A stretch of DNA of 64,000 bases, taken from positions 84,487 to 148,486 of the forward strand of contig MFPS01000007.1 of NCBI GenBank assembly GCA_001782825.1, written 5' to 3'. How positions within the stretch are numbered: the stretch's first letter is position 1; every line of letters starts with the position of its first letter. This DNA comes from Candidatus Magasanikbacteria bacterium RIFCSPHIGHO2_01_FULL_33_34 (lineage in GTDB: Bacteria; Patescibacteriota; Patescibacteriia; Magasanikbacterales; UBA922). The notes below the pieces were generated by a model that did not search any database, was not told the origin of the DNA, and saw nothing but the letters and a program-made list of their open reading frames with translations. The translations under genes were made by a program, and so were the position numbers. Below are positions 1 to 64,000 of this stretch, one piece after another.

Positions 1-2144
1 CTTTTATCTGCGCCCGGTCTATCACTGACATAATCAACATAATCTTCTAATCTTACATTTAAAGATCTTGCTAATAAATTTATTATATCCATATTTGTTT
101 TTTCCTCTCCATGAACATTATAAATTTCATGATCTGGAGATTTGTGAGCAATGATATCAATTGCACTACAAAAATCATTTACATGAACCCAACTACGAAT
201 CTGTTGACCTGTGCCATGTATTGGAATTTTACTTCCTTCAATAATATTAGAAATTGCAAGTGGAATTAACTTTTCTGGATATTGGTACTGTCCATAATTA
301 TTTGAACCACGCACAATTACTGCTGGTACTTTGTGTGTACGAATAAATGATTGCACGATTAAATCAGCCGCCGCCTTAGACGAAGAATAAGGATTTGAAG
401 GTCTCAATGGAGAATCTTCATAAGAATAGCCCTCATCAATATCCCCATAAATTTCATCAGTAGAAATATGTACAAAACGTGGTACATTATATTTTCTGAC
501 GGCTTCAATCAAACTTCTTACACCACCGATATTGGTATAAATAAAATCATTCATATCAATAATTGATCTATCAACATGAGTTTCTGCCGCAAAATTTATC
601 ACCATATCAAAATTATGGCGAGCAAAAATAATATCTAAAAATCTAGTATCGCATATATCTCCATACAAAAAATTGTATCTTTTTTGATTTGAATCTAAAC
701 TACATTCTTTCTTTTCAATATCAAGAAGATTGTCTTGATTGCCTGCATAAGTTAATAAATCAATATTATAAATACGATATTCAGGATATTTTTCGTACAA
801 ATGTCTTACAAAATTTGACCCAATAAATCCATAACCACCAGTAACTAAAATATTTTTATTTTCTCGCTTTGGCAAATTGACCATGCTTGAAGTCAAAAAC
901 CCAGCATTCCTATTTTGTAATTTTTTTTTAAAAAATTCATTAAATGTATCCTTCAAATATTGAATCTGTTCTGTTTGTAAACCGTGGTGACAACCAACTA
1001 CAAAGCCATTTCGCATTACTTTATCAGTAATCGGGAAATTATTATCAGCCACTTCTTTACTTTCCAAATTACTAAAAGCTGGTTGTTTTAATACATTGCC
1101 AGTAAAAATAGGTCTTGTTTGAATATTTTTTTCTTCCAAAAATTTAGTTATCTCATTTCTTGTAAAACCAACATTATCTTTAAGTGTCAAAGGAAAACAT
1201 AACCAATTTGTCTCTACTCGTATATCTTGTTTTGGTAAAATAAACAAGTCTTCATAATCTCTAAAAAAATTCATCAGTTCAGCAAAATTCTGTTTTCTCT
1301 TCTCCGAAAAAGAATCTAGACGTCTCAATTGAACAAGACCAAAAGCACCATTTAACTCTCCAGATTGAAAATTATACCCAACTTCACTAAAAATAAATTT
1401 TGCATCATAAGTTTCTCCATCTAATTTACCAGCAAATCTCTTTTCAATATCCTCTGATTTTTCATAAACCCCAAACAATGTTGACTCACGCCCCCAATTA
1501 CTCTTAACAAGAGCGCGTTTTGCTAATTCTTTGTCATGAAAACAAACCATACCACCTGATCCAGCAGCGGTTACCACATGTGAAGCATAGAAACTTGTAG
1601 TTGAAATATCTGAATAAAAACCACTTGGATTACCATCAAATTTTGCCCCGAGTGTATCACAAGAATCTTCTACTAAAAATAAACTATATTTATCTGCCAA
1701 CTCTCTCAATTTTTTCATATCTGGCACATTGCCAAGCAATGATGGTATCATCAAAACTTTTGTATTCTGAGTGATCAATGCTTCTATCTTATCTACATCT
1801 ATCAAATAAGTACCTGGCACAACATCTACAAAAACTGGCTTCAAACCCTTTTGTAAAATTGGAGACAATGTGGTCCCAAAAGTAAGTGCAGGTGTAATAA
1901 CTTCAGAGCCAACCGGTAAATCCAACACATCCAAAGCAATTAGATTTGCCGAAGAACCAGAATTTACCATAATGCCATATTCTTTTCCAAAAATACCTGC
2001 AATTTTTTTCTCAAATTCTTTTACTTGTGGTCCAGCCACAATTTTTTTAGGATTTCTCAAAACATTCAAAACAGCCTCAATTTCTTCTGGTCCATATATA
2101 GCGGCTGCATAAGGCACCTCCATACTATCTCTTTTGTTCTCCAT
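1..2144 (-). CDS. Apparent fusion protein: N-terminal DegT/DnrJ/EryC1-family PLP/PMP enzyme (sugar 3-dehydratase-like, His in place of the Schiff-base Lys) joined to a C-terminal NDP-hexose 4,6-dehydratase (RfbB-like SDR). Truncated at the window edge.
   Basis: Hand translation of the minus strand from ATG at 2142-2144 (alternative start 2121-2123) is continuous to position 1 with no stop. The N-terminal ~410 aa has DegT-like motifs (GSSANLIALD; SFYASHVVTAAGSGGMV, where His occupies the usual Lys position). From about nt 900 downward it reads ILVTGGYGFIGSNFVRHL...YGDICD...SPLRPSNPYSSSKAAAD...PLAISNIIEG, typical of dTDP-glucose 4,6-dehydratase. The domain junction coincides with a T9 homopolymer (about 921-929). 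Confidence 0.55.
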   Translation of the reverse strand, partial: MENKRDSMEVPYAAAIYGPEEIEAVLNVLRNPKKIVAGPQVKEFEKKIAGIFGKEYGIMVNSGSSANLIALDVLDLPVGSEVITPALTFGTTLSPILQKGLKPVFVDVVPGTYLIDVDKIEALITQNTKVLMIPSLLGNVPDMKKLRELADKYSLFLVEDSCDTLGAKFDGNPSGFYSDISTTSFYASHVVTAAGSGGMVCFHDKELAKRALVKSNWGRESTLFGVYEKSEDIEKRFAGKLDGETYDAKFIFSEVGYNFQSGELNGAFGLVQLRRLDSFSEKRKQNFAELMNFFRDYEDLFILPKQDIRVETNWLCFPLTLKDNVGFTRNEITKFLEEKNIQTRPIFTGNVLKQPAFSNLESKEVADNNFPITDKVMRNGFVVGCHHGLQTEQIQYLKDTFNEFFKKKLQNRNAGFLTSSMVNLPKRENKNILVTGGYGFIGSNFVRHLYEKYPEYRIYNIDLLTYAGNQDNLLDIEKKECSLDSNQKRYNFLYGDICDTRFLDIIFARHNFDMVINFAAETHVDRSIIDMNDFIYTNIGGVRSLIEAVRKYNVPRFVHISTDEIYGDIDEGYSYEDSPLRPSNPYSSSKAAADLIVQSFIRTHKVPAVIVRGSNNYGQYQYPEKLIPLAISNIIEGSKIPIHGTGQQIRSWVHVNDFCSAIDIIAHKSPDHEIYNVHGEEKTNMDIINLLARSLNVRLEDYVDYVSDRPGADK

Positions 2145-2150
2145 ATGAAT

Positions 2151-3086
2151 CTATTTTTTTAAATAATTAATTACCTCCTTCAAACCAGCCTCTAAACTAT
2201 ACTTAGGCTTCCAATTGAAGTTCTTAAAGGTATTTTCCATATCAGCTTGCCACAATTTACTATCATAGTCAAGTAATGGTCTTTCTCCCCAATTTATATT
2301 ACTCTTTGACCCCGTAAGATTCATAACGATTTTAACCAATTCACCAAGCTGAACCGCTTTACCACTACCAGCATTAAAAATGCCCCCTTTATTATTTTTA
2401 GCAGAATCAATAGCGCTCATATACAAATCAACCAAGTCACCAACATAAATAAAGTCGCGCGAAACATCTTTATTGGTTATTTCAATATCTCTTCCATCTA
2501 AAGCTCTTTTAACAACCTCATAAACTAATCTACCTTTTTGTATTTTTGGACCATAAGGAGTAAATAATCTAAAAGTAATTATAGGTTTATTACTTGTTTT
2601 AGCTACAGCTTGACCATATAAGGTGGCACTTAATTTTGAAATACTATACAACTCTGTTGGTTCACACAAATCTGATTCTTTTACTGGATATTGCTTTGGT
2701 CCATACTCCATAAAACTACCCGTATTAACAAAAAAATTATAATCAATATCCTTAAGACTATCTACTAAATTTTTAAACCCTAAGATATTTGTATTCAACA
2801 CATCCTCATCTCCGGCTGTTACACCGCTGGCTATATTTGAAGCCGCCAAATGAAAAACACCATAAGGTTTTAACTTGTTAACAAAACTTTCCAAACTATT
2901 TTTATCAAGCAAGCTAACATAATGCAAATTTACTTTATCCAAAATATGTTCTATACGCCAAGTATCCGTAGTCTCTTTAATTAAAATATTGACATCGTAA
3001 CCTTCACTTACGAGTCTTTCTACCAAATGCGAGCCAATAAACCCAGCCCCACCTGTTACTAATATTTTTTTGTTTGAATTGCTCAT
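2151..3086 (-). CDS. NAD-dependent nucleotide-sugar epimerase/dehydratase (extended SDR)
   Basis: N-terminal Rossmann motif ILVTGGAGFIGSHLVERL; catalytic YxxxK (YSISKLSATLYG); 311 aa. Confidence 0.7.
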   Translation of the reverse strand: MSNSNKKILVTGGAGFIGSHLVERLVSEGYDVNILIKETTDTWRIEHILDKVNLHYVSLLDKNSLESFVNKLKPYGVFHLAASNIASGVTAGDEDVLNTNILGFKNLVDSLKDIDYNFFVNTGSFMEYGPKQYPVKESDLCEPTELYSISKLSATLYGQAVAKTSNKPIITFRLFTPYGPKIQKGRLVYEVVKRALDGRDIEITNKDVSRDFIYVGDLVDLYMSAIDSAKNNKGGIFNAGSGKAVQLGELVKIVMNLTGSKSNINWGERPLLDYDSKLWQADMENTFKNFNWKPKYSLEAGLKEVINYLKK

Positions 3087-3829
3087 TTTATATCAAAATT
3101 TTCGTATTTTTTAATTCCTAACTTTTGAAAAGTAAACTTTGCTAATACCCCCAACGTCATCATTCCATATTCCAAACTTTTATAAAAACTTGGAGATTTT
3201 GATTCTTCTGTATATCTTGTAGGAATAGGGATTTCATATACTCTAAATTTTCCTAATGAAATTTCTGCAAACATCTCTGTATCAAACACATAATTATTTG
3301 AATTTTTTTCAAATGGAATTCTTGTCAGCAAGTTTCTACCATAAGCTCTATAACCTGTGTGATATTCTGTTAATCCTAGACGAAAAAAAGAATCTTCTAA
3401 AATTGTCAACGCTCTATTAGCCACAAATCTCCATAATGGCATTCCACCTTTTCTAGCATCGCCCTTGTTATGCATCCGGGAACCAAAGCACACATCGGCT
3501 TCACCCAAAGCTATTTTTTTAACCATTTCAGGAACCAAACTAGGGTCATATTGAAAATCAGAGTGAACCATTACAGCCACATCTGCGCCCATATTAAGCG
3601 CTTCTCTATAACCGGTTTTTTGAGCACCACCATACCCTTTATTCTTTTCATGAACAACCAAATGCACACCCAATCTTTTGGCAATTTCGCTAGTTTTATC
3701 CCTACTACCATCATCAACTACTATAATTTCGTCTACAGAACCTTCTGGTATAGCTTTAATAGATTTCTCTAATGTTTTCTCTGTATTATATGCAGGTATT
3801 ACTACTATTATTTTTTTATCATTGATCAT
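3083..3829 (-). CDS. Family 2 glycosyltransferase (GT-A fold)
   Basis: IIVVIPAYNTEKTLEKSI...VVDDGSRDKT...NKGYGGA...HSDFQYDP. 248 aa; 4-nt overlap with the upstream gene. Confidence 0.7.
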   Translation of the reverse strand: MINDKKIIVVIPAYNTEKTLEKSIKAIPEGSVDEIIVVDDGSRDKTSEIAKRLGVHLVVHEKNKGYGGAQKTGYREALNMGADVAVMVHSDFQYDPSLVPEMVKKIALGEADVCFGSRMHNKGDARKGGMPLWRFVANRALTILEDSFFRLGLTEYHTGYRAYGRNLLTRIPFEKNSNNYVFDTEMFAEISLGKFRVYEIPIPTRYTEESKSPSFYKSLEYGMMTLGVLAKFTFQKLGIKKYENFDIK

Positions 3830-3832
3830 AAA

Positions 3833-4279
3833 TTAATATAGAACTTTTAACACTATTTTTTTAACTTCTTGTGGAATGTCTTCCATAATACCAGTCACAT
3901 GACCATCTTCTGGAAAAAAAACTACAATATCATTTTCACTCAATATAAACTTCTCCCCATCACCATTATACAAAATATAATCACCATCTTCATTATAGTC
4001 TGTTTTTAATTCTAATTTTTTTATATCTTGATAACAAACTTTTTCCGTACCAGAAAGAATACAATGTACATCAATAAATTTTTTATGTGATTCCCATACA
4101 CATTCAGATTCTTCTTTTGTGGTGTAATTTAATCTCAAGAAAAAATTATCACCAGATAGTTTATGCTTCCCTTCTTCAAGATTTAACAAATCCAAACTAA
4201 ACACTTCCAAAAGAGCATTCTTAACTTTTTCTGTAAGTTTTTCTTCTAATACAAAAACTTTTTTATCAGTAAGTATCAT
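3833..4279 (-). CDS. YhcH/YjgK/YiaL (DUF386)-like small protein, a family often found in sialic / nonulosonic acid loci
   Basis: 148 aa; weak resemblance to the DUF386 beta-sandwich family; located 2 nt downstream of the NeuB-like synthase. Confidence 0.35.
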   Translation of the reverse strand: MILTDKKVFVLEEKLTEKVKNALLEVFSLDLLNLEEGKHKLSGDNFFLRLNYTTKEESECVWESHKKFIDVHCILSGTEKVCYQDIKKLELKTDYNEDGDYILYNGDGEKFILSENDIVVFFPEDGHVTGIMEDIPQEVKKIVLKVLY

Positions 4280-4280
4280 A

Positions 4281-5363
4281 TTATTTTTCTACCAAATCCA
4301 AATTCATTGGAGTTCCACGTTCTATATCTTGCGTAGATTTTTTCCCTAAAATTTCATCCAAATATTTTGGTGCCACTCCAATACCCGGTCTAATTGACCT
4401 AAGATTTTTTTCTGTAAATTCTTCGCCCTTTTTCATATCTTCAACCACAAATAAAGATTGACGTAAGTGTTTAGCATTATAAGCCTCCTTTTCATTAGCT
4501 GGCCCATAATGAATTTTGCCTAAAACTTTTTCTGCTTCACGTATACCTTCTATCATAACTTTTAACTCACTCGGAGTAACAGAAAAATCAGAATCTGGAG
4601 TTTTTTCTTTTCCTTCAGGCATTACATGTTTTTCTATAACTTTGGCACCAGCCAAAACTGCCATAGCGGCTGTTCTTGTGCCACCAATATTTTCTGAAAA
4701 TCCAGGTATGACATCAAACTTACTTTTTATGTCAGCAATATTTTTCAAATTTAAGGTAGTAAAATCTGGTTCATGTGTATACGTAGTACTACAGTGCAAA
4801 ATTACCAAATCTTTTATACCATTTTCTTTCAAAGTATCTATGCCAAGTTTTGCCTCTTCTTCGGTTGCAAAACCGATTGACATTATAACTGGTTTACCAG
4901 TCTTAGCCACACGACGCAAAAGTGGAATATGTGACACCTCATAGGAAGCAATTTTGTACATTCCAACATTCATATTTTCCATATAGTCAACTGCCGTAAT
5001 ATCATATACAGTTGAAAAGAAAAACAAACCAACTTTTTCTGCCTCTTCTTTTAGTTGTGGTAGCCATTCCCATGGTGTATAAGCAGTTTTATACAAATCA
5101 TAAAGTTTAGCCCCTTTCCATGGGTTCTCATCCCCCTCCATTACAAAACCATTTTTATCACAATCAATAGTCAAAGTATCAGGAGTATAAGTTTGAAATT
5201 TAACCGCATCAGCACCTGCACCAGCTGCTGCGTGTACTATTTCAATCGCTTTTTCCAAATTTTGATTATGGTTTGCTGAAACTTCAGCAATTACAAAAGT
5301 TGGTGCGTCCCCACCAATCTCTCTTTCTCCTCTTGGTGTTTGTAATTTAAAAGATTTTGACAT
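4281..5363 (-). CDS. NeuB-family nonulosonic acid synthase (pseudaminic / legionaminic / N-acetylneuraminic acid synthase) with C-terminal SAF domain
   Basis: GGDAPTFVIAEVSANHNQNLEKAIEIVHAAAGAGADAVKFQTY is diagnostic of NeuB/PseI/LegI TIM-barrel synthases. 360 aa with a C-terminal antifreeze-like extension. Confidence 0.8.
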   Translation of the reverse strand: MSKSFKLQTPRGEREIGGDAPTFVIAEVSANHNQNLEKAIEIVHAAAGAGADAVKFQTYTPDTLTIDCDKNGFVMEGDENPWKGAKLYDLYKTAYTPWEWLPQLKEEAEKVGLFFFSTVYDITAVDYMENMNVGMYKIASYEVSHIPLLRRVAKTGKPVIMSIGFATEEEAKLGIDTLKENGIKDLVILHCSTTYTHEPDFTTLNLKNIADIKSKFDVIPGFSENIGGTRTAAMAVLAGAKVIEKHVMPEGKEKTPDSDFSVTPSELKVMIEGIREAEKVLGKIHYGPANEKEAYNAKHLRQSLFVVEDMKKGEEFTEKNLRSIRPGIGVAPKYLDEILGKKSTQDIERGTPMNLDLVEK

Positions 5364-5381
5364 ATATTTTTTATTAAAAAA

Positions 5382-6611
5382 CTAAGCAGGTTCCACATCT
5401 ATATTATTTTTCTTTAACCATTCTCTGTGTTCTATTCTCTTCTTTTCCAAAGTATCCTGATCATCCCATATATTTTCCTTTATCCATTGATTATTTTCAT
5501 CCTTCCACCAAATCTTTGGATCATAAAAATTCTCGTCACAATATTTATCAAATTCTTCCTCAGAAACTCCTGCATAATCAAACCAAAATTTAAAATCTTT
5601 GGAACGCACATGGTCATATTTTTTTATCATTTCAATTCCTTCTTCACGAGTCATATAACCCAGTCTAATATCCTTACAAACATGATCACTACATCTACCA
5701 TATCCAAACTTCACATATTTTAAGTAATCCTTAATACCTGTTTCATATTTATCATCTAAATTAGAAATAGTACGATATGTTCTTTCAAATGGCTCTGGTG
5801 AAGGTTCCCAACCAAGTTCTTTCATTATAAAATCAGTTTGCTTATACATATCCCAATGTACATAATTGCCCAAAAATATTCCTCTGATTCCTAAATCAGA
5901 GATCTCTTCCATAGTAGGATACTGATAAAAGTTAAAATCATTTTCTTTTAAACCTTCTCTCAATTTTGAACGCCCAATTTTTTCCAACCCCTCATCTGTT
6001 AAGTCTCTAAAATTAAAACCTCTCTGATGATGCTCATGGAAGTCCCTAGCACTCATTTCTACCAAATCATAAAGAGAATATTGACCTCCACGATCAAGTC
6101 GACCATGTTCACCCCACATTATAAGGGGTACATTGTATTTTACTGCCATCTTAACTGGAAAACTAAAAATACCAGAATGGCAATGCCAACTCATATCACC
6201 CATCAAACGAAAAGTTAAACGGTTTAATTTTTTCAAAACTTTTATACTGGGGTAACCAATGATATGATCAACATCAAAAGTATGACGCATTTTGTATAAA
6301 TTTTTCTCACCAATTGGGTGGTAATTGTTACCGTGATATGTCACTAACAATGGTTTAAGTTTTAAAACTTCAGTAGCATACCAAGTTTGATACCAACTAT
6401 CTTTTCCACCACTTACTGGTATTAAAATATCATAACCACCAGTTTTGGAACGATAAGGCTCTACCAAATCTTGTAACATCTTGGCCCTTTCATCCCAGTC
6501 TATTTTTGGTTTTTCAGCATTAACAATACAACCACTACAAACCCCATTTTCATCAAAAGATAATTTTACGGCAGAAGATGCTGGATAAATACATTTTGTA
6601 CACCATTTCAT
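5382..6611 (-). CDS. N-acetyl sugar amidotransferase (PseA/WbpG-like, PP-loop ATP pyrophosphatase family)
   Basis: Cys-rich N-terminus (CTKCIYP...CSGC) followed by the PP-loop ILIPVSGGKDS. 409 aa. Immediately followed by HisF- and HisH-like genes, the classical acetamidino-forming triad. Confidence 0.65.
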   Translation of the reverse strand: MKWCTKCIYPASSAVKLSFDENGVCSGCIVNAEKPKIDWDERAKMLQDLVEPYRSKTGGYDILIPVSGGKDSWYQTWYATEVLKLKPLLVTYHGNNYHPIGEKNLYKMRHTFDVDHIIGYPSIKVLKKLNRLTFRLMGDMSWHCHSGIFSFPVKMAVKYNVPLIMWGEHGRLDRGGQYSLYDLVEMSARDFHEHHQRGFNFRDLTDEGLEKIGRSKLREGLKENDFNFYQYPTMEEISDLGIRGIFLGNYVHWDMYKQTDFIMKELGWEPSPEPFERTYRTISNLDDKYETGIKDYLKYVKFGYGRCSDHVCKDIRLGYMTREEGIEMIKKYDHVRSKDFKFWFDYAGVSEEEFDKYCDENFYDPKIWWKDENNQWIKENIWDDQDTLEKKRIEHREWLKKNNIDVEPA

Positions 6612-6637
6612 ATATTTTGCTTAAAATAATATTTTAA

Positions 6638-7429
6638 TTACCTAACTTCAATCCCATTTTGTTTCATAAAATTTTTGGCATGCATAGTTGAATGTTCTGT
6701 AAAGTGAAACTTATTTCCAACCGACACAGCCGAAGCTCCACCCTCTTTTATTCCCTCTACCAAATGTTTCCAATCTCCGACACCACCTGAGGCAATTACT
6801 GGGATATCTACTGCACTTGCTACTGTTTTTACAAGTGCAATATCATAACCCCGCATAGAACCATCTTCATCTATAGAAGTCAAAAATATTTCACCTGCCC
6901 CCAATTCTTCAACTTTTTTAGCCCAACCAACTACATCCATACCTGTATCAATTTTACCAAAACCTTTCATAACTTTATGTGTCCCATCTGTTTGTCTTTT
7001 TGCATCTATGGAAATGACTATACACTGACTACCAAAAACTTTTGCGCCCTCTGTTATAATTTCTGGTGTTTCAATTGCAACTGTATTTATTGTTATCTTG
7101 TCAGCTCCCATTTTTATATATCGCCTAATATCTTCCACACTTCTAATACCACCACCAGCGCACAAAGGAACGAAAGACTTCTTTGACACATATTTTATCA
7201 ACTGGTCAAAATCAGTCAATGTATTATCATAATTTACATCTGGCCTAAAAAAATCATAATTTTTCTCTCTGTTTATATCCAACAAAATTATTTCATCAAT
7301 TGCCCAAGCATTGAAATGCTCTACTGCCATAATAGCATTTCCCACCACCAAAAATTCAGAAAAATGCTTGCTCTGCACAATTTGACCATCTTTTATTATA
7401 AGACAAGCTATTAATCTTTTTTTCAACAT
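6638..7429 (-). CDS. Imidazole glycerol phosphate synthase cyclase-subunit homologue (HisF-like, WbuZ-type) of the amidotransferase triad
   Basis: MLKKRLIACLIIKDGQIVQS...ILLDINRE...GGGIRS...SGGVG are (beta/alpha)8 HisF motifs. The track start at 7450 is probably an N-terminal extension; Met8 chosen. Confidence 0.7.
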   Translation of the reverse strand: MLKKRLIACLIIKDGQIVQSKHFSEFLVVGNAIMAVEHFNAWAIDEIILLDINREKNYDFFRPDVNYDNTLTDFDQLIKYVSKKSFVPLCAGGGIRSVEDIRRYIKMGADKITINTVAIETPEIITEGAKVFGSQCIVISIDAKRQTDGTHKVMKGFGKIDTGMDVVGWAKKVEELGAGEIFLTSIDEDGSMRGYDIALVKTVASAVDIPVIASGGVGDWKHLVEGIKEGGASAVSVGNKFHFTEHSTMHAKNFMKQNGIEVR

Positions 7430-7436
7430 ATTAACC

Positions 7437-8048
7437 TCAATATTTAACAAATTTTCTCATCATTTCAATGCCATCTTTTTGACTTTTTTCTGGATGAAAT
7501 TGTGTTGCCATTATATTGCCACGCTCCAAACTACACACAAACTTACCACCATAATCTGTAACTCCAGTAATATCCTCTTTATTTTCACAATCAAAATGAA
7601 AACTATGCACAAAATAACAAATCTTTGGACTCATATCATTACCATACAACACACATTCTCTTTGTGGTTCAACATCATTCCAACCAATATGTGGAATACG
7701 ATATTCATCGCCTTCTGGAGTCAATTTTTTTACTTCACCTTTTATAAAACCTAGCCCATTATGCTCGCCTATTTCATAACTTTTATCTGCCAAAAGTTGC
7801 ATACCCAAACAAATTCCTAAAAATGGTTTTTTAACTTCCATTACTTCATTGGACAAAACTTCAACCAAACCAAGCTTTTTTAAATTTTCCATTGCCTCGC
7901 CAAATGCACCCACACCTGGCAGAATTAATTTGTCGGCTAATTCAATTTCTTTAGTTTTATTTGTAATTATGTTTTTCTCGCCAATATAATCCAGAATATT
8001 TGCTACTGATTGCAAATTTCCCATTCCATAATCAATAATTGCTATCAT
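7437..8048 (-). CDS. Class I glutamine amidotransferase, HisH-like (WbuY-type)
   Basis: MIAIIDYGMGNLQSV...GICLGMQLL...QFHPEKS (catalytic Cys-His-Glu triad context). 203 aa. Confidence 0.75.
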   Translation of the reverse strand: MIAIIDYGMGNLQSVANILDYIGEKNIITNKTKEIELADKLILPGVGAFGEAMENLKKLGLVEVLSNEVMEVKKPFLGICLGMQLLADKSYEIGEHNGLGFIKGEVKKLTPEGDEYRIPHIGWNDVEPQRECVLYGNDMSPKICYFVHSFHFDCENKEDITGVTDYGGKFVCSLERGNIMATQFHPEKSQKDGIEMMRKFVKY

Positions 8049-9172
8049 ACTACAATTGCTTTTACTTTTTCTATTACTTTCTTTTGTTCATCTTCGGTCA
8101 AATCAGGATACAAAGGCAACGAAATTACACTATTATACCATTTTTCTGTTTGCTCTAAACCATCACTTGTATAACCTAAATTTTTATAAAAAGTATGCAT
8201 ATGTACTGGAATATGATGAACTTGAACACCAATTCCCTCCGCACGCAATTTATCAAAAATTGCTACTTTCTTTGACACCAGATTTTCTTTTAATCTGATT
8301 GTATACAAATGCCAAGCTGATTTATAAATTTCATCATCCTTAACTGGAGTAATTATGTTATCAAAATCTAAAAAAGCTTCATCATACTTCTCCACTATTT
8401 TTTTTCTTTTTTGTAAAAATAAATTAAGTTTTGATAATTGTCTTATACCAAGCGCGCAAGCAAAATCTGGCAAACGATAATTTAATCCCAACTCCACCAT
8501 ATCAAAATACCATGCGCCAAGATTTTTATCTAAATTTTCTTTTATAATACCATGAGTAATAAATCTTTTCATTTTTTTGTAATATTCCTCATTATCAGTC
8601 AAAATAGCCCCACCTTCACCAGTAGTAATATTTTTCACAGGATGAAAACTAAAAGTAGACAAATCACTTATTGAGCCTACTTTTCTACCATTGAAACTTG
8701 CCCCCAATGCTTGTGAAGCATCTTCTATAACTTTTAAATTATATCTATCAGCAATTTCTTTTATTTTTTCCAAATCAACTGGGCGTCCAGTATAATCAAT
8801 TGGTACAATCGCCTTTGTTTTATCTGTTATTTTTTCTTCTATTTTAGAAATATCCATATTACCTGTAGTAGGATCAATATCCACAAATACTGGTCTAGCC
8901 CCTTGCCACACACCTACATTACTAGTAGCCACAAAGGTTAATGATGTGGTTATAAATTCATCTCCTGATCCAATTCCAACCGCAACAAAAGCTGAATGTA
9001 AAGCAGCCGTTCCATTTGATACAACTACAGCATATTTAGCGCCACAATAATCTGCCAAATCTTTTTCAAATCTTGTAACCCTTTCACCTTGAGTTAAACA
9101 ATCTGAACCAAGTGCGTCTACAACTGCATCAATGTCTTCTTTATCAATTGACTGATGTCCGTATGGTATCAT
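8045..9172 (-). CDS. DegT/DnrJ/EryC1/StrS aminotransferase, PseC-like (UDP-4-keto-6-deoxy-hexosamine 4-aminotransferase)
   Basis: MIPYGHQSIDKEDIDAVVDALGSDCLTQGERV...SNGTAALH...FSFHPVKNITTGEGG. The Schiff-base Lys is present, so it is a true aminotransferase. Confidence 0.75.
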   Translation of the reverse strand: MIPYGHQSIDKEDIDAVVDALGSDCLTQGERVTRFEKDLADYCGAKYAVVVSNGTAALHSAFVAVGIGSGDEFITTSLTFVATSNVGVWQGARPVFVDIDPTTGNMDISKIEEKITDKTKAIVPIDYTGRPVDLEKIKEIADRYNLKVIEDASQALGASFNGRKVGSISDLSTFSFHPVKNITTGEGGAILTDNEEYYKKMKRFITHGIIKENLDKNLGAWYFDMVELGLNYRLPDFACALGIRQLSKLNLFLQKRKKIVEKYDEAFLDFDNIITPVKDDEIYKSAWHLYTIRLKENLVSKKVAIFDKLRAEGIGVQVHHIPVHMHTFYKNLGYTSDGLEQTEKWYNSVISLPLYPDLTEDEQKKVIEKVKAIVV

Positions 9173-9178
9173 ATATTT

Positions 9179-10180
9179 TTATTCAAGCATGTCCAAAAGT
9201 TTTTTTAAACCTTCTTCGTCCAACCATTTATCATTTTTATGACTAGCAAAGAAAAATCCTTCTGGAACTTCTTTACCCCTTATATAATTATCTGACTCAT
9301 CCCACCATTTATCATCTTGATAATCAGGAAAAATTATATAATGATTATCAAACTCACGTACATTACGTGCTTCTTCTGGAGTAATCAAAGATTCATGTAA
9401 TTTTTCTCCTGGACGAATACCAATATACTTTAATCTACAACCTGGGGCACAAACTTGTATTAAATCTTTAATACCCATACTAGGAATTTTTGGAATAAAA
9501 ATTTCTCCACCTCTCATATCATTCAAAGAATCCAAAACAAATTCAATACCCTGATCCAAAGTAATCCAAAAACGAGTCATTTTTTCGTCTGTTATAGTTA
9601 TTTCTCCACTTGCTTTTTGCTTTGCAATCACTCCAATTATACTGCCACGGCTACCAAACACATTACCATATCTCACAACACTCAACTTTGTACCACCAAG
9701 TCCAGAATAAAAATTACTATTTACTACCAATTTTTCAGCACAAAGTTTTGTGGCTCCATACAAATTGGCTGGATTAGCTGCCTTGTCAGTTGATATAAGT
9801 AAAACTTTTTTAACACCTTTTTCAATCGCCGCATTTACTACATTCTCTGTGCCAAGTATATTCGTCTTAATTGCTTCTGTAGGATTATATTCAAGAGCAG
9901 GAACTTGTTTCAAAGCTGCCGCATGCACAACATAATCAACCCCTTGAAATGCGCGCTTTAGACGATCTAAATCTCTAACATCGCCAATAAAAAAACGTAA
10001 CCTATCTCTGTGTTCTGCAAAAGTTATTTTCATCTCATGCTGTTTCAATTCATCACGACTAAACACTATAATTCTTTTAGCACCACTTTTCATTAATAAT
10101 GTTTTTACAAAAGCTTGACCAAAAGAACCAGTACCACCAGTAACCAAAATAGATGAATCTACCAAAAAATCTAATGACAT
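9179..10180 (-). CDS. UDP-GlcNAc 4,6-dehydratase (inverting), PseB/FlaA1/CapD-like
   Basis: ILVTGGTGSFGQAFVKTLL...KRIIVFSRDELKQHEM is typical of PseB. The track start at 10240 overlaps a predicted promoter, so the internal Met (MSLDFLVDSS) was chosen. Confidence 0.7.
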   Translation of the reverse strand: MSLDFLVDSSILVTGGTGSFGQAFVKTLLMKSGAKRIIVFSRDELKQHEMKITFAEHRDRLRFFIGDVRDLDRLKRAFQGVDYVVHAAALKQVPALEYNPTEAIKTNILGTENVVNAAIEKGVKKVLLISTDKAANPANLYGATKLCAEKLVVNSNFYSGLGGTKLSVVRYGNVFGSRGSIIGVIAKQKASGEITITDEKMTRFWITLDQGIEFVLDSLNDMRGGEIFIPKIPSMGIKDLIQVCAPGCRLKYIGIRPGEKLHESLITPEEARNVREFDNHYIIFPDYQDDKWWDESDNYIRGKEVPEGFFFASHKNDKWLDEEGLKKLLDMLE

Positions 10181-10211
10181 ATTTATTTTACAAATTAATA
10201 TAACGCCTCTT

Positions 10212-10240
10212 ACTTTAGCAAAAAAATACAAAAATTGCAA
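10212..10240 (-). promoter_or_regulatory. Sigma-70-like promoter candidate for the PseB-like operon (TTGCAA-N17-TAAAGT)
   Basis: On the minus strand, -35 TTGCAA (10235-10240), a 17-nt spacer, and -10 TAAAGT (10212-10217), about 30 nt upstream of the chosen start codon. Confidence 0.3.
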
Positions 10241-10318
10241 GTTGTATTGTCTTGATTTTTAAAAAATAAAAAAATAGCTAATTTAAGCTAAAAATATAAT
10301 CAAAAAACAAAATAAAAA

Positions 10319-11464
10319 CTACTTAATTTGTAAAACCTTTTTATATATTTTTATATACTCACCTGCTATTTTATTCCATCTATGATTTTCTGCATACTTT
10401 TTACCAGCCTCCCCCATTTGTTTAGCTAAATCTTGATCTTTTAATATTTTTATAATAGCCTCAGCGGTAGAATCAATATCATTTTCTGGTACAAGAATGC
10501 CAGTCTTACCATCTAAAATTGCATCTGGTACACCTCCTGAACGACTACCAACAACCGGTTTGCCAGTAGCACCAGCCTCCAAATAAACTATACCAAACCC
10601 CTCAAAAGCGCCATCTGCATTCCTTGGAGTATGACAATAAACATCACACATATGAAAATATGCCGGCAACTCTTCATCACTTACCCGTCCAGCAAATAAT
10701 ATAATCTTCTCCAGTTTTAATTCTTTGACCAAATCTTTCAAACTTTTTTCATCAGTTCCAGAGCCAACCAATACATAAATTGCATTTGGCACAACTTTGA
10801 TCACTTTTTGCATAGCTCTAATTACAATATCAAAACCTTTTCTACTTTTAAGCGCACCCACACCTATTACAATTTTTTTATCTACTCCATATTTTTCTCT
10901 CAATTCTTTTATATCAACTTCTTTTTCAAATCTAGCGTAATTAACACCGGCATGAACTACGTCTATCTTATTTTCACTTATATTATATCTTTGCTTAGCG
11001 ACATTCATTGTAAAATTACTAATTGCGTTTACATTGACAGCCTGCTTATAAGTTTTACTAAACAAAAAATTATCCGGAAAACTTTTAAAAGGTTTATAAA
11101 ATGTACCACACAAAGTAATAATGTATGGAATTTTTTTATGAGAATTTATCATAGCCGAAAAAGCATATGGAAAATCAAGCGCATGAATCAAATCTGTTTT
11201 TCCAACCAATGCTTTGTTATTGACATAATTCCATAATCTTTTTGGATTTCTAAAAGACCATGCAAACTCAGGTAAAGTAAAATGGACTTTATCTACAAAA
11301 CTGAAATTGTCTGTATATCCTTTATTTTTCTCAGATTTAGGTAAATACAAATCAAACTCTAATTCATCACGATAAAAATTAAAATATGAAGTACAAAGTT
11401 CTGAAGCAACTGCGCCCCATCCATTTTTTTTATCAGCTGACGAACTAAAAAAAGCAATCTTCAT
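10319..11464 (-). CDS. GT4 (GT-B fold) glycosyltransferase
   Basis: C-terminal EGFGIVYLEAGATGKPVVGSRSGGVPD is the characteristic GT4 nucleotide-sugar binding motif. 381 aa. Confidence 0.7.
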   Translation of the reverse strand: MKIAFFSSSADKKNGWGAVASELCTSYFNFYRDELEFDLYLPKSEKNKGYTDNFSFVDKVHFTLPEFAWSFRNPKRLWNYVNNKALVGKTDLIHALDFPYAFSAMINSHKKIPYIITLCGTFYKPFKSFPDNFLFSKTYKQAVNVNAISNFTMNVAKQRYNISENKIDVVHAGVNYARFEKEVDIKELREKYGVDKKIVIGVGALKSRKGFDIVIRAMQKVIKVVPNAIYVLVGSGTDEKSLKDLVKELKLEKIILFAGRVSDEELPAYFHMCDVYCHTPRNADGAFEGFGIVYLEAGATGKPVVGSRSGGVPDAILDGKTGILVPENDIDSTAEAIIKILKDQDLAKQMGEAGKKYAENHRWNKIAGEYIKIYKKVLQIK

Positions 11465-11640
11465 AATTAGTGTGAATTAATTTATAAATATAAAATAGAA
11501 TTAATAATTAGAGATTATTATGAGCGGATTTGATGCCACAAAAGACATCACCCTCGGAGCCACAGCGAGAATGAGCGAATGATAATCTCTAATTATTAAT
11601 TATTCTATTAAATAATAATTTTTAAATTAATTCACACTAC
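11465..11640. promoter_or_regulatory. Nested-hairpin intergenic element A, carrying the conserved core GGATTTGAT-N15-CATCACCCTCGGAGCC-ANNGCGAGAATGAG. Candidate cis-regulatory leader or structured RNA.
   Basis: Outer stem 11469-11484 pairs with 11622-11637 (16 bp). Inner stem 11498-11520 pairs with 11580-11605. The loop 11521-11580 matches the loops of elements B (20821-20932) and C (42488-42562). Abuts the start codon of the GT4 gene at 11464. Confidence 0.45.
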
Positions 11641-11738
11641 TCATTAATTATTCAATCCTGGACTTTTTACCTAAAAAAGGCTAAAATTATATTACTATTA
11701 AATTAATCTTACTCTATATAGACTTCAATTTCAAGCAT

Positions 11739-13196
11739 ATGAGCAAAGAGGGTGTTTTAGGAAAATCAATCAAAAGTGGGAAATGGTTATCTATTGGTTA
11801 TGTAATTCAAAGAACTTTAGGCATAGCCTCTTTTGTTGTTTTAGCTAGAATTTTAAGTCCAGAAGATTTTGGTGTAATGGCAGTAGTACTCATTGTGCCA
11901 AATTTTTTACAAGCCACCACTGAAATGGGTTTTTATCCAGCCATTATCCAATCTGAAGGGTCATTTAAAAAATATCTTGATCCTATCTGGACCATAGGTA
12001 TTATAAAATCCATCATTATCTTAATTGTTACTTTTTTTGGCGCGCCAATAATTGCAGATTTTTTAAACGCCGAGCATATAGAAAGTGCAATTAAATTGGG
12101 TGGTATATTTTCTTTTATTCTACGTCTTGGCAATCCAGCAGAAGTAACCACTTACAGAAATGTAGAATTTAAAAATGTATTTGTACGCGATACAGTCCGT
12201 GAAATTACATACATAACCATCGCTATAATTTCTGCAATACTCCTCAAATCATACTGGGCTCTAATCATTGCTACATTTGCTTCTAAAATTGCTCAAGTTA
12301 CTATAACATATATTCAATATTCATACAGACCACATTTTTCTTTTCACTGGAAAAAATTAAAAGAACTATTTGGTTATAGTAAATGGATTATAGGACAAGG
12401 TTGGTTAAATCAAATTTACAGCGCAACTGAAAGTATGACCATCACTAGATTGTCTGGTATATATAATATGGGTCTATATACAAAAGGAAAAAACCTAGCT
12501 AGTGTTGGTCCTGGTTTTATAAGTTCAATCATGAATCAAGTAAGTTTCTCTGCATATTCAAGATTAAAAGATTCTCTAGATAAAATAAATGATGGCTTCA
12601 AAAAAAGCTTAGATATTCTTTTCTTTTTTGTAGTTCCAGTTGGTTTTTTATTATTAACAGCTGGTGGCAAATTAATACTTATATTTTTAGGAGAAAAATG
12701 GCTACCTATGAACGGCACAATGCAAATAATGTTTATCTATTTTTCACTTAATCTAATTTTGGAAATACTATATGCACTTTTCAACGGCGTCGGACACCCA
12801 CAAAAAAAAGTTAAGATGGATATGATCAAAATTGTTTTAACTCTCAGTATGATTATTCCTTTTACAAAAATGTATGGCATTATTGGAGCAGCCTTGGCAC
12901 TATTGTTTGGCATGCTACCAGTCCTTTTAATCGCATTAATACATTTGAAAAAAATTACAAAAATAAGTTACAAAGAAATATTTAAAACCACTTATTCCCC
13001 AGCAACCCTATCAATATTTATGATGATGCCAATTATAATCTTCAAAGATAGTTTCTTATCATGGAACACTTCAATGCTATTATTATACGGAGCTTTTTCT
13101 GGAATTTTTTACTTGGGCGGTACCTATATAATGGGTAAAAAATTAAATACAGGCCCATACAAAACCATAGAAACTATTTTAAAACATGTATTATAA
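11739..13196 (+). CDS. Polysaccharide biosynthesis / oligosaccharide flippase (Wzx-like, MOP superfamily)
   Basis: 485 aa, about 12-14 predicted TM helices, N-terminal polysaccharide-biosynthesis-protein-like region. Confidence 0.6.
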   Translation: MSKEGVLGKSIKSGKWLSIGYVIQRTLGIASFVVLARILSPEDFGVMAVVLIVPNFLQATTEMGFYPAIIQSEGSFKKYLDPIWTIGIIKSIIILIVTFFGAPIIADFLNAEHIESAIKLGGIFSFILRLGNPAEVTTYRNVEFKNVFVRDTVREITYITIAIISAILLKSYWALIIATFASKIAQVTITYIQYSYRPHFSFHWKKLKELFGYSKWIIGQGWLNQIYSATESMTITRLSGIYNMGLYTKGKNLASVGPGFISSIMNQVSFSAYSRLKDSLDKINDGFKKSLDILFFFVVPVGFLLLTAGGKLILIFLGEKWLPMNGTMQIMFIYFSLNLILEILYALFNGVGHPQKKVKMDMIKIVLTLSMIIPFTKMYGIIGAALALLFGMLPVLLIALIHLKKITKISYKEIFKTTYSPATLSIFMMMPIIIFKDSFLSWNTSMLLLYGAFSGIFYLGGTYIMGKKLNTGPYKTIETILKHVL

Positions 13197-13200
13197 AATA

Positions 13201-13230
13201 AAAAATAGTCTAATTAATTAGACTATTTTT
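13201..13230. terminator. Bidirectional intrinsic terminator (perfect 30-bp palindrome) between convergent genes
   Basis: AAAAATAGTCTAATTAATTAGACTATTTTT with flanking A and T runs. Confidence 0.5.
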
Positions 13231-13234
13231 TATT

Positions 13235-14362
13235 TTATACTTTTTTAAACGCCATCATAAAGTAAGAAGTAAACAAATCACGCAAATCTATATCAGCCCT
13301 AAAATGATTTATATCACGCAAGACTTCCTTGGCATTTATATCTCTATTTATTGGATCTCCAGGTTTATAAGTTTCGTCAATTGTATCGCTCAAAAACGGT
13401 ACAACTAATGGTTTAAAAGCAATCAAATTTAAACCAGCATCATAACTGTGATCAACATATTGCTTGATTGACGTTCTGGTTGGATCATGATGATTGTATA
13501 ATTTTTCTACATACTCTAGTTCATCTGGTTTGAATTCCTGATAATATTTCTTTATATCCTCAAGTGTCATACGTTTCTCAAAATAAGGAAAATCTCCAGA
13601 CAAACCAGTCACAGGACCCGGCCCCCAAGTATAACGTTCAAAAAAAGCAAAAACCCCACCCGGTTCTAACATACTAGACACTTTCTCAACCAATTTCTTG
13701 TAATCTATTAAACATAAAGCCAAAAAGCATGTAGCCATATCAAACTTACCATCAACACTAGTATTTAAAAAATCACCAACCATAAACTTGTCTACATCAG
13801 CTTCTCTTTTAAAATTGAAATTATAAAAATTTTTCTTTGATGGCTCCACACCACACATTGTCATATGACGACGAGATTTTTTACCAGGAAATAATTTCCC
13901 CAAAATTGGCGCAGTGATTGGATTATCCTCCAAAAGCATTTCACCCCATTTATGCTTTTTTTGATTTTGTATTATTTTTTTCATTTTTTCTGCAAAATCA
14001 GGGTCATTACCATCCATCAAATCAGCCGAAACAGCGTACTTTGAGTGTTGCGCGCGAAAAAGAGCCGCATGAATCCCCTCTCTTCCACCAATATCAATAG
14101 ACCTATTGTAGCCTTCTTTTGGCAAAAGTCCATTATCCTCCAAAAAATCCATCAAGAGCGCATAGGTTATCACATCACGTCCAAAATTATCTACTTCAAT
14201 ATTTATAGAACTTCCTTCTACATAATGCAATCTTTCATATACTTCATTCAATTTCTTTCCAGCAAGTGCTTTTTTCTTATTAAAACCAGTACTATCTCCA
14301 TATCCTGGTATCAATTCTATTTTCTCACCAAATTGAGTAGTAAAAAATTGCTTTCCTTCCAT
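13235..14362 (-). CDS. Hypothetical protein, possibly a class I SAM-dependent methyltransferase
   Basis: IDIGGREGIHAALF (degenerate motif I) and MLEPGGVFAFF (motif-II-like). 375 aa. Confidence 0.35.
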   Translation of the reverse strand: MEGKQFFTTQFGEKIELIPGYGDSTGFNKKKALAGKKLNEVYERLHYVEGSSINIEVDNFGRDVITYALLMDFLEDNGLLPKEGYNRSIDIGGREGIHAALFRAQHSKYAVSADLMDGNDPDFAEKMKKIIQNQKKHKWGEMLLEDNPITAPILGKLFPGKKSRRHMTMCGVEPSKKNFYNFNFKREADVDKFMVGDFLNTSVDGKFDMATCFLALCLIDYKKLVEKVSSMLEPGGVFAFFERYTWGPGPVTGLSGDFPYFEKRMTLEDIKKYYQEFKPDELEYVEKLYNHHDPTRTSIKQYVDHSYDAGLNLIAFKPLVVPFLSDTIDETYKPGDPINRDINAKEVLRDINHFRADIDLRDLFTSYFMMAFKKV

Positions 14363-14482
14363 AATTTTAATTTAAATTAATATAGGTATAATAATAACAA
14401 ATATACCAAATTGATACAATACCCTTGATTTTTAGCCATATTTTGATACAATAAACTCATTATATTAATTTTCTCTTACCTT

Positions 14483-15967
14483 ATGAAAGGATGTATTGTA
14501 TTACAAGGAGACTATGCCAAACTTGGACACTCAATAGCGGTAGCCCTTAAAAATCACGGGTTTACTGATTTTTGTGGATATATATTTACACCACACGCAA
14601 AACAATTAATAGAATCCCAAAATGACATCCAATATACCCAATTGCTAGTTGATCATGAATTACACGAAGGCTACGAAAAAATTGAAATAGATTATGATTT
14701 TATAAAAGAATTTGAAAAAGAATATGGTAATCCAAACTTATGGCCTTTTTTCTATGGAGATAGACAACTACTCCTATCTACTCCACCACTAGACGAGACG
14801 ACCATGGAAATAAACGCAAAATACAACTACGAAGATCTTTTGCGAATTTTTCTATCACGCGTCAAAAAAATTGAAAAAATGATTAACGAAGAAAAACCTG
14901 ATTTCATATTTTTCTTCACAGTTGGCACAATAGCGCATAAAATACTTTTTCATATTGCTAAAAAAAAAGGTATAAAAACTTTTGTAATACACGAAGGTCG
15001 CATTGGTAGCAAAGTCACAGTGTCCGAAAACTACAGTACCATAACTGAAGTTGAAGAATTATTTAAAAACCCAGAGAATATCAAATCAGAAAATATTGAA
15101 CAAGCAAAAAAAATAATAAAAAAATTCAGAGAAACTGGCTCACTACAATTAGAATTTTATACCGAAACAGAAAATAAATTTATAAGAAAAAAACTAAACC
15201 CATTTAAAAAAATACACAATAGTTTAAATTGGCTATTCAAACTTACCAAAAATTATTTCAAAAATAAAAAATTATTTTTGTATGGTGTAACATCTTTAAA
15301 CCCACTTAGATTTGCTTATTATCAACTAAGAAAAAAAGTAAGAAAACTGATTGGCTTTAATAAATTTTATTCTGAACCAAAAAATGAAAGATATGCTTTT
15401 TATCCACTACACATGGAACCAGAACAGGCTATTTTAGATTATGCTCCATACTATATAAACCAAACCGCCTTAATAGAACAAATCGCCAGATCATTGCCAA
15501 TTGATATGAAACTATATATAAAAGACCACCCAACTATGGCTTTCAAAAGAACTAGATCTTTTTACAAAAAACTTCTAAATATTCCAAATGTAAAAATAAT
15601 TAACCACAAAACCAGATCATTTGAAATAATTAAAAACTCTACTATTATAATTACTACTACCAGCACAGTTGGCTGGGAAGCGCTATTTTTGAAAAAACCA
15701 GTTATAACTTTTGGTAATGTTTACTATAATATTTTTCCAACTGTCAAAAAATGCAATGAAATAGAAAAATTGTATGAAATGATTAATGAACAAATAGCCA
15801 ATACTAATTTTGATGATGAGCTATTTAGCAAATTAGTCGCATCAGTTTTGCAAGACTCAGTAGATATGCGTCTAAACAGTCTATGGTATGAAGATTTTGA
15901 AAAAATAAAAAGCGACAAAGGCATTAAAGCTTTTGCAGAACTAATAGCAAATAAGGTTAAAAAATAA
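14483..15967 (+). CDS. Capsule-polysaccharide-biosynthesis (KpsC/KpsS/LpsZ-like, Capsule_synth) family protein
   Basis: 494 aa; C-terminal YIKDHP...STVGWEALFLKKPVITFG resembles the Capsule_synth fold of beta-Kdo transferases. Confidence 0.4.
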   Translation: MKGCIVLQGDYAKLGHSIAVALKNHGFTDFCGYIFTPHAKQLIESQNDIQYTQLLVDHELHEGYEKIEIDYDFIKEFEKEYGNPNLWPFFYGDRQLLLSTPPLDETTMEINAKYNYEDLLRIFLSRVKKIEKMINEEKPDFIFFFTVGTIAHKILFHIAKKKGIKTFVIHEGRIGSKVTVSENYSTITEVEELFKNPENIKSENIEQAKKIIKKFRETGSLQLEFYTETENKFIRKKLNPFKKIHNSLNWLFKLTKNYFKNKKLFLYGVTSLNPLRFAYYQLRKKVRKLIGFNKFYSEPKNERYAFYPLHMEPEQAILDYAPYYINQTALIEQIARSLPIDMKLYIKDHPTMAFKRTRSFYKKLLNIPNVKIINHKTRSFEIIKNSTIIITTTSTVGWEALFLKKPVITFGNVYYNIFPTVKKCNEIEKLYEMINEQIANTNFDDELFSKLVASVLQDSVDMRLNSLWYEDFEKIKSDKGIKAFAELIANKVKK

Positions 15968-15969
15968 TT

Positions 15970-16692
15970 ATGGACTTATCTATTGTGGTGCCAATTTACA
16001 ATGAAGAAAAGCTACTCAGAAATTCTATTGAACAGATATATAATTTTTTAAAAGAAGCAAAAAAAATTGATTCATACGAAGTCATATGTATTGATGATGG
16101 TAGCACAGACACGACTAGACAAATACTTGAAACATTAAAAATCCAATATCCTGACATTATTATAAACCAAAAAAGACCAAACCACGGAAAGGGATACTCT
16201 GTCAAAGAAGGTATACAAATGTCCACAAAAAACTATGTGGTATTTTTTGACGCCGACCTCTCTACACCTCTATATGAAATAAACAATTTTATAGACGAAA
16301 TGAACAATACTCAACCTGATATAATAATTGGCAGTAGAAATAATGAAAAATCAAAAACAAAACGATCATTCAAACGTACTCTCATAAGTAAAACATTTGC
16401 TATACTAAAAAAATTAATTTGTAATATTTACTACCAAGATACACAATGTGGTTTCAAATTTTTTAAAACTAATACAGCCAAAGATATTTTTGAAAAAATA
16501 ACAATAAATGGTTTTACTTTTGATGTAGAGATGTTGGTAATAGCAAAAAATAAAGACTATTCCATAAAAGAAAAACCAATTGAATGGGTTGAAGCAAAAA
16601 CTACTTCCCTGAATATTTTCAGACAAGTTTTCAAAATGTTAAATGATTTATTTTATATAAGAAAAAATATCAAAAAAGGACTATACAACTAG
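15970..16692 (+). CDS. GT2 polyprenol-phosphate glycosyltransferase (Dpm1/ArnC/GtrB-like)
   Basis: SIVVPIYNEEKLL...ICIDDGSTDTT...FFDADLSTP...QCGFKFF. 240 aa. Confidence 0.7.
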   Translation: MDLSIVVPIYNEEKLLRNSIEQIYNFLKEAKKIDSYEVICIDDGSTDTTRQILETLKIQYPDIIINQKRPNHGKGYSVKEGIQMSTKNYVVFFDADLSTPLYEINNFIDEMNNTQPDIIIGSRNNEKSKTKRSFKRTLISKTFAILKKLICNIYYQDTQCGFKFFKTNTAKDIFEKITINGFTFDVEMLVIAKNKDYSIKEKPIEWVEAKTTSLNIFRQVFKMLNDLFYIRKNIKKGLYN

Positions 16693-18149
16693 TCCTTAAT
16701 TTTATATAAAATGTGCTTCCCTTCTCTCTTTACTTCTTCAAAATTTTCTTCTAACTCTGACAAATAATCTTTTAATAACTCATTATCTTCTGGATATATT
16801 GCTACGATATAATCTGGATAAGGAAATTCTTTAAACAAATTTTTACCCACACGTAAATGACTATTTATCCTATAATTGTGATAAGTATTTTTATGTTGCA
16901 CCAAAAACCCAATTGCCGCCTGATCCACCATAAACAAAACCTTGTCTTCTTCTATATTTTTATTTAAATATTCAGCAAATATTCTTGGCGATTTGTTATG
17001 GTACAAAATATCCCCCCTACTATTTATCAAATGAAAAGTCTGTACAGATAGCAAAAAAATAAAAGCAAATCCAAGTATTTTTTTAATATAAACTTTATGA
17101 TCAAAATATTTTTTACAATACAAAAATGCAGGCCCAGCAAAAATCAAAGCTATAATATGAGCTGGAAAAAAATATCTATACCAACCTGGACTTTTCAAAA
17201 AGTATACAACATCTACCACAAGAAAAATCCAAAAAATCATCTCTTCTCTACTTAATTTTCTACTATTACTTTTAATCTTAAAAAAACAAAAGAAAACAAC
17301 CAATAAAAGAAAATGTATAGGTGTACTTTCTGTAAAAAACTTTAAAAAATTAGCCTTAAGAGTTCCTTCATTGGTAATTTGAGAATTACTATAATAATCA
17401 AAAGTTTCTTTTAAATATCCTATTGTAAGCTCTCCTGGAAATAATGTTTTAAACCAAAGAAACAAAGGCAAAATCATGCCCACAAACAAAAGCAACCACC
17501 TTTTCCACTCCACTCTTTTACTTTTATACGCAAAATATAACTCTTCTACTGCCAGCGCAAAAAGTATTGGCAAAAACAATGGTTTGGTTGCTACGCATAT
17601 ACCAATCAAAAACCCAGCCAAAAGCGTCTTCCAGATTTTCTCACTATTTAAAAAGAAAAAAGAAGCTAACAAAAAAGTTATTCCTGGCAATTCCCCATTT
17701 GCACCCGTAAGACCATTTCCATATAATGGCAAAAATGATACCAACAAGGCAATACTTATATAAGCCGACTTTTCTGAATACCTATCCTTTACAAAGAAAA
17801 AAGTCAAAAATAAAAAAACAAAAATAAACATTATCATCACAATCTTTACTTGCCACAACCCAATACCAAACAATAAAAAAGATAAAGCAATTGGCGCTAA
17901 AACTGGATAATTATTTGTTATCAACCACGGCAATTGAGACACATAATCTTCTGGTGAAAGCCTAAAGCTATAAACCCCCGTCTCTACCCATGTTTTAACT
18001 ATTCCTATATTTATACCCTCATCCAACCAAGGAGACGGGCTATCTGGAAAACCATAAAAAATAGAATATAAAAATATACCCAATATTATCGGTATCAATA
18101 TTTTCTTATAATTTTTATCCAAAAAAGAAACGGCTTTGTTTATATTCAT
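16689..18149 (-). CDS. GT-C fold membrane glycosyltransferase (ArnT/PMT-like, GT39/GT83-type)
   Basis: 486 aa, about 11-13 TM helices, periplasmic-loop acidic residues near the N-terminus, C-terminal soluble domain. Confidence 0.55.
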   Translation of the reverse strand: MNINKAVSFLDKNYKKILIPIILGIFLYSIFYGFPDSPSPWLDEGINIGIVKTWVETGVYSFRLSPEDYVSQLPWLITNNYPVLAPIALSFLLFGIGLWQVKIVMIMFIFVFLFLTFFFVKDRYSEKSAYISIALLVSFLPLYGNGLTGANGELPGITFLLASFFFLNSEKIWKTLLAGFLIGICVATKPLFLPILFALAVEELYFAYKSKRVEWKRWLLLFVGMILPLFLWFKTLFPGELTIGYLKETFDYYSNSQITNEGTLKANFLKFFTESTPIHFLLLVVFFCFFKIKSNSRKLSREEMIFWIFLVVDVVYFLKSPGWYRYFFPAHIIALIFAGPAFLYCKKYFDHKVYIKKILGFAFIFLLSVQTFHLINSRGDILYHNKSPRIFAEYLNKNIEEDKVLFMVDQAAIGFLVQHKNTYHNYRINSHLRVGKNLFKEFPYPDYIVAIYPEDNELLKDYLSELEENFEEVKREGKHILYKIKD

Positions 18150-18229
18150 AATTATGATAATATATCTCTATCCTAAGGATTTAACCATAAAATACAATAT
18201 TTTTCAAATTTTATGGACATAAATATATT

Positions 18230-18940
18230 ATGAAATTAGCCATAATTATTCCAACTCTAAACGAACGAGGCTCTTTGCCACTATTATTTAACGAGATGGA
18301 TCAAATATATCAAAACATAAAAGATAAAGGATTTGAACCAGAAATTATTATAATAGACGATAATTCAAATGATGGTACACAACAATTTGTAGAAGAATAT
18401 TCCCATAATTCACCCTACAAAACAAAACTGATAGAGAGAAAAGAACGAGGTCTAGCAACCGCAGTCATTCGTGGCTTTACAGAAACAGAGGCTGATGTAC
18501 TTTGTGTTATGGATGCAGATTTGTCTCACCCACCTGCGCTTATCCCTAAATTAATCGAAAATTCAAAAAGTTTTGACATAGTTCTGCCTTGCAGAAATAT
18601 GATTGGTGGTGGCGCAGAAGAATGGCCAATACATAGAAAACTCACATCAATGTTCGCCACATCACTTGTGAAATTACTCGGTATAACAGTGCGAGATCCA
18701 ATGAGTGGCTTTTTCTTGATTCACAAAAAAGTTATAGAAGATGTAAAATTAAATCCCATTGGCTATAAAATACTTTTGGAAATCCTAGTAAAAGGAAAAT
18801 ATAAAAATTATATAGAAGTACCCTATATATTTCGCAATCGTGCAGTTGGTAATAGCAAAATGAGTGGAAAAATAATCGGTCAATACCTCAAACATCTCTG
18901 GGAACTCAAAAAATGGCAAAAACAAAAAACAAGGACTTAG
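18230..18940 (+). CDS. GT2 polyprenol-phosphate glycosyltransferase (Dpm1-like)
   Basis: LAIIIPTLNERGSL...IIIIDDNSNDGT...MDADLSHPP. 236 aa. Confidence 0.7.
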   Translation: MKLAIIIPTLNERGSLPLLFNEMDQIYQNIKDKGFEPEIIIIDDNSNDGTQQFVEEYSHNSPYKTKLIERKERGLATAVIRGFTETEADVLCVMDADLSHPPALIPKLIENSKSFDIVLPCRNMIGGGAEEWPIHRKLTSMFATSLVKLLGITVRDPMSGFFLIHKKVIEDVKLNPIGYKILLEILVKGKYKNYIEVPYIFRNRAVGNSKMSGKIIGQYLKHLWELKKWQKQKTRT

Positions 18941-18952
18941 TCCTTGTTTTTT
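18924..18952. terminator. Palindromic hairpin spanning the overlapping stop codons of convergent genes (bidirectional terminator candidate)
   Basis: AAAAAACAAGGACT-T-AGTCCTTGTTTTTT. The TAG at 18938-18940 is the stop of the plus-strand gene; the same AAGGACT/AGTCCTT stem recurs at 16676-16697. Confidence 0.45.
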
Positions 18953-19662
18953 ATGTATATTATCATTCCTTGAGCATACATAGACGGCCATATTTTATTC
19001 AAAATTGGCAATCCTTCGTATAAAATAAATTTAGACAGTCTAAACCCAATGGCCCGCACCCAAAATTTCATATCCTTTACTGTCCAAAAACGCACATGCT
19101 CTCCCGGATGAGCTATCCACTGCAATGGAAATCTACCAAACAAAAGTCTCAATCTATGCGCATAATAACCTGTGTTTGGAGTAGAAAAAATAAATCCTTT
19201 TTTTGCTTTGTCTTTTAGTCTATATACAAATTGCTCTGGATTTGGCATATGTTCTATTATTTCAAACCCAGTAATATAATCAACTTCTGGTAAATTTTTT
19301 ATATTTTCCAAATCATTTATATCCATTTTTATAGCTTCCAAACCCAAACTTCTTACCCTCTCAATTGATTTTTCATCAATATCAACCCCTATTCCTCTTA
19401 TATCCGCCTTATCTTTAAAATATTTCAATATGGCTCCGTCTCCACAACCAATGTCAAGTACAGTACTGCCCTTTTCTAGAAAACCCAGTACCAAATCAGC
19501 TCTTTGTTTTTGCCAATTAGACAAAACTGGTTCATCTGTTTGTCTACGTTTTTCCCAATAAGCCCCATGATCTTGAGATAAATTTGGACCAAACTTACAC
19601 TCTGGATAAAAAGTTATTTTCTTAAAATCCTCTTTGATTTTCCAAACCAACTGCTTTAACAT
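18937..19662 (-). CDS. Class I SAM-dependent methyltransferase
   Basis: VLDIGCGDGAILKYF (motif I); 241 aa. Confidence 0.6.
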   Translation of the reverse strand: MLKQLVWKIKEDFKKITFYPECKFGPNLSQDHGAYWEKRRQTDEPVLSNWQKQRADLVLGFLEKGSTVLDIGCGDGAILKYFKDKADIRGIGVDIDEKSIERVRSLGLEAIKMDINDLENIKNLPEVDYITGFEIIEHMPNPEQFVYRLKDKAKKGFIFSTPNTGYYAHRLRLLFGRFPLQWIAHPGEHVRFWTVKDMKFWVRAIGFRLSKFILYEGLPILNKIWPSMYAQGMIIYIKNKD

Positions 19663-19664
19663 AA

Positions 19665-20789
19665 TTATTTTAATATAAAATTTACTATCTCCTTAGCCCT
19701 ACTTTCCCAATCATATTTTTTAACATCCAAATTAGCTTGCTTTACCAAACTATCAGACAAATCTTCTTGTGTCAAAACTTTTTTTATGCCATTAGCTAAC
19801 TCCACAACATTACCCGCTTCTACCAATACAGCATTATCTTCAGACAATACTTCCCTTATAGATGGCAAATCTGATGCCACAATTGGCGTGCCAGAAGCCA
19901 TATATTCAAACATTTTCATTGGAGATGTATAATGCGAAGATATTTTTTCTTCTCCACAATTTGGCAAAATTAAAACATCAACTGCATTCATCCAGTCTGG
20001 CATCTCATCGTGACTCTGCCAACCAATATACTTAAGATTTTTAAAATTATATTTTTCCTTAAATCTTTTCAAATCCACATCAGTACCACCTACAATATAA
20101 AAATCAAGCTCTGGTAACTCTTTGGCAGTCTCCGCAAATATATGCGCACCCTTCCATTTATAAAGATGTCCGGTATACAAAGCAATCTTTTTATCTTTTG
20201 GTATATGCAATTTTTTTCTTGAACTATCTTTTGTTCTATTGATATTAAATTTTTCAATGTCAACCGCATCACGAGCAATAATTATTTTATTTGCATCTAC
20301 ACCAAACTTGACCAAATCATCTTTTATATTTTGGCTAATAACAATTATACCTTTTACTCTTGACCATGTCTTTATATATTTTGATGATGGTTGCTGAGGT
20401 AGACTATGCACTTCATAATAAACGCTATTATAGACCTTTGATAATTCCAATGCTATATATAAATCACGCGTATAAAAAATATCAATATTCTCTTTTTTAA
20501 TATAAGCTCTGACTGCATAATAAAAAGTCAAAGTTTCAATCCAAAAAAATATCTTTTTAAAAAATGGTAAATTAACCAAATCCAAACACCATACTTTAAT
20601 AATAGAAAAATTTTCTTTTATACTATAAAATTTAAAAGGATTTTCTTTATGATTATTTTTCCTTGTCGGAACAACTAATACAACTTTCAAATCAGATGAA
20701 ACCAAAGATTCACATGTCTTCACAATCTGGATTCCATGTGCTTTTTCAGTTGGTAAACGAATATTTGCAATATAAGCTAACGATTTCAT
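19665..20789 (-). CDS. GT4 (GT-B) glycosyltransferase
   Basis: 374 aa; C-terminal EYMASGTPIVASDLPSIREV nucleotide-binding region. Confidence 0.6.
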   Translation of the reverse strand: MKSLAYIANIRLPTEKAHGIQIVKTCESLVSSDLKVVLVVPTRKNNHKENPFKFYSIKENFSIIKVWCLDLVNLPFFKKIFFWIETLTFYYAVRAYIKKENIDIFYTRDLYIALELSKVYNSVYYEVHSLPQQPSSKYIKTWSRVKGIIVISQNIKDDLVKFGVDANKIIIARDAVDIEKFNINRTKDSSRKKLHIPKDKKIALYTGHLYKWKGAHIFAETAKELPELDFYIVGGTDVDLKRFKEKYNFKNLKYIGWQSHDEMPDWMNAVDVLILPNCGEEKISSHYTSPMKMFEYMASGTPIVASDLPSIREVLSEDNAVLVEAGNVVELANGIKKVLTQEDLSDSLVKQANLDVKKYDWESRAKEIVNFILK

Positions 20790-20820
20790 ATTTATATGTA
20801 ATAAGAATTGAGGACATTAT

Positions 20821-20932
20821 TTATAATTAAGCATTAGTTTGTTTATTTATTTTTACGGATTTGATACCCATAACAGGCATCACCCTCGGAGCCAAGGCGA
20901 GAATGAGTAAAAACAAATAAACAAACTAATGC
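20821..20932. promoter_or_regulatory. Hairpin-embedded intergenic element B, same conserved core as element A
   Basis: Stem GCATTAGTTTGTTTATTTATTTTTAC (20821-20846) pairs with GTAAAAACAAATAAACAAACTAATGC (20907-20932). Loop reads ...GGATTTGATACCCATAACAGGCATCACCCTCGGAGCCAAGGCGAGAATGAG. It lies 32 nt upstream of the GT4 start at 20789. Confidence 0.45.
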
Positions 20933-20977
20933 GATCGTAGATGAAATATAAACAATGCTATTATATCTTACAACTTA

Positions 20978-22333
20978 TTATATAAACAAACCCAATTTTT
21001 CCTTTAATTTGTCCATGCTTAATAGTAAATCAATTATAGCATTTAAACTTATTATTCCAAAAGCCATAATAAAAGCTTTTTCTTTGATATTTTTCTTATT
21101 TTGCCACAACAATACCGCTCCATATCCAGCTAATAATGAAAGCAATGGATATATTTGAAATCTATATCTAGTTTCAACCACAGTAATAAATAATATCAGT
21201 GGAGTTAAAAAAATAAACGCAAAAATATAATTTAACGTATTTGATCTTTGCGACCACAATTTAATAGAGGCATACAAAGACAAGACAAATAACAAAAGTG
21301 ACCAAACAGCCGAAGACATCAAAAATAAAAATTGACTAATACCTGAATCATAAAACCAAAAACCCATCGGTCGTATAACACTAAAATATCTATTTATCCT
21401 AAGTGCGGTCAGACGAATAAAATCCAATGGATAATTACGAACAAAAATTTTAAATTCATCGATAGACTTATCAGATACCAAATATGCGCCATATTCTACT
21501 ATAAAATCCTCTACCTCCTCTGGCTTGTCTTGTTCACCAGTTGCACCAACATGATTGCCTATCCAAAAATTATAACCACCAGCTGCGCCAAAAGGCATTA
21601 TTTTTTCATAAGCCATATAATTACGGACTGTCCACGGTGTAAATATAGCACCGATAGCCACAGACATTATAATTATTTGTTTGTATTTTTTCTTGAATAC
21701 AAAATACAAAAATATAACAGGCAACACAAAAAGTACCGGTGGTCTCGCCAAAACAGCCAAGCCACTAATTATCCCTAAAGATATAGCATTAATCCAAGAT
21801 TTTGATCCAGAAATTTTCTCTTTATCAATAAAGTTTAAAAAATACCAAATAAGCCATGTCCAAAAAAATATATATAATGTCTCTGTCATAAGCATAGCAG
21901 AAATCTCTACTAAATCTGGAGAAAAACCAAATATAATAGTAGAGCCCAAAGCCATCAATTCAACTTTTTCGTATTTTTTAAATAAAATTTTAGCAGATAA
22001 ATAAACAAAATAAGCGGACACAGTATGTAACAAAGCCTGAATTATCCAAACTACTTCATAATTGTGCCCAAATACCAAATAAATAAATGCCAAAAAATAT
22101 TGGTATAATGGACCGACTCTGGTTATGGCTTTATCAAACTTAACATCTGCGCCAGCATCTTCTACAAAACCATTACCAGAAATTATATTTTGAGCAATAT
22201 GATCATAGGCTCTAGCGTCAACCACTGGATGAATTCTAAAAACAAAAGAATAGGCAATACACAAAAAAAGAGACCCTAACAAAATATATAATAAAGGTTT
22301 CTTTTTGAGATTATTTTTAACCTCCTCAAACAT
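20978..22333 (-). CDS. GT-C fold membrane glycosyltransferase (ArnT/PMT-like)
   Basis: 451 aa polytopic membrane protein immediately downstream of a Dpm1-like GT2 (9-nt gap). Confidence 0.5.
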   Translation of the reverse strand: MFEEVKNNLKKKPLLYILLGSLFLCIAYSFVFRIHPVVDARAYDHIAQNIISGNGFVEDAGADVKFDKAITRVGPLYQYFLAFIYLVFGHNYEVVWIIQALLHTVSAYFVYLSAKILFKKYEKVELMALGSTIIFGFSPDLVEISAMLMTETLYIFFWTWLIWYFLNFIDKEKISGSKSWINAISLGIISGLAVLARPPVLFVLPVIFLYFVFKKKYKQIIIMSVAIGAIFTPWTVRNYMAYEKIMPFGAAGGYNFWIGNHVGATGEQDKPEEVEDFIVEYGAYLVSDKSIDEFKIFVRNYPLDFIRLTALRINRYFSVIRPMGFWFYDSGISQFLFLMSSAVWSLLLFVLSLYASIKLWSQRSNTLNYIFAFIFLTPLILFITVVETRYRFQIYPLLSLLAGYGAVLLWQNKKNIKEKAFIMAFGIISLNAIIDLLLSMDKLKEKLGLFI

Positions 22334-22341
22334 AGATGAAT

Positions 22342-23046
22342 TTAATTAGTAAACCTGTATTTGATTATACAATAAATTGCACGGACTCCATCTTTCCAAT
22401 TTATCTTTTTACCTTCTTCATAAGTTCTATGATCATACGAAATAGGTACTTCAAAAATTTTAATACCTTTTACTTTAGCTAATTTTGCGGTAAACTCTGG
22501 CTCAAACCCAAATCTATTTTCACGCAACTCAAAATTATTTAATATCTCTTTTTTAAAAACCTTATAACAAGTTTCCATATCTGTGAGAATCAAATTTGTA
22601 AACATATTAGACAATAATGTCAAAAACTTGTTACCCATAGTATGCCAAAATTTTAATACTTTATGAGAACCTGGTTGTAAAAATCTAGAACCATAGACCA
22701 CGTCCATACCATCTTCCAATATTGGTTTTAACAAAACTTTATATTCATCTGGATTATACTCCAAATCAGCATCTTGAATAATTATTATCTCACCTTTTGC
22801 CTCCTTGAAACCACGACGAATGGCAGCTCCTTTGCCCATATTTTGTTCTTGACTATAAACACTAAGGCTATACTTTAACGCCAATTCTTCTAAAACTTTT
22901 TTTGAATTATCTCTTGAACAATCATTGACACATACTATTTCTTTTTCAAGTCCAAGGACATCCGCCTCTTTTACTCTTTTCAATATTTTTTCAACTGTTT
23001 TTTCCTCATTATAAACTGGGATAACAATAGATACTTTACTAAACAT
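22342..23046 (-). CDS. GT2 polyprenol-phosphate glycosyltransferase (Dpm1-like)
   Basis: [18 protein letters not shown]...[11 protein letters not shown]...QDADLEYNP. 234 aa. Confidence 0.7.
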
Positions 23047-23058
23047 ATATTTATTTAA

Positions 23059-23700
23059 TTATTTCTTTTCAACTATTAAGGCCATTTGCTTAGCACCAGG
23101 CCTTATCGGTGAATTTAGATAAGCTCTAATTACTAACCTAGGTGTAGGTATAGAACTACTCTTAAATGAATAAGGAGTAATTTTTGGTAAGACTTTTATC
23201 AAATCAAAATTATTCTCTTTAAGTAAAGTAGAAAGACCCTCATGGGTAAATATTGTCCTATGAGTATAATCATCAAAATACTCACGCCAACAATACCTAA
23301 AGTTTGGTTGTAAAATACACAATCTTCCACCCTTTTTCAACACTCGGTTAATTTGTAAAATTATTTTTTCAACATCTTCAATTATAAAATGTTCAAAAAA
23401 ATTACTTGCTAAAAACATATCTACTGAATTATCTTCAAAAGAAGATAATTCAGTCGCATCTTGGACTAAAGCTTCTGTGCCATTTTTAGCATAATCTCTA
23501 ACAATTGGAGAAATATCTATTGCTACCTTTTTATTTGCTTTTACATTATTTATCCAACAACAATAACCAGCGCCTAATTCTACAACTTTATCTAATTGTT
23601 TTGGATAATAAGCAGAAAAAAAACGATTCAACTCTTCCCAAACAATATCTCTTCTGCCATCAGCTGTTAATCTTTCTTCAAAATATTTTTCTGTGTACAT
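23059..23700 (-). CDS. Class I SAM-dependent methyltransferase
   Basis: VVELGAGYCCW (motif I), LKKGGRLCIL (motif II-like). 213 aa; overlaps the upstream GT-C gene by 34 nt. Confidence 0.5.
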   Translation of the reverse strand: MYTEKYFEERLTADGRRDIVWEELNRFFSAYYPKQLDKVVELGAGYCCWINNVKANKKVAIDISPIVRDYAKNGTEALVQDATELSSFEDNSVDMFLASNFFEHFIIEDVEKIILQINRVLKKGGRLCILQPNFRYCWREYFDDYTHRTIFTHEGLSTLLKENNFDLIKVLPKITPYSFKSSSIPTPRLVIRAYLNSPIRPGAKQMALIVEKK

Positions 23701-25040
23701 ACTTTTTTATTTCGTATATATTTACAATAAATCTCCCAAGCTCCAAATACACCCAACATAACAACAAACGGAAAAAATGGCATATTATATCTACCAGAAT
23801 TTGAACCATTAGCTATGTTCCCTGTCAACAATACATTCAAAGCCAAAAAGCTCAACAAAAAACTAGTCCAAAGTCTATATTTTTTAATCATTAAGGTAGA
23901 TAAGGCTAGTAGTACTAAACCATACCAAAAAATGAACAAAAATGCAACCACAGGCTTAAGTACATACTGAGGAAAATCTGGCTTTTTAGGAAGAAGCACA
24001 TGATCAGCCAAATACCCATAATCAGCCTTAAAAAAACCTTTAAACGCACCCGTTAGATGAAACCTAATAAAATCTATAGGATGTCTAGTTATCAAATCTC
24101 GCAAATATTCCTTATAAAATGGATGATTATTATATTCATAATGATAATATGTATATTTATTTGGTCTTCTCATATTATCTGATCCAGGAAACTGATAATA
24201 ATCAGGTGGTGGTTCAAGCCAATAATGTGGAATATTATGCAATTTAGCAAATGGTTCTGAAATATATATATGAATTGCCATCCACCCATTGCTAGACAAT
24301 GAAAAATGTCCAAACTGTTTATAATTTCTTGCCATCCAAGGAAAAAGAACTAAGCAGAAAAAAAATACTACTAATACTACAGGTTTTATAAAAGGCTGTT
24401 TTTTTATTTTTTTTGTCCTTAAAAAATTTTTTACACTATCTTTGTGCATATAAAGAAGTGTTATTATTACAATCGGAAATAAATACAAAAAAATTGGCCT
24501 TACTTGAGCAGTAATCCCAATCATCAAACCAGCTAATCCATATTTTTTCTTTATAAAAAACAAAACAAAAAATGCAAAAAATACACCAGCAAAATGGTCA
24601 GACATCAAAAGATTTGACCAATAAATCATTGTCGGATCAAAAGAAAAAATTACAGACGATATTATTCCTACGTATTTGTTGTTGAACAATAATAATGCTA
24701 TTTTATAAATCAAAACTGAAACAATACCAGCTAAAATATTTTGCACCATTACTATAGTAATATATGGTGTACTAAATAATCTAAATGGCAATAAAAACAA
24801 TGGATATCCTGGAGTCCTCATAGCATCTGGTACTAACTCTGGATGCACCAATGCTTCACTAAAAATATTATTATACAAAATATTATTTGCCAACTTTACA
24901 TACACAGTCGTATCTGAATAAGAAACAAACACATCTTCACCAAACATTCTCTGTATTACTATTGCATAAATTGCACGAATAGAAAAAGCTAATAAAAAAA
25001 GTATAATTTCTATATTATATTTTTTTATTAATTTAATCAT
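23667..25040 (-). CDS. GT-C fold membrane glycosyltransferase
   Basis: 457 aa polytopic membrane protein; start codon 3 nt from the stop of the preceding Dpm1-like GT2. Confidence 0.5.
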   Translation of the reverse strand: MIKLIKKYNIEIILFLLAFSIRAIYAIVIQRMFGEDVFVSYSDTTVYVKLANNILYNNIFSEALVHPELVPDAMRTPGYPLFLLPFRLFSTPYITIVMVQNILAGIVSVLIYKIALLLFNNKYVGIISSVIFSFDPTMIYWSNLLMSDHFAGVFFAFFVLFFIKKKYGLAGLMIGITAQVRPIFLYLFPIVIITLLYMHKDSVKNFLRTKKIKKQPFIKPVVLVVFFFCLVLFPWMARNYKQFGHFSLSSNGWMAIHIYISEPFAKLHNIPHYWLEPPPDYYQFPGSDNMRRPNKYTYYHYEYNNHPFYKEYLRDLITRHPIDFIRFHLTGAFKGFFKADYGYLADHVLLPKKPDFPQYVLKPVVAFLFIFWYGLVLLALSTLMIKKYRLWTSFLLSFLALNVLLTGNIANGSNSGRYNMPFFPFVVMLGVFGAWEIYCKYIRNKKVCTQKNILKKD

Positions 25041-25042
25041 AA

Positions 25043-25765
25043 TTATTTCTCTTTATGTTTTTTTGAAAATATCCGTTCTTTGAGTATAAAAAAAATCATT
25101 ATAATACCAAGTTTGACTGCTTTAGAAGTTTTTCCTGTTATTTTTGATTCCCCTTTTCTTGGACAATAATGCACTGGAACCTCAACACAAGGTATATTAT
25201 ATTGCAAAACTCTTATCATAAATTCTGGAGAAAACCACGAACCAGGTACTGTAAATCTATGTTTTATTTTATCATAAGCAAGTTTATGAATGACTTTGAA
25301 GGTGCAACCGACATCAGTAAGAGATGGTCCATTAAACAAATACTCTAAAAATTTTGCAACTCCCCAATTGCCCAAGCGAATACCAAATTTCATATTAGCG
25401 CCAGACCATATCAAAGCTCTTGATGTTCTTGTACCAAAAACAACTTGATAATCAACCGAATAAATAAGCAACTTTTCTATATCTTTTGCCAAAAATGTAC
25501 CATCTGGTTCAACAGTAACAATCAAATCCCCATTAGCTTCCTGCATACCTCTTTGCAAAGCAGAACCATAACCTTGTCTTGTTTCTAGCACATACCTAGC
25601 ATTTGTTTTCAAAATCTCTTCTTTACTCCTATCTGTAGAATTATTATCTACTGCAATAACTTCATCTACTGACGGTTGTGATAAAAAAGATTTTATTGCA
25701 TTATGTATATTTTCCTCTTCATTATATACAGGCAATACTACTGAAACACGCATTCCATTATACAT
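25043..25765 (-). CDS. GT2 polyprenol-phosphate glycosyltransferase (Dpm1-like)
   Basis: VSVVLPVYNEEENI...AVDNNSTDRS...VTVEPDG. 240 aa. Confidence 0.7.
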   Translation of the reverse strand: MYNGMRVSVVLPVYNEEENIHNAIKSFLSQPSVDEVIAVDNNSTDRSKEEILKTNARYVLETRQGYGSALQRGMQEANGDLIVTVEPDGTFLAKDIEKLLIYSVDYQVVFGTRTSRALIWSGANMKFGIRLGNWGVAKFLEYLFNGPSLTDVGCTFKVIHKLAYDKIKHRFTVPGSWFSPEFMIRVLQYNIPCVEVPVHYCPRKGESKITGKTSKAVKLGIIMIFFILKERIFSKKHKEK

Positions 25766-25788
25766 ATAAATATTTTAAAAATAAAAAA

Positions 25789-26802
25789 TTAAAATAATTT
25801 ATCCTTCCACGTACGTGGTGTAATATCAGAAACTATTTCCAAATCCAAATGATACCTAAATGGCTTGACACCACGATCTCTTATATAATTAATCATAGAA
25901 CGAATGCCATCTTGCAAAGATGTTTGTGTTTTATAGCCAAGTAAATTACGAGCTTTTTGAGCACTACAAGTAGCAACTTTAACTTCACAAGGTCTATCAG
26001 CCATATAAATTGGTTCTAAATTAAAATTAAGTTGCTCTGCTATCACTCTGGCAAGCTCATTAATAGTAATCAATTCTTCATCAGGTCCAATATTTACTAT
26101 ATGTCCAACAACTTCATCAGAAGTACCCAATAATTTTAATGGATTAACAACATCTTCAATAAAAGAAAAACATCTCTGTTGTTCACCATCACCATATATA
26201 ACAGGTTGTCTATTTTGCAACATTAAATTGATCATAATAGAAGCTACATTTCTATAAGGATCATCATATTTTTGTCTAGGCCCTATAATATTATGTGGCA
26301 CAGCTATAACATATTCCATATTATGTGTTTCACAAAGATTTCTAACGGTTAGTTCTGATGCAAGCTTGGCTATGCCATATGGATCCTGAGGTTTGGGAAT
26401 CATTTCTTCTCTAAAAGGTAAACTTTCTTGTGTGCCATATCTAGCCATACTAGAACAAAAAACAAAGCGTTTCACTTTATTTGAAATTGCAGATGAAAGT
26501 ACTGATGTCGCAATACCATAAGTATTCTTTGTAATCAGATGAGGAGAAAACACACTCAAACCTTCATAAGCAGTACATGCGCAATGATAGACTATATCAA
26601 CGCCTTCCATGATTTTTACCATAGCTTCCCTATCCCCACAATCATACGAAAAAAACTTAACCCCCGGTGGGACATTATCCAAATAACCTCCAATTAAATT
26701 ATCACAACCGATCACTTTATAACCATCTTTTAGCAATCTATCTGCCAAATGACTTCCTAAAAATCCAGCGACTCCTGTAATAAAAACTGTCTGTTGAATC
26801 AT
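25789..26802 (-). CDS. NAD-dependent nucleotide-sugar epimerase (UDP-glucose / UDP-glucuronate 4-epimerase-like SDR)
   Basis: VFITGVAGFLGSHLADRLL; YxxxK (YGIAKLASE). 337 aa. Confidence 0.7.
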   Translation of the reverse strand: MIQQTVFITGVAGFLGSHLADRLLKDGYKVIGCDNLIGGYLDNVPPGVKFFSYDCGDREAMVKIMEGVDIVYHCACTAYEGLSVFSPHLITKNTYGIATSVLSSAISNKVKRFVFCSSMARYGTQESLPFREEMIPKPQDPYGIAKLASELTVRNLCETHNMEYVIAVPHNIIGPRQKYDDPYRNVASIMINLMLQNRQPVIYGDGEQQRCFSFIEDVVNPLKLLGTSDEVVGHIVNIGPDEELITINELARVIAEQLNFNLEPIYMADRPCEVKVATCSAQKARNLLGYKTQTSLQDGIRSMINYIRDRGVKPFRYHLDLEIVSDITPRTWKDKLF

Positions 26803-26827
26803 GTTAAAATATTTAAATAATGATTAA

Positions 26828-26856
26828 ATCATATATTATTAAAAATAAAATTGCAA
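26828..26856 (-). promoter_or_regulatory. Sigma-70-like promoter candidate (TTGCAA-N17-TATGAT) upstream of the epimerase gene
   Basis: On the minus strand, -35 TTGCAA (26851-26856), a 17-nt spacer, and -10 TATGAT (26828-26833), about 25 nt upstream of the start at 26802. Confidence 0.35.
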
Positions 26857-26871
26857 GCTTAAAATAATCAA

Positions 26872-28605
26872 CTATCTTATACCAAAATTCTTAATTTCCT
26901 TTTGGCTATGCTTATTTAAAACTACAAAATTAATATCCACTAAATCAGATAATAAAATATTATTATTACTGACTAGAAAAAACCGATTTTCAGTTACTGA
27001 TTCTATAACGCCTTTTTCTAAAAGATACTTTGTATACATAACACCGTCAAGGTCTTTAAACACAATTTTATTATCTTTTGTAACACTACTAATTAATAAC
27101 TCATCTTCAGTATCAAATACTTTATTATTATTTGTATCCTGATAAATACTAAATAAAGACTCAGTATCTAAATCATTGGATAAACCAAAAGCTATTTCAT
27201 CCAAAATATTAGTTACAAAACTTTCAGTAATAATATCTATAGAAATAATTTTTTCATCATATTTTTTCGTCTCTACAATATAAGAACCTTGTTCAAAAAT
27301 ATTTTTTAAATTATTAAAATAATTAATAAAATTATTTCTAAATCTCTCAACATCATCATCAAAACTAAAATTACTCTTCCTTTTTAATCTATCTCTATAA
27401 AAATCTAATTTTGTATCTTTATAGACTTCATCATAAAAAGAAATATCATCATTCAAATTATCTTTATCACTAATATATTCCCACAAAATTTCATTACGCC
27501 TATGACGAAATTCAGGCACACTCAAAAATCTATCTACAATTGGATTATATTTTATGTCAATTTGTTCTATATTAGATGGAATATTTTCATGCCTATGATT
27601 CATATCCATATTTACATCCCATACAACTGGCTCAAATCTTTTACTCTCCGGATCAAAATAAAGACGTAAATTACTTATACCTTGATGATAACTCTGAGCT
27701 AAAAGATAATGGACATTCCATTTTAAAAATTTTTCAATATCAACAATTTTTTCTACTTCTTCTGCAAATGATTTATTATCCTCAATAGAAAAAATCTCAA
27801 ACAATTTTTTTAACTCATCATATTCATCACCATCTTCATTGCCAGCAGATAATTCCCACAAAGATGTATAACTTTTTATACAGTCATAATATGCTTCACG
27901 ATCCTTACAAAAATCACTACGTATATCTCTTGTCTTAAACAATTTTCCTTTACTACTTTTTCCAATATTATCCAAATATTCATTAGACCAGCCTTCTTGC
28001 TGTAAATAAACCCCATGTAACTTTCCATTGATACGCAAATTAATAAATTTTGTATCTACATATATAAGGTCAAACTTTTTTGCTCTATAACTATTTAGAT
28101 ATTCAACAAAATATTTTCTATCTAATGGCAATATAAGATTCAATTTTCTAATCCCTTTAAATGTTTTATCTTTATCAAATCTGATTGAATAAGATTTTTT
28201 ATCAGCATTCCAATGAATATCCTGCAAGCCACGATAACTTATCTCAATATTATATTCCTTTCCATCAAAATAAAATTTTGCTGGAACAAGTGCTTTCATA
28301 TCATCTTCAAAAACCATATCATCCCCTATCTCATTTAATCCTTCATTCATTTTTTGTAAATCATCATATTTAATTTCTATATTATATTCATCTAAAGTAG
28401 ACCCACCTCTCATTTTTGGTAAATATACCAAATCTGCCAAATCTCGCATCTTATATGCTACATTTCTACCAAATTCAAAAAGACTACTGCCATAGGTAAC
28501 TCTTTCCTTTATTTGAGGAAGAAATTTAAATACCAAAAAAGAAAATAGTAAAAATATCCCCAGCAATATTATTGATACTATTTTAAATCTCTTACTTATT
28601 ATCAT
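26872..28605 (-). CDS. CotH-family protein (atypical kinase fold related to Fam20), membrane-anchored
   Basis: N-terminal TM helix; KKSYSIRFDKDK...RKLNLILPLDRKYFVEYLNSYRAKKFDL...INGKLHGVYLQQE...WDVNMD follows the CotH consensus pattern recalled from Pfam. 577 aa. Confidence 0.5.
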   Translation of the reverse strand: MIISKRFKIVSIILLGIFLLFSFLVFKFLPQIKERVTYGSSLFEFGRNVAYKMRDLADLVYLPKMRGGSTLDEYNIEIKYDDLQKMNEGLNEIGDDMVFEDDMKALVPAKFYFDGKEYNIEISYRGLQDIHWNADKKSYSIRFDKDKTFKGIRKLNLILPLDRKYFVEYLNSYRAKKFDLIYVDTKFINLRINGKLHGVYLQQEGWSNEYLDNIGKSSKGKLFKTRDIRSDFCKDREAYYDCIKSYTSLWELSAGNEDGDEYDELKKLFEIFSIEDNKSFAEEVEKIVDIEKFLKWNVHYLLAQSYHQGISNLRLYFDPESKRFEPVVWDVNMDMNHRHENIPSNIEQIDIKYNPIVDRFLSVPEFRHRRNEILWEYISDKDNLNDDISFYDEVYKDTKLDFYRDRLKRKSNFSFDDDVERFRNNFINYFNNLKNIFEQGSYIVETKKYDEKIISIDIITESFVTNILDEIAFGLSNDLDTESLFSIYQDTNNNKVFDTEDELLISSVTKDNKIVFKDLDGVMYTKYLLEKGVIESVTENRFFLVSNNNILLSDLVDINFVVLNKHSQKEIKNFGIR

Positions 28606-29593
28606 ATCTTTTTTTCTTTTTTAATCTATAAAAAAAGTAAGCAGAAACACCTACAAAAAATAAAGTTGATAAAAATAATAAAGCTGTTATTTTTTTTAAA
28701 TAAACAATCATAATCATTCTCAACCTTTCATAACTAAACCTAGGAATATTTTCTCTATAAGAAGGTAATCTTTCTTCTATTTTTTTAAAATTTAACCCTG
28801 CTATATCCTCGTGTACTGCAATAGGATTCACAACTATATCATCCTCAGACACAACTACATGCAAAAAATGTTGGGGAAATTTATATTCTCTTTCTGAGAA
28901 ACCTACCCCATAATAATCAATACCATTTTCTTGATAAGCAAAATATGGCTGTCTAGAACCAACATCACCAACAAAAACTCCCAAAGTATTACTGTTTATA
29001 AATGGTACTACTTCAAAATTCCAATTATTTGATTCACTTATTGTCTGTCCCCTATTATTGCACAAATCAACCTCATCTTCATAAAATAAACAATGATGAA
29101 CAAACACTATATTTTGCTTATCTTTTTTAAAATTTTCTTTTAACCATTCAAGTTGAGTACCCAATATATCATAAGTAGCAATTGGCGCAACCACATCAGA
29201 ACTGTTTAAAAATAAAAAATTTATATTTTTTAATTCAAAAGATTGATATAAAGGTCCAATTTTTTCTATAAAATTTTGTCTATCATCAGACCTATCCTCT
29301 ATATCGTGATTACCTGGTACAAAATAAACCGGCATACTAAATTTGTCGGTAATTTCAAGTATTACCTCCCATTCTGTTTGATGATTATTTGGTAAAGTGT
29401 CACCATTAAAAACAACGAAATCCGGCTTAAGCTGATTAACTTTTTCTACACTTTTTTCCAATGCTTCATAATCTGGATATATATGTCCAAATACTACAAA
29501 ACTAACATCTTCTTTTTTATCAATCTGCGCAAAAACAAAATCTGGAACTAATAAAAATGCCAGTAAAAAAATTATTGTATATACTTTATTCAT
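28592..29593 (-). CDS. Calcineurin-like metallophosphoesterase with signal peptide and C-terminal TM anchor
   Basis: VVFGHIYPD...FNGDT...GNHD...VHHCLF metallophosphatase motifs; overlaps the CotH-like gene by 14 nt. Confidence 0.6.
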   Translation of the reverse strand: MNKVYTIIFLLAFLLVPDFVFAQIDKKEDVSFVVFGHIYPDYEALEKSVEKVNQLKPDFVVFNGDTLPNNHQTEWEVILEITDKFSMPVYFVPGNHDIEDRSDDRQNFIEKIGPLYQSFELKNINFLFLNSSDVVAPIATYDILGTQLEWLKENFKKDKQNIVFVHHCLFYEDEVDLCNNRGQTISESNNWNFEVVPFINSNTLGVFVGDVGSRQPYFAYQENGIDYYGVGFSEREYKFPQHFLHVVVSEDDIVVNPIAVHEDIAGLNFKKIEERLPSYRENIPRFSYERLRMIMIVYLKKITALLFLSTLFFVGVSAYFFYRLKKKKRYDNK

Positions 29594-30660
29594 AATAATT
29601 TTTTAATAATCTGTTCAACAGTACTTTCAAGACTATGATTTTTAAACACTGCATCCCTCAAACTATCAGTATTAATTTCTTTGTATTTTGTTATCTTCTC
29701 AACCAAGTCATTTAAATCACCATCTTCAAATAAACAATTTTCAGGAAGAATATTTTTAAAGGTAAAATTGGATGTAATAACAGGTAAACCACTGGCCATT
29801 GCCTCAAGTACCGCTTTGTCTACCCCTCCAGTTCTACTAGCATTCAAAAATAAATCTGCTCGCTTATAATATTCTACAATATTTTCATATGGTACTTTTC
29901 CAACAAATTCTACTAATTCTTCCTCCTGCTCACGTTTTAAGTAACTTTTTAACTCTTCTAAATATTCCCTATCTTCATCCAAATAAGGCTCTCCAACAAT
30001 CAAAAATCTAACTTTTTTATCAAGCTTTTTTTGTAAAATTATAACAGATTTGACTAAAATTAGCAAATTTTTGCTACTAGATACTCGCCCTACTGTAAGC
30101 ATAACAAATTCATCATCTTTCATCCCAAGGCTGACTAGCCTCGGGCTGACTTCTCTACTTTCTATATTTGAAAATATATTCAAATCAATTCCATGCCCAG
30201 TAGCAATTACTTTATGTGATTTTATTGGAAATCCATCAATATGAGCTGTAAAAACATAATTTGTAATTATATGAGATAATTTTAATTTCCAAGTTAGAGA
30301 TTTATGCAAATACCAAATACCCACTTTTTTACCAAACAAACGCGCAACCCAACCACCATAGACAATGTATTCAGGACACATATGTATCAAAACACTTCTT
30401 ACTTTTGGTAAATATTTAAATAACAAACTCCAAAATATAAAAATTCTTTTGAATCTACTTATATCTTCTTCTTTTTTTAGAGAAGATACAACTACATTAT
30501 CCGGTAAATTATATTCACCAACTTTATTTGCAATCACATAAACTTTATCAGCTTGTTTAGAAAATTCTCTAAGCCAACCACAAAAAAATCCAAGATTAGA
30601 ATCTCTTTCATCTACTGTTTGAGTTATAATCAACAAATTTTTATTTTTCATAACATTCAC
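29590..30660 (-). CDS. GT4 (GT-B) glycosyltransferase
   Basis: 356 aa; C-terminal GGVDKAVLEAMASGLPVITSNF. Confidence 0.65.
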   Translation of the reverse strand: MNVMKNKNLLIITQTVDERDSNLGFFCGWLREFSKQADKVYVIANKVGEYNLPDNVVVSSLKKEEDISRFKRIFIFWSLLFKYLPKVRSVLIHMCPEYIVYGGWVARLFGKKVGIWYLHKSLTWKLKLSHIITNYVFTAHIDGFPIKSHKVIATGHGIDLNIFSNIESREVSPRLVSLGMKDDEFVMLTVGRVSSSKNLLILVKSVIILQKKLDKKVRFLIVGEPYLDEDREYLEELKSYLKREQEEELVEFVGKVPYENIVEYYKRADLFLNASRTGGVDKAVLEAMASGLPVITSNFTFKNILPENCLFEDGDLNDLVEKITKYKEINTDSLRDAVFKNHSLESTVEQIIKKLL

Positions 30661-30664
30661 TCTA

Positions 30665-31429
30665 TTATTTATATCTAGCTATTAGTGTATTTGTATCCCT
30701 TGATCCTGGCACTAAATCAGCTAACAATCTAAATATTGCAAGCATAATATTTCTTGGAAATTTATCTTTGCCATTAAATAATGGAGAGGTGCGAGAATTC
30801 TGTGCTTTGATAATCTCTAACCCAGACCACTCTGCCATCTGAGCCAACTCTTTTATAGTATATTCTCGCCAATGACCAACAAAATTATCCCCTTCATCAA
30901 AAAATGGCTTCAAATCACGGCAAGCTGAACGTCCACACATTACACGACATCTATTCAACAAATCTACCATATTAGGCACAATACAAAAAAATAAACCACC
31001 TTGTTTCAAATTACGCAAACAAGAATCAATAAACTTTTTTGGAGATTTTTGATGTTCTAATACAGCTATATTCATCACACAATCATACTTTGTAGTATTT
31101 ACAAAATTAAATATATCTTCATTTAAAATAGACACGTTATTCTTTTGCCATACTTTACTCAAACTTTCTAATCCATTTTCTTTGACTGATAAATAATTAT
31201 TTGGTTGAAAAATATATTTGTCTAATCCAATGACTTTATATCCCAACTTGGATAAAGTAATCATAGATATACCTATACCACATCCAACATCCAAAACAGT
31301 AGATCCAACCGGAACATACTTTACAAAAAATTCTAAATTTTTTAAATTATTCCTAAATTCCCATCTCTGCCTATCACTATAAGGTGAAAGTTCATTGTAA
31401 GAATACTCCAAAGCTTCTTTTATATTCAT
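30665..31429 (-). CDS. Class I SAM-dependent methyltransferase
   Basis: VLDVGCGIGISM (motif I), LKQGGLFFCIVPN (motif II-like). 254 aa. Confidence 0.6.
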   Translation of the reverse strand: MNIKEALEYSYNELSPYSDRQRWEFRNNLKNLEFFVKYVPVGSTVLDVGCGIGISMITLSKLGYKVIGLDKYIFQPNNYLSVKENGLESLSKVWQKNNVSILNEDIFNFVNTTKYDCVMNIAVLEHQKSPKKFIDSCLRNLKQGGLFFCIVPNMVDLLNRCRVMCGRSACRDLKPFFDEGDNFVGHWREYTIKELAQMAEWSGLEIIKAQNSRTSPLFNGKDKFPRNIMLAIFRLLADLVPGSRDTNTLIARYK

Positions 31430-31436
31430 ATATATA

Positions 31437-33272
31437 TTAAAAAAATTTCTTATACCAAATTTGAAAAGTAATTAATGCCCACAATAAATTCATATTATAT
31501 GCTTTCTTATTAATATGATTATCTAACATTTTTCTTATTTCATCAAAATTAAAATATTCTTTTGTTTCTGGTATATAATTCTCAGACAAAACTTCATACG
31601 CCAATTCTTTCATATCAGTCCGCAACCATTCTGAAACTGGTGAGAACCACCCTCTTTTTGGTTGATTTAAAATATAATCTGGAATATATTTACTCATCGC
31701 TTCTTTAAAAATTGCTTTCGTATTTTTTCCTTTGATCTTCCATTTTGTTGGAATTTTCAAAGATAATTCTACCAAACGATGATCAAGTATTGGTACCCGT
31801 TGCTCAAGTCCGTAGGCCATAGACATTTTGTCACTACGAATTAAAGATTCGTCTACTAGCCATGAACGAATATCTGCCCACATAAATTGCTTTTCAAAAT
31901 CTTCAATTTTATTATTAAAATAATTTTCTCTATATATTTTCTCTACACTCAAATAATTACTATATTTATTTTTTAAAAATAAAGAAATATCTTTCTCTTC
32001 TTGGGCCATAAACGATAAATATCTTTTCTCGTCTGCAGGTAAATTTAATTTTGCTAAAGACTTATTTTTATGCTTGAATAAATTAATAAAAAGATTTCCA
32101 AATGACACTCTCAAAAAGCTAGGAATTTTTTGGTAATTACTTATCAATTTACTCATACGATAACGTTCATAACCACCAAACAATTCATCCCCACCGTCTC
32201 CTCCCAAAACTACTACCACCTCTTGACTAGTCCTCTTAGATAAAATATAAGTAGCAATTTGCGTAGCATTAGCGACTGGCTCATCCATATGTTCAATCAC
32301 ATCAAACAAATTATCTCGTGCGTCAGAGCCTGTAATTTCTATTTCTGTATGGTCTGTTTTATAATATTCACTTGTCCTTTTTGCCAAATCTGCATCTATA
32401 TTGAATTTATTGACCTTCACATCATAATTGGCTGAAAAAGTTTTTACTTTGCTCTTTGTGATTTCACTTACAAGTCCTGTTATAACAGTAGAATCAATTC
32501 CACCACTTAAAAATACCCCAACCGGTCTATCTGAAATTAATTGTAATCGTACAGAATCTTTCATCAAATTTCTTATTTGCGATATTGCTTCTTTCTTGTC
32601 TTCAATATTTGCAAAGTCCTTTGGCTCCCAATATTTTTCTTTAGTTAATTTATTATCCTTGTAAACTAAATATGAACCTGATTCTAATTTATTTATTCCG
32701 TCAAACATTGTTAATGGCGCTGGCACATAAAGAGTCCTAAAATATATGTTTAGTGCATCAGTATTTATTTTCCTCTCTATACCATGCTCCAAAATACTTT
32801 TAATTTCTGAAGAAAAAATAAATTTATCATTATCATAATAATAATATAATGGTTTTACACCTACTCTATCTCTAGCCAAAAATATACTTTTATCACTCTT
32901 GTCAAAAATTGCAAATGAGAAAATTCCATTAAATTTTTGCAAACATTCAACTCCATACTCCTTGTATGAATTTATAATAACTTCTGAATCACTATCTGAC
33001 AAAAATTTGTAACCCTTACTCTTCAAATCCTTCCGTATATCTTGAAAATTATAAATTTCTCCATTAAATACCAAAACCAATGAATCATCTGTACTAAACA
33101 TAGGCTGACTAGCTTTGTCTGACAAATCAATAATCGCTAGTCTAGTATGTCCCAAAGAAATATTATCACACACAAATATGCCATCACCATCAGGGCCACG
33201 GTGCTTTATTTTGTTATTCATTTTTCTTATTAATTCTTCACTGGAAAAATTGAAACCATTTATTCCACACAT
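31437..33272 (-). CDS. asnB: Asparagine synthetase B-type glutamine-dependent amidotransferase (probably a sugar-uronate amidase such as WbpS rather than a housekeeping AsnB)
   Basis: N-terminal MCGINGF (Ntn nucleophile Cys2); PP-loop SGGIDS; 611 aa; embedded in the glycan locus. Confidence 0.8.
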   Translation of the reverse strand: MCGINGFNFSSEELIRKMNNKIKHRGPDGDGIFVCDNISLGHTRLAIIDLSDKASQPMFSTDDSLVLVFNGEIYNFQDIRKDLKSKGYKFLSDSDSEVIINSYKEYGVECLQKFNGIFSFAIFDKSDKSIFLARDRVGVKPLYYYYDNDKFIFSSEIKSILEHGIERKINTDALNIYFRTLYVPAPLTMFDGINKLESGSYLVYKDNKLTKEKYWEPKDFANIEDKKEAISQIRNLMKDSVRLQLISDRPVGVFLSGGIDSTVITGLVSEITKSKVKTFSANYDVKVNKFNIDADLAKRTSEYYKTDHTEIEITGSDARDNLFDVIEHMDEPVANATQIATYILSKRTSQEVVVVLGGDGGDELFGGYERYRMSKLISNYQKIPSFLRVSFGNLFINLFKHKNKSLAKLNLPADEKRYLSFMAQEEKDISLFLKNKYSNYLSVEKIYRENYFNNKIEDFEKQFMWADIRSWLVDESLIRSDKMSMAYGLEQRVPILDHRLVELSLKIPTKWKIKGKNTKAIFKEAMSKYIPDYILNQPKRGWFSPVSEWLRTDMKELAYEVLSENYIPETKEYFNFDEIRKMLDNHINKKAYNMNLLWALITFQIWYKKFF

Positions 33273-33319
33273 AAAAATAGTTCTTAGCTATTAGTCCATA
33301 GCCAATAGTTCAATTGATT

Positions 33320-33673
33320 TTAAACATATAATTTCTCACGATATTTATATAACATTTTTAAAATTTCCAATAAAAGATTATCAGCTTTAGTAAATAATTT
33401 TATTCCTGCAAAATTTAATTTTTTTGCTATGACAATTTGAGTTTCAAGTTCAGTTGCAGAACCAAAGGAAATGTTAACAAACTGCGCATTTTCTTTTTTA
33501 CTCTTTCTTGCATACCCTTCGGCAATATTGGATGGTATTGAAATTGCACACCTTCTCATCTGTGAAATAATACCAAATTTTTCTTCCACTGGAAACAAAT
33601 TTGTTAATTTATAAATTTCTACCACTAATTCAATAGATTTCTGCCAAACAATCAAATCTTTATAAGTATTCAT
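33320..33673 (-). CDS. Four-helix-bundle protein (TIGR02436-like; the family often encoded in 23S rRNA intervening sequences)
   Basis: MNTYKDLIVWQKSIELVVEIYKLTNLFPVEEKFGIISQMRRCAISIPSNIAEGYAR. 117 aa. Confidence 0.65.
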   Translation of the reverse strand: MNTYKDLIVWQKSIELVVEIYKLTNLFPVEEKFGIISQMRRCAISIPSNIAEGYARKSKKENAQFVNISFGSATELETQIVIAKKLNFAGIKLFTKADNLLLEILKMLYKYREKLYV

Positions 33674-33683
33674 AGTTTTTACT

Positions 33684-33725
33684 ACTGGCTACTGGCTATT
33701 GGCTATTGGCTATTGACTAATGGCT
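33684..33725. repeat. Heptanucleotide tandem repeat (ACTGGCT/ATTGGCT/ATTGACT, 6 units) overlapping the gmd stop codon and lying 11 nt upstream of the four-helix-bundle gene
   Basis: actggct actggct attggct attggct attgact aatggct. Inverted copies (CCAATAG / GCTATTAG) occur at 33277-33298 on the other side of the four-helix gene. Confidence 0.6.
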
Positions 33726-34687
33726 TCCAAATCTGCTTCTACCATCAATTTAACTAATTCCTTAAACTTTACTTTTGGTTCCCAACCAAGTTTTTCTTTG
33801 GCTTTTGAATAATCACCTACCAATAAATCTACTTCGGCCGGACGCAAGAATCTCTCATCAAACTCTACATAATCTTCCCAATTCAAATTAACAAAACCAA
33901 AAGCCTCTTCCAAAAATTCTCTAACTGTATGTGTCTCACCTGTAGCTATAACATAATCATCCGGTTCATCTTGTTGGAGCATCAACCACATTGCCTCTAC
34001 ATATTCTTTTGCATAACCCCAATCCCGTTTAGAATCTAAATTTCCTAATATAATCTTATTACTTAATCCATTTTTAATTTCTGCCACCCCTTTGGTGATT
34101 TTTTTAGTGACAAAATTCTCTCCTCTTCTAGGAGATTCATGATTAAATAAGATTCCACTACAAGCAAACATCCCATAACTTTCACGATAATTTATTGTCT
34201 GGTGATGCGCAAATACTTTTGCACATGCATAAGGACTCCTAGGATGAAAACAAGTTTTTTCATTCTGCGGAGTTTCAGATACCTTCCCATACATTTCACT
34301 ACTTGAAGCTTGATAAAACTTTGTTTTTATTCCACTATCTTTAATTGCCTCTAACAATCTTATAACACCCACACCTGTAATATCTGCAGTATACGCTGGT
34401 ATATCAAAACTAATTCTAACATGACTTTGAGCTGCTAGATTATATATTTCATCTGGCTGTATATTATACAAAAGCTTAGAAATATTTGTCCCATCAGACA
34501 AATCACCATAATACAAAAATAATTTTTTATCTTTATATTTTTCAAATAAATGCTCAATTCTAGAACGAAATAATATACTATTTCTTCTTACAATTCCATG
34601 AACTTCATAACCTTTCTCAAGTAATAACTCCGTCAGATATGAGCCATCTTGCCCTGTAATCCCAGTAATAAATGCTTTTTTTATCAT
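33710..34687 (-). CDS. gmd: GDP-mannose 4,6-dehydratase
   Basis: [35 protein letters not shown] is the signature Gmd N-terminus. The track start at 34723 is an extension; Met13 chosen. Confidence 0.85.
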
Positions 34688-34747
34688 AAATAATAAATTT
34701 ACTTGATTATATTGATTAAACAATGTCTATATTAAAATAAATATATT

Positions 34748-35950
34748 TTAACTATTTAATTTATTAAAAAAATCTTTAAATATAGAAATTGTATATTCTC
34801 GTTCTTCTTGACTTATTTTTTCATGACAACCAATATAAAAACCATTGTTATTAATCCACTTGGAAACTGGATATTCATTTTCTATTTCTCCAAAATCTTT
34901 AATAACAACCGGTTGATTTATCAAAGGGAGCATATCGCGAGTCTCAATATTATTTTCCTCCAAAAACATAACCAAATCTTTTTTTATTATTTTTTCATCT
35001 TTTATAACTATCGGAAACATCATATAGGCATGTTCTCTATTAGGTTGGATATGTGGTAATTGGATAAAATTTTCAAATTCAGATAATTGTGAAATATAAT
35101 ATTGAGCGCACTCAAACCGTCCATCAATAATTTTGTCATGCTCCTCAAACTGCGCTAAAGCCAAAGCGCCTTCCATCTCTGTAACCCGAGCGCTATAACC
35201 AGGTCTCACAAAAGAAAAACGTCGCAAAACAACATTCTGTAACTCCTCTTTTGACAAACCCTTGTCATCATCAATAGATATATAGATTGAATCTCTTCCA
35301 TGATTCATCAGACTTCTTAAAATAACGGCATATTCTTTATTGTTAGTAAGAGCTAAACCACCAACACCAGAAGTAAGCAAATGTGCCATATAAGTTGAAA
35401 AACAACTAATATCACCAAAAGATCCAACTTTTTTTTCTTTATAGGAAACAAACATTGTTTCACATGAATCTTCAATTATTTTTAAATTGTATTTAGCACT
35501 AATTTCTAAAATTGGATCCATATCTGCTGGCTGACCAAACAAATGTACTACCATAATAGCTTTTGTATTTGAGCTTATCTTTTTTTCAATTTGTTTTGGA
35601 TCAATATTGTACGAATTACTTTCTACATCCACAAAAACTGGCTTCAAACCTTGGTCAACTATTACATTATAATCAGAAATAAAAGTAGTTGCTGGTAAAA
35701 TTATCTCCGCTCCTTGAGACCAATTATGCGCTTCTTTTAAACAAGCTATAGACAAACGCAAAGCATCAGTCCCACTATTCATCATAACCCCATATTTTGC
35801 ACCGTGATATTCCGAGAATTTTTTCTCAAATTCCTGAAGATATTTGCCATAAGACAATCTACCAGAATCTAGTACATCATTTACATATTTTTTGGCATTT
35901 TCTGAAATATTAGCTGTACCAACACCAACTTGTTTTTTTGCTTTATCCAT
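34748..35950 (-). CDS. DegT-family PLP/PMP enzyme with His in place of the conserved Lys (GDP-4-keto-6-deoxymannose 3-dehydratase ColD-like, or an E1-like sugar 3-dehydratase)
   Basis: 400 aa; NSGTDALRLSI; FSTYMAHLLTSGVGG aligns to SFHPVKNITTGEGG of the PseC-like gene with K replaced by H. Adjacent to gmd. Confidence 0.5.
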   Translation of the reverse strand: MDKAKKQVGVGTANISENAKKYVNDVLDSGRLSYGKYLQEFEKKFSEYHGAKYGVMMNSGTDALRLSIACLKEAHNWSQGAEIILPATTFISDYNVIVDQGLKPVFVDVESNSYNIDPKQIEKKISSNTKAIMVVHLFGQPADMDPILEISAKYNLKIIEDSCETMFVSYKEKKVGSFGDISCFSTYMAHLLTSGVGGLALTNNKEYAVILRSLMNHGRDSIYISIDDDKGLSKEELQNVVLRRFSFVRPGYSARVTEMEGALALAQFEEHDKIIDGRFECAQYYISQLSEFENFIQLPHIQPNREHAYMMFPIVIKDEKIIKKDLVMFLEENNIETRDMLPLINQPVVIKDFGEIENEYPVSKWINNNGFYIGCHEKISQEEREYTISIFKDFFNKLNS

Positions 35951-36066
35951 AAAAAATATTATTTTTTACCTAAATATTCCAACCTCTATTTTCTTTATTA
36001 TTACTATAGTTTAGCACATTTTTCTTGCCTGTCAATCTTTCAATAATCATAAAAAATACCTAAAAA

Positions 36067-37272
36067 TCATTTCAATGCCTCTAAAACCAGACTATCATAT
36101 TTTTCATTAGAAAATAGATCTTTACTTTTTTCTACAGCTTTTAAAGAAATTTCTTTTCTAAAATTTATATCCAATAATTTTCCTAAAGCCAAGACAAATT
36201 CCTCTTTGCTTTTGGCACACAAAATATCCTGTCCACATTCAAAAGAATAGCCTGCCAAACCTCTTTCTGAAACTATTGTAGGGAAACCACGCACAATTGG
36301 TTCAAAAATTTTTTGTTGCATACCAGCACCAGAAAGAGACGGTATCAAAGCAATATCCATACCATCCAAAAATTTATTCAAATCATCAACAAAACCTACA
36401 TAACTTATAGAGCTAATCTCATTACATTGGTTTTTAAGATATTCAGGCAACTTTCCACCAGTAATAAAAAATTTAAATTTACCTGGATATTTCTTATTAG
36501 CTAATGGTGCAACTTCCTCTATCACAAATTTTACTGCCTGAAGATTGTGCTTTACATTATAAGTACTGCCCATAAAAAAGACATTCAACACTTTTTTATC
36601 CTGTATATTATTATTTTTACCTATAAAATTTGATAATGCTCTGAGTGGTAGGGTTTTAATTTTTTTAGCGCCTAATTTTTTATACAAAATATTTTCATCT
36701 GGAGTGATTGCAAAAAAATAATCACTTTTTTTAATACTTACAAATTCAGTAAGTGTTTTTATCTTTGATTTTAAAATATTAACAAAACTATAACCCTCCT
36801 CTTCCAAAAGATTATTTGGATCATATATAAGTGAATGAGTAATGATCTTGCAACCATAACGACGAGCGATTGGATACAAAGGCAACATAAAAGTATAGTC
36901 AAACCAAACTATTTCTGGCTTCCAACTATTTAAAATTTCTTCCATTTTTCTCTTTATTATCAAATCATCATATTCATATACAGAACCATCCCAAAATGGT
37001 GGCCATAAAATTCTTTTTAATAAATATTTTAACTTTTCAAAATATTTCATTTTTTGATTATAACGATATGGAACCAAATGAATAGGAATATTATATTCCT
37101 TTGAAAAATTCAATATATCTTCCTTACTTTGAAAATCAAAAATCTTCCCAATAACTTGGACATCATAACCTAACCTTTTCAACTGTTTTATTCCTTCCAT
37201 TCTGTCTTGCTCACATGCTCCTGAAGTAGGTATAGGAAAACGTGGTGTGATTAATAAAATTTTCTTACTCAT
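36067..37272 (-). CDS. GT-B fold glycosyltransferase (GT4/GT1-like)
   Basis: 401 aa; C-terminal ...IALIPSLSGAGMQQKIFEPIVRGFPTIVSERG. Confidence 0.45.
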   Translation of the reverse strand: MSKKILLITPRFPIPTSGACEQDRMEGIKQLKRLGYDVQVIGKIFDFQSKEDILNFSKEYNIPIHLVPYRYNQKMKYFEKLKYLLKRILWPPFWDGSVYEYDDLIIKRKMEEILNSWKPEIVWFDYTFMLPLYPIARRYGCKIITHSLIYDPNNLLEEEGYSFVNILKSKIKTLTEFVSIKKSDYFFAITPDENILYKKLGAKKIKTLPLRALSNFIGKNNNIQDKKVLNVFFMGSTYNVKHNLQAVKFVIEEVAPLANKKYPGKFKFFITGGKLPEYLKNQCNEISSISYVGFVDDLNKFLDGMDIALIPSLSGAGMQQKIFEPIVRGFPTIVSERGLAGYSFECGQDILCAKSKEEFVLALGKLLDINFRKEISLKAVEKSKDLFSNEKYDSLVLEALK

Positions 37273-37303
37273 ACAATCAAAACTATATTTAATATTATAT
37301 TAT

Positions 37304-38212
37304 TTATATATCCCAATAATTATATATATCTTCAATCATTTTTTCATAATTTATCAAAGGACTCCAATCAATTAACTTTTTTAATTGTCCATTATCACCA
37401 TATATGTCTATGACATCATCTTGACGAACAAATTCAGGATTAACTCTTATGTCAATATCCTTTAACCCAGAGAATTTTTTCCCATATTGAATGACATCAT
37501 TTAGACTTATTGACTTGCCTCTGCACACATTAACTACAACACCAAACTTATCTTGCTCCAAAAGCATTACATAAGCCCTAACCACATCTCGCACATCCAA
37601 TATATCACGCTTGATATTTATATCTCCAATCTCTAAAAATTCTCTCTTTCCATTCTTGATATCAACTATTTGACTAATAATTTTAGGAATTACAAAAGCG
37701 TCATTTTGCGCAGGTCCAGTATGATTAAAACTCCTAACCACAATAGTATTAATTTTATTTGAAAAACTCTTGACTAATGTTTCTTGCTTTATTCTTGACT
37801 GCGCATATGCGCTTTCGCCATTCAAAGGATGATTTTCTCTTACTGGTAAATTATTTGGTTTACCATATACATGGCTAGAACTCACAATTAAAACTTTTGT
37901 ATCTCTTAGAGAAGATAATACCTCCAATAAATTTCTTGTGCCCTCTACATTGACATCATAAGTTCTTTCTGGATTAACTGATGCCAAACTCTGAGAACTT
38001 ACACCAGCTAAATGAAAAACATAATTAGGTTTAATTGATTCAATAGTAGTACGAAGCAAATCCTTATCAGTGATATCAACACAATAATAATTTTTATTTT
38101 TTAAATTTTCATAGCCAATCCCAAAAACATTATAACCACCATCTTCAAGTTCACGCTTCAAGTATGGACCAACAAATCCCCTACTACCGGTTATCAATGC
38201 TATTTTACTCAT
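37304..38212 (-). CDS. NDP-sugar 4-ketoreductase/epimerase of the extended SDR family (Rmd/ColC/Fcl-like)
   Basis: IALITGSRGFVGPYLKRELEDGGYNVFGI (GFVG-type Rossmann motif as in GDP-6-deoxy-4-keto-mannose reductases); YxxxK (YAQSRIKQE). Internal Met chosen over the track start at 38275. Confidence 0.55.
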   Translation of the reverse strand: MSKIALITGSRGFVGPYLKRELEDGGYNVFGIGYENLKNKNYYCVDITDKDLLRTTIESIKPNYVFHLAGVSSQSLASVNPERTYDVNVEGTRNLLEVLSSLRDTKVLIVSSSHVYGKPNNLPVRENHPLNGESAYAQSRIKQETLVKSFSNKINTIVVRSFNHTGPAQNDAFVIPKIISQIVDIKNGKREFLEIGDINIKRDILDVRDVVRAYVMLLEQDKFGVVVNVCRGKSISLNDVIQYGKKFSGLKDIDIRVNPEFVRQDDVIDIYGDNGQLKKLIDWSPLINYEKMIEDIYNYWDI

Positions 38213-39203
38213 ATTTTTTAATTTCATTAATAAATCTTTCTTTATAATCAATTGGTAATATAATAACATTTTCACTTGGCTTCAATTCATAGTTAGCTAC
38301 ACCAACATCTGACATAATCACTTTTTTACCAGCCATATTTGCCTCCATTGGCACCATACCATAACCTTCACTTAAACTTGGAAACAAAACAACATCACAA
38401 GTCTTTATATAACTTATATGATCATCTGTCCAATCTTCAAATTTGATATTATTTTCTAGACCTAACATTTTTACTTTTTCGATCAAAATATTTTTCTGCG
38501 AACCACTACCAACCACAAGTAATAAATAATCTTTTTTTTCTTTAATTACTTCTGCAAAAATATCAATTAAAAAATCAATATTCTTGACAAGCTCAAGCCT
38601 ACCAATACTTAAAAATATTTTATTATAAGCAGAATATTTTTTCTTCAAGTCTGTCTTGATTTGATATGATTCAATATATTCTTTATTCACTTCTATTGCT
38701 CTCAATTCTATTTTGTCTTCATTCACTCCCAATTCTAATAAATTATTCTTTATTCTTTCCCCTACTACTCTTATTTTATCTGCATTATACAAAACTATAT
38801 ATTTTGCCAAAAAATATTGTATAAAATTTTTAAAACCACTTTTTTTATAATAACTATTACCAAAAAAATCTCCGTGCAATTGAATCTCCAAATTAATTTT
38901 TGTCTTTTTCTTTAAAATCAAACCTAATAAACCAGTAAAAAATGGATCTTGTGTTGTTATCAAGTCAATAACATATTTTTTAATGATAATCTCGCCTTTC
39001 TTTTTTAATTTTATAAATTGTTTAATTTTATTACCACCAATTCCCCAAACTTTAACCTCTGGAGACAATTCTACAAACTTATCTATAGTATTTGGTACAA
39101 TAATATACAATCTATCATATACACCATAATCAACCATGCGTTTCGCCACCATAGAGTTACTGTCCAATATTTTATTGTCTAAACTTATCATTAATTTTGG
39201 CAT
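38205..39203 (-). CDS. GT4 (GT-B) glycosyltransferase
   Basis: 332 aa; C-terminal VVLFPSLSEGYGMVPMEANMAGKKVIMSDVG. Confidence 0.6.
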   Translation of the reverse strand: MPKLMISLDNKILDSNSMVAKRMVDYGVYDRLYIIVPNTIDKFVELSPEVKVWGIGGNKIKQFIKLKKKGEIIIKKYVIDLITTQDPFFTGLLGLILKKKTKINLEIQLHGDFFGNSYYKKSGFKNFIQYFLAKYIVLYNADKIRVVGERIKNNLLELGVNEDKIELRAIEVNKEYIESYQIKTDLKKKYSAYNKIFLSIGRLELVKNIDFLIDIFAEVIKEKKDYLLLVVGSGSQKNILIEKVKMLGLENNIKFEDWTDDHISYIKTCDVVLFPSLSEGYGMVPMEANMAGKKVIMSDVGVANYELKPSENVIILPIDYKERFINEIKKYE

Positions 39204-40330
39204 ATTTTTTTTAATATAGAACTTGTACTATCAACCATTGATTTTAAGGAAAATTTTTCAAAAAATATATCCTTTTCTTGATCTGACCATTCTAAATTCA
39301 TTTCTCCATTTAACAAATTCAGAATTTTATTTTTTATATCTTCCTTATTGTTCAACTCAAACAAATCGCCATTTTTACCAGGAATAACTAATTCTGAATT
39401 TCCGCCTGCTCTGCTTGCCAAAACCGGCGTATTAACATGCAATGCTTCTAATATCAAATGCGACAAACCTTCATAGCCACTATTTAGCACAAAACAATCA
39501 GCCTTATTTATTTTACACATCAATTCTTTGCGACTTAATTGTCCAGGAATTTCAACCACGCCTTCCAATTTTAATTCTATAACTTTATTTTTCAAAAACT
39601 TCAAATCTGGACCATTTCCATATATCTTTAATTTTGCATTTTTTTGTTCTTTCAATATTTCTGGCATAATTTCAATCAATTCCAACATCCCTTTCCAAGG
39701 TACAAGCCTACCAGCAGAAATAATCCATTTTTCCTCTTCTGCTTTTTCAACCGGACACACCCCAACATAACTAGATGAATTATAAACTACAACTACAGAA
39801 TTTTCAGATACACCCCAACCTACTACAATATTTTTCAAATAAAAACTAGGAACTATAACTATGCTACTATTTTTAACAACTATTTTTTGAATCCATTTTA
39901 ATAATCTGACCATAAAAGAATAATTATTTTTTGTCTGAAAAATATCTATAGAATCTTTTACACCAAACCTCTGCACACCTTGTTCCCAAGCATAATCTCC
40001 TACAACTTTTACAACTAACTTTTTGCCAGTCAATTTAGATGCGATCATGGCTGGAAAACCAGCATTGACCGGTCCCATAGCATAAATTACATCGCTCTTT
40101 ATTGCATTTTTAATCAAAAGAAAAATATATTCAAAATATTTTAAAAATTTATTTTTATTTTTTACAATATCTATTTTACAAATAACAACTTTTTTATCTG
40201 AATCTGGATTTAATGAAACAATTTTAACATTCTCACCTTTTTTAGTAAGTTCATTCGCAATTGTAACGCTATATGTAGCCGGACCACCAAATTGTGGTGG
40301 AAATATATCGGCAGCGATCAATATATTCAT
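39191..40330 (-). CDS. GT4 (GT-B) glycosyltransferase
   Basis: 379 aa; NSGYEGLSHLILEALHVNTPVLASRAGGNSELV. Confidence 0.65.
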   Translation of the reverse strand: MNILIAADIFPPQFGGPATYSVTIANELTKKGENVKIVSLNPDSDKKVVICKIDIVKNKNKFLKYFEYIFLLIKNAIKSDVIYAMGPVNAGFPAMIASKLTGKKLVVKVVGDYAWEQGVQRFGVKDSIDIFQTKNNYSFMVRLLKWIQKIVVKNSSIVIVPSFYLKNIVVGWGVSENSVVVVYNSSSYVGVCPVEKAEEEKWIISAGRLVPWKGMLELIEIMPEILKEQKNAKLKIYGNGPDLKFLKNKVIELKLEGVVEIPGQLSRKELMCKINKADCFVLNSGYEGLSHLILEALHVNTPVLASRAGGNSELVIPGKNGDLFELNNKEDIKNKILNLLNGEMNLEWSDQEKDIFFEKFSLKSMVDSTSSILKKICQN

Positions 40331-40336
40331 AAATAA

Positions 40337-41449
40337 TCAAATTAAATCTTTAAAAATATTATTCATATTTTTTGCAATCAAATCCCAATTATACTTTTCT
40401 ATTACCATCTTATGTGCATTAATCTTGACTTTTTCTACCTCTTCTTTATTCTTTTCATCAATTATATATTTAATTTTTTCTGCAATACTCTTAGGATTAA
40501 ACACTTCACAAAACCATCCTGTTTCTCCTTCTACAAGAAAATCTGGTATACCACCGACTTTTGTACCAATCGTCGGCAACCCACTTGCCATTGCTTCTAA
40601 AAATGCATTACCCAACCCTTCAGACAAGCTAGGTCTACAAAATATATCTGCCTTTGATAAATAGTTACTAACTTCTTTTTGATTAATACTACCAACAAAA
40701 TATACCCTCTCTCTTAAATTATTTTCTTTTACTACATTTTCAAGATGATCTCTCAATTCCCCATCACCTAAAATAGTCAAATGCACATTATTATCTAAAT
40801 AACTCATTGATTTAATCAAATCTTCTATTCCATTTTTTTTGACCAATCGTGAAACTGTAATAACTTCTATATGATTAGAAAATTTTTTGTACTGACTATT
40901 ACTTTCATCAGTAAAATTAACTAAGTCAACTCCATTGGGTATTATATCTACCTTAACCTTTGACCCCATATCACAAGCCCAATCTCCAAGGTATTTACTA
41001 ATTGCTTGTATCCTATCAGCCATCTTAAATATCTGTTTAAAATATGGCCAAATAAACCAAACTCTTTTATAAATATGATATTTACTATCACCTTCTTGTA
41101 ATGTCAGTAAAAAAGGTACTTTTTTATTTTGTTTTTTATAACGTAAACCGGCAAATCCACCAAAACTAGCCATGATTGACCATACAATATCAAATTTACC
41201 CAAAGATTTTGCGTATTTTGGCCCGGAAAAAATCAGACGAAACTTGTCCCAGTTATTCCCCTTGCCAATCCGGTGGATATATAAATTATGTAATTTCTCC
41301 TCTCTTGGTAATTTTTTATCTAACTTTGATGCAATCATAACAAATTCACAATCTTCAATCCTGTCAGTGATTTCTTTTACCGCAATTTCCGCTCCACCAA
41401 TCAACGGAAAATAAGCAGTTGAAAAAATTAAAATTCTTTTTTTACCCAT
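40337..41449 (-). CDS. GT4 (GT-B) glycosyltransferase
   Basis: 370 aa; RPSLSEGLGNAFLEAMASGLPTIGTKVGGIPDFL. Confidence 0.7.
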   Translation of the reverse strand: MGKKRILIFSTAYFPLIGGAEIAVKEITDRIEDCEFVMIASKLDKKLPREEKLHNLYIHRIGKGNNWDKFRLIFSGPKYAKSLGKFDIVWSIMASFGGFAGLRYKKQNKKVPFLLTLQEGDSKYHIYKRVWFIWPYFKQIFKMADRIQAISKYLGDWACDMGSKVKVDIIPNGVDLVNFTDESNSQYKKFSNHIEVITVSRLVKKNGIEDLIKSMSYLDNNVHLTILGDGELRDHLENVVKENNLRERVYFVGSINQKEVSNYLSKADIFCRPSLSEGLGNAFLEAMASGLPTIGTKVGGIPDFLVEGETGWFCEVFNPKSIAEKIKYIIDEKNKEEVEKVKINAHKMVIEKYNWDLIAKNMNNIFKDLI

Positions 41450-41487
41450 AAAAAAGTGCGAGGTTTAATTTCTGGCATGTTATAATT

Positions 41488-42432
41488 TTATATTTTAAGC
41501 CTGATTTTAAAATTTTCTATAGTTTTTATCAGACCCTCTTCTAATTCAATTTTTGGTTCCCAATCTAATACCTTCTTAGCAAGTGATATGTCTGGTTGGC
41601 GTTGCATCGGATCATCCTCACGAAATTCACCATTAAATATTAACTGACTTTTACTATTTGTTAATTCAATAACTTTTTTGGCTAATTCTTTTATAGTAAA
41701 TTCATTTGGATTACCTAAATTGACCGGACCTGTAAAATCAATATCCGAATTCATCATCTTAGTAATACTATCAACAAGATCATCAACATAACAAAAACTA
41801 CGAGTCTGTGAACCATCACCATCAATTAATAAATTTTCATCTTTCAAGGCATTTAAAATGAAGTTAGATATAACACGACCATCCTCAAAAGCCATACGTG
41901 GACCATATGTATTGAAAATCCGGATTACCTTTATTTCCATTCCATGCATACGACGATAATCAAAACAAAGTGTTTCAGAAACTCTCTTCCCCTCGTCATA
42001 ACAAGCTCTCGGACCAATTGTATTTACATTGCCTCGATAACTTTCCACTTGAGGGTGAACATCAGGATCACCATAAACTTCCGAAGTTGATGCTTGTAAA
42101 AATCTAGCATTGTGTCTACGAGCCAGTCCAAGCATATTTATTACGCCGATTGTATTGGCTTTGATTGTCCTAACCGGATTTTCTTGATAATGAATCGGGC
42201 TAGCCGGACAAGCTAAATTATATACCTGATCAATTTTTTCATCCAAAAATAAAGGCTCAATAATATCATGTTCAATAAACTTAAAATTTTGATTACTTTC
42301 TAAATGTCTTATATTGTCATATGAACCAGTAAAAAGATTATCAACACAAAAAATTCTATTATTATCAGCAAGTAATTTTTCGCATAAATGAGAACCAATA
42401 AAACCGGCCCCACCTGTAATTAAAATATTCAT
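41488..42432 (-). CDS. uxs: UDP-glucuronate decarboxylase (UDP-xylose synthase)
   Basis: MNILITGGAGFIGSHLCEKLLADNNRIFCVDNLFTGSYDNIRHL...YDEGKR. 314 aa; classic UXS/ArnA-decarboxylase-type signature. Confidence 0.8.
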   Translation of the reverse strand: MNILITGGAGFIGSHLCEKLLADNNRIFCVDNLFTGSYDNIRHLESNQNFKFIEHDIIEPLFLDEKIDQVYNLACPASPIHYQENPVRTIKANTIGVINMLGLARRHNARFLQASTSEVYGDPDVHPQVESYRGNVNTIGPRACYDEGKRVSETLCFDYRRMHGMEIKVIRIFNTYGPRMAFEDGRVISNFILNALKDENLLIDGDGSQTRSFCYVDDLVDSITKMMNSDIDFTGPVNLGNPNEFTIKELAKKVIELTNSKSQLIFNGEFREDDPMQRQPDISLAKKVLDWEPKIELEEGLIKTIENFKIRLKI

Positions 42433-42487
42433 ATTTAAATTATTAGAATCATCAGTATTATTTATAATTAAGTATTATTTCCAATTA

Positions 42488-42562
42488 TTTATTTTTACGG
42501 ATTTGTTTGTACCAACAGACAAACACCTCGGAGCCCGTAGGCAATGTGTAAATTGAAATCCA
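42488..42562. promoter_or_regulatory. Intergenic element C, a degenerate copy of the A/B core (TTTATTTTTACGGATTTGTT...ACACCTCGGAGCC)
   Basis: Shares TATTTATTTTTACGGATTTG with element B and CCTCGGAGCC with A and B; lies 56 nt upstream of the uxs start codon. Confidence 0.35.
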
Positions 42563-42680
42563 GCCTAAGGAGACATACAACCATAATAATAACTTTATTT
42601 ATCTATTTTGTCAAGTAAAAAAATGGCTAATTTAAGCAAAAATTTTATATAATAATGATGATTGATGTAAGAATTAATAA

Positions 42681-44390
42681 TTAAAATTTATAGACTTTAA
42701 AGACATCTTCATTACGATGATTTTTAATAAATTCAGGTTCAATACCCTTCTCTAATAAATATTTCTCAAAAGCAGTAGTCTCTACTTTTAATTTGTATGG
42801 CGCATAGAGCGGACCGACATTAAAATCTTTTTGTTCCACGCCGGTAAAATAAAGAAAATGTTCCACTCCTTGTTCTCTATAATATTCATCCCATTTGTCC
42901 CCAGTAATATTGAAAAACGCCTCATCAGACATTACTGGCCAACTATTATAAATAAGCCTTCTTTGAAATGTCCATAAACGAGACAAAAAATTAAAATCAT
43001 AATCATAAATAATAACCAATGCATATTTTGTAAAATTTTTTCTTGTCTCATTTTCTATCTGTTTATTTTGCAAATCTACCATAAATTGATATATAGGCTT
43101 GCCAAAGGCATCGGAAGTTTTGCCATACAAATAATCATCTAGGTAATCATTTACCTCAACAAAACCAAAATTTTGTTCTTCAACATTTATTTGCGCATAA
43201 TCAATATTCATTTTCCCTAAAGAAGGTGAAATTAAAAAACTATTGACAGTAAACAATAACTCAGACACAAAAATAAAACCTAAAAATAAATAAATAAATT
43301 TTTTATATTTTCCCCATTCAAATAATTTTGCAAAGATATATGCAATGAGTAAAATAAAATATGGTATTATCATCACTACAAAACGTAAAGTTGAACCAAT
43401 AATCAAAAACCAAAAACTTTCTAAAATAATTGTAGCCAATAAGAAAAGGACAAGCTTTGATCTATTTCTTATATACAAATAAATTGCAGTCAAAATAGAA
43501 AAAGAAATTATAAAATTAAAAATTATACTATTAGCTTGACGCAAAATTTCAAAGAAAAATATAAACCTATCACCTACTCTGCCAACCATTGCTCTTCCTT
43601 GCCTAAACTGCCACCGCTCAACATGCTGATTTAATAAGGCCGAAACTTGAAAATCAAAATGCCCAAAATTTTTATAAAGAAACAAATTATATAACCAAAA
43701 TGGAAAACTAAAAATTATAGTGCTTAATACACCATAATAAAAAAATTTATTTTTAATAAAACTATATTTATAAATTACAGCATAAATGAGTAAAATAGGT
43801 ACAATTATCAATACTGTAAGTTTAGTAATAATCCCCAGGCCAAGAGTGATTCCCCACAAAATCCACAAATACAATTTGTTCTCATCTAATGCTTTTATCC
43901 AAAGAAATAGTATAAGTAATGAAAAAAAGATAACTGTACCATCTTGAATACCCAGTCTAGACACCCATACATGATAAGATTGCATTGAGAACAATAACCC
44001 AGCGATATAACCAGCTCTCTTGTTTATAAGACGAGTAGCAATAAGATATATCAAAAAAACCGAAGCAATACCAAATAAAACAGATGGCGAACGCAAACCA
44101 AGCATATTCTCGCCCAATATACCTATACTTATGTGCTGTATTAAGAAAAATAATATAGGGTGATCATGAAAAGATAAATGCATCCACCATGGTACTTTAT
44201 CTACCCATTGCCATGGGGTTGTTTGTACAAGAGACAAATCATAATCAATCATAGAAATTGCCCTAAAACCTGTCAAAACTTCATCAGTATATGGATCATG
44301 AGAATCTACATTGAAAAACCTCAAAAAACTGGCTAAAAATATAATAGCAATAATAAGTAAAAAACCTTTACTTTTAAATTTTTTTAACAT
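42681..44390 (-). CDS. GT-C fold membrane glycosyltransferase (ArnT/PMT-like) with a large C-terminal soluble domain
   Basis: 569 aa; about 12 N-terminal TM helices, then a hydrophilic C-terminal ~180 aa. Confidence 0.5.
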   Translation of the reverse strand: MLKKFKSKGFLLIIAIIFLASFLRFFNVDSHDPYTDEVLTGFRAISMIDYDLSLVQTTPWQWVDKVPWWMHLSFHDHPILFFLIQHISIGILGENMLGLRSPSVLFGIASVFLIYLIATRLINKRAGYIAGLLFSMQSYHVWVSRLGIQDGTVIFFSLLILFLWIKALDENKLYLWILWGITLGLGIITKLTVLIIVPILLIYAVIYKYSFIKNKFFYYGVLSTIIFSFPFWLYNLFLYKNFGHFDFQVSALLNQHVERWQFRQGRAMVGRVGDRFIFFFEILRQANSIIFNFIISFSILTAIYLYIRNRSKLVLFLLATIILESFWFLIIGSTLRFVVMIIPYFILLIAYIFAKLFEWGKYKKFIYLFLGFIFVSELLFTVNSFLISPSLGKMNIDYAQINVEEQNFGFVEVNDYLDDYLYGKTSDAFGKPIYQFMVDLQNKQIENETRKNFTKYALVIIYDYDFNFLSRLWTFQRRLIYNSWPVMSDEAFFNITGDKWDEYYREQGVEHFLYFTGVEQKDFNVGPLYAPYKLKVETTAFEKYLLEKGIEPEFIKNHRNEDVFKVYKF

Positions 44391-44412
44391 AATTTAGCCA
44401 TTATGTAGAAAT

Positions 44413-44455
44413 AAAATAGACCCATAATTAGTAGGTCTATTTTACACTTTTTTTT
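44413..44455. terminator. Intrinsic terminator hairpin (AAAATAGACC-loop-GGTCTATTTT followed by T8)
   Basis: Perfect 10-bp stem 44413-44422 / 44434-44443, with a T run at 44447-44455. Confidence 0.45.
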
Positions 44456-44476
44456 ACTCGTATTCAACTTCTTTGA

Positions 44477-45826
44477 TTATGATGACAATTCTTCACCATC
44501 TGGATATTCTTCTGAATCTTCTACTGTTACAATTCTATCCCATCTATATCCTAGATTTTTAAAAGCTTGTTCATCAGTTATATGTCTCTTTAAACCACCT
44601 TCTAGACGATATACTCTTGAATCATCTAAATACTTAATAAGAGTAAAATTAGGATGACGATCTGTATAATTTATCTCAGTTCCAACTGTATATTTGTCCA
44701 ATAATGATTCATCAATATCTTCTATCCAATTCCATTTATATCCCAATGTATTAAACACTGCTTCATCAGTTATCCAATATTTTTCTGTACCAAGTAATAA
44801 ATAAACTTTTGGATCACTAACTATTTTGACTAATGCGCCATATTTTGGATCATATTTTGATCCCCATGGCATAAAGCCTAAATTATCCTCATCCAAAGCA
44901 TCCAAACTTTCTCTTGAAACAACATTTACATCATTCCAACTATCAAAATAAGTAAAGAATACTCGTGAATTATTGAAAGATCTTTTTTTACAATCTTTAG
45001 TCACATAATATACAGCTGAAGATTGTGAACGCTTGAAAGCCTTACCAACTTGTAATGAACAACCCAGAGGGCCCTGTTCAGGTTCTAAATCTGACACAGC
45101 CATAGAATCTGCTGACGTCAATTCAACAAACTTAAACTGTGGTTTAAGACTACTGGTTGACAAGCCATAATAAGTAACCCGTAAATCAGTCCAACCATTG
45201 CCATCAGTATCTATATCTTTAGTTTCATTCTTGTTTAGAGACATTCTGAGAGGTTTTGATGAGATTGTTAATAATGCAATTGCATCTGACGCGCTTGTGA
45301 CCACAACTGTATGAGAAGCTGATGTTAATGATAAAGCAAAAGGATCATTTACATTCAAGGTTACCTCTACCGTGGTTGTGTCCGGAGTTTGAGTAGTACT
45401 ACTTCCTCCGCCACCACCACTACCAGGACTCACTCCACTACCACTACCGCCACCACTACCGCCAGTACATGAATTGGCTGCACCAGGAGTAATAGTCAGA
45501 GTTATACTAGATGAACACTGCATTGCAATTGTAGACAAACTATCTGTACAGGTTGATGCTAGCACTTCACAACCAGCGCTAGGTGTTAATTTACTTCTAT
45601 TAGTAGATCTAATTTCAACAATAGAGCTATCCTGCATTACAAATGCTATATCATTAGTATTTACAGTAAAAGATTCTACACGTGTCGCATTTGTCAAAGT
45701 ATAAGTTAAACCATTACCAGGAAGTAAAATATCTGCACTACCAGAAACCGTCACATCGTTAAATGCGGCTAATACGACAGATGGTACTAACAACAGCGCA
45801 AATATAATAAATAATATTTTCTTCAT
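44477..45826 (-). CDS. Secreted protein with signal peptide, Gly/Ser-rich linker and two C-terminal ~45-aa repeats (VYLLLGTEKYWITDEAVFNTLGYKW / VYRLEGGLKRHITDEQAFKNLGYRW)
   Basis: MKKILFIIFALLLVPSVVLA signal; GGSGGGSGSG linker; the same repeat type occurs three times at the N-terminus of the 1251-aa protein. Confidence 0.5.
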   Translation of the reverse strand: MKKILFIIFALLLVPSVVLAAFNDVTVSGSADILLPGNGLTYTLTNATRVESFTVNTNDIAFVMQDSSIVEIRSTNRSKLTPSAGCEVLASTCTDSLSTIAMQCSSSITLTITPGAANSCTGGSGGGSGSGVSPGSGGGGGSSTTQTPDTTTVEVTLNVNDPFALSLTSASHTVVVTSASDAIALLTISSKPLRMSLNKNETKDIDTDGNGWTDLRVTYYGLSTSSLKPQFKFVELTSADSMAVSDLEPEQGPLGCSLQVGKAFKRSQSSAVYYVTKDCKKRSFNNSRVFFTYFDSWNDVNVVSRESLDALDEDNLGFMPWGSKYDPKYGALVKIVSDPKVYLLLGTEKYWITDEAVFNTLGYKWNWIEDIDESLLDKYTVGTEINYTDRHPNFTLIKYLDDSRVYRLEGGLKRHITDEQAFKNLGYRWDRIVTVEDSEEYPDGEELSS

Positions 45827-45862
45827 AAGGTTTTAATTTTGTTCCAATCTAATAGGAATTAA

Positions 45863-46453
45863 TTAGAAACAACTGGCAGTGGATGTTGCCCAACCAGTAG
45901 CTTGCATAGCTACAGTAGGACAAGCTGTACCATTACAAGGCCAATAATAAAGTTGTGTATCAGTTCCAGCTACATCAACTGTTGTTCTAAAACACAATTG
46001 TGGTACATCTATAGTTGAAGAAGTATTTACGGTTCCGATAGAAAGTTTTGCTGATGGAGTTGAGCTGGATATACCGATACGACTATTAACCTTATCTACA
46101 TAAAGCAAATCACTTAAATCACCCACAAAAGCTGTACTTGATACATATATATCCTTATAAGCAAAACTAAAAGCTCCCAAATCTATTGTATTGTTAGCAT
46201 TTGGGTCTAAATCTGCTGCCAAACGAGCTGTAACTGTAAGAGTGTCTGTGGTTGCATCACCAACAGTAACACTGCCATTAAATGTACTTGCGCCAGTCAC
46301 AGTCAAAGTACCTGTTACAGATACATTTGTACCAATTGATGTGGCATAAACATATGATAACGGCACAAGCATAGCTACTATCACCAAAATTAAATAAAAC
46401 AGAAAGTGACCCACTTTCTCCCTCCCCAATGTATTTGATATGCTCATATGCAT
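45863..46453 (-). CDS. Secreted or membrane-anchored beta-rich protein with four C-terminal cysteines
   Basis: Hydrophobic N-terminus (FLFYLILVIVAMLVPLSYVYA), then T/S/V/G-rich beta-strand-like repeats (TGTLTVTGASTFNGSVTVG). Confidence 0.35.
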   Translation of the reverse strand: MHMSISNTLGREKVGHFLFYLILVIVAMLVPLSYVYATSIGTNVSVTGTLTVTGASTFNGSVTVGDATTDTLTVTARLAADLDPNANNTIDLGAFSFAYKDIYVSSTAFVGDLSDLLYVDKVNSRIGISSSTPSAKLSIGTVNTSSTIDVPQLCFRTTVDVAGTDTQLYYWPCNGTACPTVAMQATGWATSTASCF

Positions 46454-46483
46454 ATATAGTTATATAAATAAATTAAATTAAAC

Positions 46484-46993
46484 TTAATTTTCTTCAAATG
46501 GACTATTCGGAATATATGTCCCATCTGGCAAACGGCGCATTACATCCACAATTTTATCCAAAATAGGATCATAAATTATAATTCCCAATTGATAAAATAA
46601 TAACTTATCGCCATTTTTTGCATATTGAAACAAATCTGGATAATCTGTCCTTAAGCCATCAATATTTGTGACACTAGCAACAGTCACATCGCCATCTACC
46701 AAAAGCATATGTTTGCTTACCATTTTTACTACCTCTTCCACACTTAACTCCTCTGGCAAAAATATTTTTTCTTCAATAACCTCCTGCTCTGTTTTAGGTT
46801 TAGCTTCATTTTTTATAAAATCAACTTTTTCTTTTTGAAAATCATTATAAATGACCTTTCTACCTAAACTGTATTTAAGTACATAACAACTTAATACAAG
46901 AACTATAACAAACATTATAAAACTTGAAATTGATAAAGCGATTACTAACTTCTGCATCCTTGAATCTTCTTTCTTTATCTTAGTCGTAGGCAT
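46484..46993 (-). CDS. N-terminally membrane-anchored hypothetical protein
   Basis: 169 aa; single TM helix (LVIALSISSFIMFVIVLVLSCYVL). Confidence 0.3.
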   Translation of the reverse strand: MPTTKIKKEDSRMQKLVIALSISSFIMFVIVLVLSCYVLKYSLGRKVIYNDFQKEKVDFIKNEAKPKTEQEVIEEKIFLPEELSVEEVVKMVSKHMLLVDGDVTVASVTNIDGLRTDYPDLFQYAKNGDKLLFYQLGIIIYDPILDKIVDVMRRLPDGTYIPNSPFEEN

Positions 46994-47147
46994 AATTTAG
47001 ATAAGCAAAACAAAAAATATTACTTTCATTATACCACATAATAAATAATTAATATAGAAGAATATAAAAAAAACATCATACTGTGGATAAATCCTTAAAA
47101 TTAGACAAATTTTTAATATTACAGTATATTTATTAATAAATTACCTT

Positions 47148-48329
47148 ATGAAAAAAAATAAACTAAAACTTCTCTATCTTATCACCCAAGGACATTGGGG
47201 TGGAGCCCAAAAATATGTATTTGATTTAGCTACAGCGCTAACTGATGAATATGATATTACAGTAGCTGTTGGAGAACCAAATAATCTACCTGATTTACAA
47301 AAAAAATTATTAACCAACCAAAAAATCAAACTAGTTCAACTTAATTTTTTGCAAAGATCTATTTCTCCTATAAAAGACTTTTTGGCTCTACTTGAAATCA
47401 ATAATCTATATCGCAAAATCAAACCAGATATTGTCCACCTCAATAGTACCAAAGCCGGCATTCTCGGCTCATTTGCTTGTCAAATGTCAAATGTCAAATG
47501 TCAAATGTTGGTATATACTGTCCATGGCTGGGTTTTTAATGAACCTATGAACAAATTTAAAAAATACATATATAAAATAATGGAAGGTATAAGTTCACGA
47601 CGCAAAGATAAGATTATTGTATTATCTGACAATGAAAAAGAAACAGGTATAAATTTATTGAATATCAAAAAAGATAAATTTGTAATAATTCCAGTCGGTA
47701 TTGAATCTAACATAACTACCCTAAACAGAGTGAACGCTATAAACAAAATAAATAATACTTTCAAAAAAAATATACTAAAGCAAGATGATTATATAATTGG
47801 CACAATTGCAAACTTCTATCCTACAAAAAATTTAAGTAGTCTAATAGAAGCAATCAATATTGTTAAAAACAAATTAAACAATTTTCATAGTATAATCATT
47901 GGCGAAGGAGAAGAAAGAGTACATCTGGAATTTTTGATAAAAAAATATAATCTTGAAAACAATATACATTTAACCGGTTTTATTGATAATGCTCAAAACC
48001 TCCTAAAAGCATTCAATGTATTTGTGTTACCTTCCAAAAAAGAAGGTATACCTTATACCATAATAGAAGCCAGAATAAATAATATCCCAATCATAGCCAC
48101 CAATGTTGGTTCTATATACAAAATAATTGACAATATGAAAACTGGCATACTTCTGGAACCAGAAAATACTCAAAAACTTGCCGAGGCATTGATTTATGCC
48201 TATGAAAATCAAAAAGAAATGATCGCAATGGCAAATGCATCCAAAGAACAAAATCTACCAGAATATCTCAAAAACACCATGATTATAGAAACAGCCAATA
48301 TATACAAAAATTTTACCAATAAATCCTAG
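47148..48329 (+). CDS. GT4 (GT-B) glycosyltransferase containing an in-frame heptanucleotide tandem repeat
   Basis: 393 aa; C-terminal PSKKEGIPYTIIEARINNIPIIATNVGS; (GTCAAAT)x4 at 47479-47506 encodes CQMSNVKCQM. Confidence 0.65.
   Translation: MKKNKLKLLYLITQGHWGGAQKYVFDLATALTDEYDITVAVGEPNNLPDLQKKLLTNQKIKLVQLNFLQRSISPIKDFLALLEINNLYRKIKPDIVHLNSTKAGILGSFACQMSNVKCQMLVYTVHGWVFNEPMNKFKKYIYKIMEGISSRRKDKIIVLSDNEKETGINLLNIKKDKFVIIPVGIESNITTLNRVNAINKINNTFKKNILKQDDYIIGTIANFYPTKNLSSLIEAINIVKNKLNNFHSIIIGEGEERVHLEFLIKKYNLENNIHLTGFIDNAQNLLKAFNVFVLPSKKEGIPYTIIEARINNIPIIATNVGSIYKIIDNMKTGILLEPENTQKLAEALIYAYENQKEMIAMANASKEQNLPEYLKNTMIIETANIYKNFTNKS
47479..47506 (+). repeat. (GTCAAAT)x4 heptanucleotide tandem repeat inside a GT4 coding sequence (candidate slipped-strand phase-variation tract)
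   Basis: Four perfect 7-bp units plus a partial GT. The unit length is not a multiple of 3, so a +/-1 unit change shifts the frame. Confidence 0.7.
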
Positions 48330-49765
48330 AATTTTTGCAACACTATATATCTATCATCAATTATTGTCATTTTGTATAATCCAGAATTAATTCTAGAATC
48401 AAAATATTGTTGAAATTGCTGATCAGAACTAAATCCTAACTTATCAAATCTATCAATTATTACTATATCTACATAAAAATCTTCATAACCTATCATTTTA
48501 ATATATTCTCTATGTGATAAATAAGGTAATAAATTTGTATAAGTCGCCACAGACACATCATCCGGTATTTGTTTCACTATTTCTCTAAATGTTTCAGCTC
48601 GCAAATTTTTTTGAAATAAATAAATAGGAAATTTTTTTGGACCAACAAAAGAGAAAAAAGAAAAAGATAATATTGAAAAAATAATTATTGAATAAAAAAT
48701 AATCTTTTCTTTTTTAATTTTATTAAACAAAAACAAAACTCCATATACAGTCGAAATATACAAACCTGGTAAAATTACCGCATCATATTGAAACAGACCT
48801 GAAAATTGAGGTTCATAGTTCGTTAAAATATTCTCTAATACTCCTGGCAATACCAAAAATATAGAGGAAATTGATAATAACGGCAATAATACTACAGGTA
48901 AAAGCAAAAATAAAATATATTTTAATTTTACTATTGTAAAAATAGTTGAAAAAAACGACAACGGATTAGCTACAATATTTCTAATAATACCAACAAAATC
49001 AGCCCCTAAATGACCATACCTATCCAGACGCAATAGCCCTCCACCAAAATAAGGCATAAGAAATTGTATTGAAATTATAAAATATAATAAAAGAAAAATA
49101 AAAAGAATAGCTATACTCTTTGCTTGTTTATTGATCTTTATTCGTATTTTCTTATTTTCAATTCTAAAAATTGACTGGATTAGCCAAAATAAAACAATTG
49201 ATACACAAATCAAAACTGAATCTTCCTTTGTCGATGCTGACAATAATATAAAAATCCAAGCCAAAAATAATCTTTTCTTTTCAAAAAAATAAAATGCTGA
49301 AAATACAAAAGGAATAAAAAAAGCCACTGGATGAAAATCAAACAAATTTATACTATGAAGTGATGGATGTAAAAGATAAGATAATATAATAACTTTTACC
49401 AAACGATCATTATTCAACTTTTCTTTGGCAAAGAAATACAAAGGAATTGCCCCCAAACCAAGCGCCAATGTCTGGATTATTATTAAAAAATAAGGACTTT
49501 GAAAAAAAACATAAAACGGAATCAATAAAAATAAAAAAGGGCTCATATGAACACCCAAATGATTTGGTATTTCTTCCAAGCTATTTTGCATCACCCTACT
49601 ATTGACAGTGTTCCACATCGTTTGCTCAAATATACCCATATCCCAAGCCTGAGTTTGAAATTGATAATGACGCAAAATTGATACAGTTCCCAAAATTATT
49701 AAATACAACAAAATTACAATAGACAAAAATTTGTATTGAAAAATTTTTTTTAAAAAATCAGCCAT
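48326..49765 (-). CDS. DUF2079-like polytopic membrane protein (putative GT-C-like glycan polymerase/transferase)
   Basis: N-terminus ...RHYQFQTQAWDMGIFEQTMWN...HLGVHMSPFLFLLIPFY resembles DUF2079 as recalled. 479 aa, many TM helices. Confidence 0.45.
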   Translation of the reverse strand: MADFLKKIFQYKFLSIVILLYLIILGTVSILRHYQFQTQAWDMGIFEQTMWNTVNSRVMQNSLEEIPNHLGVHMSPFLFLLIPFYVFFQSPYFLIIIQTLALGLGAIPLYFFAKEKLNNDRLVKVIILSYLLHPSLHSINLFDFHPVAFFIPFVFSAFYFFEKKRLFLAWIFILLSASTKEDSVLICVSIVLFWLIQSIFRIENKKIRIKINKQAKSIAILFIFLLLYFIISIQFLMPYFGGGLLRLDRYGHLGADFVGIIRNIVANPLSFFSTIFTIVKLKYILFLLLPVVLLPLLSISSIFLVLPGVLENILTNYEPQFSGLFQYDAVILPGLYISTVYGVLFLFNKIKKEKIIFYSIIIFSILSFSFFSFVGPKKFPIYLFQKNLRAETFREIVKQIPDDVSVATYTNLLPYLSHREYIKMIGYEDFYVDIVIIDRFDKLGFSSDQQFQQYFDSRINSGLYKMTIIDDRYIVLQKF

Positions 49766-49772
49766 ATAAAAA

Positions 49773-51833
49773 CTACTCTACCAAGTCACCCTCGGCTTTA
49801 TTTTTTTCTGATTTGTATTTATTTAATATACTTTCAATCACTGGCTCACCCTCACCACCAAAATTAATGCCTTTTTCAGTGGCTTCATTTATTGTCGATA
49901 TTGCATCATCCATAGTCCTAAATACACTCTGCAAAAGAGCCAAGCGCCACCAACTTTCACCAATCGTTTCATCATCTTTTATGGCTCGCCTATACAATGC
50001 CTCTGCTTCATCAACTTTATCCAATTGAATCTTGATTCCAGCCAAGGTATAAATAAACTGCTGTCTTTTTGGAGACTTTTCTAAACCATCTTCCATAATC
50101 TTTTCTGCCTCAAGCAATAAGCCTTTATTTCCTGAAAGCGTAGCTGCTTCTTGGATTAACAAAGCTTGTTGAGAATGAATACGCAAATCCAATGGATGCA
50201 ATTTTCTATTCTTTTCTAATTCTTCAATAGATAATTGAAATAAAGCTTGAGCCAATTCTGGTTTCCCCGCTTGTACATATCCACGCAAAGATGAACTTAT
50301 AGTTCTGGTAACATCATTGCGAATATCATCAATATGCGGAGTTGGAATACTAACAGCTTTTTCATAAAGTGGTCTTATATCCTCCATACCATAAATCCCT
50401 CTCAAAACTATTAAAGTTGCCATATTGGCCCGAGCTGGATTTAAATTGGTTGCATAAATAAATAAAACCATAGTCAAAATAGAAACAACTGCAACTGGAA
50501 TAGAAATATTTTTATTTTTTGCATCTGCTATATTCTCAATGTCTTTATTCTTTATTCCCAAGATCTGACTATTTATCATCGCCAAAAAGAAAAAGAAATA
50601 TAAATAAGAAGTAGGGTTGTCAAATACTGATACAGTCTGCGCTAAATGGGCTATCAAAAAAGCCGAAGTTACAGCCAAAAGATGTATATCAAATCCATCT
50701 GAATTTTTTCTATATAATTTCCATATATAAAAAATAGCAACAAAAAATATTCCCAAATAAATTATAACACCAACAATCCCCCGTTCTGTCAAAGTATTAA
50801 GAACAATATTGTGAGCATTGTCAAACCAGGTTTCACGATAACTAAAATGTAAAAATTCTGCTTTATAATATTGATTAAAAGCAAAATAATAATTGCTAGG
50901 GCCCCAACCAAAAATTGGATAATCTTTCCAACCTTCAATCGCTATTTGCCAAGCCATAAACCTAGTCCCAAGAGTGCTATTTGAAGTATTCAATAATCTG
51001 CCAACAGTGGGAATACTCTTGATAAAACTAGTCTGTCTAAAACTAAATACAATACCAAAAAAAACTATTAAAAATACAGTCAACAATAATAAAAGTTTTC
51101 TAATCTTTGTATGTTTTTTGAGAGTAATAATATATGAAATAATCAAAATACCAATACCCACTATAAACGCTAATAAAGCTCCTCTGGAACCACTAAAAAA
51201 TATACCCAAAAAACCCAAAAAACCAACAATGCCCACAAATAACTTCCACCCCAACGACTTCTCTTTCATCAACATAAGCCAGCCCATAAAAGCCAAAAAT
51301 AATCCATAACCACCAACATAAATCGGATTGCCAAGTGTAGAGGCTGATCTATTTCCACTAGTATTTAATAAAAACTCCTGATCAAATTGTTGAATTAAAG
51401 CAATCCCCATCACAATCCCTCCAGCCAACAAAAAAGTTCTTAGCAACCATTGCCAATCGTCCCAATTGCGTACTACCGATGTAACCATCAAATAATACAA
51501 AACATAATGAGCTACAGTAAAAAATCCCAACATCCTTTCATGATTATCCCAAAAACTTCTGTACCAATCTAACCCAACAAAGGTTGAGATACCAAAACTA
51601 ATCAAAAATAACAAAATAACTATATTTAAAGGAGAATTTCGTATAATATATTTTTTCCAATCACTAGCCAAAAGAATAATATACAAGGCAAGAAGTACAA
51701 GAGTAAGCGATCTGAATATCACAATCTTTGGAACAATAAACGGAAAAATAAAATTTGTCGGAAAAAAAGCCAATGGTACAAAAAAAGTTAATCCAACCAC
51801 AATTTTAAATAATAATTCAATTCTTTTTTGCAT
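49773..51833 (-). CDS. O-antigen ligase/polymerase (Wzy_C) domain membrane protein fused to C-terminal TPR repeats
   Basis: FSGSRGALLAFIVGIGILI Wzy_C-type loop; about 12 TM helices; C-terminal ~250 aa TPR-like (AEALYRRAI..., AQALFQLSIEELEK...). Confidence 0.55.
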   Translation of the reverse strand: MQKRIELLFKIVVGLTFFVPLAFFPTNFIFPFIVPKIVIFRSLTLVLLALYIILLASDWKKYIIRNSPLNIVILLFLISFGISTFVGLDWYRSFWDNHERMLGFFTVAHYVLYYLMVTSVVRNWDDWQWLLRTFLLAGGIVMGIALIQQFDQEFLLNTSGNRSASTLGNPIYVGGYGLFLAFMGWLMLMKEKSLGWKLFVGIVGFLGFLGIFFSGSRGALLAFIVGIGILIISYIITLKKHTKIRKLLLLLTVFLIVFFGIVFSFRQTSFIKSIPTVGRLLNTSNSTLGTRFMAWQIAIEGWKDYPIFGWGPSNYYFAFNQYYKAEFLHFSYRETWFDNAHNIVLNTLTERGIVGVIIYLGIFFVAIFYIWKLYRKNSDGFDIHLLAVTSAFLIAHLAQTVSVFDNPTSYLYFFFFLAMINSQILGIKNKDIENIADAKNKNISIPVAVVSILTMVLFIYATNLNPARANMATLIVLRGIYGMEDIRPLYEKAVSIPTPHIDDIRNDVTRTISSSLRGYVQAGKPELAQALFQLSIEELEKNRKLHPLDLRIHSQQALLIQEAATLSGNKGLLLEAEKIMEDGLEKSPKRQQFIYTLAGIKIQLDKVDEAEALYRRAIKDDETIGESWWRLALLQSVFRTMDDAISTINEATEKGINFGGEGEPVIESILNKYKSEKNKAEGDLVE

Positions 51834-51840
51834 ACGAAAT

Positions 51841-51960
51841 ATTTAAACATTAAAACATATAAACATACAAACATATAAACATTTTACAAATCTTAAAATA
51901 CTCTACTAAAAATGTTTAAATGCTTATATGTTTGTATGTTTATATCTTAATCTATTGTGT
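51841..51960. repeat. TAAACAT-unit inverted-repeat array X (about 30-bp arms)
   Basis: Left arm ATATAAACATACAAACATATAAACATTTT; right arm AAAATGTTTAAATGCTTATATGTTTGTATGTTTATAT. Related arrays occur at 52611-52670 and 58795-58925. Confidence 0.5.
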
Positions 51961-52614
51961 AGTAGCTGAGTCTGGGTAAAGTTGATTAATTTTATTCTGT
52001 ACTTCTTGAGATTTTTCTGGATTATTACGATTATAAAATAATAATAATCTATTCAAAATATCAAAATTATTATTGGTTGTCGCCAAACCATTTAAATATG
52101 TTTGTTCTGCAGATGCCATATCTTGTAATTGAAATTCTTCAACCAAAGCAAGAGAAATATATAAGTCTGGATCTCCTGGAGATAACTCTATAGCCAATCT
52201 ATAATATTCTTTAGCAGATTTATAATCTTTTAGATTATTTTTATAAACTTCAGCAATATTTCTATAACCCAAAATATTATTATTCTGTAATATTATTGAT
52301 TGCCTAAAAGCCTCTACCGCCCCCTCATAATCTTCTAAAACAGTTTTAAGATTGCCAATAGCAATCCAAGTCTCCCAAATATCTGGACTCTCCAGATACA
52401 TTGCTTTAGTCTCATCAATTTTTACTTGTATTACCGCTCTGGTTGCCTCATCTTTTCCTTCTGGTATAGAAATATTCTCAAACGGATCAATCACTTTGTC
52501 AACCATTGCGCTATTATCTGTAATTTTTGCTTCTTTGTTATAAATATAATATCCAACCGCACCAATTAAAATGGCAATTATTATTATATATAATAGTATT
52601 TTTTTATTTTTCAT
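51952..52614 (-). CDS. TPR-repeat protein with N-terminal TM anchor
   Basis: 220 aa; LLYIIIIAILIGAVGYYIY TM; TPR-like helices (AVEAFRQSIILQNN, AKEYYRLAIELSPGD). Confidence 0.5.
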   Translation of the reverse strand: MKNKKILLYIIIIAILIGAVGYYIYNKEAKITDNSAMVDKVIDPFENISIPEGKDEATRAVIQVKIDETKAMYLESPDIWETWIAIGNLKTVLEDYEGAVEAFRQSIILQNNNILGYRNIAEVYKNNLKDYKSAKEYYRLAIELSPGDPDLYISLALVEEFQLQDMASAEQTYLNGLATTNNNFDILNRLLLFYNRNNPEKSQEVQNKINQLYPDSATTQ

Positions 52615-52670
52615 AATGTTTATATATTTTAATGTTTATATGTTTATGTATTTCATATTTTAACATAAAT

Positions 52671-52715
52671 ACAAAAAAAAACAATCCCCTGGCTTGCGCC
52701 AGAGGAATTGTTTTT
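52671..52715. terminator. Intrinsic terminator downstream of the 1251-aa gene (hairpin flanked by A9 and T6)
   Basis: AAAAAAAAA-CAATCCCCTGGCTTGCGCCAGAGGAATTG-TTTTTT. Confidence 0.5.
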
Positions 52716-52759
52716 TCGTCCTAACCTTAGGACCACCGATGTATATGCTAACTAATAAA

Positions 52760-55700
52760 TTAGAGAGCAACTACAGTAGGTGTGGTTGAAGCTGAGCCTA
52801 AACCAGAAATCAAGAATCCATTTGTCCAGTCATTTGTAGTCGTAGCATGTGCGCTAAGATGTCTATCTGACCAGATAAAGTCATCATGTGTTTCACCGTC
52901 AACATTAGTTGCTTTTTCCATCAACAATGCAGGTGTACCACCTTCAGCAACAGAAGCGTCGCCACCCAATCTAGTGGAAACTGAAGCGCCTGATGCAGCA
53001 CCAGTTACAGTACCACGAAGAACATAAGTTCTAGGTGTACCTAGAGCAACTGTTCTAGCTTCACCACCTTGACCTGTACCACTTGAATCTGTATCAAATA
53101 GAGCTTCAAAGTATCCATTTGCATAAGCTGTTGTTGCAGAACTATACAATGACACTTCTGTCTCATCTGTTACATCTAATACTTCAACATTAGTTACAGT
53201 TGCAGTTGTAGTTGTCATATCAAATACAAATTTGTATAGATCAATATCGCTAGTATTAGCGGTTACTTTGAATTTATACAAATCAACTGAACCGTTAGAC
53301 AATGTTCCACCGACTGTAAGTTTTGTTACAGTTGGAACACCTCTATACATGTAGTTAGTATTTCCAGTTGGAGCAGTTGTACCAAGATACTCTACCGCAC
53401 CGCTTCCAGTTTGAGCACCTTTAGCAGTCATATCTCCAGCAGCAGTAATCTTGAAACCAAGTCTATGTCCGCCAACTGTTACATTTTGTGATGAACCAAT
53501 ATTACTCAAATTAGCTTTCAAGTACATTTTTTGTCCATCAACATCATCTTTGTTAACTACAAAGGCACCTGAGCTGAATTCTATTACTGGAGTAGTTGAA
53601 GTTGGAACAACTGAACCAACGACTACACCAGCTTCATTTTCAAGATACAACAAGTTGTAATCTAGGTAAGATGAAGATGCAGTGGCTGTAACGACTTGAG
53701 TGAATTTAACTCTCTCCATTTCTACATTTTCTGTAGTAGTAGCCAAGAAGTTAAATACAGCAAGAGTTGCGCCTTGAGTACCAGCAGCAAATAATTTTGC
53801 AGTTGGGTTTGAACTGTCAAGAGATGCTTGAACAACACCACCAGCAGTTCCCACTGTCATTGAATTTCCAGAAGCAGTATCAATTGATTCAGTTACAGTG
53901 TTGTTTGTACTAACACCAATAGCTGTTACAAAGTTTGATGTACTTACAGCCATATTGTGAGTTCCAGCTGTAGCGCCACCTGAGATGTCACCACGAACTT
54001 CTACTACCAATGATTTGCCTTTAGCAACTGTAAATTGGTCAGCACTGGAAAGATTGAAGGTATAATCTTCAGATCCACCGGTTGTACCTGTACCAGCGTT
54101 TACAACTGATAATTGTTCAAGTGTACCACTACTATTGAATGAATCACCATCTTTGTCTACCCATAGAGTAACATTTTGAATGTGATTAGTTGCAACATTA
54201 GCTGCATGTCTAACTTTGAACTGAGTAACTTTCAACGCTTCAGAAGATCCGGTAGCATCTAATTGTACTTTAGCAAAGGTTATACCACTTGTTCCAGGAG
54301 CAAATGTTTGTGCTGCAGGAGTAGATAATGTGGTTATACGCAATGCTGCTGTAGTAATAGTTCTTGCATTAGCTGCCACAGTACCTGAACCTGGATATAC
54401 TTCCTGTGTACTACCAGAAAGTTCATAGTCATCCCCACTATCAACACCTTTAGCAACAAAATTGTCAGCTTTTTGGTCAATAGCTACAGTAATAATATCA
54501 CCATTTGCTGGTGTTGAATCAATATTACCTTTCAAAGTAAGAATATTGTCTCCGACTGGAAGAGTCATTGTGTCAGTTGAAGTAGCATATCCTGGACTGG
54601 CAGCGCCAACTCCATCTACTCCACTTATCAATGCTTTGCCAGCTGAATCATACAATGTCAAAGCATCAAAAGCGGTTGGTACTGCTGTACCGGTACCGGT
54701 AACAGTAAGCTTGAACACTATAGTTGAAACATCAACTGCTTCACCAGTAACTCTGAAATTCCATGAACCAAGTTCTACACCATTGGCCGCTTCTGGCACA
54801 TTACCAGCTGGGACATTGTTTACTTTTGTAATATTCAATGTTCCAGGACCAACCTGAACAATGTTTGACATATCTGAAGCACTGTTTGTAGGCAATCTGT
54901 AAACATTGGTATTTAGTTCTCTAACAAGAACATGTGATGCTCTTTTAACATCCAAGTCCATGTTACGGGTTGTACCGTTAAGTACATCACCATAAACTCC
55001 ATACTGTTTGTTATTACCTTTTACTATTTTACAATCATCACCACAGCTTGTCAGATCAAAGCTAACGTATTTTCCATCCCATACACCATCAGCAATTTTA
55101 TTGCTATTGTATGTAAGGTGAATATTAGCAAAATCAGAAGCTGAAGCTGTACCTCTGTTATAAAGAGTAATTCTCTCTACTCTTCCATCTTGAGTAGCAG
55201 TAGAGATTTGTAAGTTAGCAAGATTTACTCCTGTTTCACCGACTCTCTTTGTTACTGTTCCAACTGAAGCGCCCTGAGTTACAGTGGAAGTTCCCAAAGT
55301 AATACTAGCATTCAAGCTAACTGGATTTCCATGTAATGGAAGAGAACCGACTACTGTTGAGGCTGTCTCAACTGAGTAAACCGCCAATGTTGGCACGTTA
55401 CCACCTGTTACAGTACCCATATCGCCAACAAGAGTATATGTTTTTGTTACTCCTGATGGGATTGTTAGATCTTCAGAAAAAGATACTAAGTGATCAGAGT
55501 TAAGTGTTTTACCAGCTTCATTCAATAAATTTCCATCTGGTTTAACAACATTAATTGTACTAAAATCACCATCAACTCCTACTCCACCACGAAGCACTTT
55601 CAATGTTTTGATTACTACATCACCGCCTGTGGCTGTGAAGTTAACCTTTGTGAAAGCTAAACGTGATTGATTGGAATAACCATAAGTTCCAGATGGAGTG

Positions 55701-56515
55701 TCAGAAGCCAAAGCTACTGTCAAAGTTCCAACTGTTCCAGTACCTGTTCCTGTTCCTGTTCCAGTACCAGTTCCTGTTCCAACTCCGCCTGCTCCTTGTG
55801 TAGGATCAGCGTAAAGACTAGCAGATGTTACACTACCAGAACCTTCAGATACAGAATCTAATACAGCTTGTGATACAACTTGTACGTCAGCCATATTGCG
55901 AACAGAACCGTCAACCATATAACGCATACCATCCATTACCTTATAAGTAGTACCGCCAGCAACTTTTACTAGCATACCATTATGAGGTACGGCTTCTGTA
56001 AGCTCAGCACCAGAAGTTGAGTAGTTTGGCCAGAAAACATCAGCGATGTCTACTACCTTACTAGCCCAGTTACTTCCATATAGAGCTGAAGCTACAGCTT
56101 CGCTACCAACTTTGGCAAGAACATTGCCAGGTTGAACAGCGTATACACTTGGTGAGATTTGAACCTTAACTAACATTGAGCCAGGTCTGTAGTTAACACC
56201 AAATGGGGCACTTGATGGTGCAGGGTATGCATCCACACAAGTGGTTGGGATTTCAACAACCCCAGAAAAATCACTGAACCATGTTTTGTACACAGTTGAG
56301 TGTGGGAAATACAAACGTTCCATGTTGCCATTTAGCAAGTACACTGCACTATTACCAGGCACCTTGAAAAGGTCTCCAGCTTCTAGTGTAGGACAAGCTG
56401 CTTGTGCATTTGCAACCACTGGTACAAGAGCAGCAACGCCCATGCTCCAAAGGATTGTAAGCACAACTACTGACCATGTAAATGTTTTCTTTCCTAATCT
56501 TATTACATTCGTCAT
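52760..56515 (-). CDS. Giant secreted cell-surface protein (1251 aa), Thr/Gly/Val/Ser-rich, with a (GT)n run and N-terminal ~45-aa repeats; putative S-layer or adhesin-like glycoprotein
   Basis: Signal peptide MTNVIRLGKKTFTWSVVVLTILWSMGVAALVPVVANAQA; GVGTGTGTGTGTGTGTGTVG; about 18% Thr; three N-terminal repeats of the type also found in the 44477 protein. Confidence 0.55.
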   Translation of the reverse strand: MTNVIRLGKKTFTWSVVVLTILWSMGVAALVPVVANAQAACPTLEAGDLFKVPGNSAVYLLNGNMERLYFPHSTVYKTWFSDFSGVVEIPTTCVDAYPAPSSAPFGVNYRPGSMLVKVQISPSVYAVQPGNVLAKVGSEAVASALYGSNWASKVVDIADVFWPNYSTSGAELTEAVPHNGMLVKVAGGTTYKVMDGMRYMVDGSVRNMADVQVVSQAVLDSVSEGSGSVTSASLYADPTQGAGGVGTGTGTGTGTGTGTGTVGTLTVALASDTPSGTYGYSNQSRLAFTKVNFTATGGDVVIKTLKVLRGGVGVDGDFSTINVVKPDGNLLNEAGKTLNSDHLVSFSEDLTIPSGVTKTYTLVGDMGTVTGGNVPTLAVYSVETASTVVGSLPLHGNPVSLNASITLGTSTVTQGASVGTVTKRVGETGVNLANLQISTATQDGRVERITLYNRGTASASDFANIHLTYNSNKIADGVWDGKYVSFDLTSCGDDCKIVKGNNKQYGVYGDVLNGTTRNMDLDVKRASHVLVRELNTNVYRLPTNSASDMSNIVQVGPGTLNITKVNNVPAGNVPEAANGVELGSWNFRVTGEAVDVSTIVFKLTVTGTGTAVPTAFDALTLYDSAGKALISGVDGVGAASPGYATSTDTMTLPVGDNILTLKGNIDSTPANGDIITVAIDQKADNFVAKGVDSGDDYELSGSTQEVYPGSGTVAANARTITTAALRITTLSTPAAQTFAPGTSGITFAKVQLDATGSSEALKVTQFKVRHAANVATNHIQNVTLWVDKDGDSFNSSGTLEQLSVVNAGTGTTGGSEDYTFNLSSADQFTVAKGKSLVVEVRGDISGGATAGTHNMAVSTSNFVTAIGVSTNNTVTESIDTASGNSMTVGTAGGVVQASLDSSNPTAKLFAAGTQGATLAVFNFLATTTENVEMERVKFTQVVTATASSSYLDYNLLYLENEAGVVVGSVVPTSTTPVIEFSSGAFVVNKDDVDGQKMYLKANLSNIGSSQNVTVGGHRLGFKITAAGDMTAKGAQTGSGAVEYLGTTAPTGNTNYMYRGVPTVTKLTVGGTLSNGSVDLYKFKVTANTSDIDLYKFVFDMTTTTATVTNVEVLDVTDETEVSLYSSATTAYANGYFEALFDTDSSGTGQGGEARTVALGTPRTYVLRGTVTGAASGASVSTRLGGDASVAEGGTPALLMEKATNVDGETHDDFIWSDRHLSAHATTTNDWTNGFLISGLGSASTTPTVVAL

Positions 56516-56809
56516 AAATTATTTATTCGCCTTATCCAGAACGCAAGCTTACCTTAAAGGTAGCCGTCTCCAGACTAAGACATATTTTTACAGAGCACAT
56601 AATGACCCTATATTGGACCTCGACCTTTGTTATATGCGATTTATACGGTTTGCCCTCCTTGACAAATGCCAAGGATCACATACTGTATGGCACAAGTTTG
56701 TCCATAATTTTGAACAAACCTAGCTATACAGTCCCCGTATACACCGAATTAAATTAAAATTTAATTAGTTAATTAATTGATTCTCATCAGCCTGATTAGT
56801 CTTTTTTAT

Positions 56810-58195
56810 TTATTCAACTATTTTTACTGCTTCTGTACTACTGACTTTTACTGTTTCAATATTATTAATCTTGCTCGCATCAATCGCTTCTTGGACTACT
56901 AGATCTTTGGCATCTTGTACAACCACTTTTTCAACTATATTAACGGCAATGGATGCCTCATCTACTACAACTTTTGTTTCCGTCTTTATCGTATCAAGTT
57001 CAATTATTTTCTGTAATGCTGCGGTAAAATTATCCTGTTCAATCAATATCTTTACATCAGCTTTAGTTGTCTCGGCTATTTTATTTGCTTCACCAATCTT
57101 TTGTTCTGCTACCACGACTTTTTGTTCAGCATCAACTACTTTTTTCTCGGTCTCCACAGCTTTAATCACTATGTCTTGAGTACTACTGGTTGTAGACTGT
57201 TTACTATTCATTTCAGTACTACTAGCTGTCTCACCAACTGCACCTTCTATACCAATAATATTTTTTGTGGTTGTAGTTGTCTTTATAATAGCAATGGTAC
57301 TACTAGCCTTCTCACTGGTTTCAACTACTGTTACATCTAGTTTTAATACTCCTTCTGTCAATTTGTCCAATCTGCGATTGATCGTATCAGTTACTTCTTT
57401 TTTTGTGATAACACTTTCTTTGACGTCCTCTTTGTTAACATTCTCTACTAGAACACCGACTGCTTTGATACCAGCATTTTGTATCAAAGCTTCTACTTCA
57501 ACCACATCTTTTTTAAGTTGTACTTTGGTTACCTCTGGAGCTATATCCTTAAGCTCAATAGTTCTTTCTTTTTCTTTTGGCTCTGTCAATGAATCTAATA
57601 TCTCACTTGTCTTTTTCTCAACTACTTTGGCAACCGCTACAACTTTCTCCGGAGACTTACCATTAACCTTGTCCATACTATCCTGAGTTGATTCAATTTT
57701 TTCCTTCAAAGATTTGATGGCTACAGTTGCTTGTTCGGTTGATTCTGATCTTTGATATTCATCAACTCTTGAAGAAGCGTGCTTCAATATAGTAGTTACT
57801 TCATCTTCATCTGATCCAATCACAGATGCCACCAAAAGTTCTGTTGATTCGGCTGCCATCTTGACTCCATACAATGCCTCGCCTGGCAAACTATCATATG
57901 ACGCGCTTACACTAGCAATCCAACCACTCACAGCTACCGCTCCTACCAATAATATAGTGAGACTTGATCTGGCCATTGATAATACTCTACCAGAAACAAA
58001 TACATGCAAACCTTCACTAATAGTATCAAACACACTTGTCTTTACCATCTCTTCATTCACTTCAGTATTTGTTATATTACATTTGATATCTTCAATCAGC
58101 TTGACACGAGTTTGCGCAACCCAAGAGCGGTCTGGATTTAACCGACCGTTTTCATTTTTTATATTCTTGAGTTGTTTTACAAGCTTTCGGCTCAT
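56810..58195 (-). CDS. Single-pass membrane protein, putative anti-sigma factor partner of the upstream ECF sigma
   Basis: Start codon 10 nt after the sigma stop. About 75-aa cytoplasmic N-terminus, TM helix LTILLVGAVAVSGWIASVSA, then a long E/K/V/T-rich extracytoplasmic region. Confidence 0.4.
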   Translation of the reverse strand: MSRKLVKQLKNIKNENGRLNPDRSWVAQTRVKLIEDIKCNITNTEVNEEMVKTSVFDTISEGLHVFVSGRVLSMARSSLTILLVGAVAVSGWIASVSASYDSLPGEALYGVKMAAESTELLVASVIGSDEDEVTTILKHASSRVDEYQRSESTEQATVAIKSLKEKIESTQDSMDKVNGKSPEKVVAVAKVVEKKTSEILDSLTEPKEKERTIELKDIAPEVTKVQLKKDVVEVEALIQNAGIKAVGVLVENVNKEDVKESVITKKEVTDTINRRLDKLTEGVLKLDVTVVETSEKASSTIAIIKTTTTTKNIIGIEGAVGETASSTEMNSKQSTTSSTQDIVIKAVETEKKVVDAEQKVVVAEQKIGEANKIAETTKADVKILIEQDNFTAALQKIIELDTIKTETKVVVDEASIAVNIVEKVVVQDAKDLVVQEAIDASKINNIETVKVSSTEAVKIVE

Positions 58196-58204
58196 AATAT
58201 AATA

Positions 58205-58768
58205 TTATTTTTTCTTTGGGCTTTTAGGCTCAACAAATTCTTTTAATTTTTTGGTAGCGCGATAGATTATTATTCGTACATTTGTTGCGCTGATATCCAA
58301 TATGCCTGCAATATCTTTGGTTGACAAACCTTCTATATATCTCAAATGTATTACTTCCTGATACTCATGTTTTAATTTTTTTATAGATTTTATCAAATCT
58401 TGCTGTTCTTCTTTTACTTCAATATCTATTCGCAAATCATTACCAACCAATGTCTCAGTCGCCACATCAATCAAACACTCATTCTTTCTGGCGCGCTCAC
58501 GATACACATCAATTATTCTATTTCTAGCAATTCTATAAACCAATTGTCTAAAACTGGTAATATCTCTCGGTTTCTCAATCAAATAATCCCAAGTTTTTAA
58601 AAAGACTTCAGAAGATATATCTTCAGCATCCTCACGATTGGATAATTTAAAAAAAACAAACCTATAAATCGGTTGAATATAAAAATCATACAATTTAGCA
58701 AATGCTTCTGTATCTCTCTTGCTGATCACTTTGTAAACTAATAATTTCTCTTCTATATGAGTCTTCAT
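58205..58768 (-). CDS. ECF-type sigma-70 family RNA polymerase sigma factor
   Basis: Region 2 (FAKLYDFYIQPIYRFVFFKLSNREDAEDISSEVFLKTWDYL) and region 4 HTH (LSTKDIAGILDISATNVRIIIYRATKKLKE). The track start at 58870 overlaps a palindromic array; Met35 chosen. Confidence 0.75.
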   Translation of the reverse strand: MKTHIEEKLLVYKVISKRDTEAFAKLYDFYIQPIYRFVFFKLSNREDAEDISSEVFLKTWDYLIEKPRDITSFRQLVYRIARNRIIDVYRERARKNECLIDVATETLVGNDLRIDIEVKEEQQDLIKSIKKLKHEYQEVIHLRYIEGLSTKDIAGILDISATNVRIIIYRATKKLKEFVEPKSPKKK

Positions 58769-58794
58769 ATATATAGACGGGAAAATGGTTAAAA

Positions 58795-58925
58795 TGTTAC
58801 ACTCTATGGCATTTAAACATGTAAGCATATAAACATTTAAACATATGGTGATTTCATCAATATGTTTCAACCCACATGTTTAAATGTTTGTATGTTTTAA
58901 TGTTTATATGTTTTAAATGCCAAAA
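58795..58925. repeat. TAAACAT-unit inverted-repeat array Z, immediately upstream of the ECF sigma gene
   Basis: GGCATTTAAACATGTAAGCATATAAACATTTAAACATATGG ... CATGTTTAAATGTTTGTATGTTTTAATGTTTATATGTTTTAAATGCC. Confidence 0.5.
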
Positions 58926-59307
58926 AAAATCGGAAATCCCGAAAGTGTACAGATACGAGTATACTATATATATGGTAAAGAAGCAAGTGGAAAGAGTTAA
59001 TTGTGCCATGTTTAATACACACTATCATTACCCCGCAACAGGCGGGAATCTATTAATTTACTCTCTATAAGCTATATTTCCGCCTATGTGAGAAAGACAA
59101 ATTATGTCTTGAAGAAATCGGCATAAATTATATTTATAAGTAAAAATAACCAAAAAAGCAATACTATTCAACAAAACCTCAAAATACACTAAAAAGTTAT
59201 TTGCAAATAAATTTTTACTGATTACACTAGCTAATATAGCTATATTTGTATAGACTATTGTATACAAATATGATTTTATATTATTTTTCAATCGCTTAAA
59301 TTAGCTA

Positions 59308-59353
59308 TTTATTAATATTTTGTATAGACTAGTCTATACAAAATATTAATAAA
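59308..59353. promoter_or_regulatory. Perfect 46-bp palindrome (TTATTAATATTTTGTATAGACT|AGTCTATACAAAATATTAATAA), candidate operator upstream of the HTH gene
   Basis: Verified base by base. The related half-site palindrome ATTTGTATAGACTATTGTATACAAAT lies at 59244-59269. Confidence 0.6.
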
Positions 59354-59460
59354 AACACCTAAATAACCAAAAAATCTACAAACAAGTATTGACAAAAACC
59401 TCATTATATGCTATAATTGTATATACTATTCTGTACAAAAAGTATAAATATTACTAAATT

Positions 59461-59799
59461 ATGACAGATTTGCCTACAATTGATCAATCCAAAGAAATAG
59501 TAAGAGTGTCAATTTCTGAAGCTGCTCGTTTATTTGGAGTGAATGCCCAGACTATACGTAGGGCAATCCAATCTGGCGAGATTACTTATGTGGTGGTAGC
59601 TGGTAGATACAAGCTAAACTTTGAAAGCCTTGTCAGATGGTCTCAAACCAAAACTACAGTTAAAAACAAATCAGAAAAGTTTGGTATCGGGCAATATGTG
59701 GATAAATGGAAGATAAAGAACACACTCTACTCCCCTAGCACCAAGAGCATAAAAACATCTAAACATAAAAACATAAAAACATCAGAACCGTCAGCCTAA
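59461..59799 (+). CDS. Helix-turn-helix DNA-binding protein of the excisionase/MerR-like 'excise' family
   Basis: VSISEAARLFGVNAQTIRRAIQSGEITYVVVAGRYKLNFESLVRW follows the excisionase-family DNA-binding pattern. 112 aa; Lys/Ser-rich C-terminal tail encoded by an (AAAACATA)x3 repeat. Confidence 0.5.
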   Translation: MTDLPTIDQSKEIVRVSISEAARLFGVNAQTIRRAIQSGEITYVVVAGRYKLNFESLVRWSQTKTTVKNKSEKFGIGQYVDKWKIKNTLYSPSTKSIKTSKHKNIKTSEPSA

Positions 59800-59815
59800 G
59801 GCTGATGGTTTTTGT
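59792..59815 (+). terminator. Intrinsic terminator (TCAGCC-TAA-GGCTGA followed by a T run) whose loop is the stop codon of the HTH gene
   Basis: Hairpin 59792-59806, then TGGTTTTTGTATT. Confidence 0.5.
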
Positions 59816-59953
59816 ATTAAAAGTTGCATCATTTTAGAAAATAAAAAAAGACGTCGCGAGGCTGGGAGCCAAGCGACGTCGTAGGGGATCTCTGAAGACC
59901 CCGTTAGGATCACCTTCGGTGAGGGTTACTCACCTTGGGTGAATCACACTGCG

Positions 59954-60943
59954 TCATGGGTAGACGCAAGTGTTTGTGCCCACGTCGCAGTATGGCGACG
60001 GTGGACACGAATCTCCACACGGCAAGGCCGTGTAAAGGGTGCAGTGCCAGTCTTCATAGCACTGCACGCAGGTGCCATCCAGGCACTTGCGTTTGTCCGA
60101 CGGACAGTCGGAGTGCCCACTGCACTCCGGTTCCGGCTTGTCGCAGGTGCACTCACCGGCGACGCAGGAGTAGCCGTCGTCGCAGACGACCAGTTCGTGC
60201 TGGCAACCTAGAGTTGCGTCGCACGAATCGGTCGTACAGCTGTCACCGTCGTCGCACCCACCCAATGGGGGGGCAACTTGGTCACACAAACATGTGTCCG
60301 GGTTTTGTGCCCAGACACCGTTGCACGCGTCCTCGTCATCACAGACGAGGGGCGCGCAGCTCGGCGGAGCGTCACACTCCGGAACACCGGCATCCGGTGT
60401 CCCAAGGGGACATGTCGGACACGTCGGTTCCGGAGTGCATCCACTGGAAGTCGAGCAAAACTCTCCTTCGTTGCAGATTGTGCTGTCGGGGACCTGGAAA
60501 CACCCAGTACCCTCGACACACACGCCGACGGTGCAGACGAACGGGTCGTTGCAAGCGGGCGGTTCGCCCGGACGACATTCGCCGTCCAGACAGCGCTCCG
60601 CGCCGTTGCAGAACAACCCGTCGTTGCAGTCCAGATCCATTTCACAGGTCTCCGGACAACCGACACACGTGGGCGGACCCACGCACTCGTTGCGACTCTC
60701 GTCGCAGGTCATGCCGTTTTGACACAGGTCACCGGTGTGGGCACATTCGCCCACTCCGATACAGTACTCCACGCCATTACAGAACAACCCGTCCTGCGGA
60801 CAATCGCAAGCGTTACCGCCTGCATCATCCGCCGAACCAGCGTCAAGGGTAGAATTGCCGTTTGGCAACTCCACCCCGAAGTGGTCACGGCCCTCACCGC
60901 AAGCGGCGAGAGCCAAGAAAGCAAGAATGAGGATTCTCATCAT
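59954..60943 (-). CDS. Cysteine-rich secreted lipoprotein (about 16% Cys) with repeated DGLFCNG.E.C / CDDGDSC-type modules
   Basis: Signal peptide plus lipobox (LALAAC-G); repeats DGLFCNGVEYC, DGLFCNGAERC, CDDEDACNG, CDDGDSCTTDSCD. 329 aa; high GC3. Confidence 0.5.
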   Translation of the reverse strand: MMRILILAFLALAACGEGRDHFGVELPNGNSTLDAGSADDAGGNACDCPQDGLFCNGVEYCIGVGECAHTGDLCQNGMTCDESRNECVGPPTCVGCPETCEMDLDCNDGLFCNGAERCLDGECRPGEPPACNDPFVCTVGVCVEGTGCFQVPDSTICNEGEFCSTSSGCTPEPTCPTCPLGTPDAGVPECDAPPSCAPLVCDDEDACNGVWAQNPDTCLCDQVAPPLGGCDDGDSCTTDSCDATLGCQHELVVCDDGYSCVAGECTCDKPEPECSGHSDCPSDKRKCLDGTCVQCYEDWHCTLYTALPCGDSCPPSPYCDVGTNTCVYP

Positions 60944-60964
60944 TTTCTTTTCTTTCTGCCACCC

Positions 60965-61423
60965 TTAGCGGGTGGCATAGCAGATGATACCGGTGACGAG
61001 AGCCGACGCGCCTGCTCCGGCCGCCGCGAACTTCCACGTGGCGTCGAACCAGACGTCGACGCGAGAGGCCGAAACCTCCACGTCGTTGGGGTAGCGGATG
61101 CTGCCGTAGGCAGCACCTCCTGCTGTTCCGGCGAGACCGCCGAGAGCCATTGCTCCCAGACAGCCCCGCTTCTGCGCAGGTACCTTGACCGTGGTCGTGT
61201 CCGTGATGGGCACGACCAATTCGACGTCACAGTCCCCGTCAGACGGGCACTGCACCTGGCGGTCAAAGACCGCTTCGCCGTTGGCGGTCACTCCGTCGCT
61301 GGTGTCAAGCATCGTGCTCGAGACCACCGGCCTGGCGGTGTGCACCGCACAACCGCTGAGGATGTTGACCACAAGGGCCAACGCGAGGCCGAAAACGGCC
61401 AGAAACAAAAGATCCTTCTTCAT
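60965..61423 (-). CDS. Small lipoprotein (Gly/Ala-rich C-terminus)
   Basis: MKKDLLFLAVFGLALALVVNILSGC lipobox; SD AGGAGAGAG 5 nt upstream of ATG. 152 aa. Confidence 0.45.
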   Translation of the reverse strand: MKKDLLFLAVFGLALALVVNILSGCAVHTARPVVSSTMLDTSDGVTANGEAVFDRQVQCPSDGDCDVELVVPITDTTTVKVPAQKRGCLGAMALGGLAGTAGGAAYGSIRYPNDVEVSASRVDVWFDATWKFAAAGAGASALVTGIICYATR

Positions 61424-61547
61424 GTCTCTCTCCTGTTTCCCGACATCTTATCGGGATAGTTTCTGTTTGGTTGAAAGGTTGAAAAGAAAGGTCACCCTGC
61501 CTGGTGGTTAAACTGGGCAAAATGACCAGCGATGTGGCTGATGAAGA

Positions 61548-62513
61548 CTATCTCTCCACCGCCACGGTCTTGGTCCTGGGGACCACGACCCGCACGTTTA
61601 CGGGCTTGTCAGCCCGCTTGCGCAGATCGTCAACCCCGACCGAGAGGTTGCCATACTTCGCCTCCAGGCTCAGTAGATAACCCCTCGTCTCTTCGGACCG
61701 CTTTTTGTCGGCCTCTTCATGGCTCCGAAGCCGACGATCATGCTCATCGAGCTTCTTGTTGACCCTGTTGATGGCGCGACCGTTCTTCTCGCTCTGCACG
61801 AGGCCCTTTTCGGTCAAGCCGAACAGCATGTTCAGCATGCCGTTCTGTGGCTTGCTCAGGTGGCAACACTCACTCGGAGTCTTACCACTCTTGACACACT
61901 CATCAAGCAACTTCTCGTAGGCAAGAACCTCCGCCGGGTCAGTCACGACCCAGCCTTGGAACTTCTTCAGGAGACGGTAGGTCTCCGTATCGGTTCCACC
62001 GACCAAACGGCGAGTCTCCTCGCCGTCGATCCTCATCGTCGAGACGATGGGGCCGTCGACGCCAAGCAGAGCCCTGGTGACATCACCATCCTTGGTGACC
62101 GCCGAAGCGATCTTGTCGACGCTATCATCGTCATTGAACTGCTGATACAACAGCAGTCCAATGACGACAGCGATCCCCGCCAAGATGGCGACGAACCACC
62201 ACACCGAACGCTGAGGCGTCGGCGAAGGTGCCGGAGGGGGCAGAGTCTTGGCGACCCCGCCATTGATGTGTGGCGGAAGACCGCCACCACCACCGTGCTG
62301 TTCCATGCTCATATTCTGTTCTTTCTGGCGCTCACGACGCCTCTTCTGGTACTCCGTCTCCGTGACGCCGGGAAGCGCCGAATTGGGCTTGGTGTCCTGA
62401 TTGTCAGCGACGACCGAAGGGACACTCTCCTTTTCCGGGAGAACATCCTTTCCTCCATCTCGAGTTTGAATCTCCCCAGCCGCTTCGAGCTCACGTCGTT
62501 CATTTGCGGTCAT
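61548..62513 (-). CDS. Single-pass membrane protein with a Pro/Gly-rich cytoplasmic N-terminus and a charged C-terminal domain
   Basis: Start MTANERRELEAAGE preceded by SD AAGGAGAGG; TM VWWFVAILAGIAVVIGLLLY; GC3-rich codons on the minus strand. Confidence 0.45.
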   Translation of the reverse strand: MTANERRELEAAGEIQTRDGGKDVLPEKESVPSVVADNQDTKPNSALPGVTETEYQKRRRERQKEQNMSMEQHGGGGGLPPHINGGVAKTLPPPAPSPTPQRSVWWFVAILAGIAVVIGLLLYQQFNDDDSVDKIASAVTKDGDVTRALLGVDGPIVSTMRIDGEETRRLVGGTDTETYRLLKKFQGWVVTDPAEVLAYEKLLDECVKSGKTPSECCHLSKPQNGMLNMLFGLTEKGLVQSEKNGRAINRVNKKLDEHDRRLRSHEEADKKRSEETRGYLLSLEAKYGNLSVGVDDLRKRADKPVNVRVVVPRTKTVAVER

Positions 62514-62800
62514 AACAATCCTCTCCTTTTGAAACCTATGTAGGGACCAGCACCATGCTGGAACTGGCCCCAAGTGGGACCAAAAATCCCACACAGGCAC
62601 AAAAACACAACCAATGCTCTAATGCCTATGTAGAATTTCCCTACGCTATATTCAATTGTAAGGAACAGAATAATATAGCACATTTTTACACTTTTGTCAA
62701 GTTTTTGTAGTGATTAAAAAAACAAAAAACTCTAACTAATTTCTATATTTGTTACATATCAAAAAAACCGCTTAATTAAGGCAGTTTTTTTGATGTTATT

Positions 62801-63925
62801 TTAATCTTGAACAGTAATTTTGGGTGGTGTTTCACTCAAATCGACGTCTATCAAATGCTCTTTACCGTTACTATCAACGGCAACAACCACTCCATTGTCC
62901 CCCTGCAAAAAAGTATATTCTTTATCAAAAATTATATAATCCTTGCCATTGCTGGATATCTTCATAACATTAGAACCACCTTTTACTACATCAATTTCAT
63001 TCTCATTTGCCTGTTCAGTATTGAATAATAATTCTGCTTCATCTTTATAATCATCGGTAATATGGTTAAGCATATTCATTCTTACTGCTTCGGCAATTTG
63101 TTCAGATGATGCTTTTGCATCTGTTTTTAGCAGATCAATTAATTCTTGATTTGAGGAATCAAGTGTAGAACTACTTCCCAAATCCTGTACTATCAAACTT
63201 CCAAAACTGGCTGAATCTTTAACATCATGCCCTTCAATGCTATGATAATTAACTCTATTCTTTAAATAATTCAAATATTTATTGAACTCTTGATCATATA
63301 CTTCTCTATATTTATTTTGTATTTCTGGATCAACTACAGACACTTCTGTATTAGATTCAATTTTTTCTGTTTCTGGTGATGTCTCAGCATCTTCAGCCTC
63401 AACTTGAGTATTCTGTACCGGAACTACTTCTTCACTAGGATATGAAACATTTTCTTCGCTTTCAACTTTCAATTTATCTACATCATCTGCGATCGGTTTT
63501 TCTACTGCTAGGTTATTTTCTGGTTTTACAAAATGATCAGCTCCAGAAATAGCGTCTACTTTGTTATCTGTAAGTGATATATCAGCCACAACCTTATTAA
63601 CATCTACTGCTTCAGTCACTCCACTTGGTTTATTTTCAACCGCATTTATCATAGCCTCAGTACTCACAAATGCAGAACCTTTTGGCAATTCACCGGTAAA
63701 TGGCACATTGATAGTTTTTTGAATAGTTTCAGTATGACCAACAATATCAAAATTTGATCGATCGCCACTCATTGCATCTATTGCAGGACCAGAAACATAT
63801 TCTGCATGAGGGCCAGCCGACAATTGCGCGTCCCCACTCATCAAAGCTTCATTGTTGCCAACTTCTCCACCTCTTGGACTCATTGCTTCCCATCTATAAC
63901 CTTCTAATTTATTGCCATCGTACAT
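62801..63925 (-). CDS. Acidic hypothetical protein (AT-rich, host-like composition)
   Basis: 374 aa, Asp/Glu/Ser-rich, no recognisable motifs. The reading frame may continue upstream toward the window end. Confidence 0.3.
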   Translation of the reverse strand: MYDGNKLEGYRWEAMSPRGGEVGNNEALMSGDAQLSAGPHAEYVSGPAIDAMSGDRSNFDIVGHTETIQKTINVPFTGELPKGSAFVSTEAMINAVENKPSGVTEAVDVNKVVADISLTDNKVDAISGADHFVKPENNLAVEKPIADDVDKLKVESEENVSYPSEEVVPVQNTQVEAEDAETSPETEKIESNTEVSVVDPEIQNKYREVYDQEFNKYLNYLKNRVNYHSIEGHDVKDSASFGSLIVQDLGSSSTLDSSNQELIDLLKTDAKASSEQIAEAVRMNMLNHITDDYKDEAELLFNTEQANENEIDVVKGGSNVMKISSNGKDYIIFDKEYTFLQGDNGVVVAVDSNGKEHLIDVDLSETPPKITVQD

Positions 63926-64000
63926 TTCTACCCCAAAACCATTATCTGTTGGATAATAATGTTTGATTTCACTACCTTGTAATGTCGCTGGAACTTTGGC

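Follow-up and report, generated by a model that had tools for sequence, protein, structure and literature searches.

A candidate GDP-D-rhamnose-type and D-3,6-dideoxyhexose pathway built on Gmd, a His-type DegT enzyme and an Rmd-like reductase in a Magasanikbacteria polysaccharide locus

Finding a GDP-mannose 4,6-dehydratase (Gmd) gene beside a DegT-family gene with histidine in place of the active-site lysine, in the CPR bacterium Candidatus Magasanikbacteria, raised the question of which sugars such a locus makes; the first-pass annotation had predicted colitose. We addressed this question in the whole stretch of DNA available, 64,000 nucleotides long and called the window below. Positions 33710-38212 encode, on the minus strand, Gmd, a 400-aa DegT-family protein, a GT4 glycosyltransferase and an extended SDR, all four where they had first been placed. 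The gmd gene (33710-34687, minus strand) encodes 325 aa from its ATG, and the mechanical open reading frame reaches a TTG at 34723. Its product scored 518 bits against the equivalog model TIGR01472, above the cut-off of 415, and 467 bits against PF16363, shares 53% identity with E. coli Gmd and retains the catalytic Ser/Glu/Tyr/Lys set in the motifs SSSEMYG and YACAK, which bears out its earlier description as a textbook Gmd.

The DegT protein (34748-35950, minus strand) has a DegT/AAT fold-type I scaffold, as indicated by a PF01041 score of 305 bits and an AF2 model with a pLDDT of 89.7, which superimposes on E1, ColD and Per with TM values of 0.85-0.88 and is of low confidence precisely at the active-site loop 188-196. 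Using both HMMER pairwise alignments and MAFFT, we found that His190 (FSTYMAH) shares a column with Per Lys186, E1 His220 and ColD His188, a column marked as the Schiff-base position by the PDB mutant chains H220K and H188K/N. The lysine-to-histidine exchange proposed earlier is thus confirmed; its codon, CAT, lies at 35381-35383 on the minus strand, within FSTYMAHLLTSGVGG. Since histidine occupies this column in all 120 closest homologues (55-88% identity), lysine in none, and since at least 24 contigs encode an identical protein, His190 is neither a sequencing error nor a chance event.

The replacement of the catalytic lysine by histidine is the main feature that separates sugar 3-dehydratases from aminotransferases (PMC8987622), and it weighs against the reading of the DegT protein as an aminotransferase, namely a GDP-perosamine synthase. 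Per of C. crescentus (PDB 3bn1) uses the Gmd product, which is also the substrate presumed for the DegT protein; adjacency to Gmd would suit it equally well. With 34% identity to the DegT protein, Per is also the best Foldseek match of our model (TM 0.86, rmsd 1.9), and several homologues carry the JGI label 'perosamine synthetase'. However, Per has Asn-Lys where the DegT protein has Ala189-His190, the sole invariant lysine in an alignment of 22 family members is Lys72, and in neighbor-joining (NJ) trees the family groups with ColD and E1, leaving Per on the Lys-type side, at only 69-70% bootstrap across trees with limited outgroups. We regard the perosamine reading as the least probable of those considered here.

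Of all solved structures, the one matched best in sequence, over the full length, was E1 (RfbH/AscC, CDP-6-deoxy-L-threo-D-glycero-4-hexulose 3-dehydrase, PDB 3bcx; 8.3e-54), with which the DegT protein shares the Ala-His motif and a GRD motif following the active-site loop. E1 differs in having an Fe-S site formed by Cys251/253/261 and an E3 reductase, and in its partner, a CDP-glucose dehydratase instead of Gmd; pairwise alignment with E1 revealed no equivalents of the three cysteines in the DegT protein, and no E3-like ferredoxin-reductase (Fer2/FAD-reductase) domain was matched among the scanned window ORFs. Because it lacks the Fe-S cysteines of E1, the DegT protein is best read as acting on the Gmd product by ColD-type chemistry. 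ColD (WbdK; E. coli O55, Y. pseudotuberculosis and C. jejuni HS:5; PDB 2gms) likewise has a DegT fold with histidine at the Schiff-base position, lacks a [2Fe-2S] site and keeps the ED-x-CE motif. Nevertheless, identity to E1 and ColD is 29-31%, and to ColD only 29%, against the 62-67% shared among characterised ColDs (PMC10440746); moreover, ColD has a Ser-His motif (SFYSHH…MEGG), while Ser187 is replaced by alanine here and the family motif reads CFSTYxAH…GVGG. The earlier designation as a ColD-like dehydratase is thus borne out only in part, as the protein is no orthologue of ColD.

As judged from sequence, the DegT protein belongs instead to a large, uncharacterised His-type lineage apart from the ColD orthologues, in which the CFSTYxAH…GVGG motif is invariant and the Fe-S cysteines of E1 are absent. 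When representatives of the best 150 clusters at 50% identity were compared, histidine was present in 131 of the 149 that align over the motif, and lysine forms appeared only at 35% identity or below. An NJ tree built after removal of the motif columns contained a bipartition (70% bootstrap) with all 105 His-type sequences, among them ColD, E1 and the query, on one side and all 18 Lys-type sequences on the other. In a further NJ analysis the lineage formed a clade separate from ColD (100% for the family, 95% for the ColD and E1 group). CPR bacteria and DPANN archaea are where the lineage is most often found, which removes the surprise that the first-pass annotation had attached to finding such a pathway in a CPR-like organism.

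In its gene neighbourhood, too, the lineage resembles ColD: it is linked to Gmd, and many relatives have an Fcl/ColC-like gene as well. At no fewer than 46 of 80 species loci, the distance between Gmd and the DegT-His gene is 2.5 kb or less; the count is a minimum, since many of the contigs are truncated. This proximity supports a ColD-like GDP-4-keto-6-deoxymannose 3-dehydratase function. An Fcl-like gene is found nearby in 21 of the 80, and the 23 such genes retain the epimerase residues Cys109 (23/23) and His179 (22/23); Gmd, DegT-His and an intact Fcl-like gene constitute the classical Gmd-ColD-ColC triad, and the family overall probably serves colitose synthesis in many organisms. Fusions of an SDR with a DegT-His protein exist among the relatives as well, and pairs of DegT-His with an Rmd-like protein recur in two DPANN loci (L051 and L056).

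The SDR of our locus (37304-38212, minus strand; 302 aa from MSK, or 307 aa if an alternative ATG at 38227 is the start) is the second gene upstream of the DegT gene, separated from it by the GT4 gene (36067-37272, minus strand; 401 aa, PF13692 55 bits), and is the sole reductase candidate in the Gmd/DegT block. It is of the GFVG type, and its best solved relatives are structures of the GDP-6-deoxy-D-lyxo-4-hexulose reductase Rmd, from A. thermoaerophilus (2pk3; 8.5e-47, 36.5% identity) and P. aeruginosa (6x3b; 1.8e-33, 31% identity), to which it is alike in length, in having no epimerase residues and in the Gmd neighbour of its relatives. It differs from Rmd in having His where Gmd has its dehydration Glu (SSSHVYG), although the loss of that Glu in itself speaks for an Rmd-type enzyme, and in having Arg140 instead of the catalytic lysine of YxxxK (YAQSR), so that Ser and Tyr of the canonical Ser-Tyr-Lys triad are present but Lys is not; at this column 111 of 120 homologues have Arg and nine have Lys.

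On the GDP-fucose synthase model NF047922, which has a cut-off of 500 bits, the SDR reached 43.5, and it holds His and Phe at the Fcl epimerase positions Cys109 and His179. A ColC identity was rejected on these grounds together with the nearest solved relatives being Rmd; thus the SDR is, by its residues and profile scores, an Rmd-like, non-epimerising GDP-4-keto-sugar 4-reductase, and only the Rmd half of its earlier 'Rmd/ColC-like' description stands. The window encodes neither another Fcl/ColC homologue, the best other ORF reaching 66 bits, nor any RmlC-type epimerase or cupin, and for this reason an L-xylo sugar, that is colitose, is not predicted from it. The route from Gmd through ColD and a ColC-like SDR to GDP-L-colitose has in its favour that the His variant and Gmd are both real and that related loci do combine DegT-His with an intact Fcl/ColC-like gene, but with the ColC partner missing from the window we consider it highly improbable for this locus.

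We favour, with a probability of roughly 0.55, an explanation in which the segment forms the sugar-nucleotide core of a locus for a cell-surface polysaccharide and in which Gmd, the DegT-His protein and the Rmd-like SDR would form a pathway to a GDP-D-rhamnose-type sugar and a D-configured GDP-3,6-dideoxyhexose. Gmd, well supported by its sequence, would convert GDP-mannose to GDP-4-keto-6-deoxy-D-mannose. On the strength of its active-site signature and gene context, the DegT protein would then act as a His-type, PMP-dependent sugar 3-dehydratase: having no lysine for an internal aldimine, it would use His190 to take the C4' proton from the PMP-sugar ketimine with expulsion of the 3-OH and, lacking a [2Fe-2S] site, would release the enamine by hydrolysis in the manner of ColD, with glutamate regenerating PMP, to give GDP-4-keto-3,6-dideoxy-D-mannose. 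For the third step, we infer in part that the SDR, which has no epimerase residues, serves as an Rmd-type C4 reductase; ancestrally it would have been partnered with Gmd, making GDP-D-rhamnose or GDP-6-deoxy-D-talose the likely product. Should the SDR take the 3-deoxy ketone as well, the second product would be a GDP-carried D-3,6-dideoxyhexose, either D-arabino (tyvelose) or D-lyxo, and not L-colitose; that such a D-configured sugar is made here we infer only. The flanking GT4 enzymes would then transfer these sugars. D-rhamnose is probably made for the cell surface and a D-form 3,6-dideoxy sugar perhaps as well.

A GDP-sugar 4,6-dehydratase, a PLP/PMP C3-dehydratase and a C4 reductase likewise act in succession when C. 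jejuni HS:5/HS:11 makes its GDP-3,6-dideoxyheptose, and for that pathway reductase swaps in vitro showed that GDP-sugar C4 reductases take the ColD-type 3,6-dideoxy-4-keto product and yield both D-arabino and D-lyxo 3,6-dideoxy products (PMC10440746). That pathway differs in making a heptose instead of a hexose, in using a true ColD orthologue and in naturally including a separate enzyme for C5 epimerisation, of which the window has no counterpart.

The reduction of the 3-deoxy ketone is the point at which another reading enters, in which Gmd and the SDR yield only GDP-D-rhamnose or 6-deoxy-D-talose and some enzyme with its gene elsewhere completes the product of the 3-dehydratase. Orthologues of the SDR in L088-L092 directly adjoin Gmd without a DegT gene, which is the classical GDP-D-rhamnose pair, and since this was so in 5/5 sampled relatives, the tie of the SDR to the 3-dehydratase is weak. 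In addition, L007, the closest syntenic relative that has a DegT-His gene, carries a different SDR, 26% identical to that of the window and missing from it; for both reasons the assignment of this step in our genome is a guess. Candidate finishers would be the SDRs at 25789-26802 or 2151-3086, or an RmlC-like epimerase encoded just outside the left edge acting with an SDR to give an L-sugar. These other SDRs, however, lie 8-32 kb away in other cassettes, and the RmlC-like gene is tied to a fused RmlB-type enzyme. Moreover, both in the window block and in L007 a single non-Gmd SDR, and no more, lies near the DegT-His gene, which fits one local reductase having replaced another. We therefore consider separate outputs possible but unlikely, and retain the three-step pathway as the preferred reading.

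The fused 3-dehydratase reported earlier at the left edge is real: positions 1-2144 (minus strand), truncated by the window edge, encode a fusion of a second His-type DegT enzyme (SFYASH; His codon 1578-1580) with an RmlB-like 4,6-dehydratase. Its nearest solved relative is E1 (1.2e-75), whose Fe-S cysteines it lacks; the full-length gene encodes 775 aa and is followed, just outside the window, by the gene for the RmlC-like cupin. The adjoining SDR (2151-3086, minus strand) is a candidate reductase for this second route, and two dideoxy-sugar routes in the locus, as the first-pass annotation had supposed, are plausible.

The core is embedded in a syntenic block on the same strand. Its first gene encodes a UDP-glucuronate decarboxylase/UXS-like SDR (41488-42432), and its downstream genes (29590-33673) a four-helix-bundle (23S rRNA IVP) protein, an AsnB-type amidotransferase, a methyltransferase and a GT4 enzyme, as assigned by profile matches and synteny. 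Upstream of the core and in the same direction, Pfam matches identified three further GT4 glycosyltransferases of 332, 379 and 370 aa (38205-41449, minus strand), a run that is syntenic in L007, L088 and L090. The GT4 enzyme within the core has a 68% identical orthologue in L007, where its gene precedes those for SDR294 and DegT-His, and copies of 47-48% identity elsewhere in L088 and L090.

Between 29.6 and 42.4 kb every gene lies on the minus strand with short gaps, and the genes of the gmd block look co-transcribed; a scan of 33-43 kb for promoters and terminators gave none above the shuffled expectation. In transcription order the block opens with a UXS-like SDR (41488-42432), which is followed by three GT4 glycosyltransferases (41449-38205), an extended, GFVG-type, Rmd-like SDR (38212-37304), a further GT4 of 401 amino acids (GT401; 37272-36067), a DegT-family gene (35950-34748) and, directly after it, gmd (34687-33710), whose product scored 518 bits against the TIGR01472 cut-off of 415 and is the textbook Gmd that the first-pass annotation had described. 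A four-helix-bundle protein, an AsnB-type amidotransferase, a methyltransferase and a GT4 come next on the same strand. The first of these (33320-33673, minus strand) matches the '23S rRNA intervening sequence' family (PF05635, 130 bits) and separates gmd from asnB; the same spot is occupied by a 41% identical protein in L088, a related locus of another genome. The remainder of the window is also rich in polysaccharide machinery, with a flippase, a Wzy_C-type protein, PMT-like proteins, many glycosyltransferases and a PseB/PseC/WbuX/PseI cassette.

The DegT-family protein had been proposed to carry a histidine in place of the Schiff-base lysine, and alignment bears this out. In HMMER alignments to solved structures, its His190 (codon CAT, 35381-35383, within FSTYMAHLLTSGVGG) pairs with His220 of E1, a position flagged by the H220K mutant chain 3bb8, with His188 of ColD, flagged by the H188K and H188N chains 2r0t and 3b8x, and with the Schiff-base Lys186 of GDP-perosamine synthase (Per); a MAFFT alignment of 33 sequences placed it in the same column. 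All 120 nearest homologues (55-88% identity) have histidine here, and therefore the substitution is not noise. The preceding residue is alanine in 115 of 121 sequences, query included, and cysteine in the other 6. Two cluster representatives inside the His-type group, P0283 and P0298, have cysteine or glutamine at the catalytic position.

Overall identity places the protein roughly equidistant from ColD (29%), E1 (31%) and Per (34%). Foldseek against the PDB did not separate dehydratase from aminotransferase, since Per, E1 and ColD all gave TM scores of 0.85-0.88, and the AlphaFold model is uninformative in the key loop (residues 188-196, pLDDT below 50). No NCBIfam model captured the protein, the best being RfbH with 241 bits, under its cut-off of 423, and tblastn against plasmids and phages yielded nothing from the family above roughly 36% identity, nor any annotation that helped. 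An exhaustive HMMER search covered 1.84 billion cluster representatives, and among the best 150 matches, 149 of which align over the motif, 131 have the catalytic histidine, with lysine forms appearing only at 35% identity or less. A neighbour-joining tree built with the motif columns deleted set 105 His-type sequences, among them the query, ColD, E1 and an enzyme from the left edge of the window, apart from 18 Lys-type sequences with moderate support (70%). In a smaller tree the query's family received 100% support, the ColD and E1 group 95%, and all His-type sequences together 69%, and from these values we conclude that the family is a separate lineage within the His-type group. The proposed ColD-like character holds for the His-type active site and is moderately supported by the grouping with 3-dehydratases, but the protein is not a ColD orthologue: it falls in a separate clade and is 29% identical to ColD, whereas characterised ColDs are 62-67% identical to each other (PMC10440746). 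Three lines, namely the His-type nearest relatives, the tree topology and the gene context, place the protein among 3-dehydratases, and we regard this assignment as likely.

As to mechanism, the family shares the Ala-His motif with E1 but is without the Fe-S cluster: equivalents of E1 Cys251, Cys253 and Cys261, which together with Cys193 we take to be the [2Fe-2S] ligands, are absent from the alignment, and no ferredoxin-reductase-type domain was matched among the window ORFs scanned. These two absences make ColD-type chemistry, in which the enamine is released hydrolytically and glutamate regenerates PMP (PMC8987622, PMC10440746), the best mechanistic reading for the window protein, as far as sequence can suggest.

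The extended SDR had been called Rmd/ColC-like, and only the first half of this label survived. Among solved structures it is closest to 2pk3 (8.5e-47) and 6x3b, both GDP-6-deoxy-D-lyxo-4-hexulose reductases (Rmd), and with the GDP-fucose synthase model it reached 43.5 bits where 500 are required. A histidine stands where Gmd has its dehydration glutamate (SSSHVYG), and the Fcl epimerase residues Cys109 and His179 are replaced by histidine and phenylalanine; for these reasons we predict a plain C4 reductase. A further departure is Arg140 (37793-37795), which replaces the SDR lysine so that YxxxK reads YAQSR, and which is shared by 111 of 120 homologues. This Rmd-like subfamily spans CPR, DPANN and Lokiarchaeum, and we are not aware of a characterised sugar SDR that has such an arginine.

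Comparative synteny was the most telling result. L088 has the order UXS-GT-GT-GT-SDR-Gmd-IVP-AsnB with no DegT gene, and its SDR is 72% identical to that of the window; in four more loci (L089 to L092) the SDR likewise lies directly beside Gmd. L007, whose DegT protein is 78% identical to ours, runs from shared glycosyltransferases through GT401, a 294-aa SDR and the DegT gene to Gmd and AsnB, and this 294-aa SDR is a different one (26% identical to the window SDR). The window, with its Rmd-like SDR, GT401, DegT gene and Gmd, is a mosaic of the L088-type and L007-type arrangements, and the comparison points to an ancestral job of the SDR in a Gmd and Rmd pair, presumably giving GDP-D-rhamnose or 6-deoxy-D-talose. 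We considered whether a remnant of the L007-type SDR persists in the 116-bp gap at 35951-36066 and rejected this, as it offers too little room and contains nothing but AT-rich spacer.

Whether the SDR now acts on the 3-deoxy ketone is something we can only hypothesize. The idea is somewhat supported because the block offers no other SDR apart from Gmd, because pairs of the His-type DegT and an Rmd-like gene recur in the DPANN loci L051 (also YxxxR) and L056, and because acceptance of a ColD product has been demonstrated for GDP-sugar C4 reductases. We propose that the block may encode a branched GDP-deoxyhexose module in which a ColD-like dehydratase from a new lineage works alongside Gmd and an Rmd-type reductase, a scheme to which we give a probability of about 0.55. 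More tentatively, the His-type lineage and a non-epimerising Rmd-type reductase, here YxxxR, might in CPR and DPANN yield a GDP-linked D-configured 3,6-dideoxyhexose, possibly GDP-tyvelose or GDP-3,6-dideoxy-D-lyxo-hexose, though we doubt this more than we believe it. Tyvelose is made via CDP-sugars, and to our knowledge the D-lyxo isomer has not been reported in nature. The colitose originally suggested is very unlikely to be made here: the window ORFs scanned contained no Fcl/ColC-like ORF (top score 66 bits) and no RmlC-type cupin, so that the window seems to hold no route to it. A literature search on colitose with Patescibacteria found nothing relevant. In summary, the observation behind the first-pass annotation was confirmed and its interpretation partly so, the 3-dehydratase type being supported and colitose and ColC not; in practical terms, no colitose pathway should be annotated here. 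We see the module as a variation, of moderate interest, on a pathway type that is already known; what is new is the His-type lineage, which is uncharacterised and widely misannotated, and the fact that it is paired with reductases that do not epimerise.

For the gene context, one genome per GTDB species was scanned, and a relative was encoded at 449 loci. The best 80 came mainly from CPR and DPANN; Gammaproteobacteria, Acidobacteriota and others made up a smaller share. Gmd lay within 2.5 kb in at least 46 of these 80, a lower bound as many contigs are cut, and 21 had an Fcl-like gene in addition. The 23 Fcl-like genes at those loci kept Cys109 throughout and His179 in 22 cases, so these 21 loci would represent the classical Gmd-ColD-ColC colitose triad. 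At L054 (7060-10833) the DegT gene is flanked by two Fcl-like genes that share 37% and 49% identity with Fcl of E. coli and both retain Cys109 and His179, which would fit a true Fcl beside a ColC. The same dehydratase module thus appears to be combined with Fcl-like, Rmd-like and other reductases, which could diversify surface sugars. In four members an SDR domain is joined to the N-terminus, and in others glycosyltransferase or methyltransferase domains are attached (P0244, P0248, P0255, P0257, P0258 and P0266 in all); P0241, P0245 and P0246 are longer at the C-terminus by about 230 amino acids, a stretch with no Pfam match. Inteins interrupt two enzymes of the pathway in other organisms: P0262, a DegT member, has an intein/HINT insertion near residue 150, and in L092 (2872-5004) the intein, which has a LAGLIDADG domain, lies in the Gmd adjoining the Rmd-like gene.

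Among the O-antigen sugars of enteric pathogens, 3,6-dideoxyhexoses are classic examples of immunodominant ones. If our reading is true, many genes labelled 'DegT family aminotransferase' or 'perosamine synthetase', in at least 449 GTDB species, encode sugar 3-dehydratases, and 3,6-dideoxyhexoses would be a widespread surface feature of the ultra-small CPR and DPANN cells, whose envelopes are almost unstudied. The family would also be a third sequence-distinct template for the Lys-to-His conversion of an aminotransferase scaffold into a dehydratase; in ColD, the paired changes S187N and H188K (structure 3gr9) shift the activity towards that of an aminotransferase. Its mix-and-match reductase partners could supply new GDP-deoxysugars for glyco-engineering.

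At the left edge, a 775-aa protein (1-2144, minus strand, continuing in L093 of the same genome, 9943-12270) fuses a His-type DegT domain (SFYASH) to an RmlB-like NDP-hexose 4,6-dehydratase; the DegT domain is closest to E1 (1.2e-75), is without the Fe-S cysteines, and resembles a DegT (SFYGSH) in L008. An SDR (2151-3086) precedes it and an RmlC-like cupin (L093, 12280-12840) follows just outside the window. The cupin belongs to this second cassette, which looks like a self-contained 3,6-dideoxy-L-hexose cassette: with an epimerase present it could give an L-sugar, whereas the gmd cassette would give D-sugars. The earlier idea that the locus may make two different dideoxy sugars is therefore a reasonable one.

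Also on the minus strand (4281-10240) lies a pseudaminic-acid-type cassette that passes NCBIfam cut-offs, made up of PseB (9179-10240), PseC (8045-9172), a HisH/HisF-like pair (6638-8048), the amidotransferase WbuX (5382-6611) and PseI (4281-5363). It suggests that a CPR bacterium makes a nonulosonic acid with an acetamidino modification. The PseC-like DegT protein was considered as a candidate for aminating the product of the gmd block and was rejected, as it is a PseC equivalog (476 against 423.5 bits) within this cassette. Finally, at 59900-62500 the G+C content rises to about 60%, against about 30% for the genome. This island has no Rfam match and could have come from foreign DNA or from a chimeric assembly; the protein of its ORF at 59954-60943 (minus strand) is rich in cysteine, has a lipoprotein-like signal peptide (MMRILILAFLALAAC) and gave no better match than a weak one to Dicty_CTDC.

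Follow-up and report, generated by a model that had tools for sequence, protein, structure and literature searches.

AAACAT-type inverted repeat arrays around an ECF sigma factor gene of a Magasanikbacteria genome are probably ORF-less fold-backs and single arms of the PF05635 (IVP) cassette family

The window analysed here, a 64-kb stretch of a Candidatus Magasanikbacteria genome originating from the Rifle aquifer, carries four arrays of short tandem units, X, Y, Z and W, which all lie inside 8 kb around an ECF sigma factor gene cluster, a density far above chance. We propose, with a probability of roughly 0.6, that X and Z are ORF-less, IVS-like fold-backs of the PF05635 (IVP) cassette family and that Y and W are single arms. 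X and Z are best read in this way because their layout, their polarity and the sharing of arms between copies with and without an ORF match those of IVP cassettes. Genes of the PF05635 type ('four-helix-bundle / S23p') rank with the most abundant small genes that still lack an explanation in CPR, Bacteroidota and others, and one CPR subfamily alone comprises about 3,900 clusters at 90% identity. To our knowledge, rRNA intervening sequences have been without an explanation for decades.

A first-pass annotation of the window had described X, Y and Z as long imperfect palindromes forming one repeat family, built from 7-8-bp units and placed directly upstream of start codons. The family holds and gains W as a fourth member. 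The repeats are real as well, but their period is strictly 8 bp (TRF), the unit being a 6-bp core, AAACAT, followed by a variable 2-bp linker. X (51837-51949) and Z (58807-58919) are true fold-backs, either strand of which reads 5'-(AAACATNN)4-6, a loop of 23-30 nt and (ATGTTTNN)4-6, whereas Y (52616-52653) is essentially one arm. X and Y abut the start codons that follow them; Z, however, stops 42 nt short of the sigma ATG, and a conserved ECF promoter occupies that gap. X, Y and Z are non-coding, as had been stated for Z, but W (59745-59784) lies inside the 3' end of an HTH_17 gene, where it encodes the C-terminal tail of the protein (SIKTSKHKNIKT) and is followed by a hairpin. The parts of the arrays are as follows.

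51912-51949, minus strand: 5' arm of X in TPR/Wzy sense, units TAAGATAT, AAACATAC, AAACATAT, AAGCATTT and AAACATTT
51885-51911, minus strand: loop of X, about 27 nt
51837-51884, minus strand: 3' arm of X in sense, (ATGTTTNN)x5 then ATATTTCGT, then the Wzy_C-TPR start codon at 51833
52616-52653, minus strand: Y, a single arm, in sense (NNAAACAT)x4-5, its end 1 nt short of the TPR start codon (52614)
58874-58919, minus strand: 5' arm of Z in sigma-gene sense, (NNAAACAT)x5
58847-58873, minus strand: loop of Z
58807-58846, minus strand: 3' arm of Z in sense, ATGTTTAA ATGTTTAT ATGCTTAC ATGTTTAA ATGCC
59745-59784, plus strand: W, a single arm, (AAACATNN)x4 plus a degenerate unit

The 5' arm of X begins 3 nt past the TPR stop codon (51954-51952), and the element occupies the whole spacer from that stop codon to the Wzy ATG. 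As RNA, X is predicted to fold into an uninterrupted stem of 28 consecutive pairs (-37.3 kcal/mol, z = -6.3), while the predicted fold of Z reaches -38.5 kcal/mol in sense and -44.2 kcal/mol in antisense orientation. A preference for one RNA strand was sought in the G-U pairs of X and Z and was dropped, as X favours the sense and Z the antisense strand, so that the two elements disagree. Neither are X and Z intrinsic terminators: their stems are AT-rich and lack a U tract, and separate terminators are found at 52706-52685 and 58942-58930. The loop of X has no similarity to that of Z.

The possibility, raised at the outset, that such runs are mere background of a low-GC genome does not survive counting. 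For the doublet AAACATNNAAACAT (at most one mismatch) 23 matches were counted where 2.7 are expected, a number not attained in any shuffle, and 21 of these matches fall at 51.8-59.8 kb. Throughout the 64-kb window, three-unit matches of at least 15/18 lie in X, Y, Z or W, with the exception of a borderline one at 38374 (15/18), and none of at least 16/18 lies outside the four arrays; the arrays are therefore not AT-rich background. No further array was found in about 5 kb beyond the window. Nor are they assembly artefacts, because 15 loci were taken from independent assemblies of this population and all four arrays are identical wherever a locus spans them (11-14 loci for each array). Phase variation of the kind known from simple-sequence contingency loci was rejected, since the linkers vary between units and the arrays are identical in at least 11 assemblies. 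The giant gene adjoining the arrays does differ between same-population assemblies in which the arrays stay identical.

Within the units, core positions carry 1.3-2.0 bits of information and linker positions 0.5-0.8 bits (Fisher p = 1.5e-9). This difference bears on an origin as neutral by-products, in which arrays with neither a relation to IVP genes nor a function would have arisen in AT-rich spacers through replication slippage and through template switching at quasi-palindromes. Such an origin would agree with a 16-bp higher-order periodicity in the arrays and with the same linker series in both arms of X, as inverted duplication would give, but it is at odds with a core that is far better conserved than the linker. 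For this and for reasons given below we regard it as improbable.

The sigma gene and its neighbours are arranged with the following elements; the sigma gene and the HTH_17 (excisionase-type) gene are transcribed divergently.

58930-58942, minus strand: terminator-like hairpin with a T8 run, preceding the 5' arm of Z
58766-58801, minus strand: ECF-type promoter and leaderless sigma start, with TGTAAC at 58801-58796, a 16-nt spacer, CGTC at 58779-58776, 7 nt and the ATG at 58768
58205-58768, minus strand: ECF sigma gene
56810-58195, minus strand: gene for a DUF5667-like putative anti-sigma factor
52760-56515, minus strand: gene for a giant protein of 1251 aa with no known domain, with a terminator after the gene
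52657-52665, minus strand: putative extended -10 promoter of the TPR gene, TGTTAAAAT, read from the sequences and outside the array family
51952-52614, minus strand: gene for a TPR protein
49773-51833, minus strand: gene for a Wzy_C-TPR protein, with a DUF2079 gene next

The N-terminal extension of the sigma ORF through Z, noted in the first-pass annotation, is indeed spurious, because the 58768 ATG is the start in every orthologue and the extension would contain the promoter. Shine-Dalgarno sequences are nearly lacking in the window (3 weak matches at 50 gene starts), and their lack at the three genes that follow X, Y and Z is uninformative, since almost no gene of the window has one. The ECF promoter is invariant in ten loci (TGTAAC-N16-CGTC-N7-ATG, also written TGTAACATTTT-N11-CGTCT-N6-ATG) and is separate from the arrays. 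Directly after the terminator of the giant gene (52706-52685), the TPR gene has its extended -10 promoter, which is kept as TGnTAAAAT in at least six orthologous loci; Y probably lies within the G-free 5' leader of the TPR mRNA. Three conserved 22-bp palindromes, TTGTATAGACTAGTCTATACAA, surround a perfect TTGACA-17-TATAAT promoter of the HTH gene. In the sense strand of X, Y and Z, no sigma-70 promoters or terminators were found. The array unit resembles a -35 box (TAACAT versus AAACAT), unaccompanied by any -10 element.

It had been suggested that the arrays mediate autoregulation of the ECF sigma factor, that is, that they serve as its binding sites or as decoys. The resemblance of the unit, (T)AAACAT, to the -35 box TGTAACAT of the conserved promoter speaks for this proposal, as do inverted GTAAC arrays found upstream of the same promoter in one orthologous cluster (L527). 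However, the features expected of an ECF promoter, a conserved pair of a -35 AAC and a -10 CGT(C) 16-17 nt apart, are present at 58801-58776, just downstream of Z, and in none of the arrays. No array has a -10 CGTC at the required spacing, and a search for GTAAC-N15-18-CGTC over the 64 kb returned the sigma promoter and nothing at X, Y or any other array. Most orthologues that keep the promoter lack the arrays, and in other CPR genomes the same arrays adjoin unrelated housekeeping genes. The proposal is, in our judgement, hardly tenable. An ECF regulon in the window was likewise discarded, as the same search yielded nothing beyond the sigma promoter itself.

The units could also be viewed as clusters of weak extended -10-like promoters (TGnTTNNAT) from which transcription starts two units further on, at the A of an ATG, to give leaderless mRNAs. 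A unit does fit TGn plus 4-5 of the 6 positions of a -10 hexamer, with a phasing, read from the sequence, that would put +1 on the ATG; extended -10 promoters are common in this genome, and arrays often abut start codons in phase. Yet there is no register that has both the -11 A and the -7 T, the sense strands of X, Y and Z contain no promoter-like match, and the arrays lie downstream of a clear promoter in some loci and upstream of one in others. Since this account would also leave the 5' arms and the association with IVP genes unexplained, we consider it very unlikely.

For comparison, nine orthologous Magasanikbacteria clusters (L202-L207 and L527-L529) were fetched and their spacers compared, giving ten loci together with the window. 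Their sigma proteins are 53-84% identical to that of the window. The sigma gene, the HTH gene, the ECF promoter and the other true control elements are conserved throughout, whereas the arrays are not conserved at the orthologous sites, being absent, built on another core or left with a single arm. The window lineage and L207 have Z, which is absent from L202, representing the sister lineage, and from L204, L205 and L529. At the same site L203 carries AAACAC/GTGTTT arrays, L206 carries AAGCCTNNN arrays (core AAGCCT) and L527 the inverted GTAAC arrays, upstream of the same ECF promoter; the gene-proximal part of the Z 3' arm is common to L207 and L203. The X fold-back exists in the window lineage only. 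L203 has the 3' arm alone, with a partly conserved loop, L528 has an AAACAC arm in the other orientation, and X is absent where the gap between the TPR and Wzy genes measures 4-27 nt. W occurs in the window lineage and L207 and is absent from L202-L205, L527 and L529, the sequences of L206 and L528 not including the 3' end of the HTH gene.

Because the arrays turn over while promoters and operators stay, they do not appear to be operators or control sites of the ECF sigma cluster. The idea that they are shared operators of a common regulator, put forward in the first-pass annotation, is therefore not supported: in the ten orthologous clusters arrays are lost or have their core swapped, and the genes and true control elements are kept. 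A more specific version would have a small cooperative DNA-binding protein coat the 8-bp units, in the manner of iterons, and co-regulate the sigma, TPR and Wzy genes, with a ribbon-helix-helix protein (omega/ParG/MetJ) or the HTH_17 excisionase/BldC-like protein as candidates. A conserved core with a free linker and direct and inverted units beside gene starts would suit such a protein, contiguous 7-8-bp units in either orientation are what it would need, omega (PMC9499535) and BldC (PMC5859096) offer precedents, and all four arrays lie less than 8 kb from the HTH_17 gene. But most orthologous clusters have no arrays or arrays with another core, although HTH_17, sigma and promoters are conserved, and the conserved sites by the HTH gene are the three 22-bp palindromes rather than the arrays. 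There is no RHH-like small ORF nearby, and the HTH_17 protein reaches 16.2 bits against the BldC model NF033787 (cut-off 77), so that it does not count as a BldC family member; it passes only the generic excisionase model TIGR01764, and by sequence no relative was found in the PDB. Nor do the arrays keep a constant place with respect to promoters, Z being upstream of the -35, Y in the leader and X between cistrons. Coating by a dedicated regulator thus seems improbable.

One part of X behaves differently. Its 3' arm differs from that of L203 by one missing unit and 1 difference in about 47 aligned nt, whereas the adjacent coding DNA is 82% identical, and the Wzy gene of the window lineage is nearer to that of L203 (0.82) than to that of the sister L202 (0.66). 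This near-identity of the X 3' arm and the Wzy start points to a probable exchange of the segment, together with constraint on the leader. Such unusual conservation between two lineages favours the coating protein, and, exceeding that of the neighbouring coding DNA, it argues against neutral by-products, which the fast turnover between lineages and the occurrence of different cores in the same spacer would otherwise support. A protein-binding site, or a promoter or leader element, would likewise account for units made of core and linker and for the strong conservation seen in the 3' arm of X.

The reading of X and Z as ORF-less fold-backs draws on a full cassette with a PF05635 gene in the same window.

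33682-33725, minus strand: 5' arm, (CAATAGC)x5
33320-33673, minus strand: PF05635 ORF
approximately 33276-33310, minus strand: inverse 3' arm

This cassette (33276-33725) encodes a protein of 117 aa (PF05635 23S_rRNA_IVP, E = 7e-38), and its 3' arm, CTATTGG CTATGGA CTAATAG CTAAGAA, ends at the ATG of the next gene (33272). Inverted arrays of tandem units likewise flank the homologues of this gene in other loci at hand. Two IVP copies of a Moraniibacteria genome (L051, L083) have AAACAT/ATGTTT arms, and the same cassette layout is found in Saccharibacteria (L034), Anaerolineales (L067) and, in three copies, Bacteroidales (L059, L072).

To extend the comparison, 80 metagenome IVP loci were picked by protein homology alone (single-protein query), and arms are visible in most of them. 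At least 10 hexamers are common to the upstream 120 nt and the reverse-complemented downstream 120 nt in 39 of 72 loci, as against 8 of 48 when the flanks are displaced by 400 nt. Every strongly periodic cassette has an arm period of 7 or 8. The polarity is fixed, with a 5' arm of the ARCAY type and a 3' arm of the RTGYT type in 16 cassettes and the reverse in none; among the ORF-less fold-backs, X and Z included, 9 are F>R and none is R>F, and in 2.4 Mb of control loci no ORF-less fold-back with such units was found. Cassettes are co-oriented with their neighbours, both upstream (56:5) and downstream (55:14). Their spacers of about 50 nt equal the arm length, and it is common for the 3' arm to extend as far as the start codon (ATG) of the host gene that follows. 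X likewise sits in a co-directional spacer with a 3' arm that reaches the next start codon; Z shows this arrangement only in part, because the 42-nt promoter separates it from the ATG.

On each of two contigs, copies with and without an ORF have nearly identical arms. In one locus (L530), three successive spacers have AAACAT.../AAATGCTYAAATGTTAA arms, of which one holds an IVP gene and two hold loops of 12-20 nt, and every 3' arm ends at the ATG of the following gene. A second locus (L542) likewise has IVP-bearing and ORF-less neighbouring spacers with an identical 3' arm; the ORF-less loops in the two loci measure 12-30 nt. The fixed polarity (9:0 and 16:0), the specific association with IVP genes and the arms shared with and without an ORF are not what neutral by-products would be expected to give. 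The arm duplex is predicted to be more stable in IVP-sense than in antisense RNA in 44 of the 72 cassettes versus 28 (Wilcoxon p = 0.017, weakly significant). For the IVP cassette of the window and for Z the antisense duplex is the stabler one, for X the sense duplex.

X and Z have no ORF, and the arms of the IVP cassette in the window differ from theirs (7-nt CAATAGC). Since neither the 64-kb window nor any of the ten sigma-cluster loci was found to contain an IVP gene with AAACAT-type arms, the link of X and Z to IVP genes is drawn from their architecture and from other genomes; none of the best 120 of 3,913 IVP protein matches is named as coming from this genome. The earlier fallback of a 'miniature repeat family' came close to this evidence and was right in spirit. 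Classical MITEs moved by a DNA transposase are, in contrast, highly improbable. The arms could pass for terminal inverted repeats of elements of about 106-110 bp, and copies are many and dispersed, but target-site duplications are absent, the loops of X and Z are unrelated and copies are not near-identical, relatives offer no clean empty site, and no transposase gene is associated with the arrays.

A pattern search relating such arrays to gene starts had been recommended, and a four-unit pattern scan was run over 185,579 genomes. Many loci were recovered, with CPR bacteria over-represented, and similar fold-backs came to light beside unrelated genes such as rpsO, rplT and rplJ-rplL. Composition-matched 8-bp arrays with other A-rich cores, however, were as frequent or more so in viral contigs (67 for AAACAT versus 88, 116 and at least 120). 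As control cores are equally frequent, the AAACAT core is not special and the scan taken alone is weak evidence; that composition-matched 8-bp arrays are equally common elsewhere fits neutral by-products. A conserved AAACAT-binding factor across CPR phyla was rejected on the same count. Synteny of an array with a sigma homologue, considered in one locus (L054), was rejected too: the spacer between rplJ and rplL holds the array there, with the sigma homologue as no more than a neighbouring gene. In another locus (L094), an array follows the terminator of a giant-protein homologue, as at Y.

The layout of the IVP cassette family comprises, in order, the upstream host stop codon, a 5' arm, a short loop or an IVP ORF, and an inverse-complement 3' arm (RTGYT..). 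The 5' arm consists of 4-10 tandem units of 7-8 nt, each a conserved core with a 2-3-nt linker and typically of the form ..ARCAY. The 3' arm often reaches, in phase, the ATG with which the following host gene starts, and cassettes reside inside strings of co-directional genes. If X and Z are ORF-less members of this family, the following course of events can be envisaged by analogy with rRNA IVSs. In the transcript, pairing of the arms would create a long stem, and RNase III would then cut that stem. Cleavage would remove the loop, with or without an ORF, and separate the flanking cistrons; at X, the TPR and Wzy messages would be parted and the Wzy message would keep about 25 nt of unstructured, AU-rich leader. 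Any 5' unit could pair with any 3' unit through the core, so that the stem would tolerate gain and loss of units, and such pairing in any register would explain why the core is conserved and the linker free. The arms would grow, shrink and be re-copied through slippage and template switching, which would explain their rapid turnover between lineages. A benefit to the host and the mode in which the elements spread can be conjectured in the same conditional terms. Z may be a passenger that is not transcribed in sense, since a terminator-like hairpin precedes it and the only recognisable promoter of the sigma operon lies after it.

A bolder extension, which we put forward tentatively and consider unlikely as a whole, would make the fold-backs and the IVP cassettes one system, an mRNA 'intervening sequence'. 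Lodged between cistrons, the element would remove itself by means of the RNase III-cut, repeat-built stem and would so set the 5' end of the next mRNA in bacteria that lack Shine-Dalgarno sequences. The PF05635 protein, a pentameric ring related to Avd, would bind the units with one subunit for each and help the arms to spread or to persist. X and Z, as non-autonomous copies, would depend on a protein supplied in trans.

The architecture described above places PF05635 genes within operons, in a polar cassette of fixed layout whose arms consist of tandem units, and gene-less copies of this cassette abut start codons. The reading makes predictions that can be tested, namely that RNase III cuts within the stems, that the protein binds the units and that loops vary in having or lacking the ORF. 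It also carries a warning for annotation, as such arrays mimic operators at gene starts and yet are not conserved regulatory sites. At the present locus, repeat elements are separated from the real controls, namely a leaderless ECF promoter, an extended -10 promoter, palindromic operators and a conserved leader RNA.

Our searches of the literature on CPR promoters, leaderless starts and tandem repeats yielded nothing relevant, and no description of inter-cistronic, IVS-like elements with tandem-unit arms was found in the searchable literature. The closest known relatives are the IVSs of 23S and 16S rRNA, which are stem-loops with or without a PF05635 (S23p) ORF and, like the present elements in our reading, are regarded as selfish and horizontally spread (PMC4990558, PMC11270868). 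The Coxiella IVS has a 28-bp terminal stem, within which RNase III cuts, and tandem heptamer repeats in strain-variable number before its S23p (PF05635) ORF (PMC4990558); CPR rRNA genes contain IVP ORFs as well as many short ORF-less insertions (PMC11270868), and PF05635 resembles the DGR protein Avd (PMC10053308). The present elements share with the rRNA IVSs of Coxiella, Leptospira, Salmonella and CPR an inverted-repeat stem of about 28 bp and a loop that is either short (elements of about 100 nt) or holds a PF05635 ORF. They differ in lying between protein-coding genes instead of in rRNA helices 25/45, and in arms made entirely of 7-8-nt core-plus-linker units, the 3' arm running into the next start codon. 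Moreover, processing by RNase III is known for rRNA IVSs, whereas for the present elements it is proposed by analogy.

Among protein-bound repeats, omega (ParB of pSM19035) binds 7-10 contiguous 7-bp heptads in either orientation that overlap promoters (PMC9499535), and BldC binds direct repeats head-to-tail in variable number (PMC5859096). Like the omega heptads, ParG/parH and the MetJ met boxes, the arrays consist of contiguous 7-8-bp units, direct and inverted, near promoters and in variable number. In contrast to these systems, there is no cognate ribbon-helix-helix gene here, the arrays are not conserved with their supposed target genes, and the orientation is strictly convergent, F>R, instead of mixed.

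With MITEs and eukaryotic fold-back (FB) transposons the elements have in common that short, non-autonomous fold-backs outnumber ORF-bearing copies and, with FB elements, that the arms consist of short tandem repeats; unlike either, they show no transposase, target-site duplication or near-identical copies, and their cargo is a four-helix-bundle protein. REP/BIME sequences are likewise extragenic palindromes within operons that are able to affect mRNA ends, but REPs are single GC-rich palindromes of 20-40 bp tied to RAYT transposases, whereas the elements described here have AT-rich arms of tandem units and are tied to PF05635 genes.

A Shine-Dalgarno sequence precedes only three of 50 gene starts across the window, all three being weak matches, and the regions upstream of the genes are A/T-rich. 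Many promoters in the window seem to belong to the extended -10 class, with TGnTATAAT or TGnTAAAAT. The divergent region of the HTH_17 and ECF sigma factor genes contains the following elements:

59245-59268, 59319-59342 and 59416-59439, three palindromes of 22-24 bp (TTGTATAGACTAGTCTATACAA) around the HTH_17 promoter
59389-59417, HTH_17 promoter, a perfect TTGACA-17-TATAAT, bracketed by the three palindromes
58766-58801, minus strand, ECF promoter TGTAAC-N16-CGTC, 7 nt ahead of the sigma ATG

The three palindromes are conserved in at least six of the orthologous loci examined (L202-L205, L207 and L529), and the divergent HTH/sigma region probably has its true operators in them. The ECF promoter is invariant across ten loci and implies that the sigma mRNA is leaderless. 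In the relative L207, the spacer between the HTH and sigma genes carries an apparently structured, GC-rich insertion of about 360 bp (about 5540-5900 of that locus), which is missing from the window.

Further downstream in the ECF operon, the spacer between the gene for the DUF5667-like putative anti-sigma factor and that for the 1251-aa protein holds a further element:

56516-56809, minus strand, spacer with a conserved element of about 250 nt

This element is kept in nine orthologous loci, and RNAalifold predicts 49 pairs for it, of which 20 show compensatory double changes. An Rfam search with the spacer element gave no match, even at E <= 1. It is a candidate structured leader RNA of a new kind within the ECF operon.

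Other features of the window lie outside the operon:

59850-61500 (approximate), GC island, 60% GC in a genome of 30% GC
59954-60943, minus strand, ORF with a Cys-rich Dicty_CTDC repeat, inside the GC island
47478-47508, plus strand, perfect heptamer repeat (TGTCAAA)x4.4, in frame within a GT4 glycosyltransferase gene
33276-33725, minus strand, complete PF05635 (23S_rRNA_IVP) cassette with inverted arms of 7-nt units

Gene callers give conflicting strands for the GC island, and Rfam and tRNA searches of it returned no match. The heptamer repeat looks as a frameshift-prone contingency repeat would; it shows no differences among the seven assemblies covering it. The IVP cassette is surrounded by a string of glycosyltransferase genes, and the end point of its 3' arm is the ATG of the next gene.

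The Wzy_C-TPR gene of the window's lineage (49773-51833) has a DNA identity of 0.76-0.82, in the 5' part, to that of the distant L203 lineage, as against 0.66-0.73 to that of the sister lineage, L202, which suggests exchange of the Wzy segment. The 1251-aa protein (52760-56515) measures 1251, 1255 and 1332 aa among co-occurring strains (loci L191 and L193 were compared with the window), and its gene is a frequent assembly breakpoint. The arrays flanking the gene stay identical. In another CPR locus, L094, a terminator and an AAACAT array likewise come after the gene of a distant homologue of the protein.

What the first reader, a model, noticed from the sequence alone, without database searches (positions are those of the whole stretch)
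52760..58768. ECF sigma, putative anti-sigma and a 1251-aa Thr/Gly-rich surface protein form a contiguous unit
An ECF sigma gene (58205-58768) is followed 10 nt later by a single-pass membrane protein with a long extracytoplasmic coiled region (56810-58195). Then come an about 290-bp leader and the largest gene in the window, a signal-peptide-bearing protein that is about 18% Thr and contains a (GT)9 run. This resembles cell-surface signalling pairs that control expression of a major envelope protein. The sigma and anti-sigma pair may couple envelope stress or glycan status to S-layer-like protein production. The Thr-rich protein is also the most obvious substrate for the GT-C O-glycosylation machinery upstream.
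Basis: partly seen in the sequence, partly recalled or inferred. Interest (0 to 1): 0.6.

Follow-up and report, generated by a model that had tools for sequence, protein, structure and literature searches.

The report
ECF sigma operon with surface protein
In an uncultured ultra-small (Magasanikbacteria-type) bacterium, a stress-type sigma factor, its membrane partner and a giant cell-surface protein form one transcription unit that is conserved in more than 40 related genomes. It gives a testable handle on how these bacteria build and regulate their outer coat.

Summary
The three genes exist at the stated coordinates. Two details need correcting: Thr is 12.9%, not about 18%, and the run is (GT)8, not (GT)9.

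Of 49 related loci with enough upstream DNA, 46 have an ECF sigma and 44 have a DUF5667 membrane protein directly upstream of the big gene, on the same strand. Forty also carry a divergent excisionase-type HTH gene. A Wzy_C/TPR gene lies downstream in 45 of 48 loci.

A conserved ECF promoter (TGTAAC-N16-CGTCT) lies 7 nt before the sigma ATG in 40 loci, so the sigma mRNA is predicted to be leaderless. In a side clade the promoter sits just before the anti-sigma-like gene instead.

The 290-nt leader holds no ECF promoter. It is a conserved structured RNA: a long P1 hairpin closed by ACUGURYGGC/GCCAUACAGU, followed by P3 and P4 modules with covariation. No terminator lies between sigma and the big gene, and a strong one follows the big gene in 37 of 46 loci.

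The 461-aa protein has no known anti-sigma domain. However, three unrelated DUF5667 proteins also sit immediately downstream of ECF sigmas.

The big protein consists of a signal peptide, a portable about 200-aa module, a GT linker and about eight beta-sandwich domains.

Verdict: a real, conserved ECF-headed operon for an S-layer-like protein. The proposed promoter mechanism is wrong in detail, and the S-layer and glycosylation claims are inferred.

The parts
58775..58801 (-). ECF-type promoter TGTAAC-N16-CGTCT. The -10 CGTC ends 7 nt before the sigma ATG, so a leaderless mRNA is predicted.
   Evidence: It is the only GTAAC-N15-17-CGTC match in the 64-kb window. The same motif, with exactly 16-nt spacing, is present at the same place in 40 of 48 loci. 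A PWM scan of 1.2 Mb finds strong matches only upstream of sigma, or between sigma and the anti-sigma-like gene in a side clade.
58205..58768 (-). ECF sigma factor, 187 aa.
   Evidence: Pfam Sigma70_r2, r4_2 and Sigma70_ECF match, and TIGR02937 is above its cut-off. The best solved relatives are 6dxo_A (E 1.4e-13), which I recall to be sigma-BldN (the tool lists it only as an ECF-subfamily sigma factor), and SigW 5wuq.
56810..58195 (-). Single-pass membrane protein, 461 aa, the putative anti-sigma. It has a conserved about 35-aa cytoplasmic N-terminus (NPDR-W--NR), a TM segment at about residues 78-98, a DUF5667 domain at residues 102-194, and then coiled coil with Ser/Thr-rich stretches.
   Evidence: DUF5667 scores 24.2 bits against a gathering cut-off of 27 in this copy, but 26 of 31 family members match it. 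Topology comes and the alignment. No known anti-sigma domain was found. Other DUF5667 proteins lie directly after ECF sigmas.
56682..56732 (-). Leader hairpin P1. The 5' arm is ACUGUAUAGC and the 3' arm is the nearly invariant GCCAUACAGU, with a variable inner stem.
   Evidence: 33 of 35 loci fold into one long hairpin of 49-126 nt, with median z -6.7 against shuffles. Inner stems differ in sequence but stay paired. No U-tract follows it, so it is not a terminator. There is no Rfam match.
56604..56628 (-). Leader element AAAGGUCGA plus the short P3 hairpin.
   Evidence: AAGGTCG is nearly invariant in 32 aligned leaders, and the hairpin that follows varies in sequence while keeping its pairing.
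56529..56580 (-). Leader module P4. It has an outer stem (CUUAxxxxG / CxxxAUAAG), an internal loop with conserved GAC and GCG(Y), and an inner hairpin. It ends about 14-18 nt before the ATG.
   Evidence: All 9 RNAalifold pairs show compensatory changes. All 28 covariance-model matches in 1.12 Mb lie just upstream of the big gene, including 5 loci that were not in the seed.
52760..56515 (-). 1251-aa secreted surface protein. It has a signal peptide (residues 1-37), a portable N-terminal module (38-245), a disordered (GT)8 linker (246-261) and about eight beta-sandwich domains (262-1251).
   Evidence: It has no Pfam, NCBIfam or PDB sequence match. 206 homologues were found; those that carry a source name are mostly Magasanikbacteria, and most are about 1250 aa. 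AF2 halves give pLDDT 93.7 and 91.2. Foldseek finds only generic Ig-like arrays. The N-terminal module is found in 3720 cluster representatives, fused to many different passenger domains.
52685..52706 (-). Intrinsic terminator after the big gene (9-bp stem with 6 GC pairs, then a T-run).
   Evidence: Found. Equivalent strong terminators follow the big gene in 37 of 46 loci, whereas sigma-to-big holds only weak hits inside coding sequence.
51952..52614 (-). Membrane-anchored TPR protein, 220 aa, a conserved downstream neighbour.
   Evidence: Pfam TPR families match. It is present downstream in 32 of 48 loci.
49773..51833 (-). Wzy_C (O-antigen ligase / O-oligosaccharyltransferase superfamily) membrane protein with C-terminal TPR, 686 aa.
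   Evidence: Pfam Wzy_C E 2e-23. The best solved relative is 7tpg, a 'cell surface polysaccharide polymerase/ligase'. It is downstream in 45 of 48 loci.
59461..59799 (+). Divergent excisionase-family HTH protein, 112 aa, a conserved neighbour of the operon.
   Evidence: TIGR01764 scores 31.2 against a cut-off of 28.8, and Pfam HTH_17 matches. It is present divergently in 40 of 49 loci.
59245..59439 (.). Three copies of a 24-bp palindromic operator-like site, TTTGTATAGAC-TAG-TCTATACAAA, just upstream of the HTH gene.
   Evidence: Copies lie at 59245-59268, 59319-59342 and 59416-59439. Similar perfect palindromes occur in the same intergenic region of at least 10 other loci.

Best explanation
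This is an autoregulated ECF sigma / anti-sigma operon whose last and largest gene encodes the major secreted surface (S-layer-like) protein of a Magasanikbacteria-type CPR bacterium.

Proposed mechanism:
1. The sigma factor reads its own promoter (TGTAAC-N16-CGTCT) and makes a leaderless transcript that runs through sigma and the DUF5667 membrane protein.
2. With no terminator in between, the transcript continues through a 290-nt structured leader into the 1251-aa gene and stops at a strong terminator.
3. The DUF5667 protein holds sigma at the membrane through its short conserved cytoplasmic N-terminus. It releases sigma when its long extracytoplasmic part registers a change in the envelope.
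4. Coat-protein synthesis is thereby coupled to the state of the envelope.
5. The conserved leader RNA (P1, P3, P4) adds a post-transcriptional layer: processing, stabilisation or translational control of the coat-protein message.
6. The coat protein is exported by Sec. It is held on the cell by its portable N-terminal module, stands off on a flexible GT linker, and is probably glycosylated by the adjacent Wzy_C/TPR enzyme and the glycan cluster.

Shown: gene identities, synteny, promoter, terminator pattern, RNA structure conservation and domain architecture.

Inferred: sigma-anti-sigma binding, read-through, the signal sensed, S-layer formation and glycosylation.
For: Synteny:
- Sigma is present in 46 of 49 loci and DUF5667 in 44 of 49, directly upstream of the big gene and co-oriented. 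The loci span MAGs labelled Magasanik-, Uhr-, Komeili- and Parcubacteria.

Promoter:
- The motif has invariant 16-nt spacing in 40 of 48 loci, 7 nt before the ATG.
- It is unique in the window and absent elsewhere in 1.2 Mb, except between sigma and the anti-sigma-like gene in L050, L052, L030 and L038. In every clade it therefore feeds anti-sigma and then the big gene.

Transcription unit:
- The sigma and anti-sigma-like genes are 9 nt apart here and overlap in several loci (e.g. L001, L003, L007), which suggests translational coupling.
- There is no terminator between sigma and the big gene, and a strong one follows the big gene in 37 of 46 loci.
- The gap from the anti-sigma stop codon to P1 is 28 nt or less in 9 of 33 loci. 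That leaves no intergenic room for a promoter upstream of P1 in those loci.

Anti-sigma identity:
- DUF5667 proteins elsewhere lie immediately after ECF sigmas. One, with a 4-nt overlap, is in a genome that carries cytochrome c maturation genes, which I read as a non-CPR organism.

Leader and protein:
- The leader structure is supported.
- The protein architecture is supported.
- The downstream region encodes Wzy_C, DUF2079, PMT_2, four GT4 enzymes and sugar epimerases/dehydratases.
Against: - No known anti-sigma domain is detectable in the 461-aa protein, and no complex model could be made.
- A long, structured 5' leader is also what an independently transcribed, highly expressed coat gene would carry. 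A housekeeping promoter inside the 3' end of the anti-sigma gene, or between P1 and P3, cannot be excluded.
- No fixed -35/-10 was seen relative to P1, but AT-rich DNA hides weak promoters.
- Only flanks of about 20 kb, not whole genomes, were scanned for further ECF sites.
- Nothing shows lattice formation or abundance. Foldseek's nearest folds are adhesins and pilins as much as anything else.
Confidence: 0.6

Rival explanations
1. These are neighbours, not one operon. The big gene is transcribed mainly from its own housekeeping promoter and carries a long stabilising 5' UTR, as many S-layer genes do. The sigma/anti-sigma pair controls only itself or distant targets. The conserved adjacency reflects shared envelope function or genome streamlining.
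For: There is no ECF motif in the leader. The leader is long and highly structured. Many loci have 80-250 nt between the anti-sigma stop codon and P1, where a promoter could sit. The invariant GCCATACAGT also occurs alone upstream of sigma in L044 and L054, which hints at a DNA-level site.
Against: No terminator separates the genes in any locus class. In 9 of 33 loci there is no intergenic room upstream of P1. No conserved -35/-10 lies at a fixed distance from P1. In a side clade the ECF promoter has moved to sit directly before the anti-sigma-like gene while the order anti-sigma, big gene is kept.
Confidence: 0.3
2. The large protein is not an S-layer subunit. It is a host-attachment adhesin or fibre of an episymbiotic cell, and the ECF system switches it on at host contact.
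For: The best structural matches are adhesin and pilin Ig-like arrays (PrgB, integrin legs, BcpA, EbpB). Patescibacteria are described as host-dependent epibionts (abstracts listed). The anchor module is shared with enzymes and other surface proteins.
Against: The family is strikingly uniform in length (about 1250 aa), and usually one relative of the big protein was recovered per genome. The C-terminal half is predicted as a compact multi-domain body (pTM 0.81) rather than beads on a string. It heads a large glycan cluster, as S-layer glycoprotein loci do.
Confidence: 0.25
3. The 461-aa DUF5667 protein is not an anti-sigma factor. It is a co-expressed envelope scaffold, for example a coiled-coil spacer between the membrane and the surface layer.
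For: No anti-sigma domain was found by HMM or PDB profile search. The cytoplasmic conserved part is only about 35 aa. Most of the protein is extracytoplasmic coiled coil with Ser/Thr-rich stretches.
Against: DUF5667 proteins sit immediately after ECF sigmas in varied contexts, including one locus with no large surface gene and one in a genome with cytochrome c maturation genes. This is the standard signature of cognate anti-sigmas. Class II and class III anti-sigma domains are equally short or unrecognisable by sequence (PMC6101532).
Confidence: 0.15

Closest known systems
Sigma-BldN / RsbN of Streptomyces venezuelae (ECF sigma plus single-pass anti-sigma, controlling the chaplin and rodlin surface-sheath proteins; PMC6101532)
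   Same: An ECF sigma is paired with a single-pass membrane anti-sigma that has no sequence similarity to classical anti-sigma domains and carries a large extracytoplasmic part. Its target is a self-assembling cell-surface coat. The window's sigma has BldN as its best named NCBIfam hit (TIGR02952, 115.7 bits, below the cut-off). Its best solved relative is 6dxo_A, which I recall to be sigma-BldN (the tool lists it only as an ECF-subfamily sigma factor). The RsbN authors also speculate about feedback from coat assembly.
   Different: There is no detectable similarity between RsbN and the 461-aa protein. RsbN has a 117-aa cytoplasmic region, against about 75 aa here. The paper reports RsbN as apparently limited to Streptomyces. 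The chaplin and rodlin genes are small and are separate target genes (from memory), not in the sigma operon. The sigma is below the BldN family cut-off, so it is not a member.
Bacillus subtilis SigW/RsiW-type ECF operons (autoregulated, TGAAAC-N16-CGTA promoters; promoter consensus from my own knowledge)
   Same: An autoregulated sigma/anti-sigma operon, a promoter of AAC-N16-CGT type, and a single-pass anti-sigma. SigW is the second-best solved relative (5wuq, E 3.4e-13).
   Different: RsiW has a zinc-binding class I anti-sigma domain, and none is found here. The promoter here gives a predicted leaderless mRNA. The operon carries a giant structural gene as cargo.
S-layer glycoprotein loci of Firmicutes (Geobacillus stearothermophilus SgsE with the slg cluster and the Wzy_C-type O-oligosaccharyltransferase WsaB; from my own knowledge)
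   Same: A large secreted Thr/Ser-rich structural protein lies next to a glycan-synthesis cluster that includes a Wzy_C-family membrane enzyme. S-layer genes there have long 5' UTRs.
   Different: There is no SLH or CWB2 anchor. The anchor is a CPR-type portable module. No ECF sigma operon heads those loci. O-glycosylation here is untested.
FecI/FecR-type cell-surface signalling
   Same: An ECF sigma is paired with a membrane-spanning regulator that reports on the outside of the cell.
   Different: There is no FecR domain, no TonB-dependent transducer and no sign of an outer membrane. It is not a member.

Membership tests
ECF (group IV) sigma-70 factors | Only the sigma2 and sigma4 domains are present, in a protein of about 170-200 aa. 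| tested here: met
   Sigma70_r2 spans residues 27-94 and r4_2 spans residues 123-175. TIGR02937 scores 84.9 against a cut-off of 42.9.
ECF (group IV) sigma-70 factors | An own-operon promoter of AAC-N16/17-CGT type (autoregulation). | tested here: met
   TGTAAC-N16-CGTCT lies at 58775-58801 and is conserved in 40 of 48 loci. Actual use of the promoter by this sigma was not tested.
ECF (group IV) sigma-70 factors | A co-transcribed cognate anti-sigma gene lies directly downstream. | tested here: inconclusive
   A membrane protein is always directly downstream (44 of 49 loci), and other DUF5667 proteins follow ECF sigmas. Binding was not tested.
BldN family (TIGR02952) | Score above the curated equivalog cut-off. 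| tested here: not met
   115.7 bits against a cut-off of 206.45.
Class I anti-sigma factors (ASD / zf-HC2, RskA, RsdA) | A recognisable N-terminal anti-sigma domain, often with HxxxCxxC. | tested here: not met
   No such Pfam family matches in any of 31 family members. The cytoplasmic part has a single Cys.
Class III anti-sigma (RsbN) | Sequence or structure similarity to RsbN residues 1-91. | tested here: not met
   No PDB sequence hit, either with the family profile or with residues 1-78.
DUF5667 (PF18915) | Pfam gathering score. | tested here: inconclusive
   The window copy scores 24.2 against 27, so it is below the cut-off. However, 26 of 31 aligned relatives match, with a best E of 1.2e-10.
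S-layer proteins | A secreted, abundant protein that self-assembles into a 2-D lattice on the cell. | not testable with these tools
   Only the signal peptide and the multi-domain beta architecture are shown.
S-layer proteins | A known wall-anchoring module (SLH, CWB2). | tested here: not met
   There is no Pfam hit, even at E of 10 or less. Instead there is a portable module shared by 3720 representative proteins.
FecI/FecR cell-surface signalling | A FecR-type regulator and a TonB-dependent transducer. | tested here: not met
   Neither domain is present in the unit or its neighbours.
Wzy_C O-oligosaccharyltransferases (PglL / WsaB type) | A Wzy_C domain. | tested here: met
   PF04932, E 2e-23.
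Wzy_C O-oligosaccharyltransferases (PglL / WsaB type) | Transfer of glycan to protein Ser/Thr. | not testable with these tools
   Wzy_C alone does not separate ligases, polymerases and O-OTases. The best solved relative is a polysaccharide polymerase/ligase.
Known RNA families (Rfam 15) | A match at the gathering score. | tested here: not met
   There is no match in the window. The only hit on the leader is a chance snoRNA match at E 2.2.

The most novel reading that the evidence does not exclude
The operon is a coat-homeostasis circuit specific to CPR bacteria.

- A previously uncharacterised class of anti-sigma factor (DUF5667, with a minimal cytoplasmic sigma-binding segment of about 35 aa) reaches through the wall. 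It reports the assembly or glycosylation state of the surface layer to an ECF sigma that directly transcribes the layer's structural gene.
- The conserved about 230-nt leader (P1, P3, P4, with invariant GCCAUACAGU, AAGGUCG, GAC and GCG) is a new cis-regulatory RNA. It would be a ligand or protein sensor, or a defined processing site, that sets how much coat protein is made from the read-through transcript.
Probability: 0.25. Interest if true: 0.8.

Novelty: new variant of a known kind. Interest (0 to 1): 0.55.

Why it matters
CPR/Patescibacteria are a large fraction of bacterial diversity. Microscopy papers describe them as having a distinctive envelope with a surface layer, yet almost nothing is known about which proteins build it or how it is regulated.

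This locus offers several concrete things:
- A candidate structural protein family, with high-confidence models.
- A candidate portable surface-anchor module, found in thousands of CPR proteins.
- A defined ECF promoter with a predicted leaderless start.
- An uncharacterised anti-sigma-like family (DUF5667), for which I found no paper, that also occurs outside this unit and, in one case, in a genome with cytochrome c maturation genes that I read as non-CPR.
- A new structured RNA leader.

Each can be tested by heterologous expression, without culturing the organism.

Tried and rejected
- Searched for an ECF promoter in the leader and found none. My first 28-nt pattern was mis-spaced by one base and missed even the true site.
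- Asked whether P1 is an intrinsic terminator. Rejected, because no U-tract follows it in any locus.
- Looked for a fixed sigma-70-like -35/-10 upstream of P1. No position-specific conservation was found.
- Ran RNAalifold on the whole 3' leader alignment. It gave no structure because the alignment is full of gaps. Per-module analysis worked.
- Treated the HTH gene as the mark of a mobile element, and the GC-rich block at 59.9-61.5 kb as an assembly chimera. Rejected. The HTH is a conserved neighbour in 40 of 49 loci, and the GC-rich block with the same genes is present in the closest independent MAG, L006.
- Searched Pfam, NCBIfam and PDB sequences for the big protein and its parts. Nothing was found.
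- Ran a homologue search with the DUF5667 region profile.
- The first related-loci scan, with the divergent alignment, failed.
- Literature searches for DUF5667, for ECF sigma factors in Parcubacteria or Patescibacteria, and for S-layer protein with Patescibacteria and cryo-electron microscopy gave nothing relevant.
- One preprint states that S-layer proteins were predicted in Patescibacteria, without details I could check.
- The resemblance between the HTH operator half-site (TTGTATAGAC) and the P1 arm (ACTGTATGGC) does not hold in other loci. I judged it coincidental.

Full report
**1. What is there**

The window is about 30% G+C. Homologues of its proteins that carry a source name are mostly from Candidatus Magasanikbacteria MAGs, which belong to the CPR/Patescibacteria. 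Three ORFs lie head to tail on the minus strand.

- Sigma (58205-58768): a 187-aa protein with Sigma70_r2 and r4_2. It passes the ECF superfamily model TIGR02937. Its nearest solved relatives are 6dxo_A, which I recall to be sigma-BldN, and SigW.
- Membrane protein (56810-58195): a 461-aa protein that starts nine bases after the sigma stop codon. It has one hydrophobic segment at about residues 78-98, a net-positive N-terminus and a sub-threshold DUF5667 match directly after the membrane segment.
- Leader (56516-56809): 294 nt.
- Big gene (52760-56515): 1251 codons.

Thr is 12.9%, not 18%. The repeat is (GT)8. The gap between sigma and the membrane-protein gene is 9 nt.

**2. The unit is conserved**

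A scan of one genome per species returned 72 loci with relatives of the big protein. I called ORFs in them and searched with the window's proteins and a DUF5667 profile. Among 49 loci with at least 2.6 kb of upstream DNA:

- 46 have the ECF sigma within 3 kb upstream on the same strand.
- 44 have a DUF5667-type membrane protein directly before the big gene.
- 40 have a divergent excisionase-family HTH gene, the homologue of window 59461-59799.

Downstream, a Wzy_C/TPR membrane protein follows in 45 of 48 loci and a small TPR protein in 32 of 48. The loci carry labels from Magasanik-, Uhr-, Komeili- and Parcubacteria. The conserved module is therefore: HTH (divergent), then sigma, DUF5667 protein and big protein, then TPR protein and Wzy_C.

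**3. Promoter**

TGTAACATTTTAACCATTTTCCCGTCT lies immediately upstream of the sigma ATG, at 58775-58801. GTAAC-N15-17-CGTC occurs once in the 64-kb window.

In 40 of 48 loci the same motif is present with exactly 16 nt between GTAAC and CGTC. The start codon follows CGTC by 7 nt in nearly all of them. For ECF promoters this places the transcription start at or next to the A of the ATG, so the mRNA would be leaderless. This step is inferred from the usual distance between the -10 element and +1.

This fits a genome that barely uses Shine-Dalgarno sequences: only 3 of 48 genes have even a weak one.

A weight matrix built from the 40 sites, run over 1.2 Mb, found no further strong site with one informative exception. 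In a divergent clade (L050, L052, L030, L038) the motif lies between sigma and the DUF5667 gene, 9-17 nt before that gene's ATG. In every clade the ECF promoter therefore feeds the DUF5667 gene and whatever follows it.

**4. The leader holds no ECF promoter; it is a structured RNA**

Aligned leaders show three elements.

- P1. This is a hairpin of 49-126 nt whose base is ACUGURYGGC paired with the nearly invariant GCCAUACAGU. Its interior differs completely between loci but is always paired. 33 of 35 loci fold this way, with median z -6.7. In the window it lies at 56682-56732.
- AAAGGUCGA with the short P3 hairpin (56604-56628).
- P4. Its outer stem shows compensatory changes in all nine pairs. 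It has an internal loop with conserved GAC and GCG, plus an inner hairpin.

A covariance model of P4 found 28 matches in 1.12 Mb. All of them lie just upstream of the big gene, and five are in loci not used to build the model. Rfam has nothing like it.

P1 is not a terminator, because no U-run follows it.

**5. Transcription unit**

A strong GC-rich terminator follows the big gene in the window (52685-52706) and in 37 of 46 loci. Between the sigma start and the big gene there are only weak hits inside coding sequence.

The distance from the DUF5667 stop codon to P1 is 28 nt or less in 9 of 33 loci. No -35/-10 is conserved relative to P1.

The simplest reading is one transcript from the ECF promoter to the terminator, with the leader acting after transcription. 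A second promoter inside the anti-sigma gene or within the leader is not excluded.

**6. Is the 461-aa protein an anti-sigma?**

No zinc-finger, RskA or RsdA domain was found in any of 31 family members. PDB searches with the family profile and with residues 1-78 gave no anti-sigma factor.

That test is too strict, however. Class II and class III anti-sigma domains are short or unrecognisable by sequence (PMC6101532).

Positive evidence:
- A conserved 35-aa cytoplasmic segment.
- Single-pass topology.
- Tight or overlapping gene junctions.
- Three unrelated DUF5667 proteins, looked up in their own contigs, each lie immediately after an ECF sigma. One is in a genome that carries cytochrome c maturation genes, which I read as a non-CPR organism, and overlaps its sigma gene by 4 nt.

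I therefore rate it a probable anti-sigma of an uncharacterised class.

**7. The big protein**

It has no Pfam, NCBIfam or PDB sequence match. The 206 homologues found are nearly all 1200-1300 aa.

AlphaFold2 on two halves, with 94-sequence alignments, gave pLDDT 93.7 (pTM 0.63) and 91.2 (pTM 0.81). The models show an alpha/beta N-terminal module, a disordered GT linker, and then about eight beta-sandwich domains. Foldseek against the PDB finds only generic Ig-like arrays, with TM below 0.3.

The N-terminal module (residues 38-245) matched 3720 cluster representatives in an exhaustive search. The matched proteins range from 195 to 2178 aa, and the module sits at either end. In 69 of them it is fused to fn3, beta-helix, GH113, trypsin-like, PQQ-propeller, CAP and other extracellular domains. 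This is the behaviour of a surface-anchoring module.

That the protein forms an S-layer is inferred, not shown.

**8. Glycosylation link**

Directly downstream lie the Wzy_C/TPR protein, DUF2079, a PMT_2 (GT-C) enzyme, four GT4 transferases and sugar epimerases/dehydratases. Wzy_C includes protein O-oligosaccharyltransferases, but also ligases and polymerases. The nearest solved relative is a polysaccharide polymerase/ligase.

The substrate relationship is plausible, and the synteny supports it (45 of 48 loci), but it is untested.

**9. Comparison and verdict**

The closest functional analogue is sigma-BldN/RsbN of Streptomyces. There, an ECF sigma and an atypical single-pass anti-sigma control the surface-sheath proteins (PMC6101532). 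Membership in that family fails: the sigma is below the family cut-off and there is no similarity to RsbN.

This is not FecI/FecR signalling.

I classify the finding as a new variant of a known kind: an ordinary ECF logic carrying unusual cargo. What is unusual is the giant coat-protein gene inside the operon, a leaderless start, an uncharacterised anti-sigma family and a new structured leader.

Confidence that the unit is a real, conserved, co-regulated module is high. Confidence in ECF-driven read-through into the big gene is moderate, at about 0.6.

Noticed in passing
window 59900-61500 (ORFs 59954-60943 minus strand, 60965-61423 minus strand): A block of 60% G+C sits in a 30% G+C genome. 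It encodes a Cys-rich secreted 329-aa protein and a 152-aa protein. The closest independent MAG (L006) has the same GC-rich block and homologues (152-aa protein, E 1e-47) at the same place, so it is not an assembly chimera. Cys-rich relatives also lie upstream in L014, L007 and L009.
   Followed up: partly
window 59245-59268, 59319-59342, 59416-59439; HTH gene 59461-59799 (+): Three copies of a 24-bp palindrome (TTTGTATAGAC-TAG-TCTATACAAA) lie upstream of a divergent excisionase-family HTH gene. The gene is conserved next to the operon in 40 of 49 loci. Similar perfect palindromes occur in at least 10 other loci. It is probably an autoregulatory operator. Its relation to the sigma operon is unknown.
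   Followed up: partly
L044 7565-7574 and L054 3892-3901: A second, isolated copy of the invariant leader decamer GCCATACAGT lies upstream of the sigma gene, without the partner arm of P1. This hints that the decamer may also be read at the DNA level or by a protein.
   Followed up: no
whole window (48 gene starts): Only 3 of 48 genes have even a weak Shine-Dalgarno-like motif. Starts are preceded by A/T-rich sequence (consensus near AATTATG), so translation initiation here appears to be largely independent of Shine-Dalgarno sequences.
   Followed up: partly
window 58810-58910: A 39-nt imperfect inverted repeat (85% complementary) and tandem ATGTTTAAATGTTT units lie just upstream of the ECF promoter. 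They could be a further regulatory site or simple AT-rich repeats.
   Followed up: no
L075 3223-5931: In another organism an ECF sigma is followed by two consecutive DUF5667 proteins (209 and 418 aa) and no giant surface gene. The sigma/DUF5667 pair therefore also exists without this cargo.
   Followed up: no
window 1-48300: Nearly the whole rest of the window, mostly on the minus strand, is ORFs of 170-610 aa, of which I annotated only 37.3-48.3 kb: four GT4 transferases, a PMT_2 GT-C enzyme, DUF2079 and epimerases/dehydratases. The rest (1-37.3 kb) was not examined. The surface-protein operon sits at its upstream end.
   Followed up: partly
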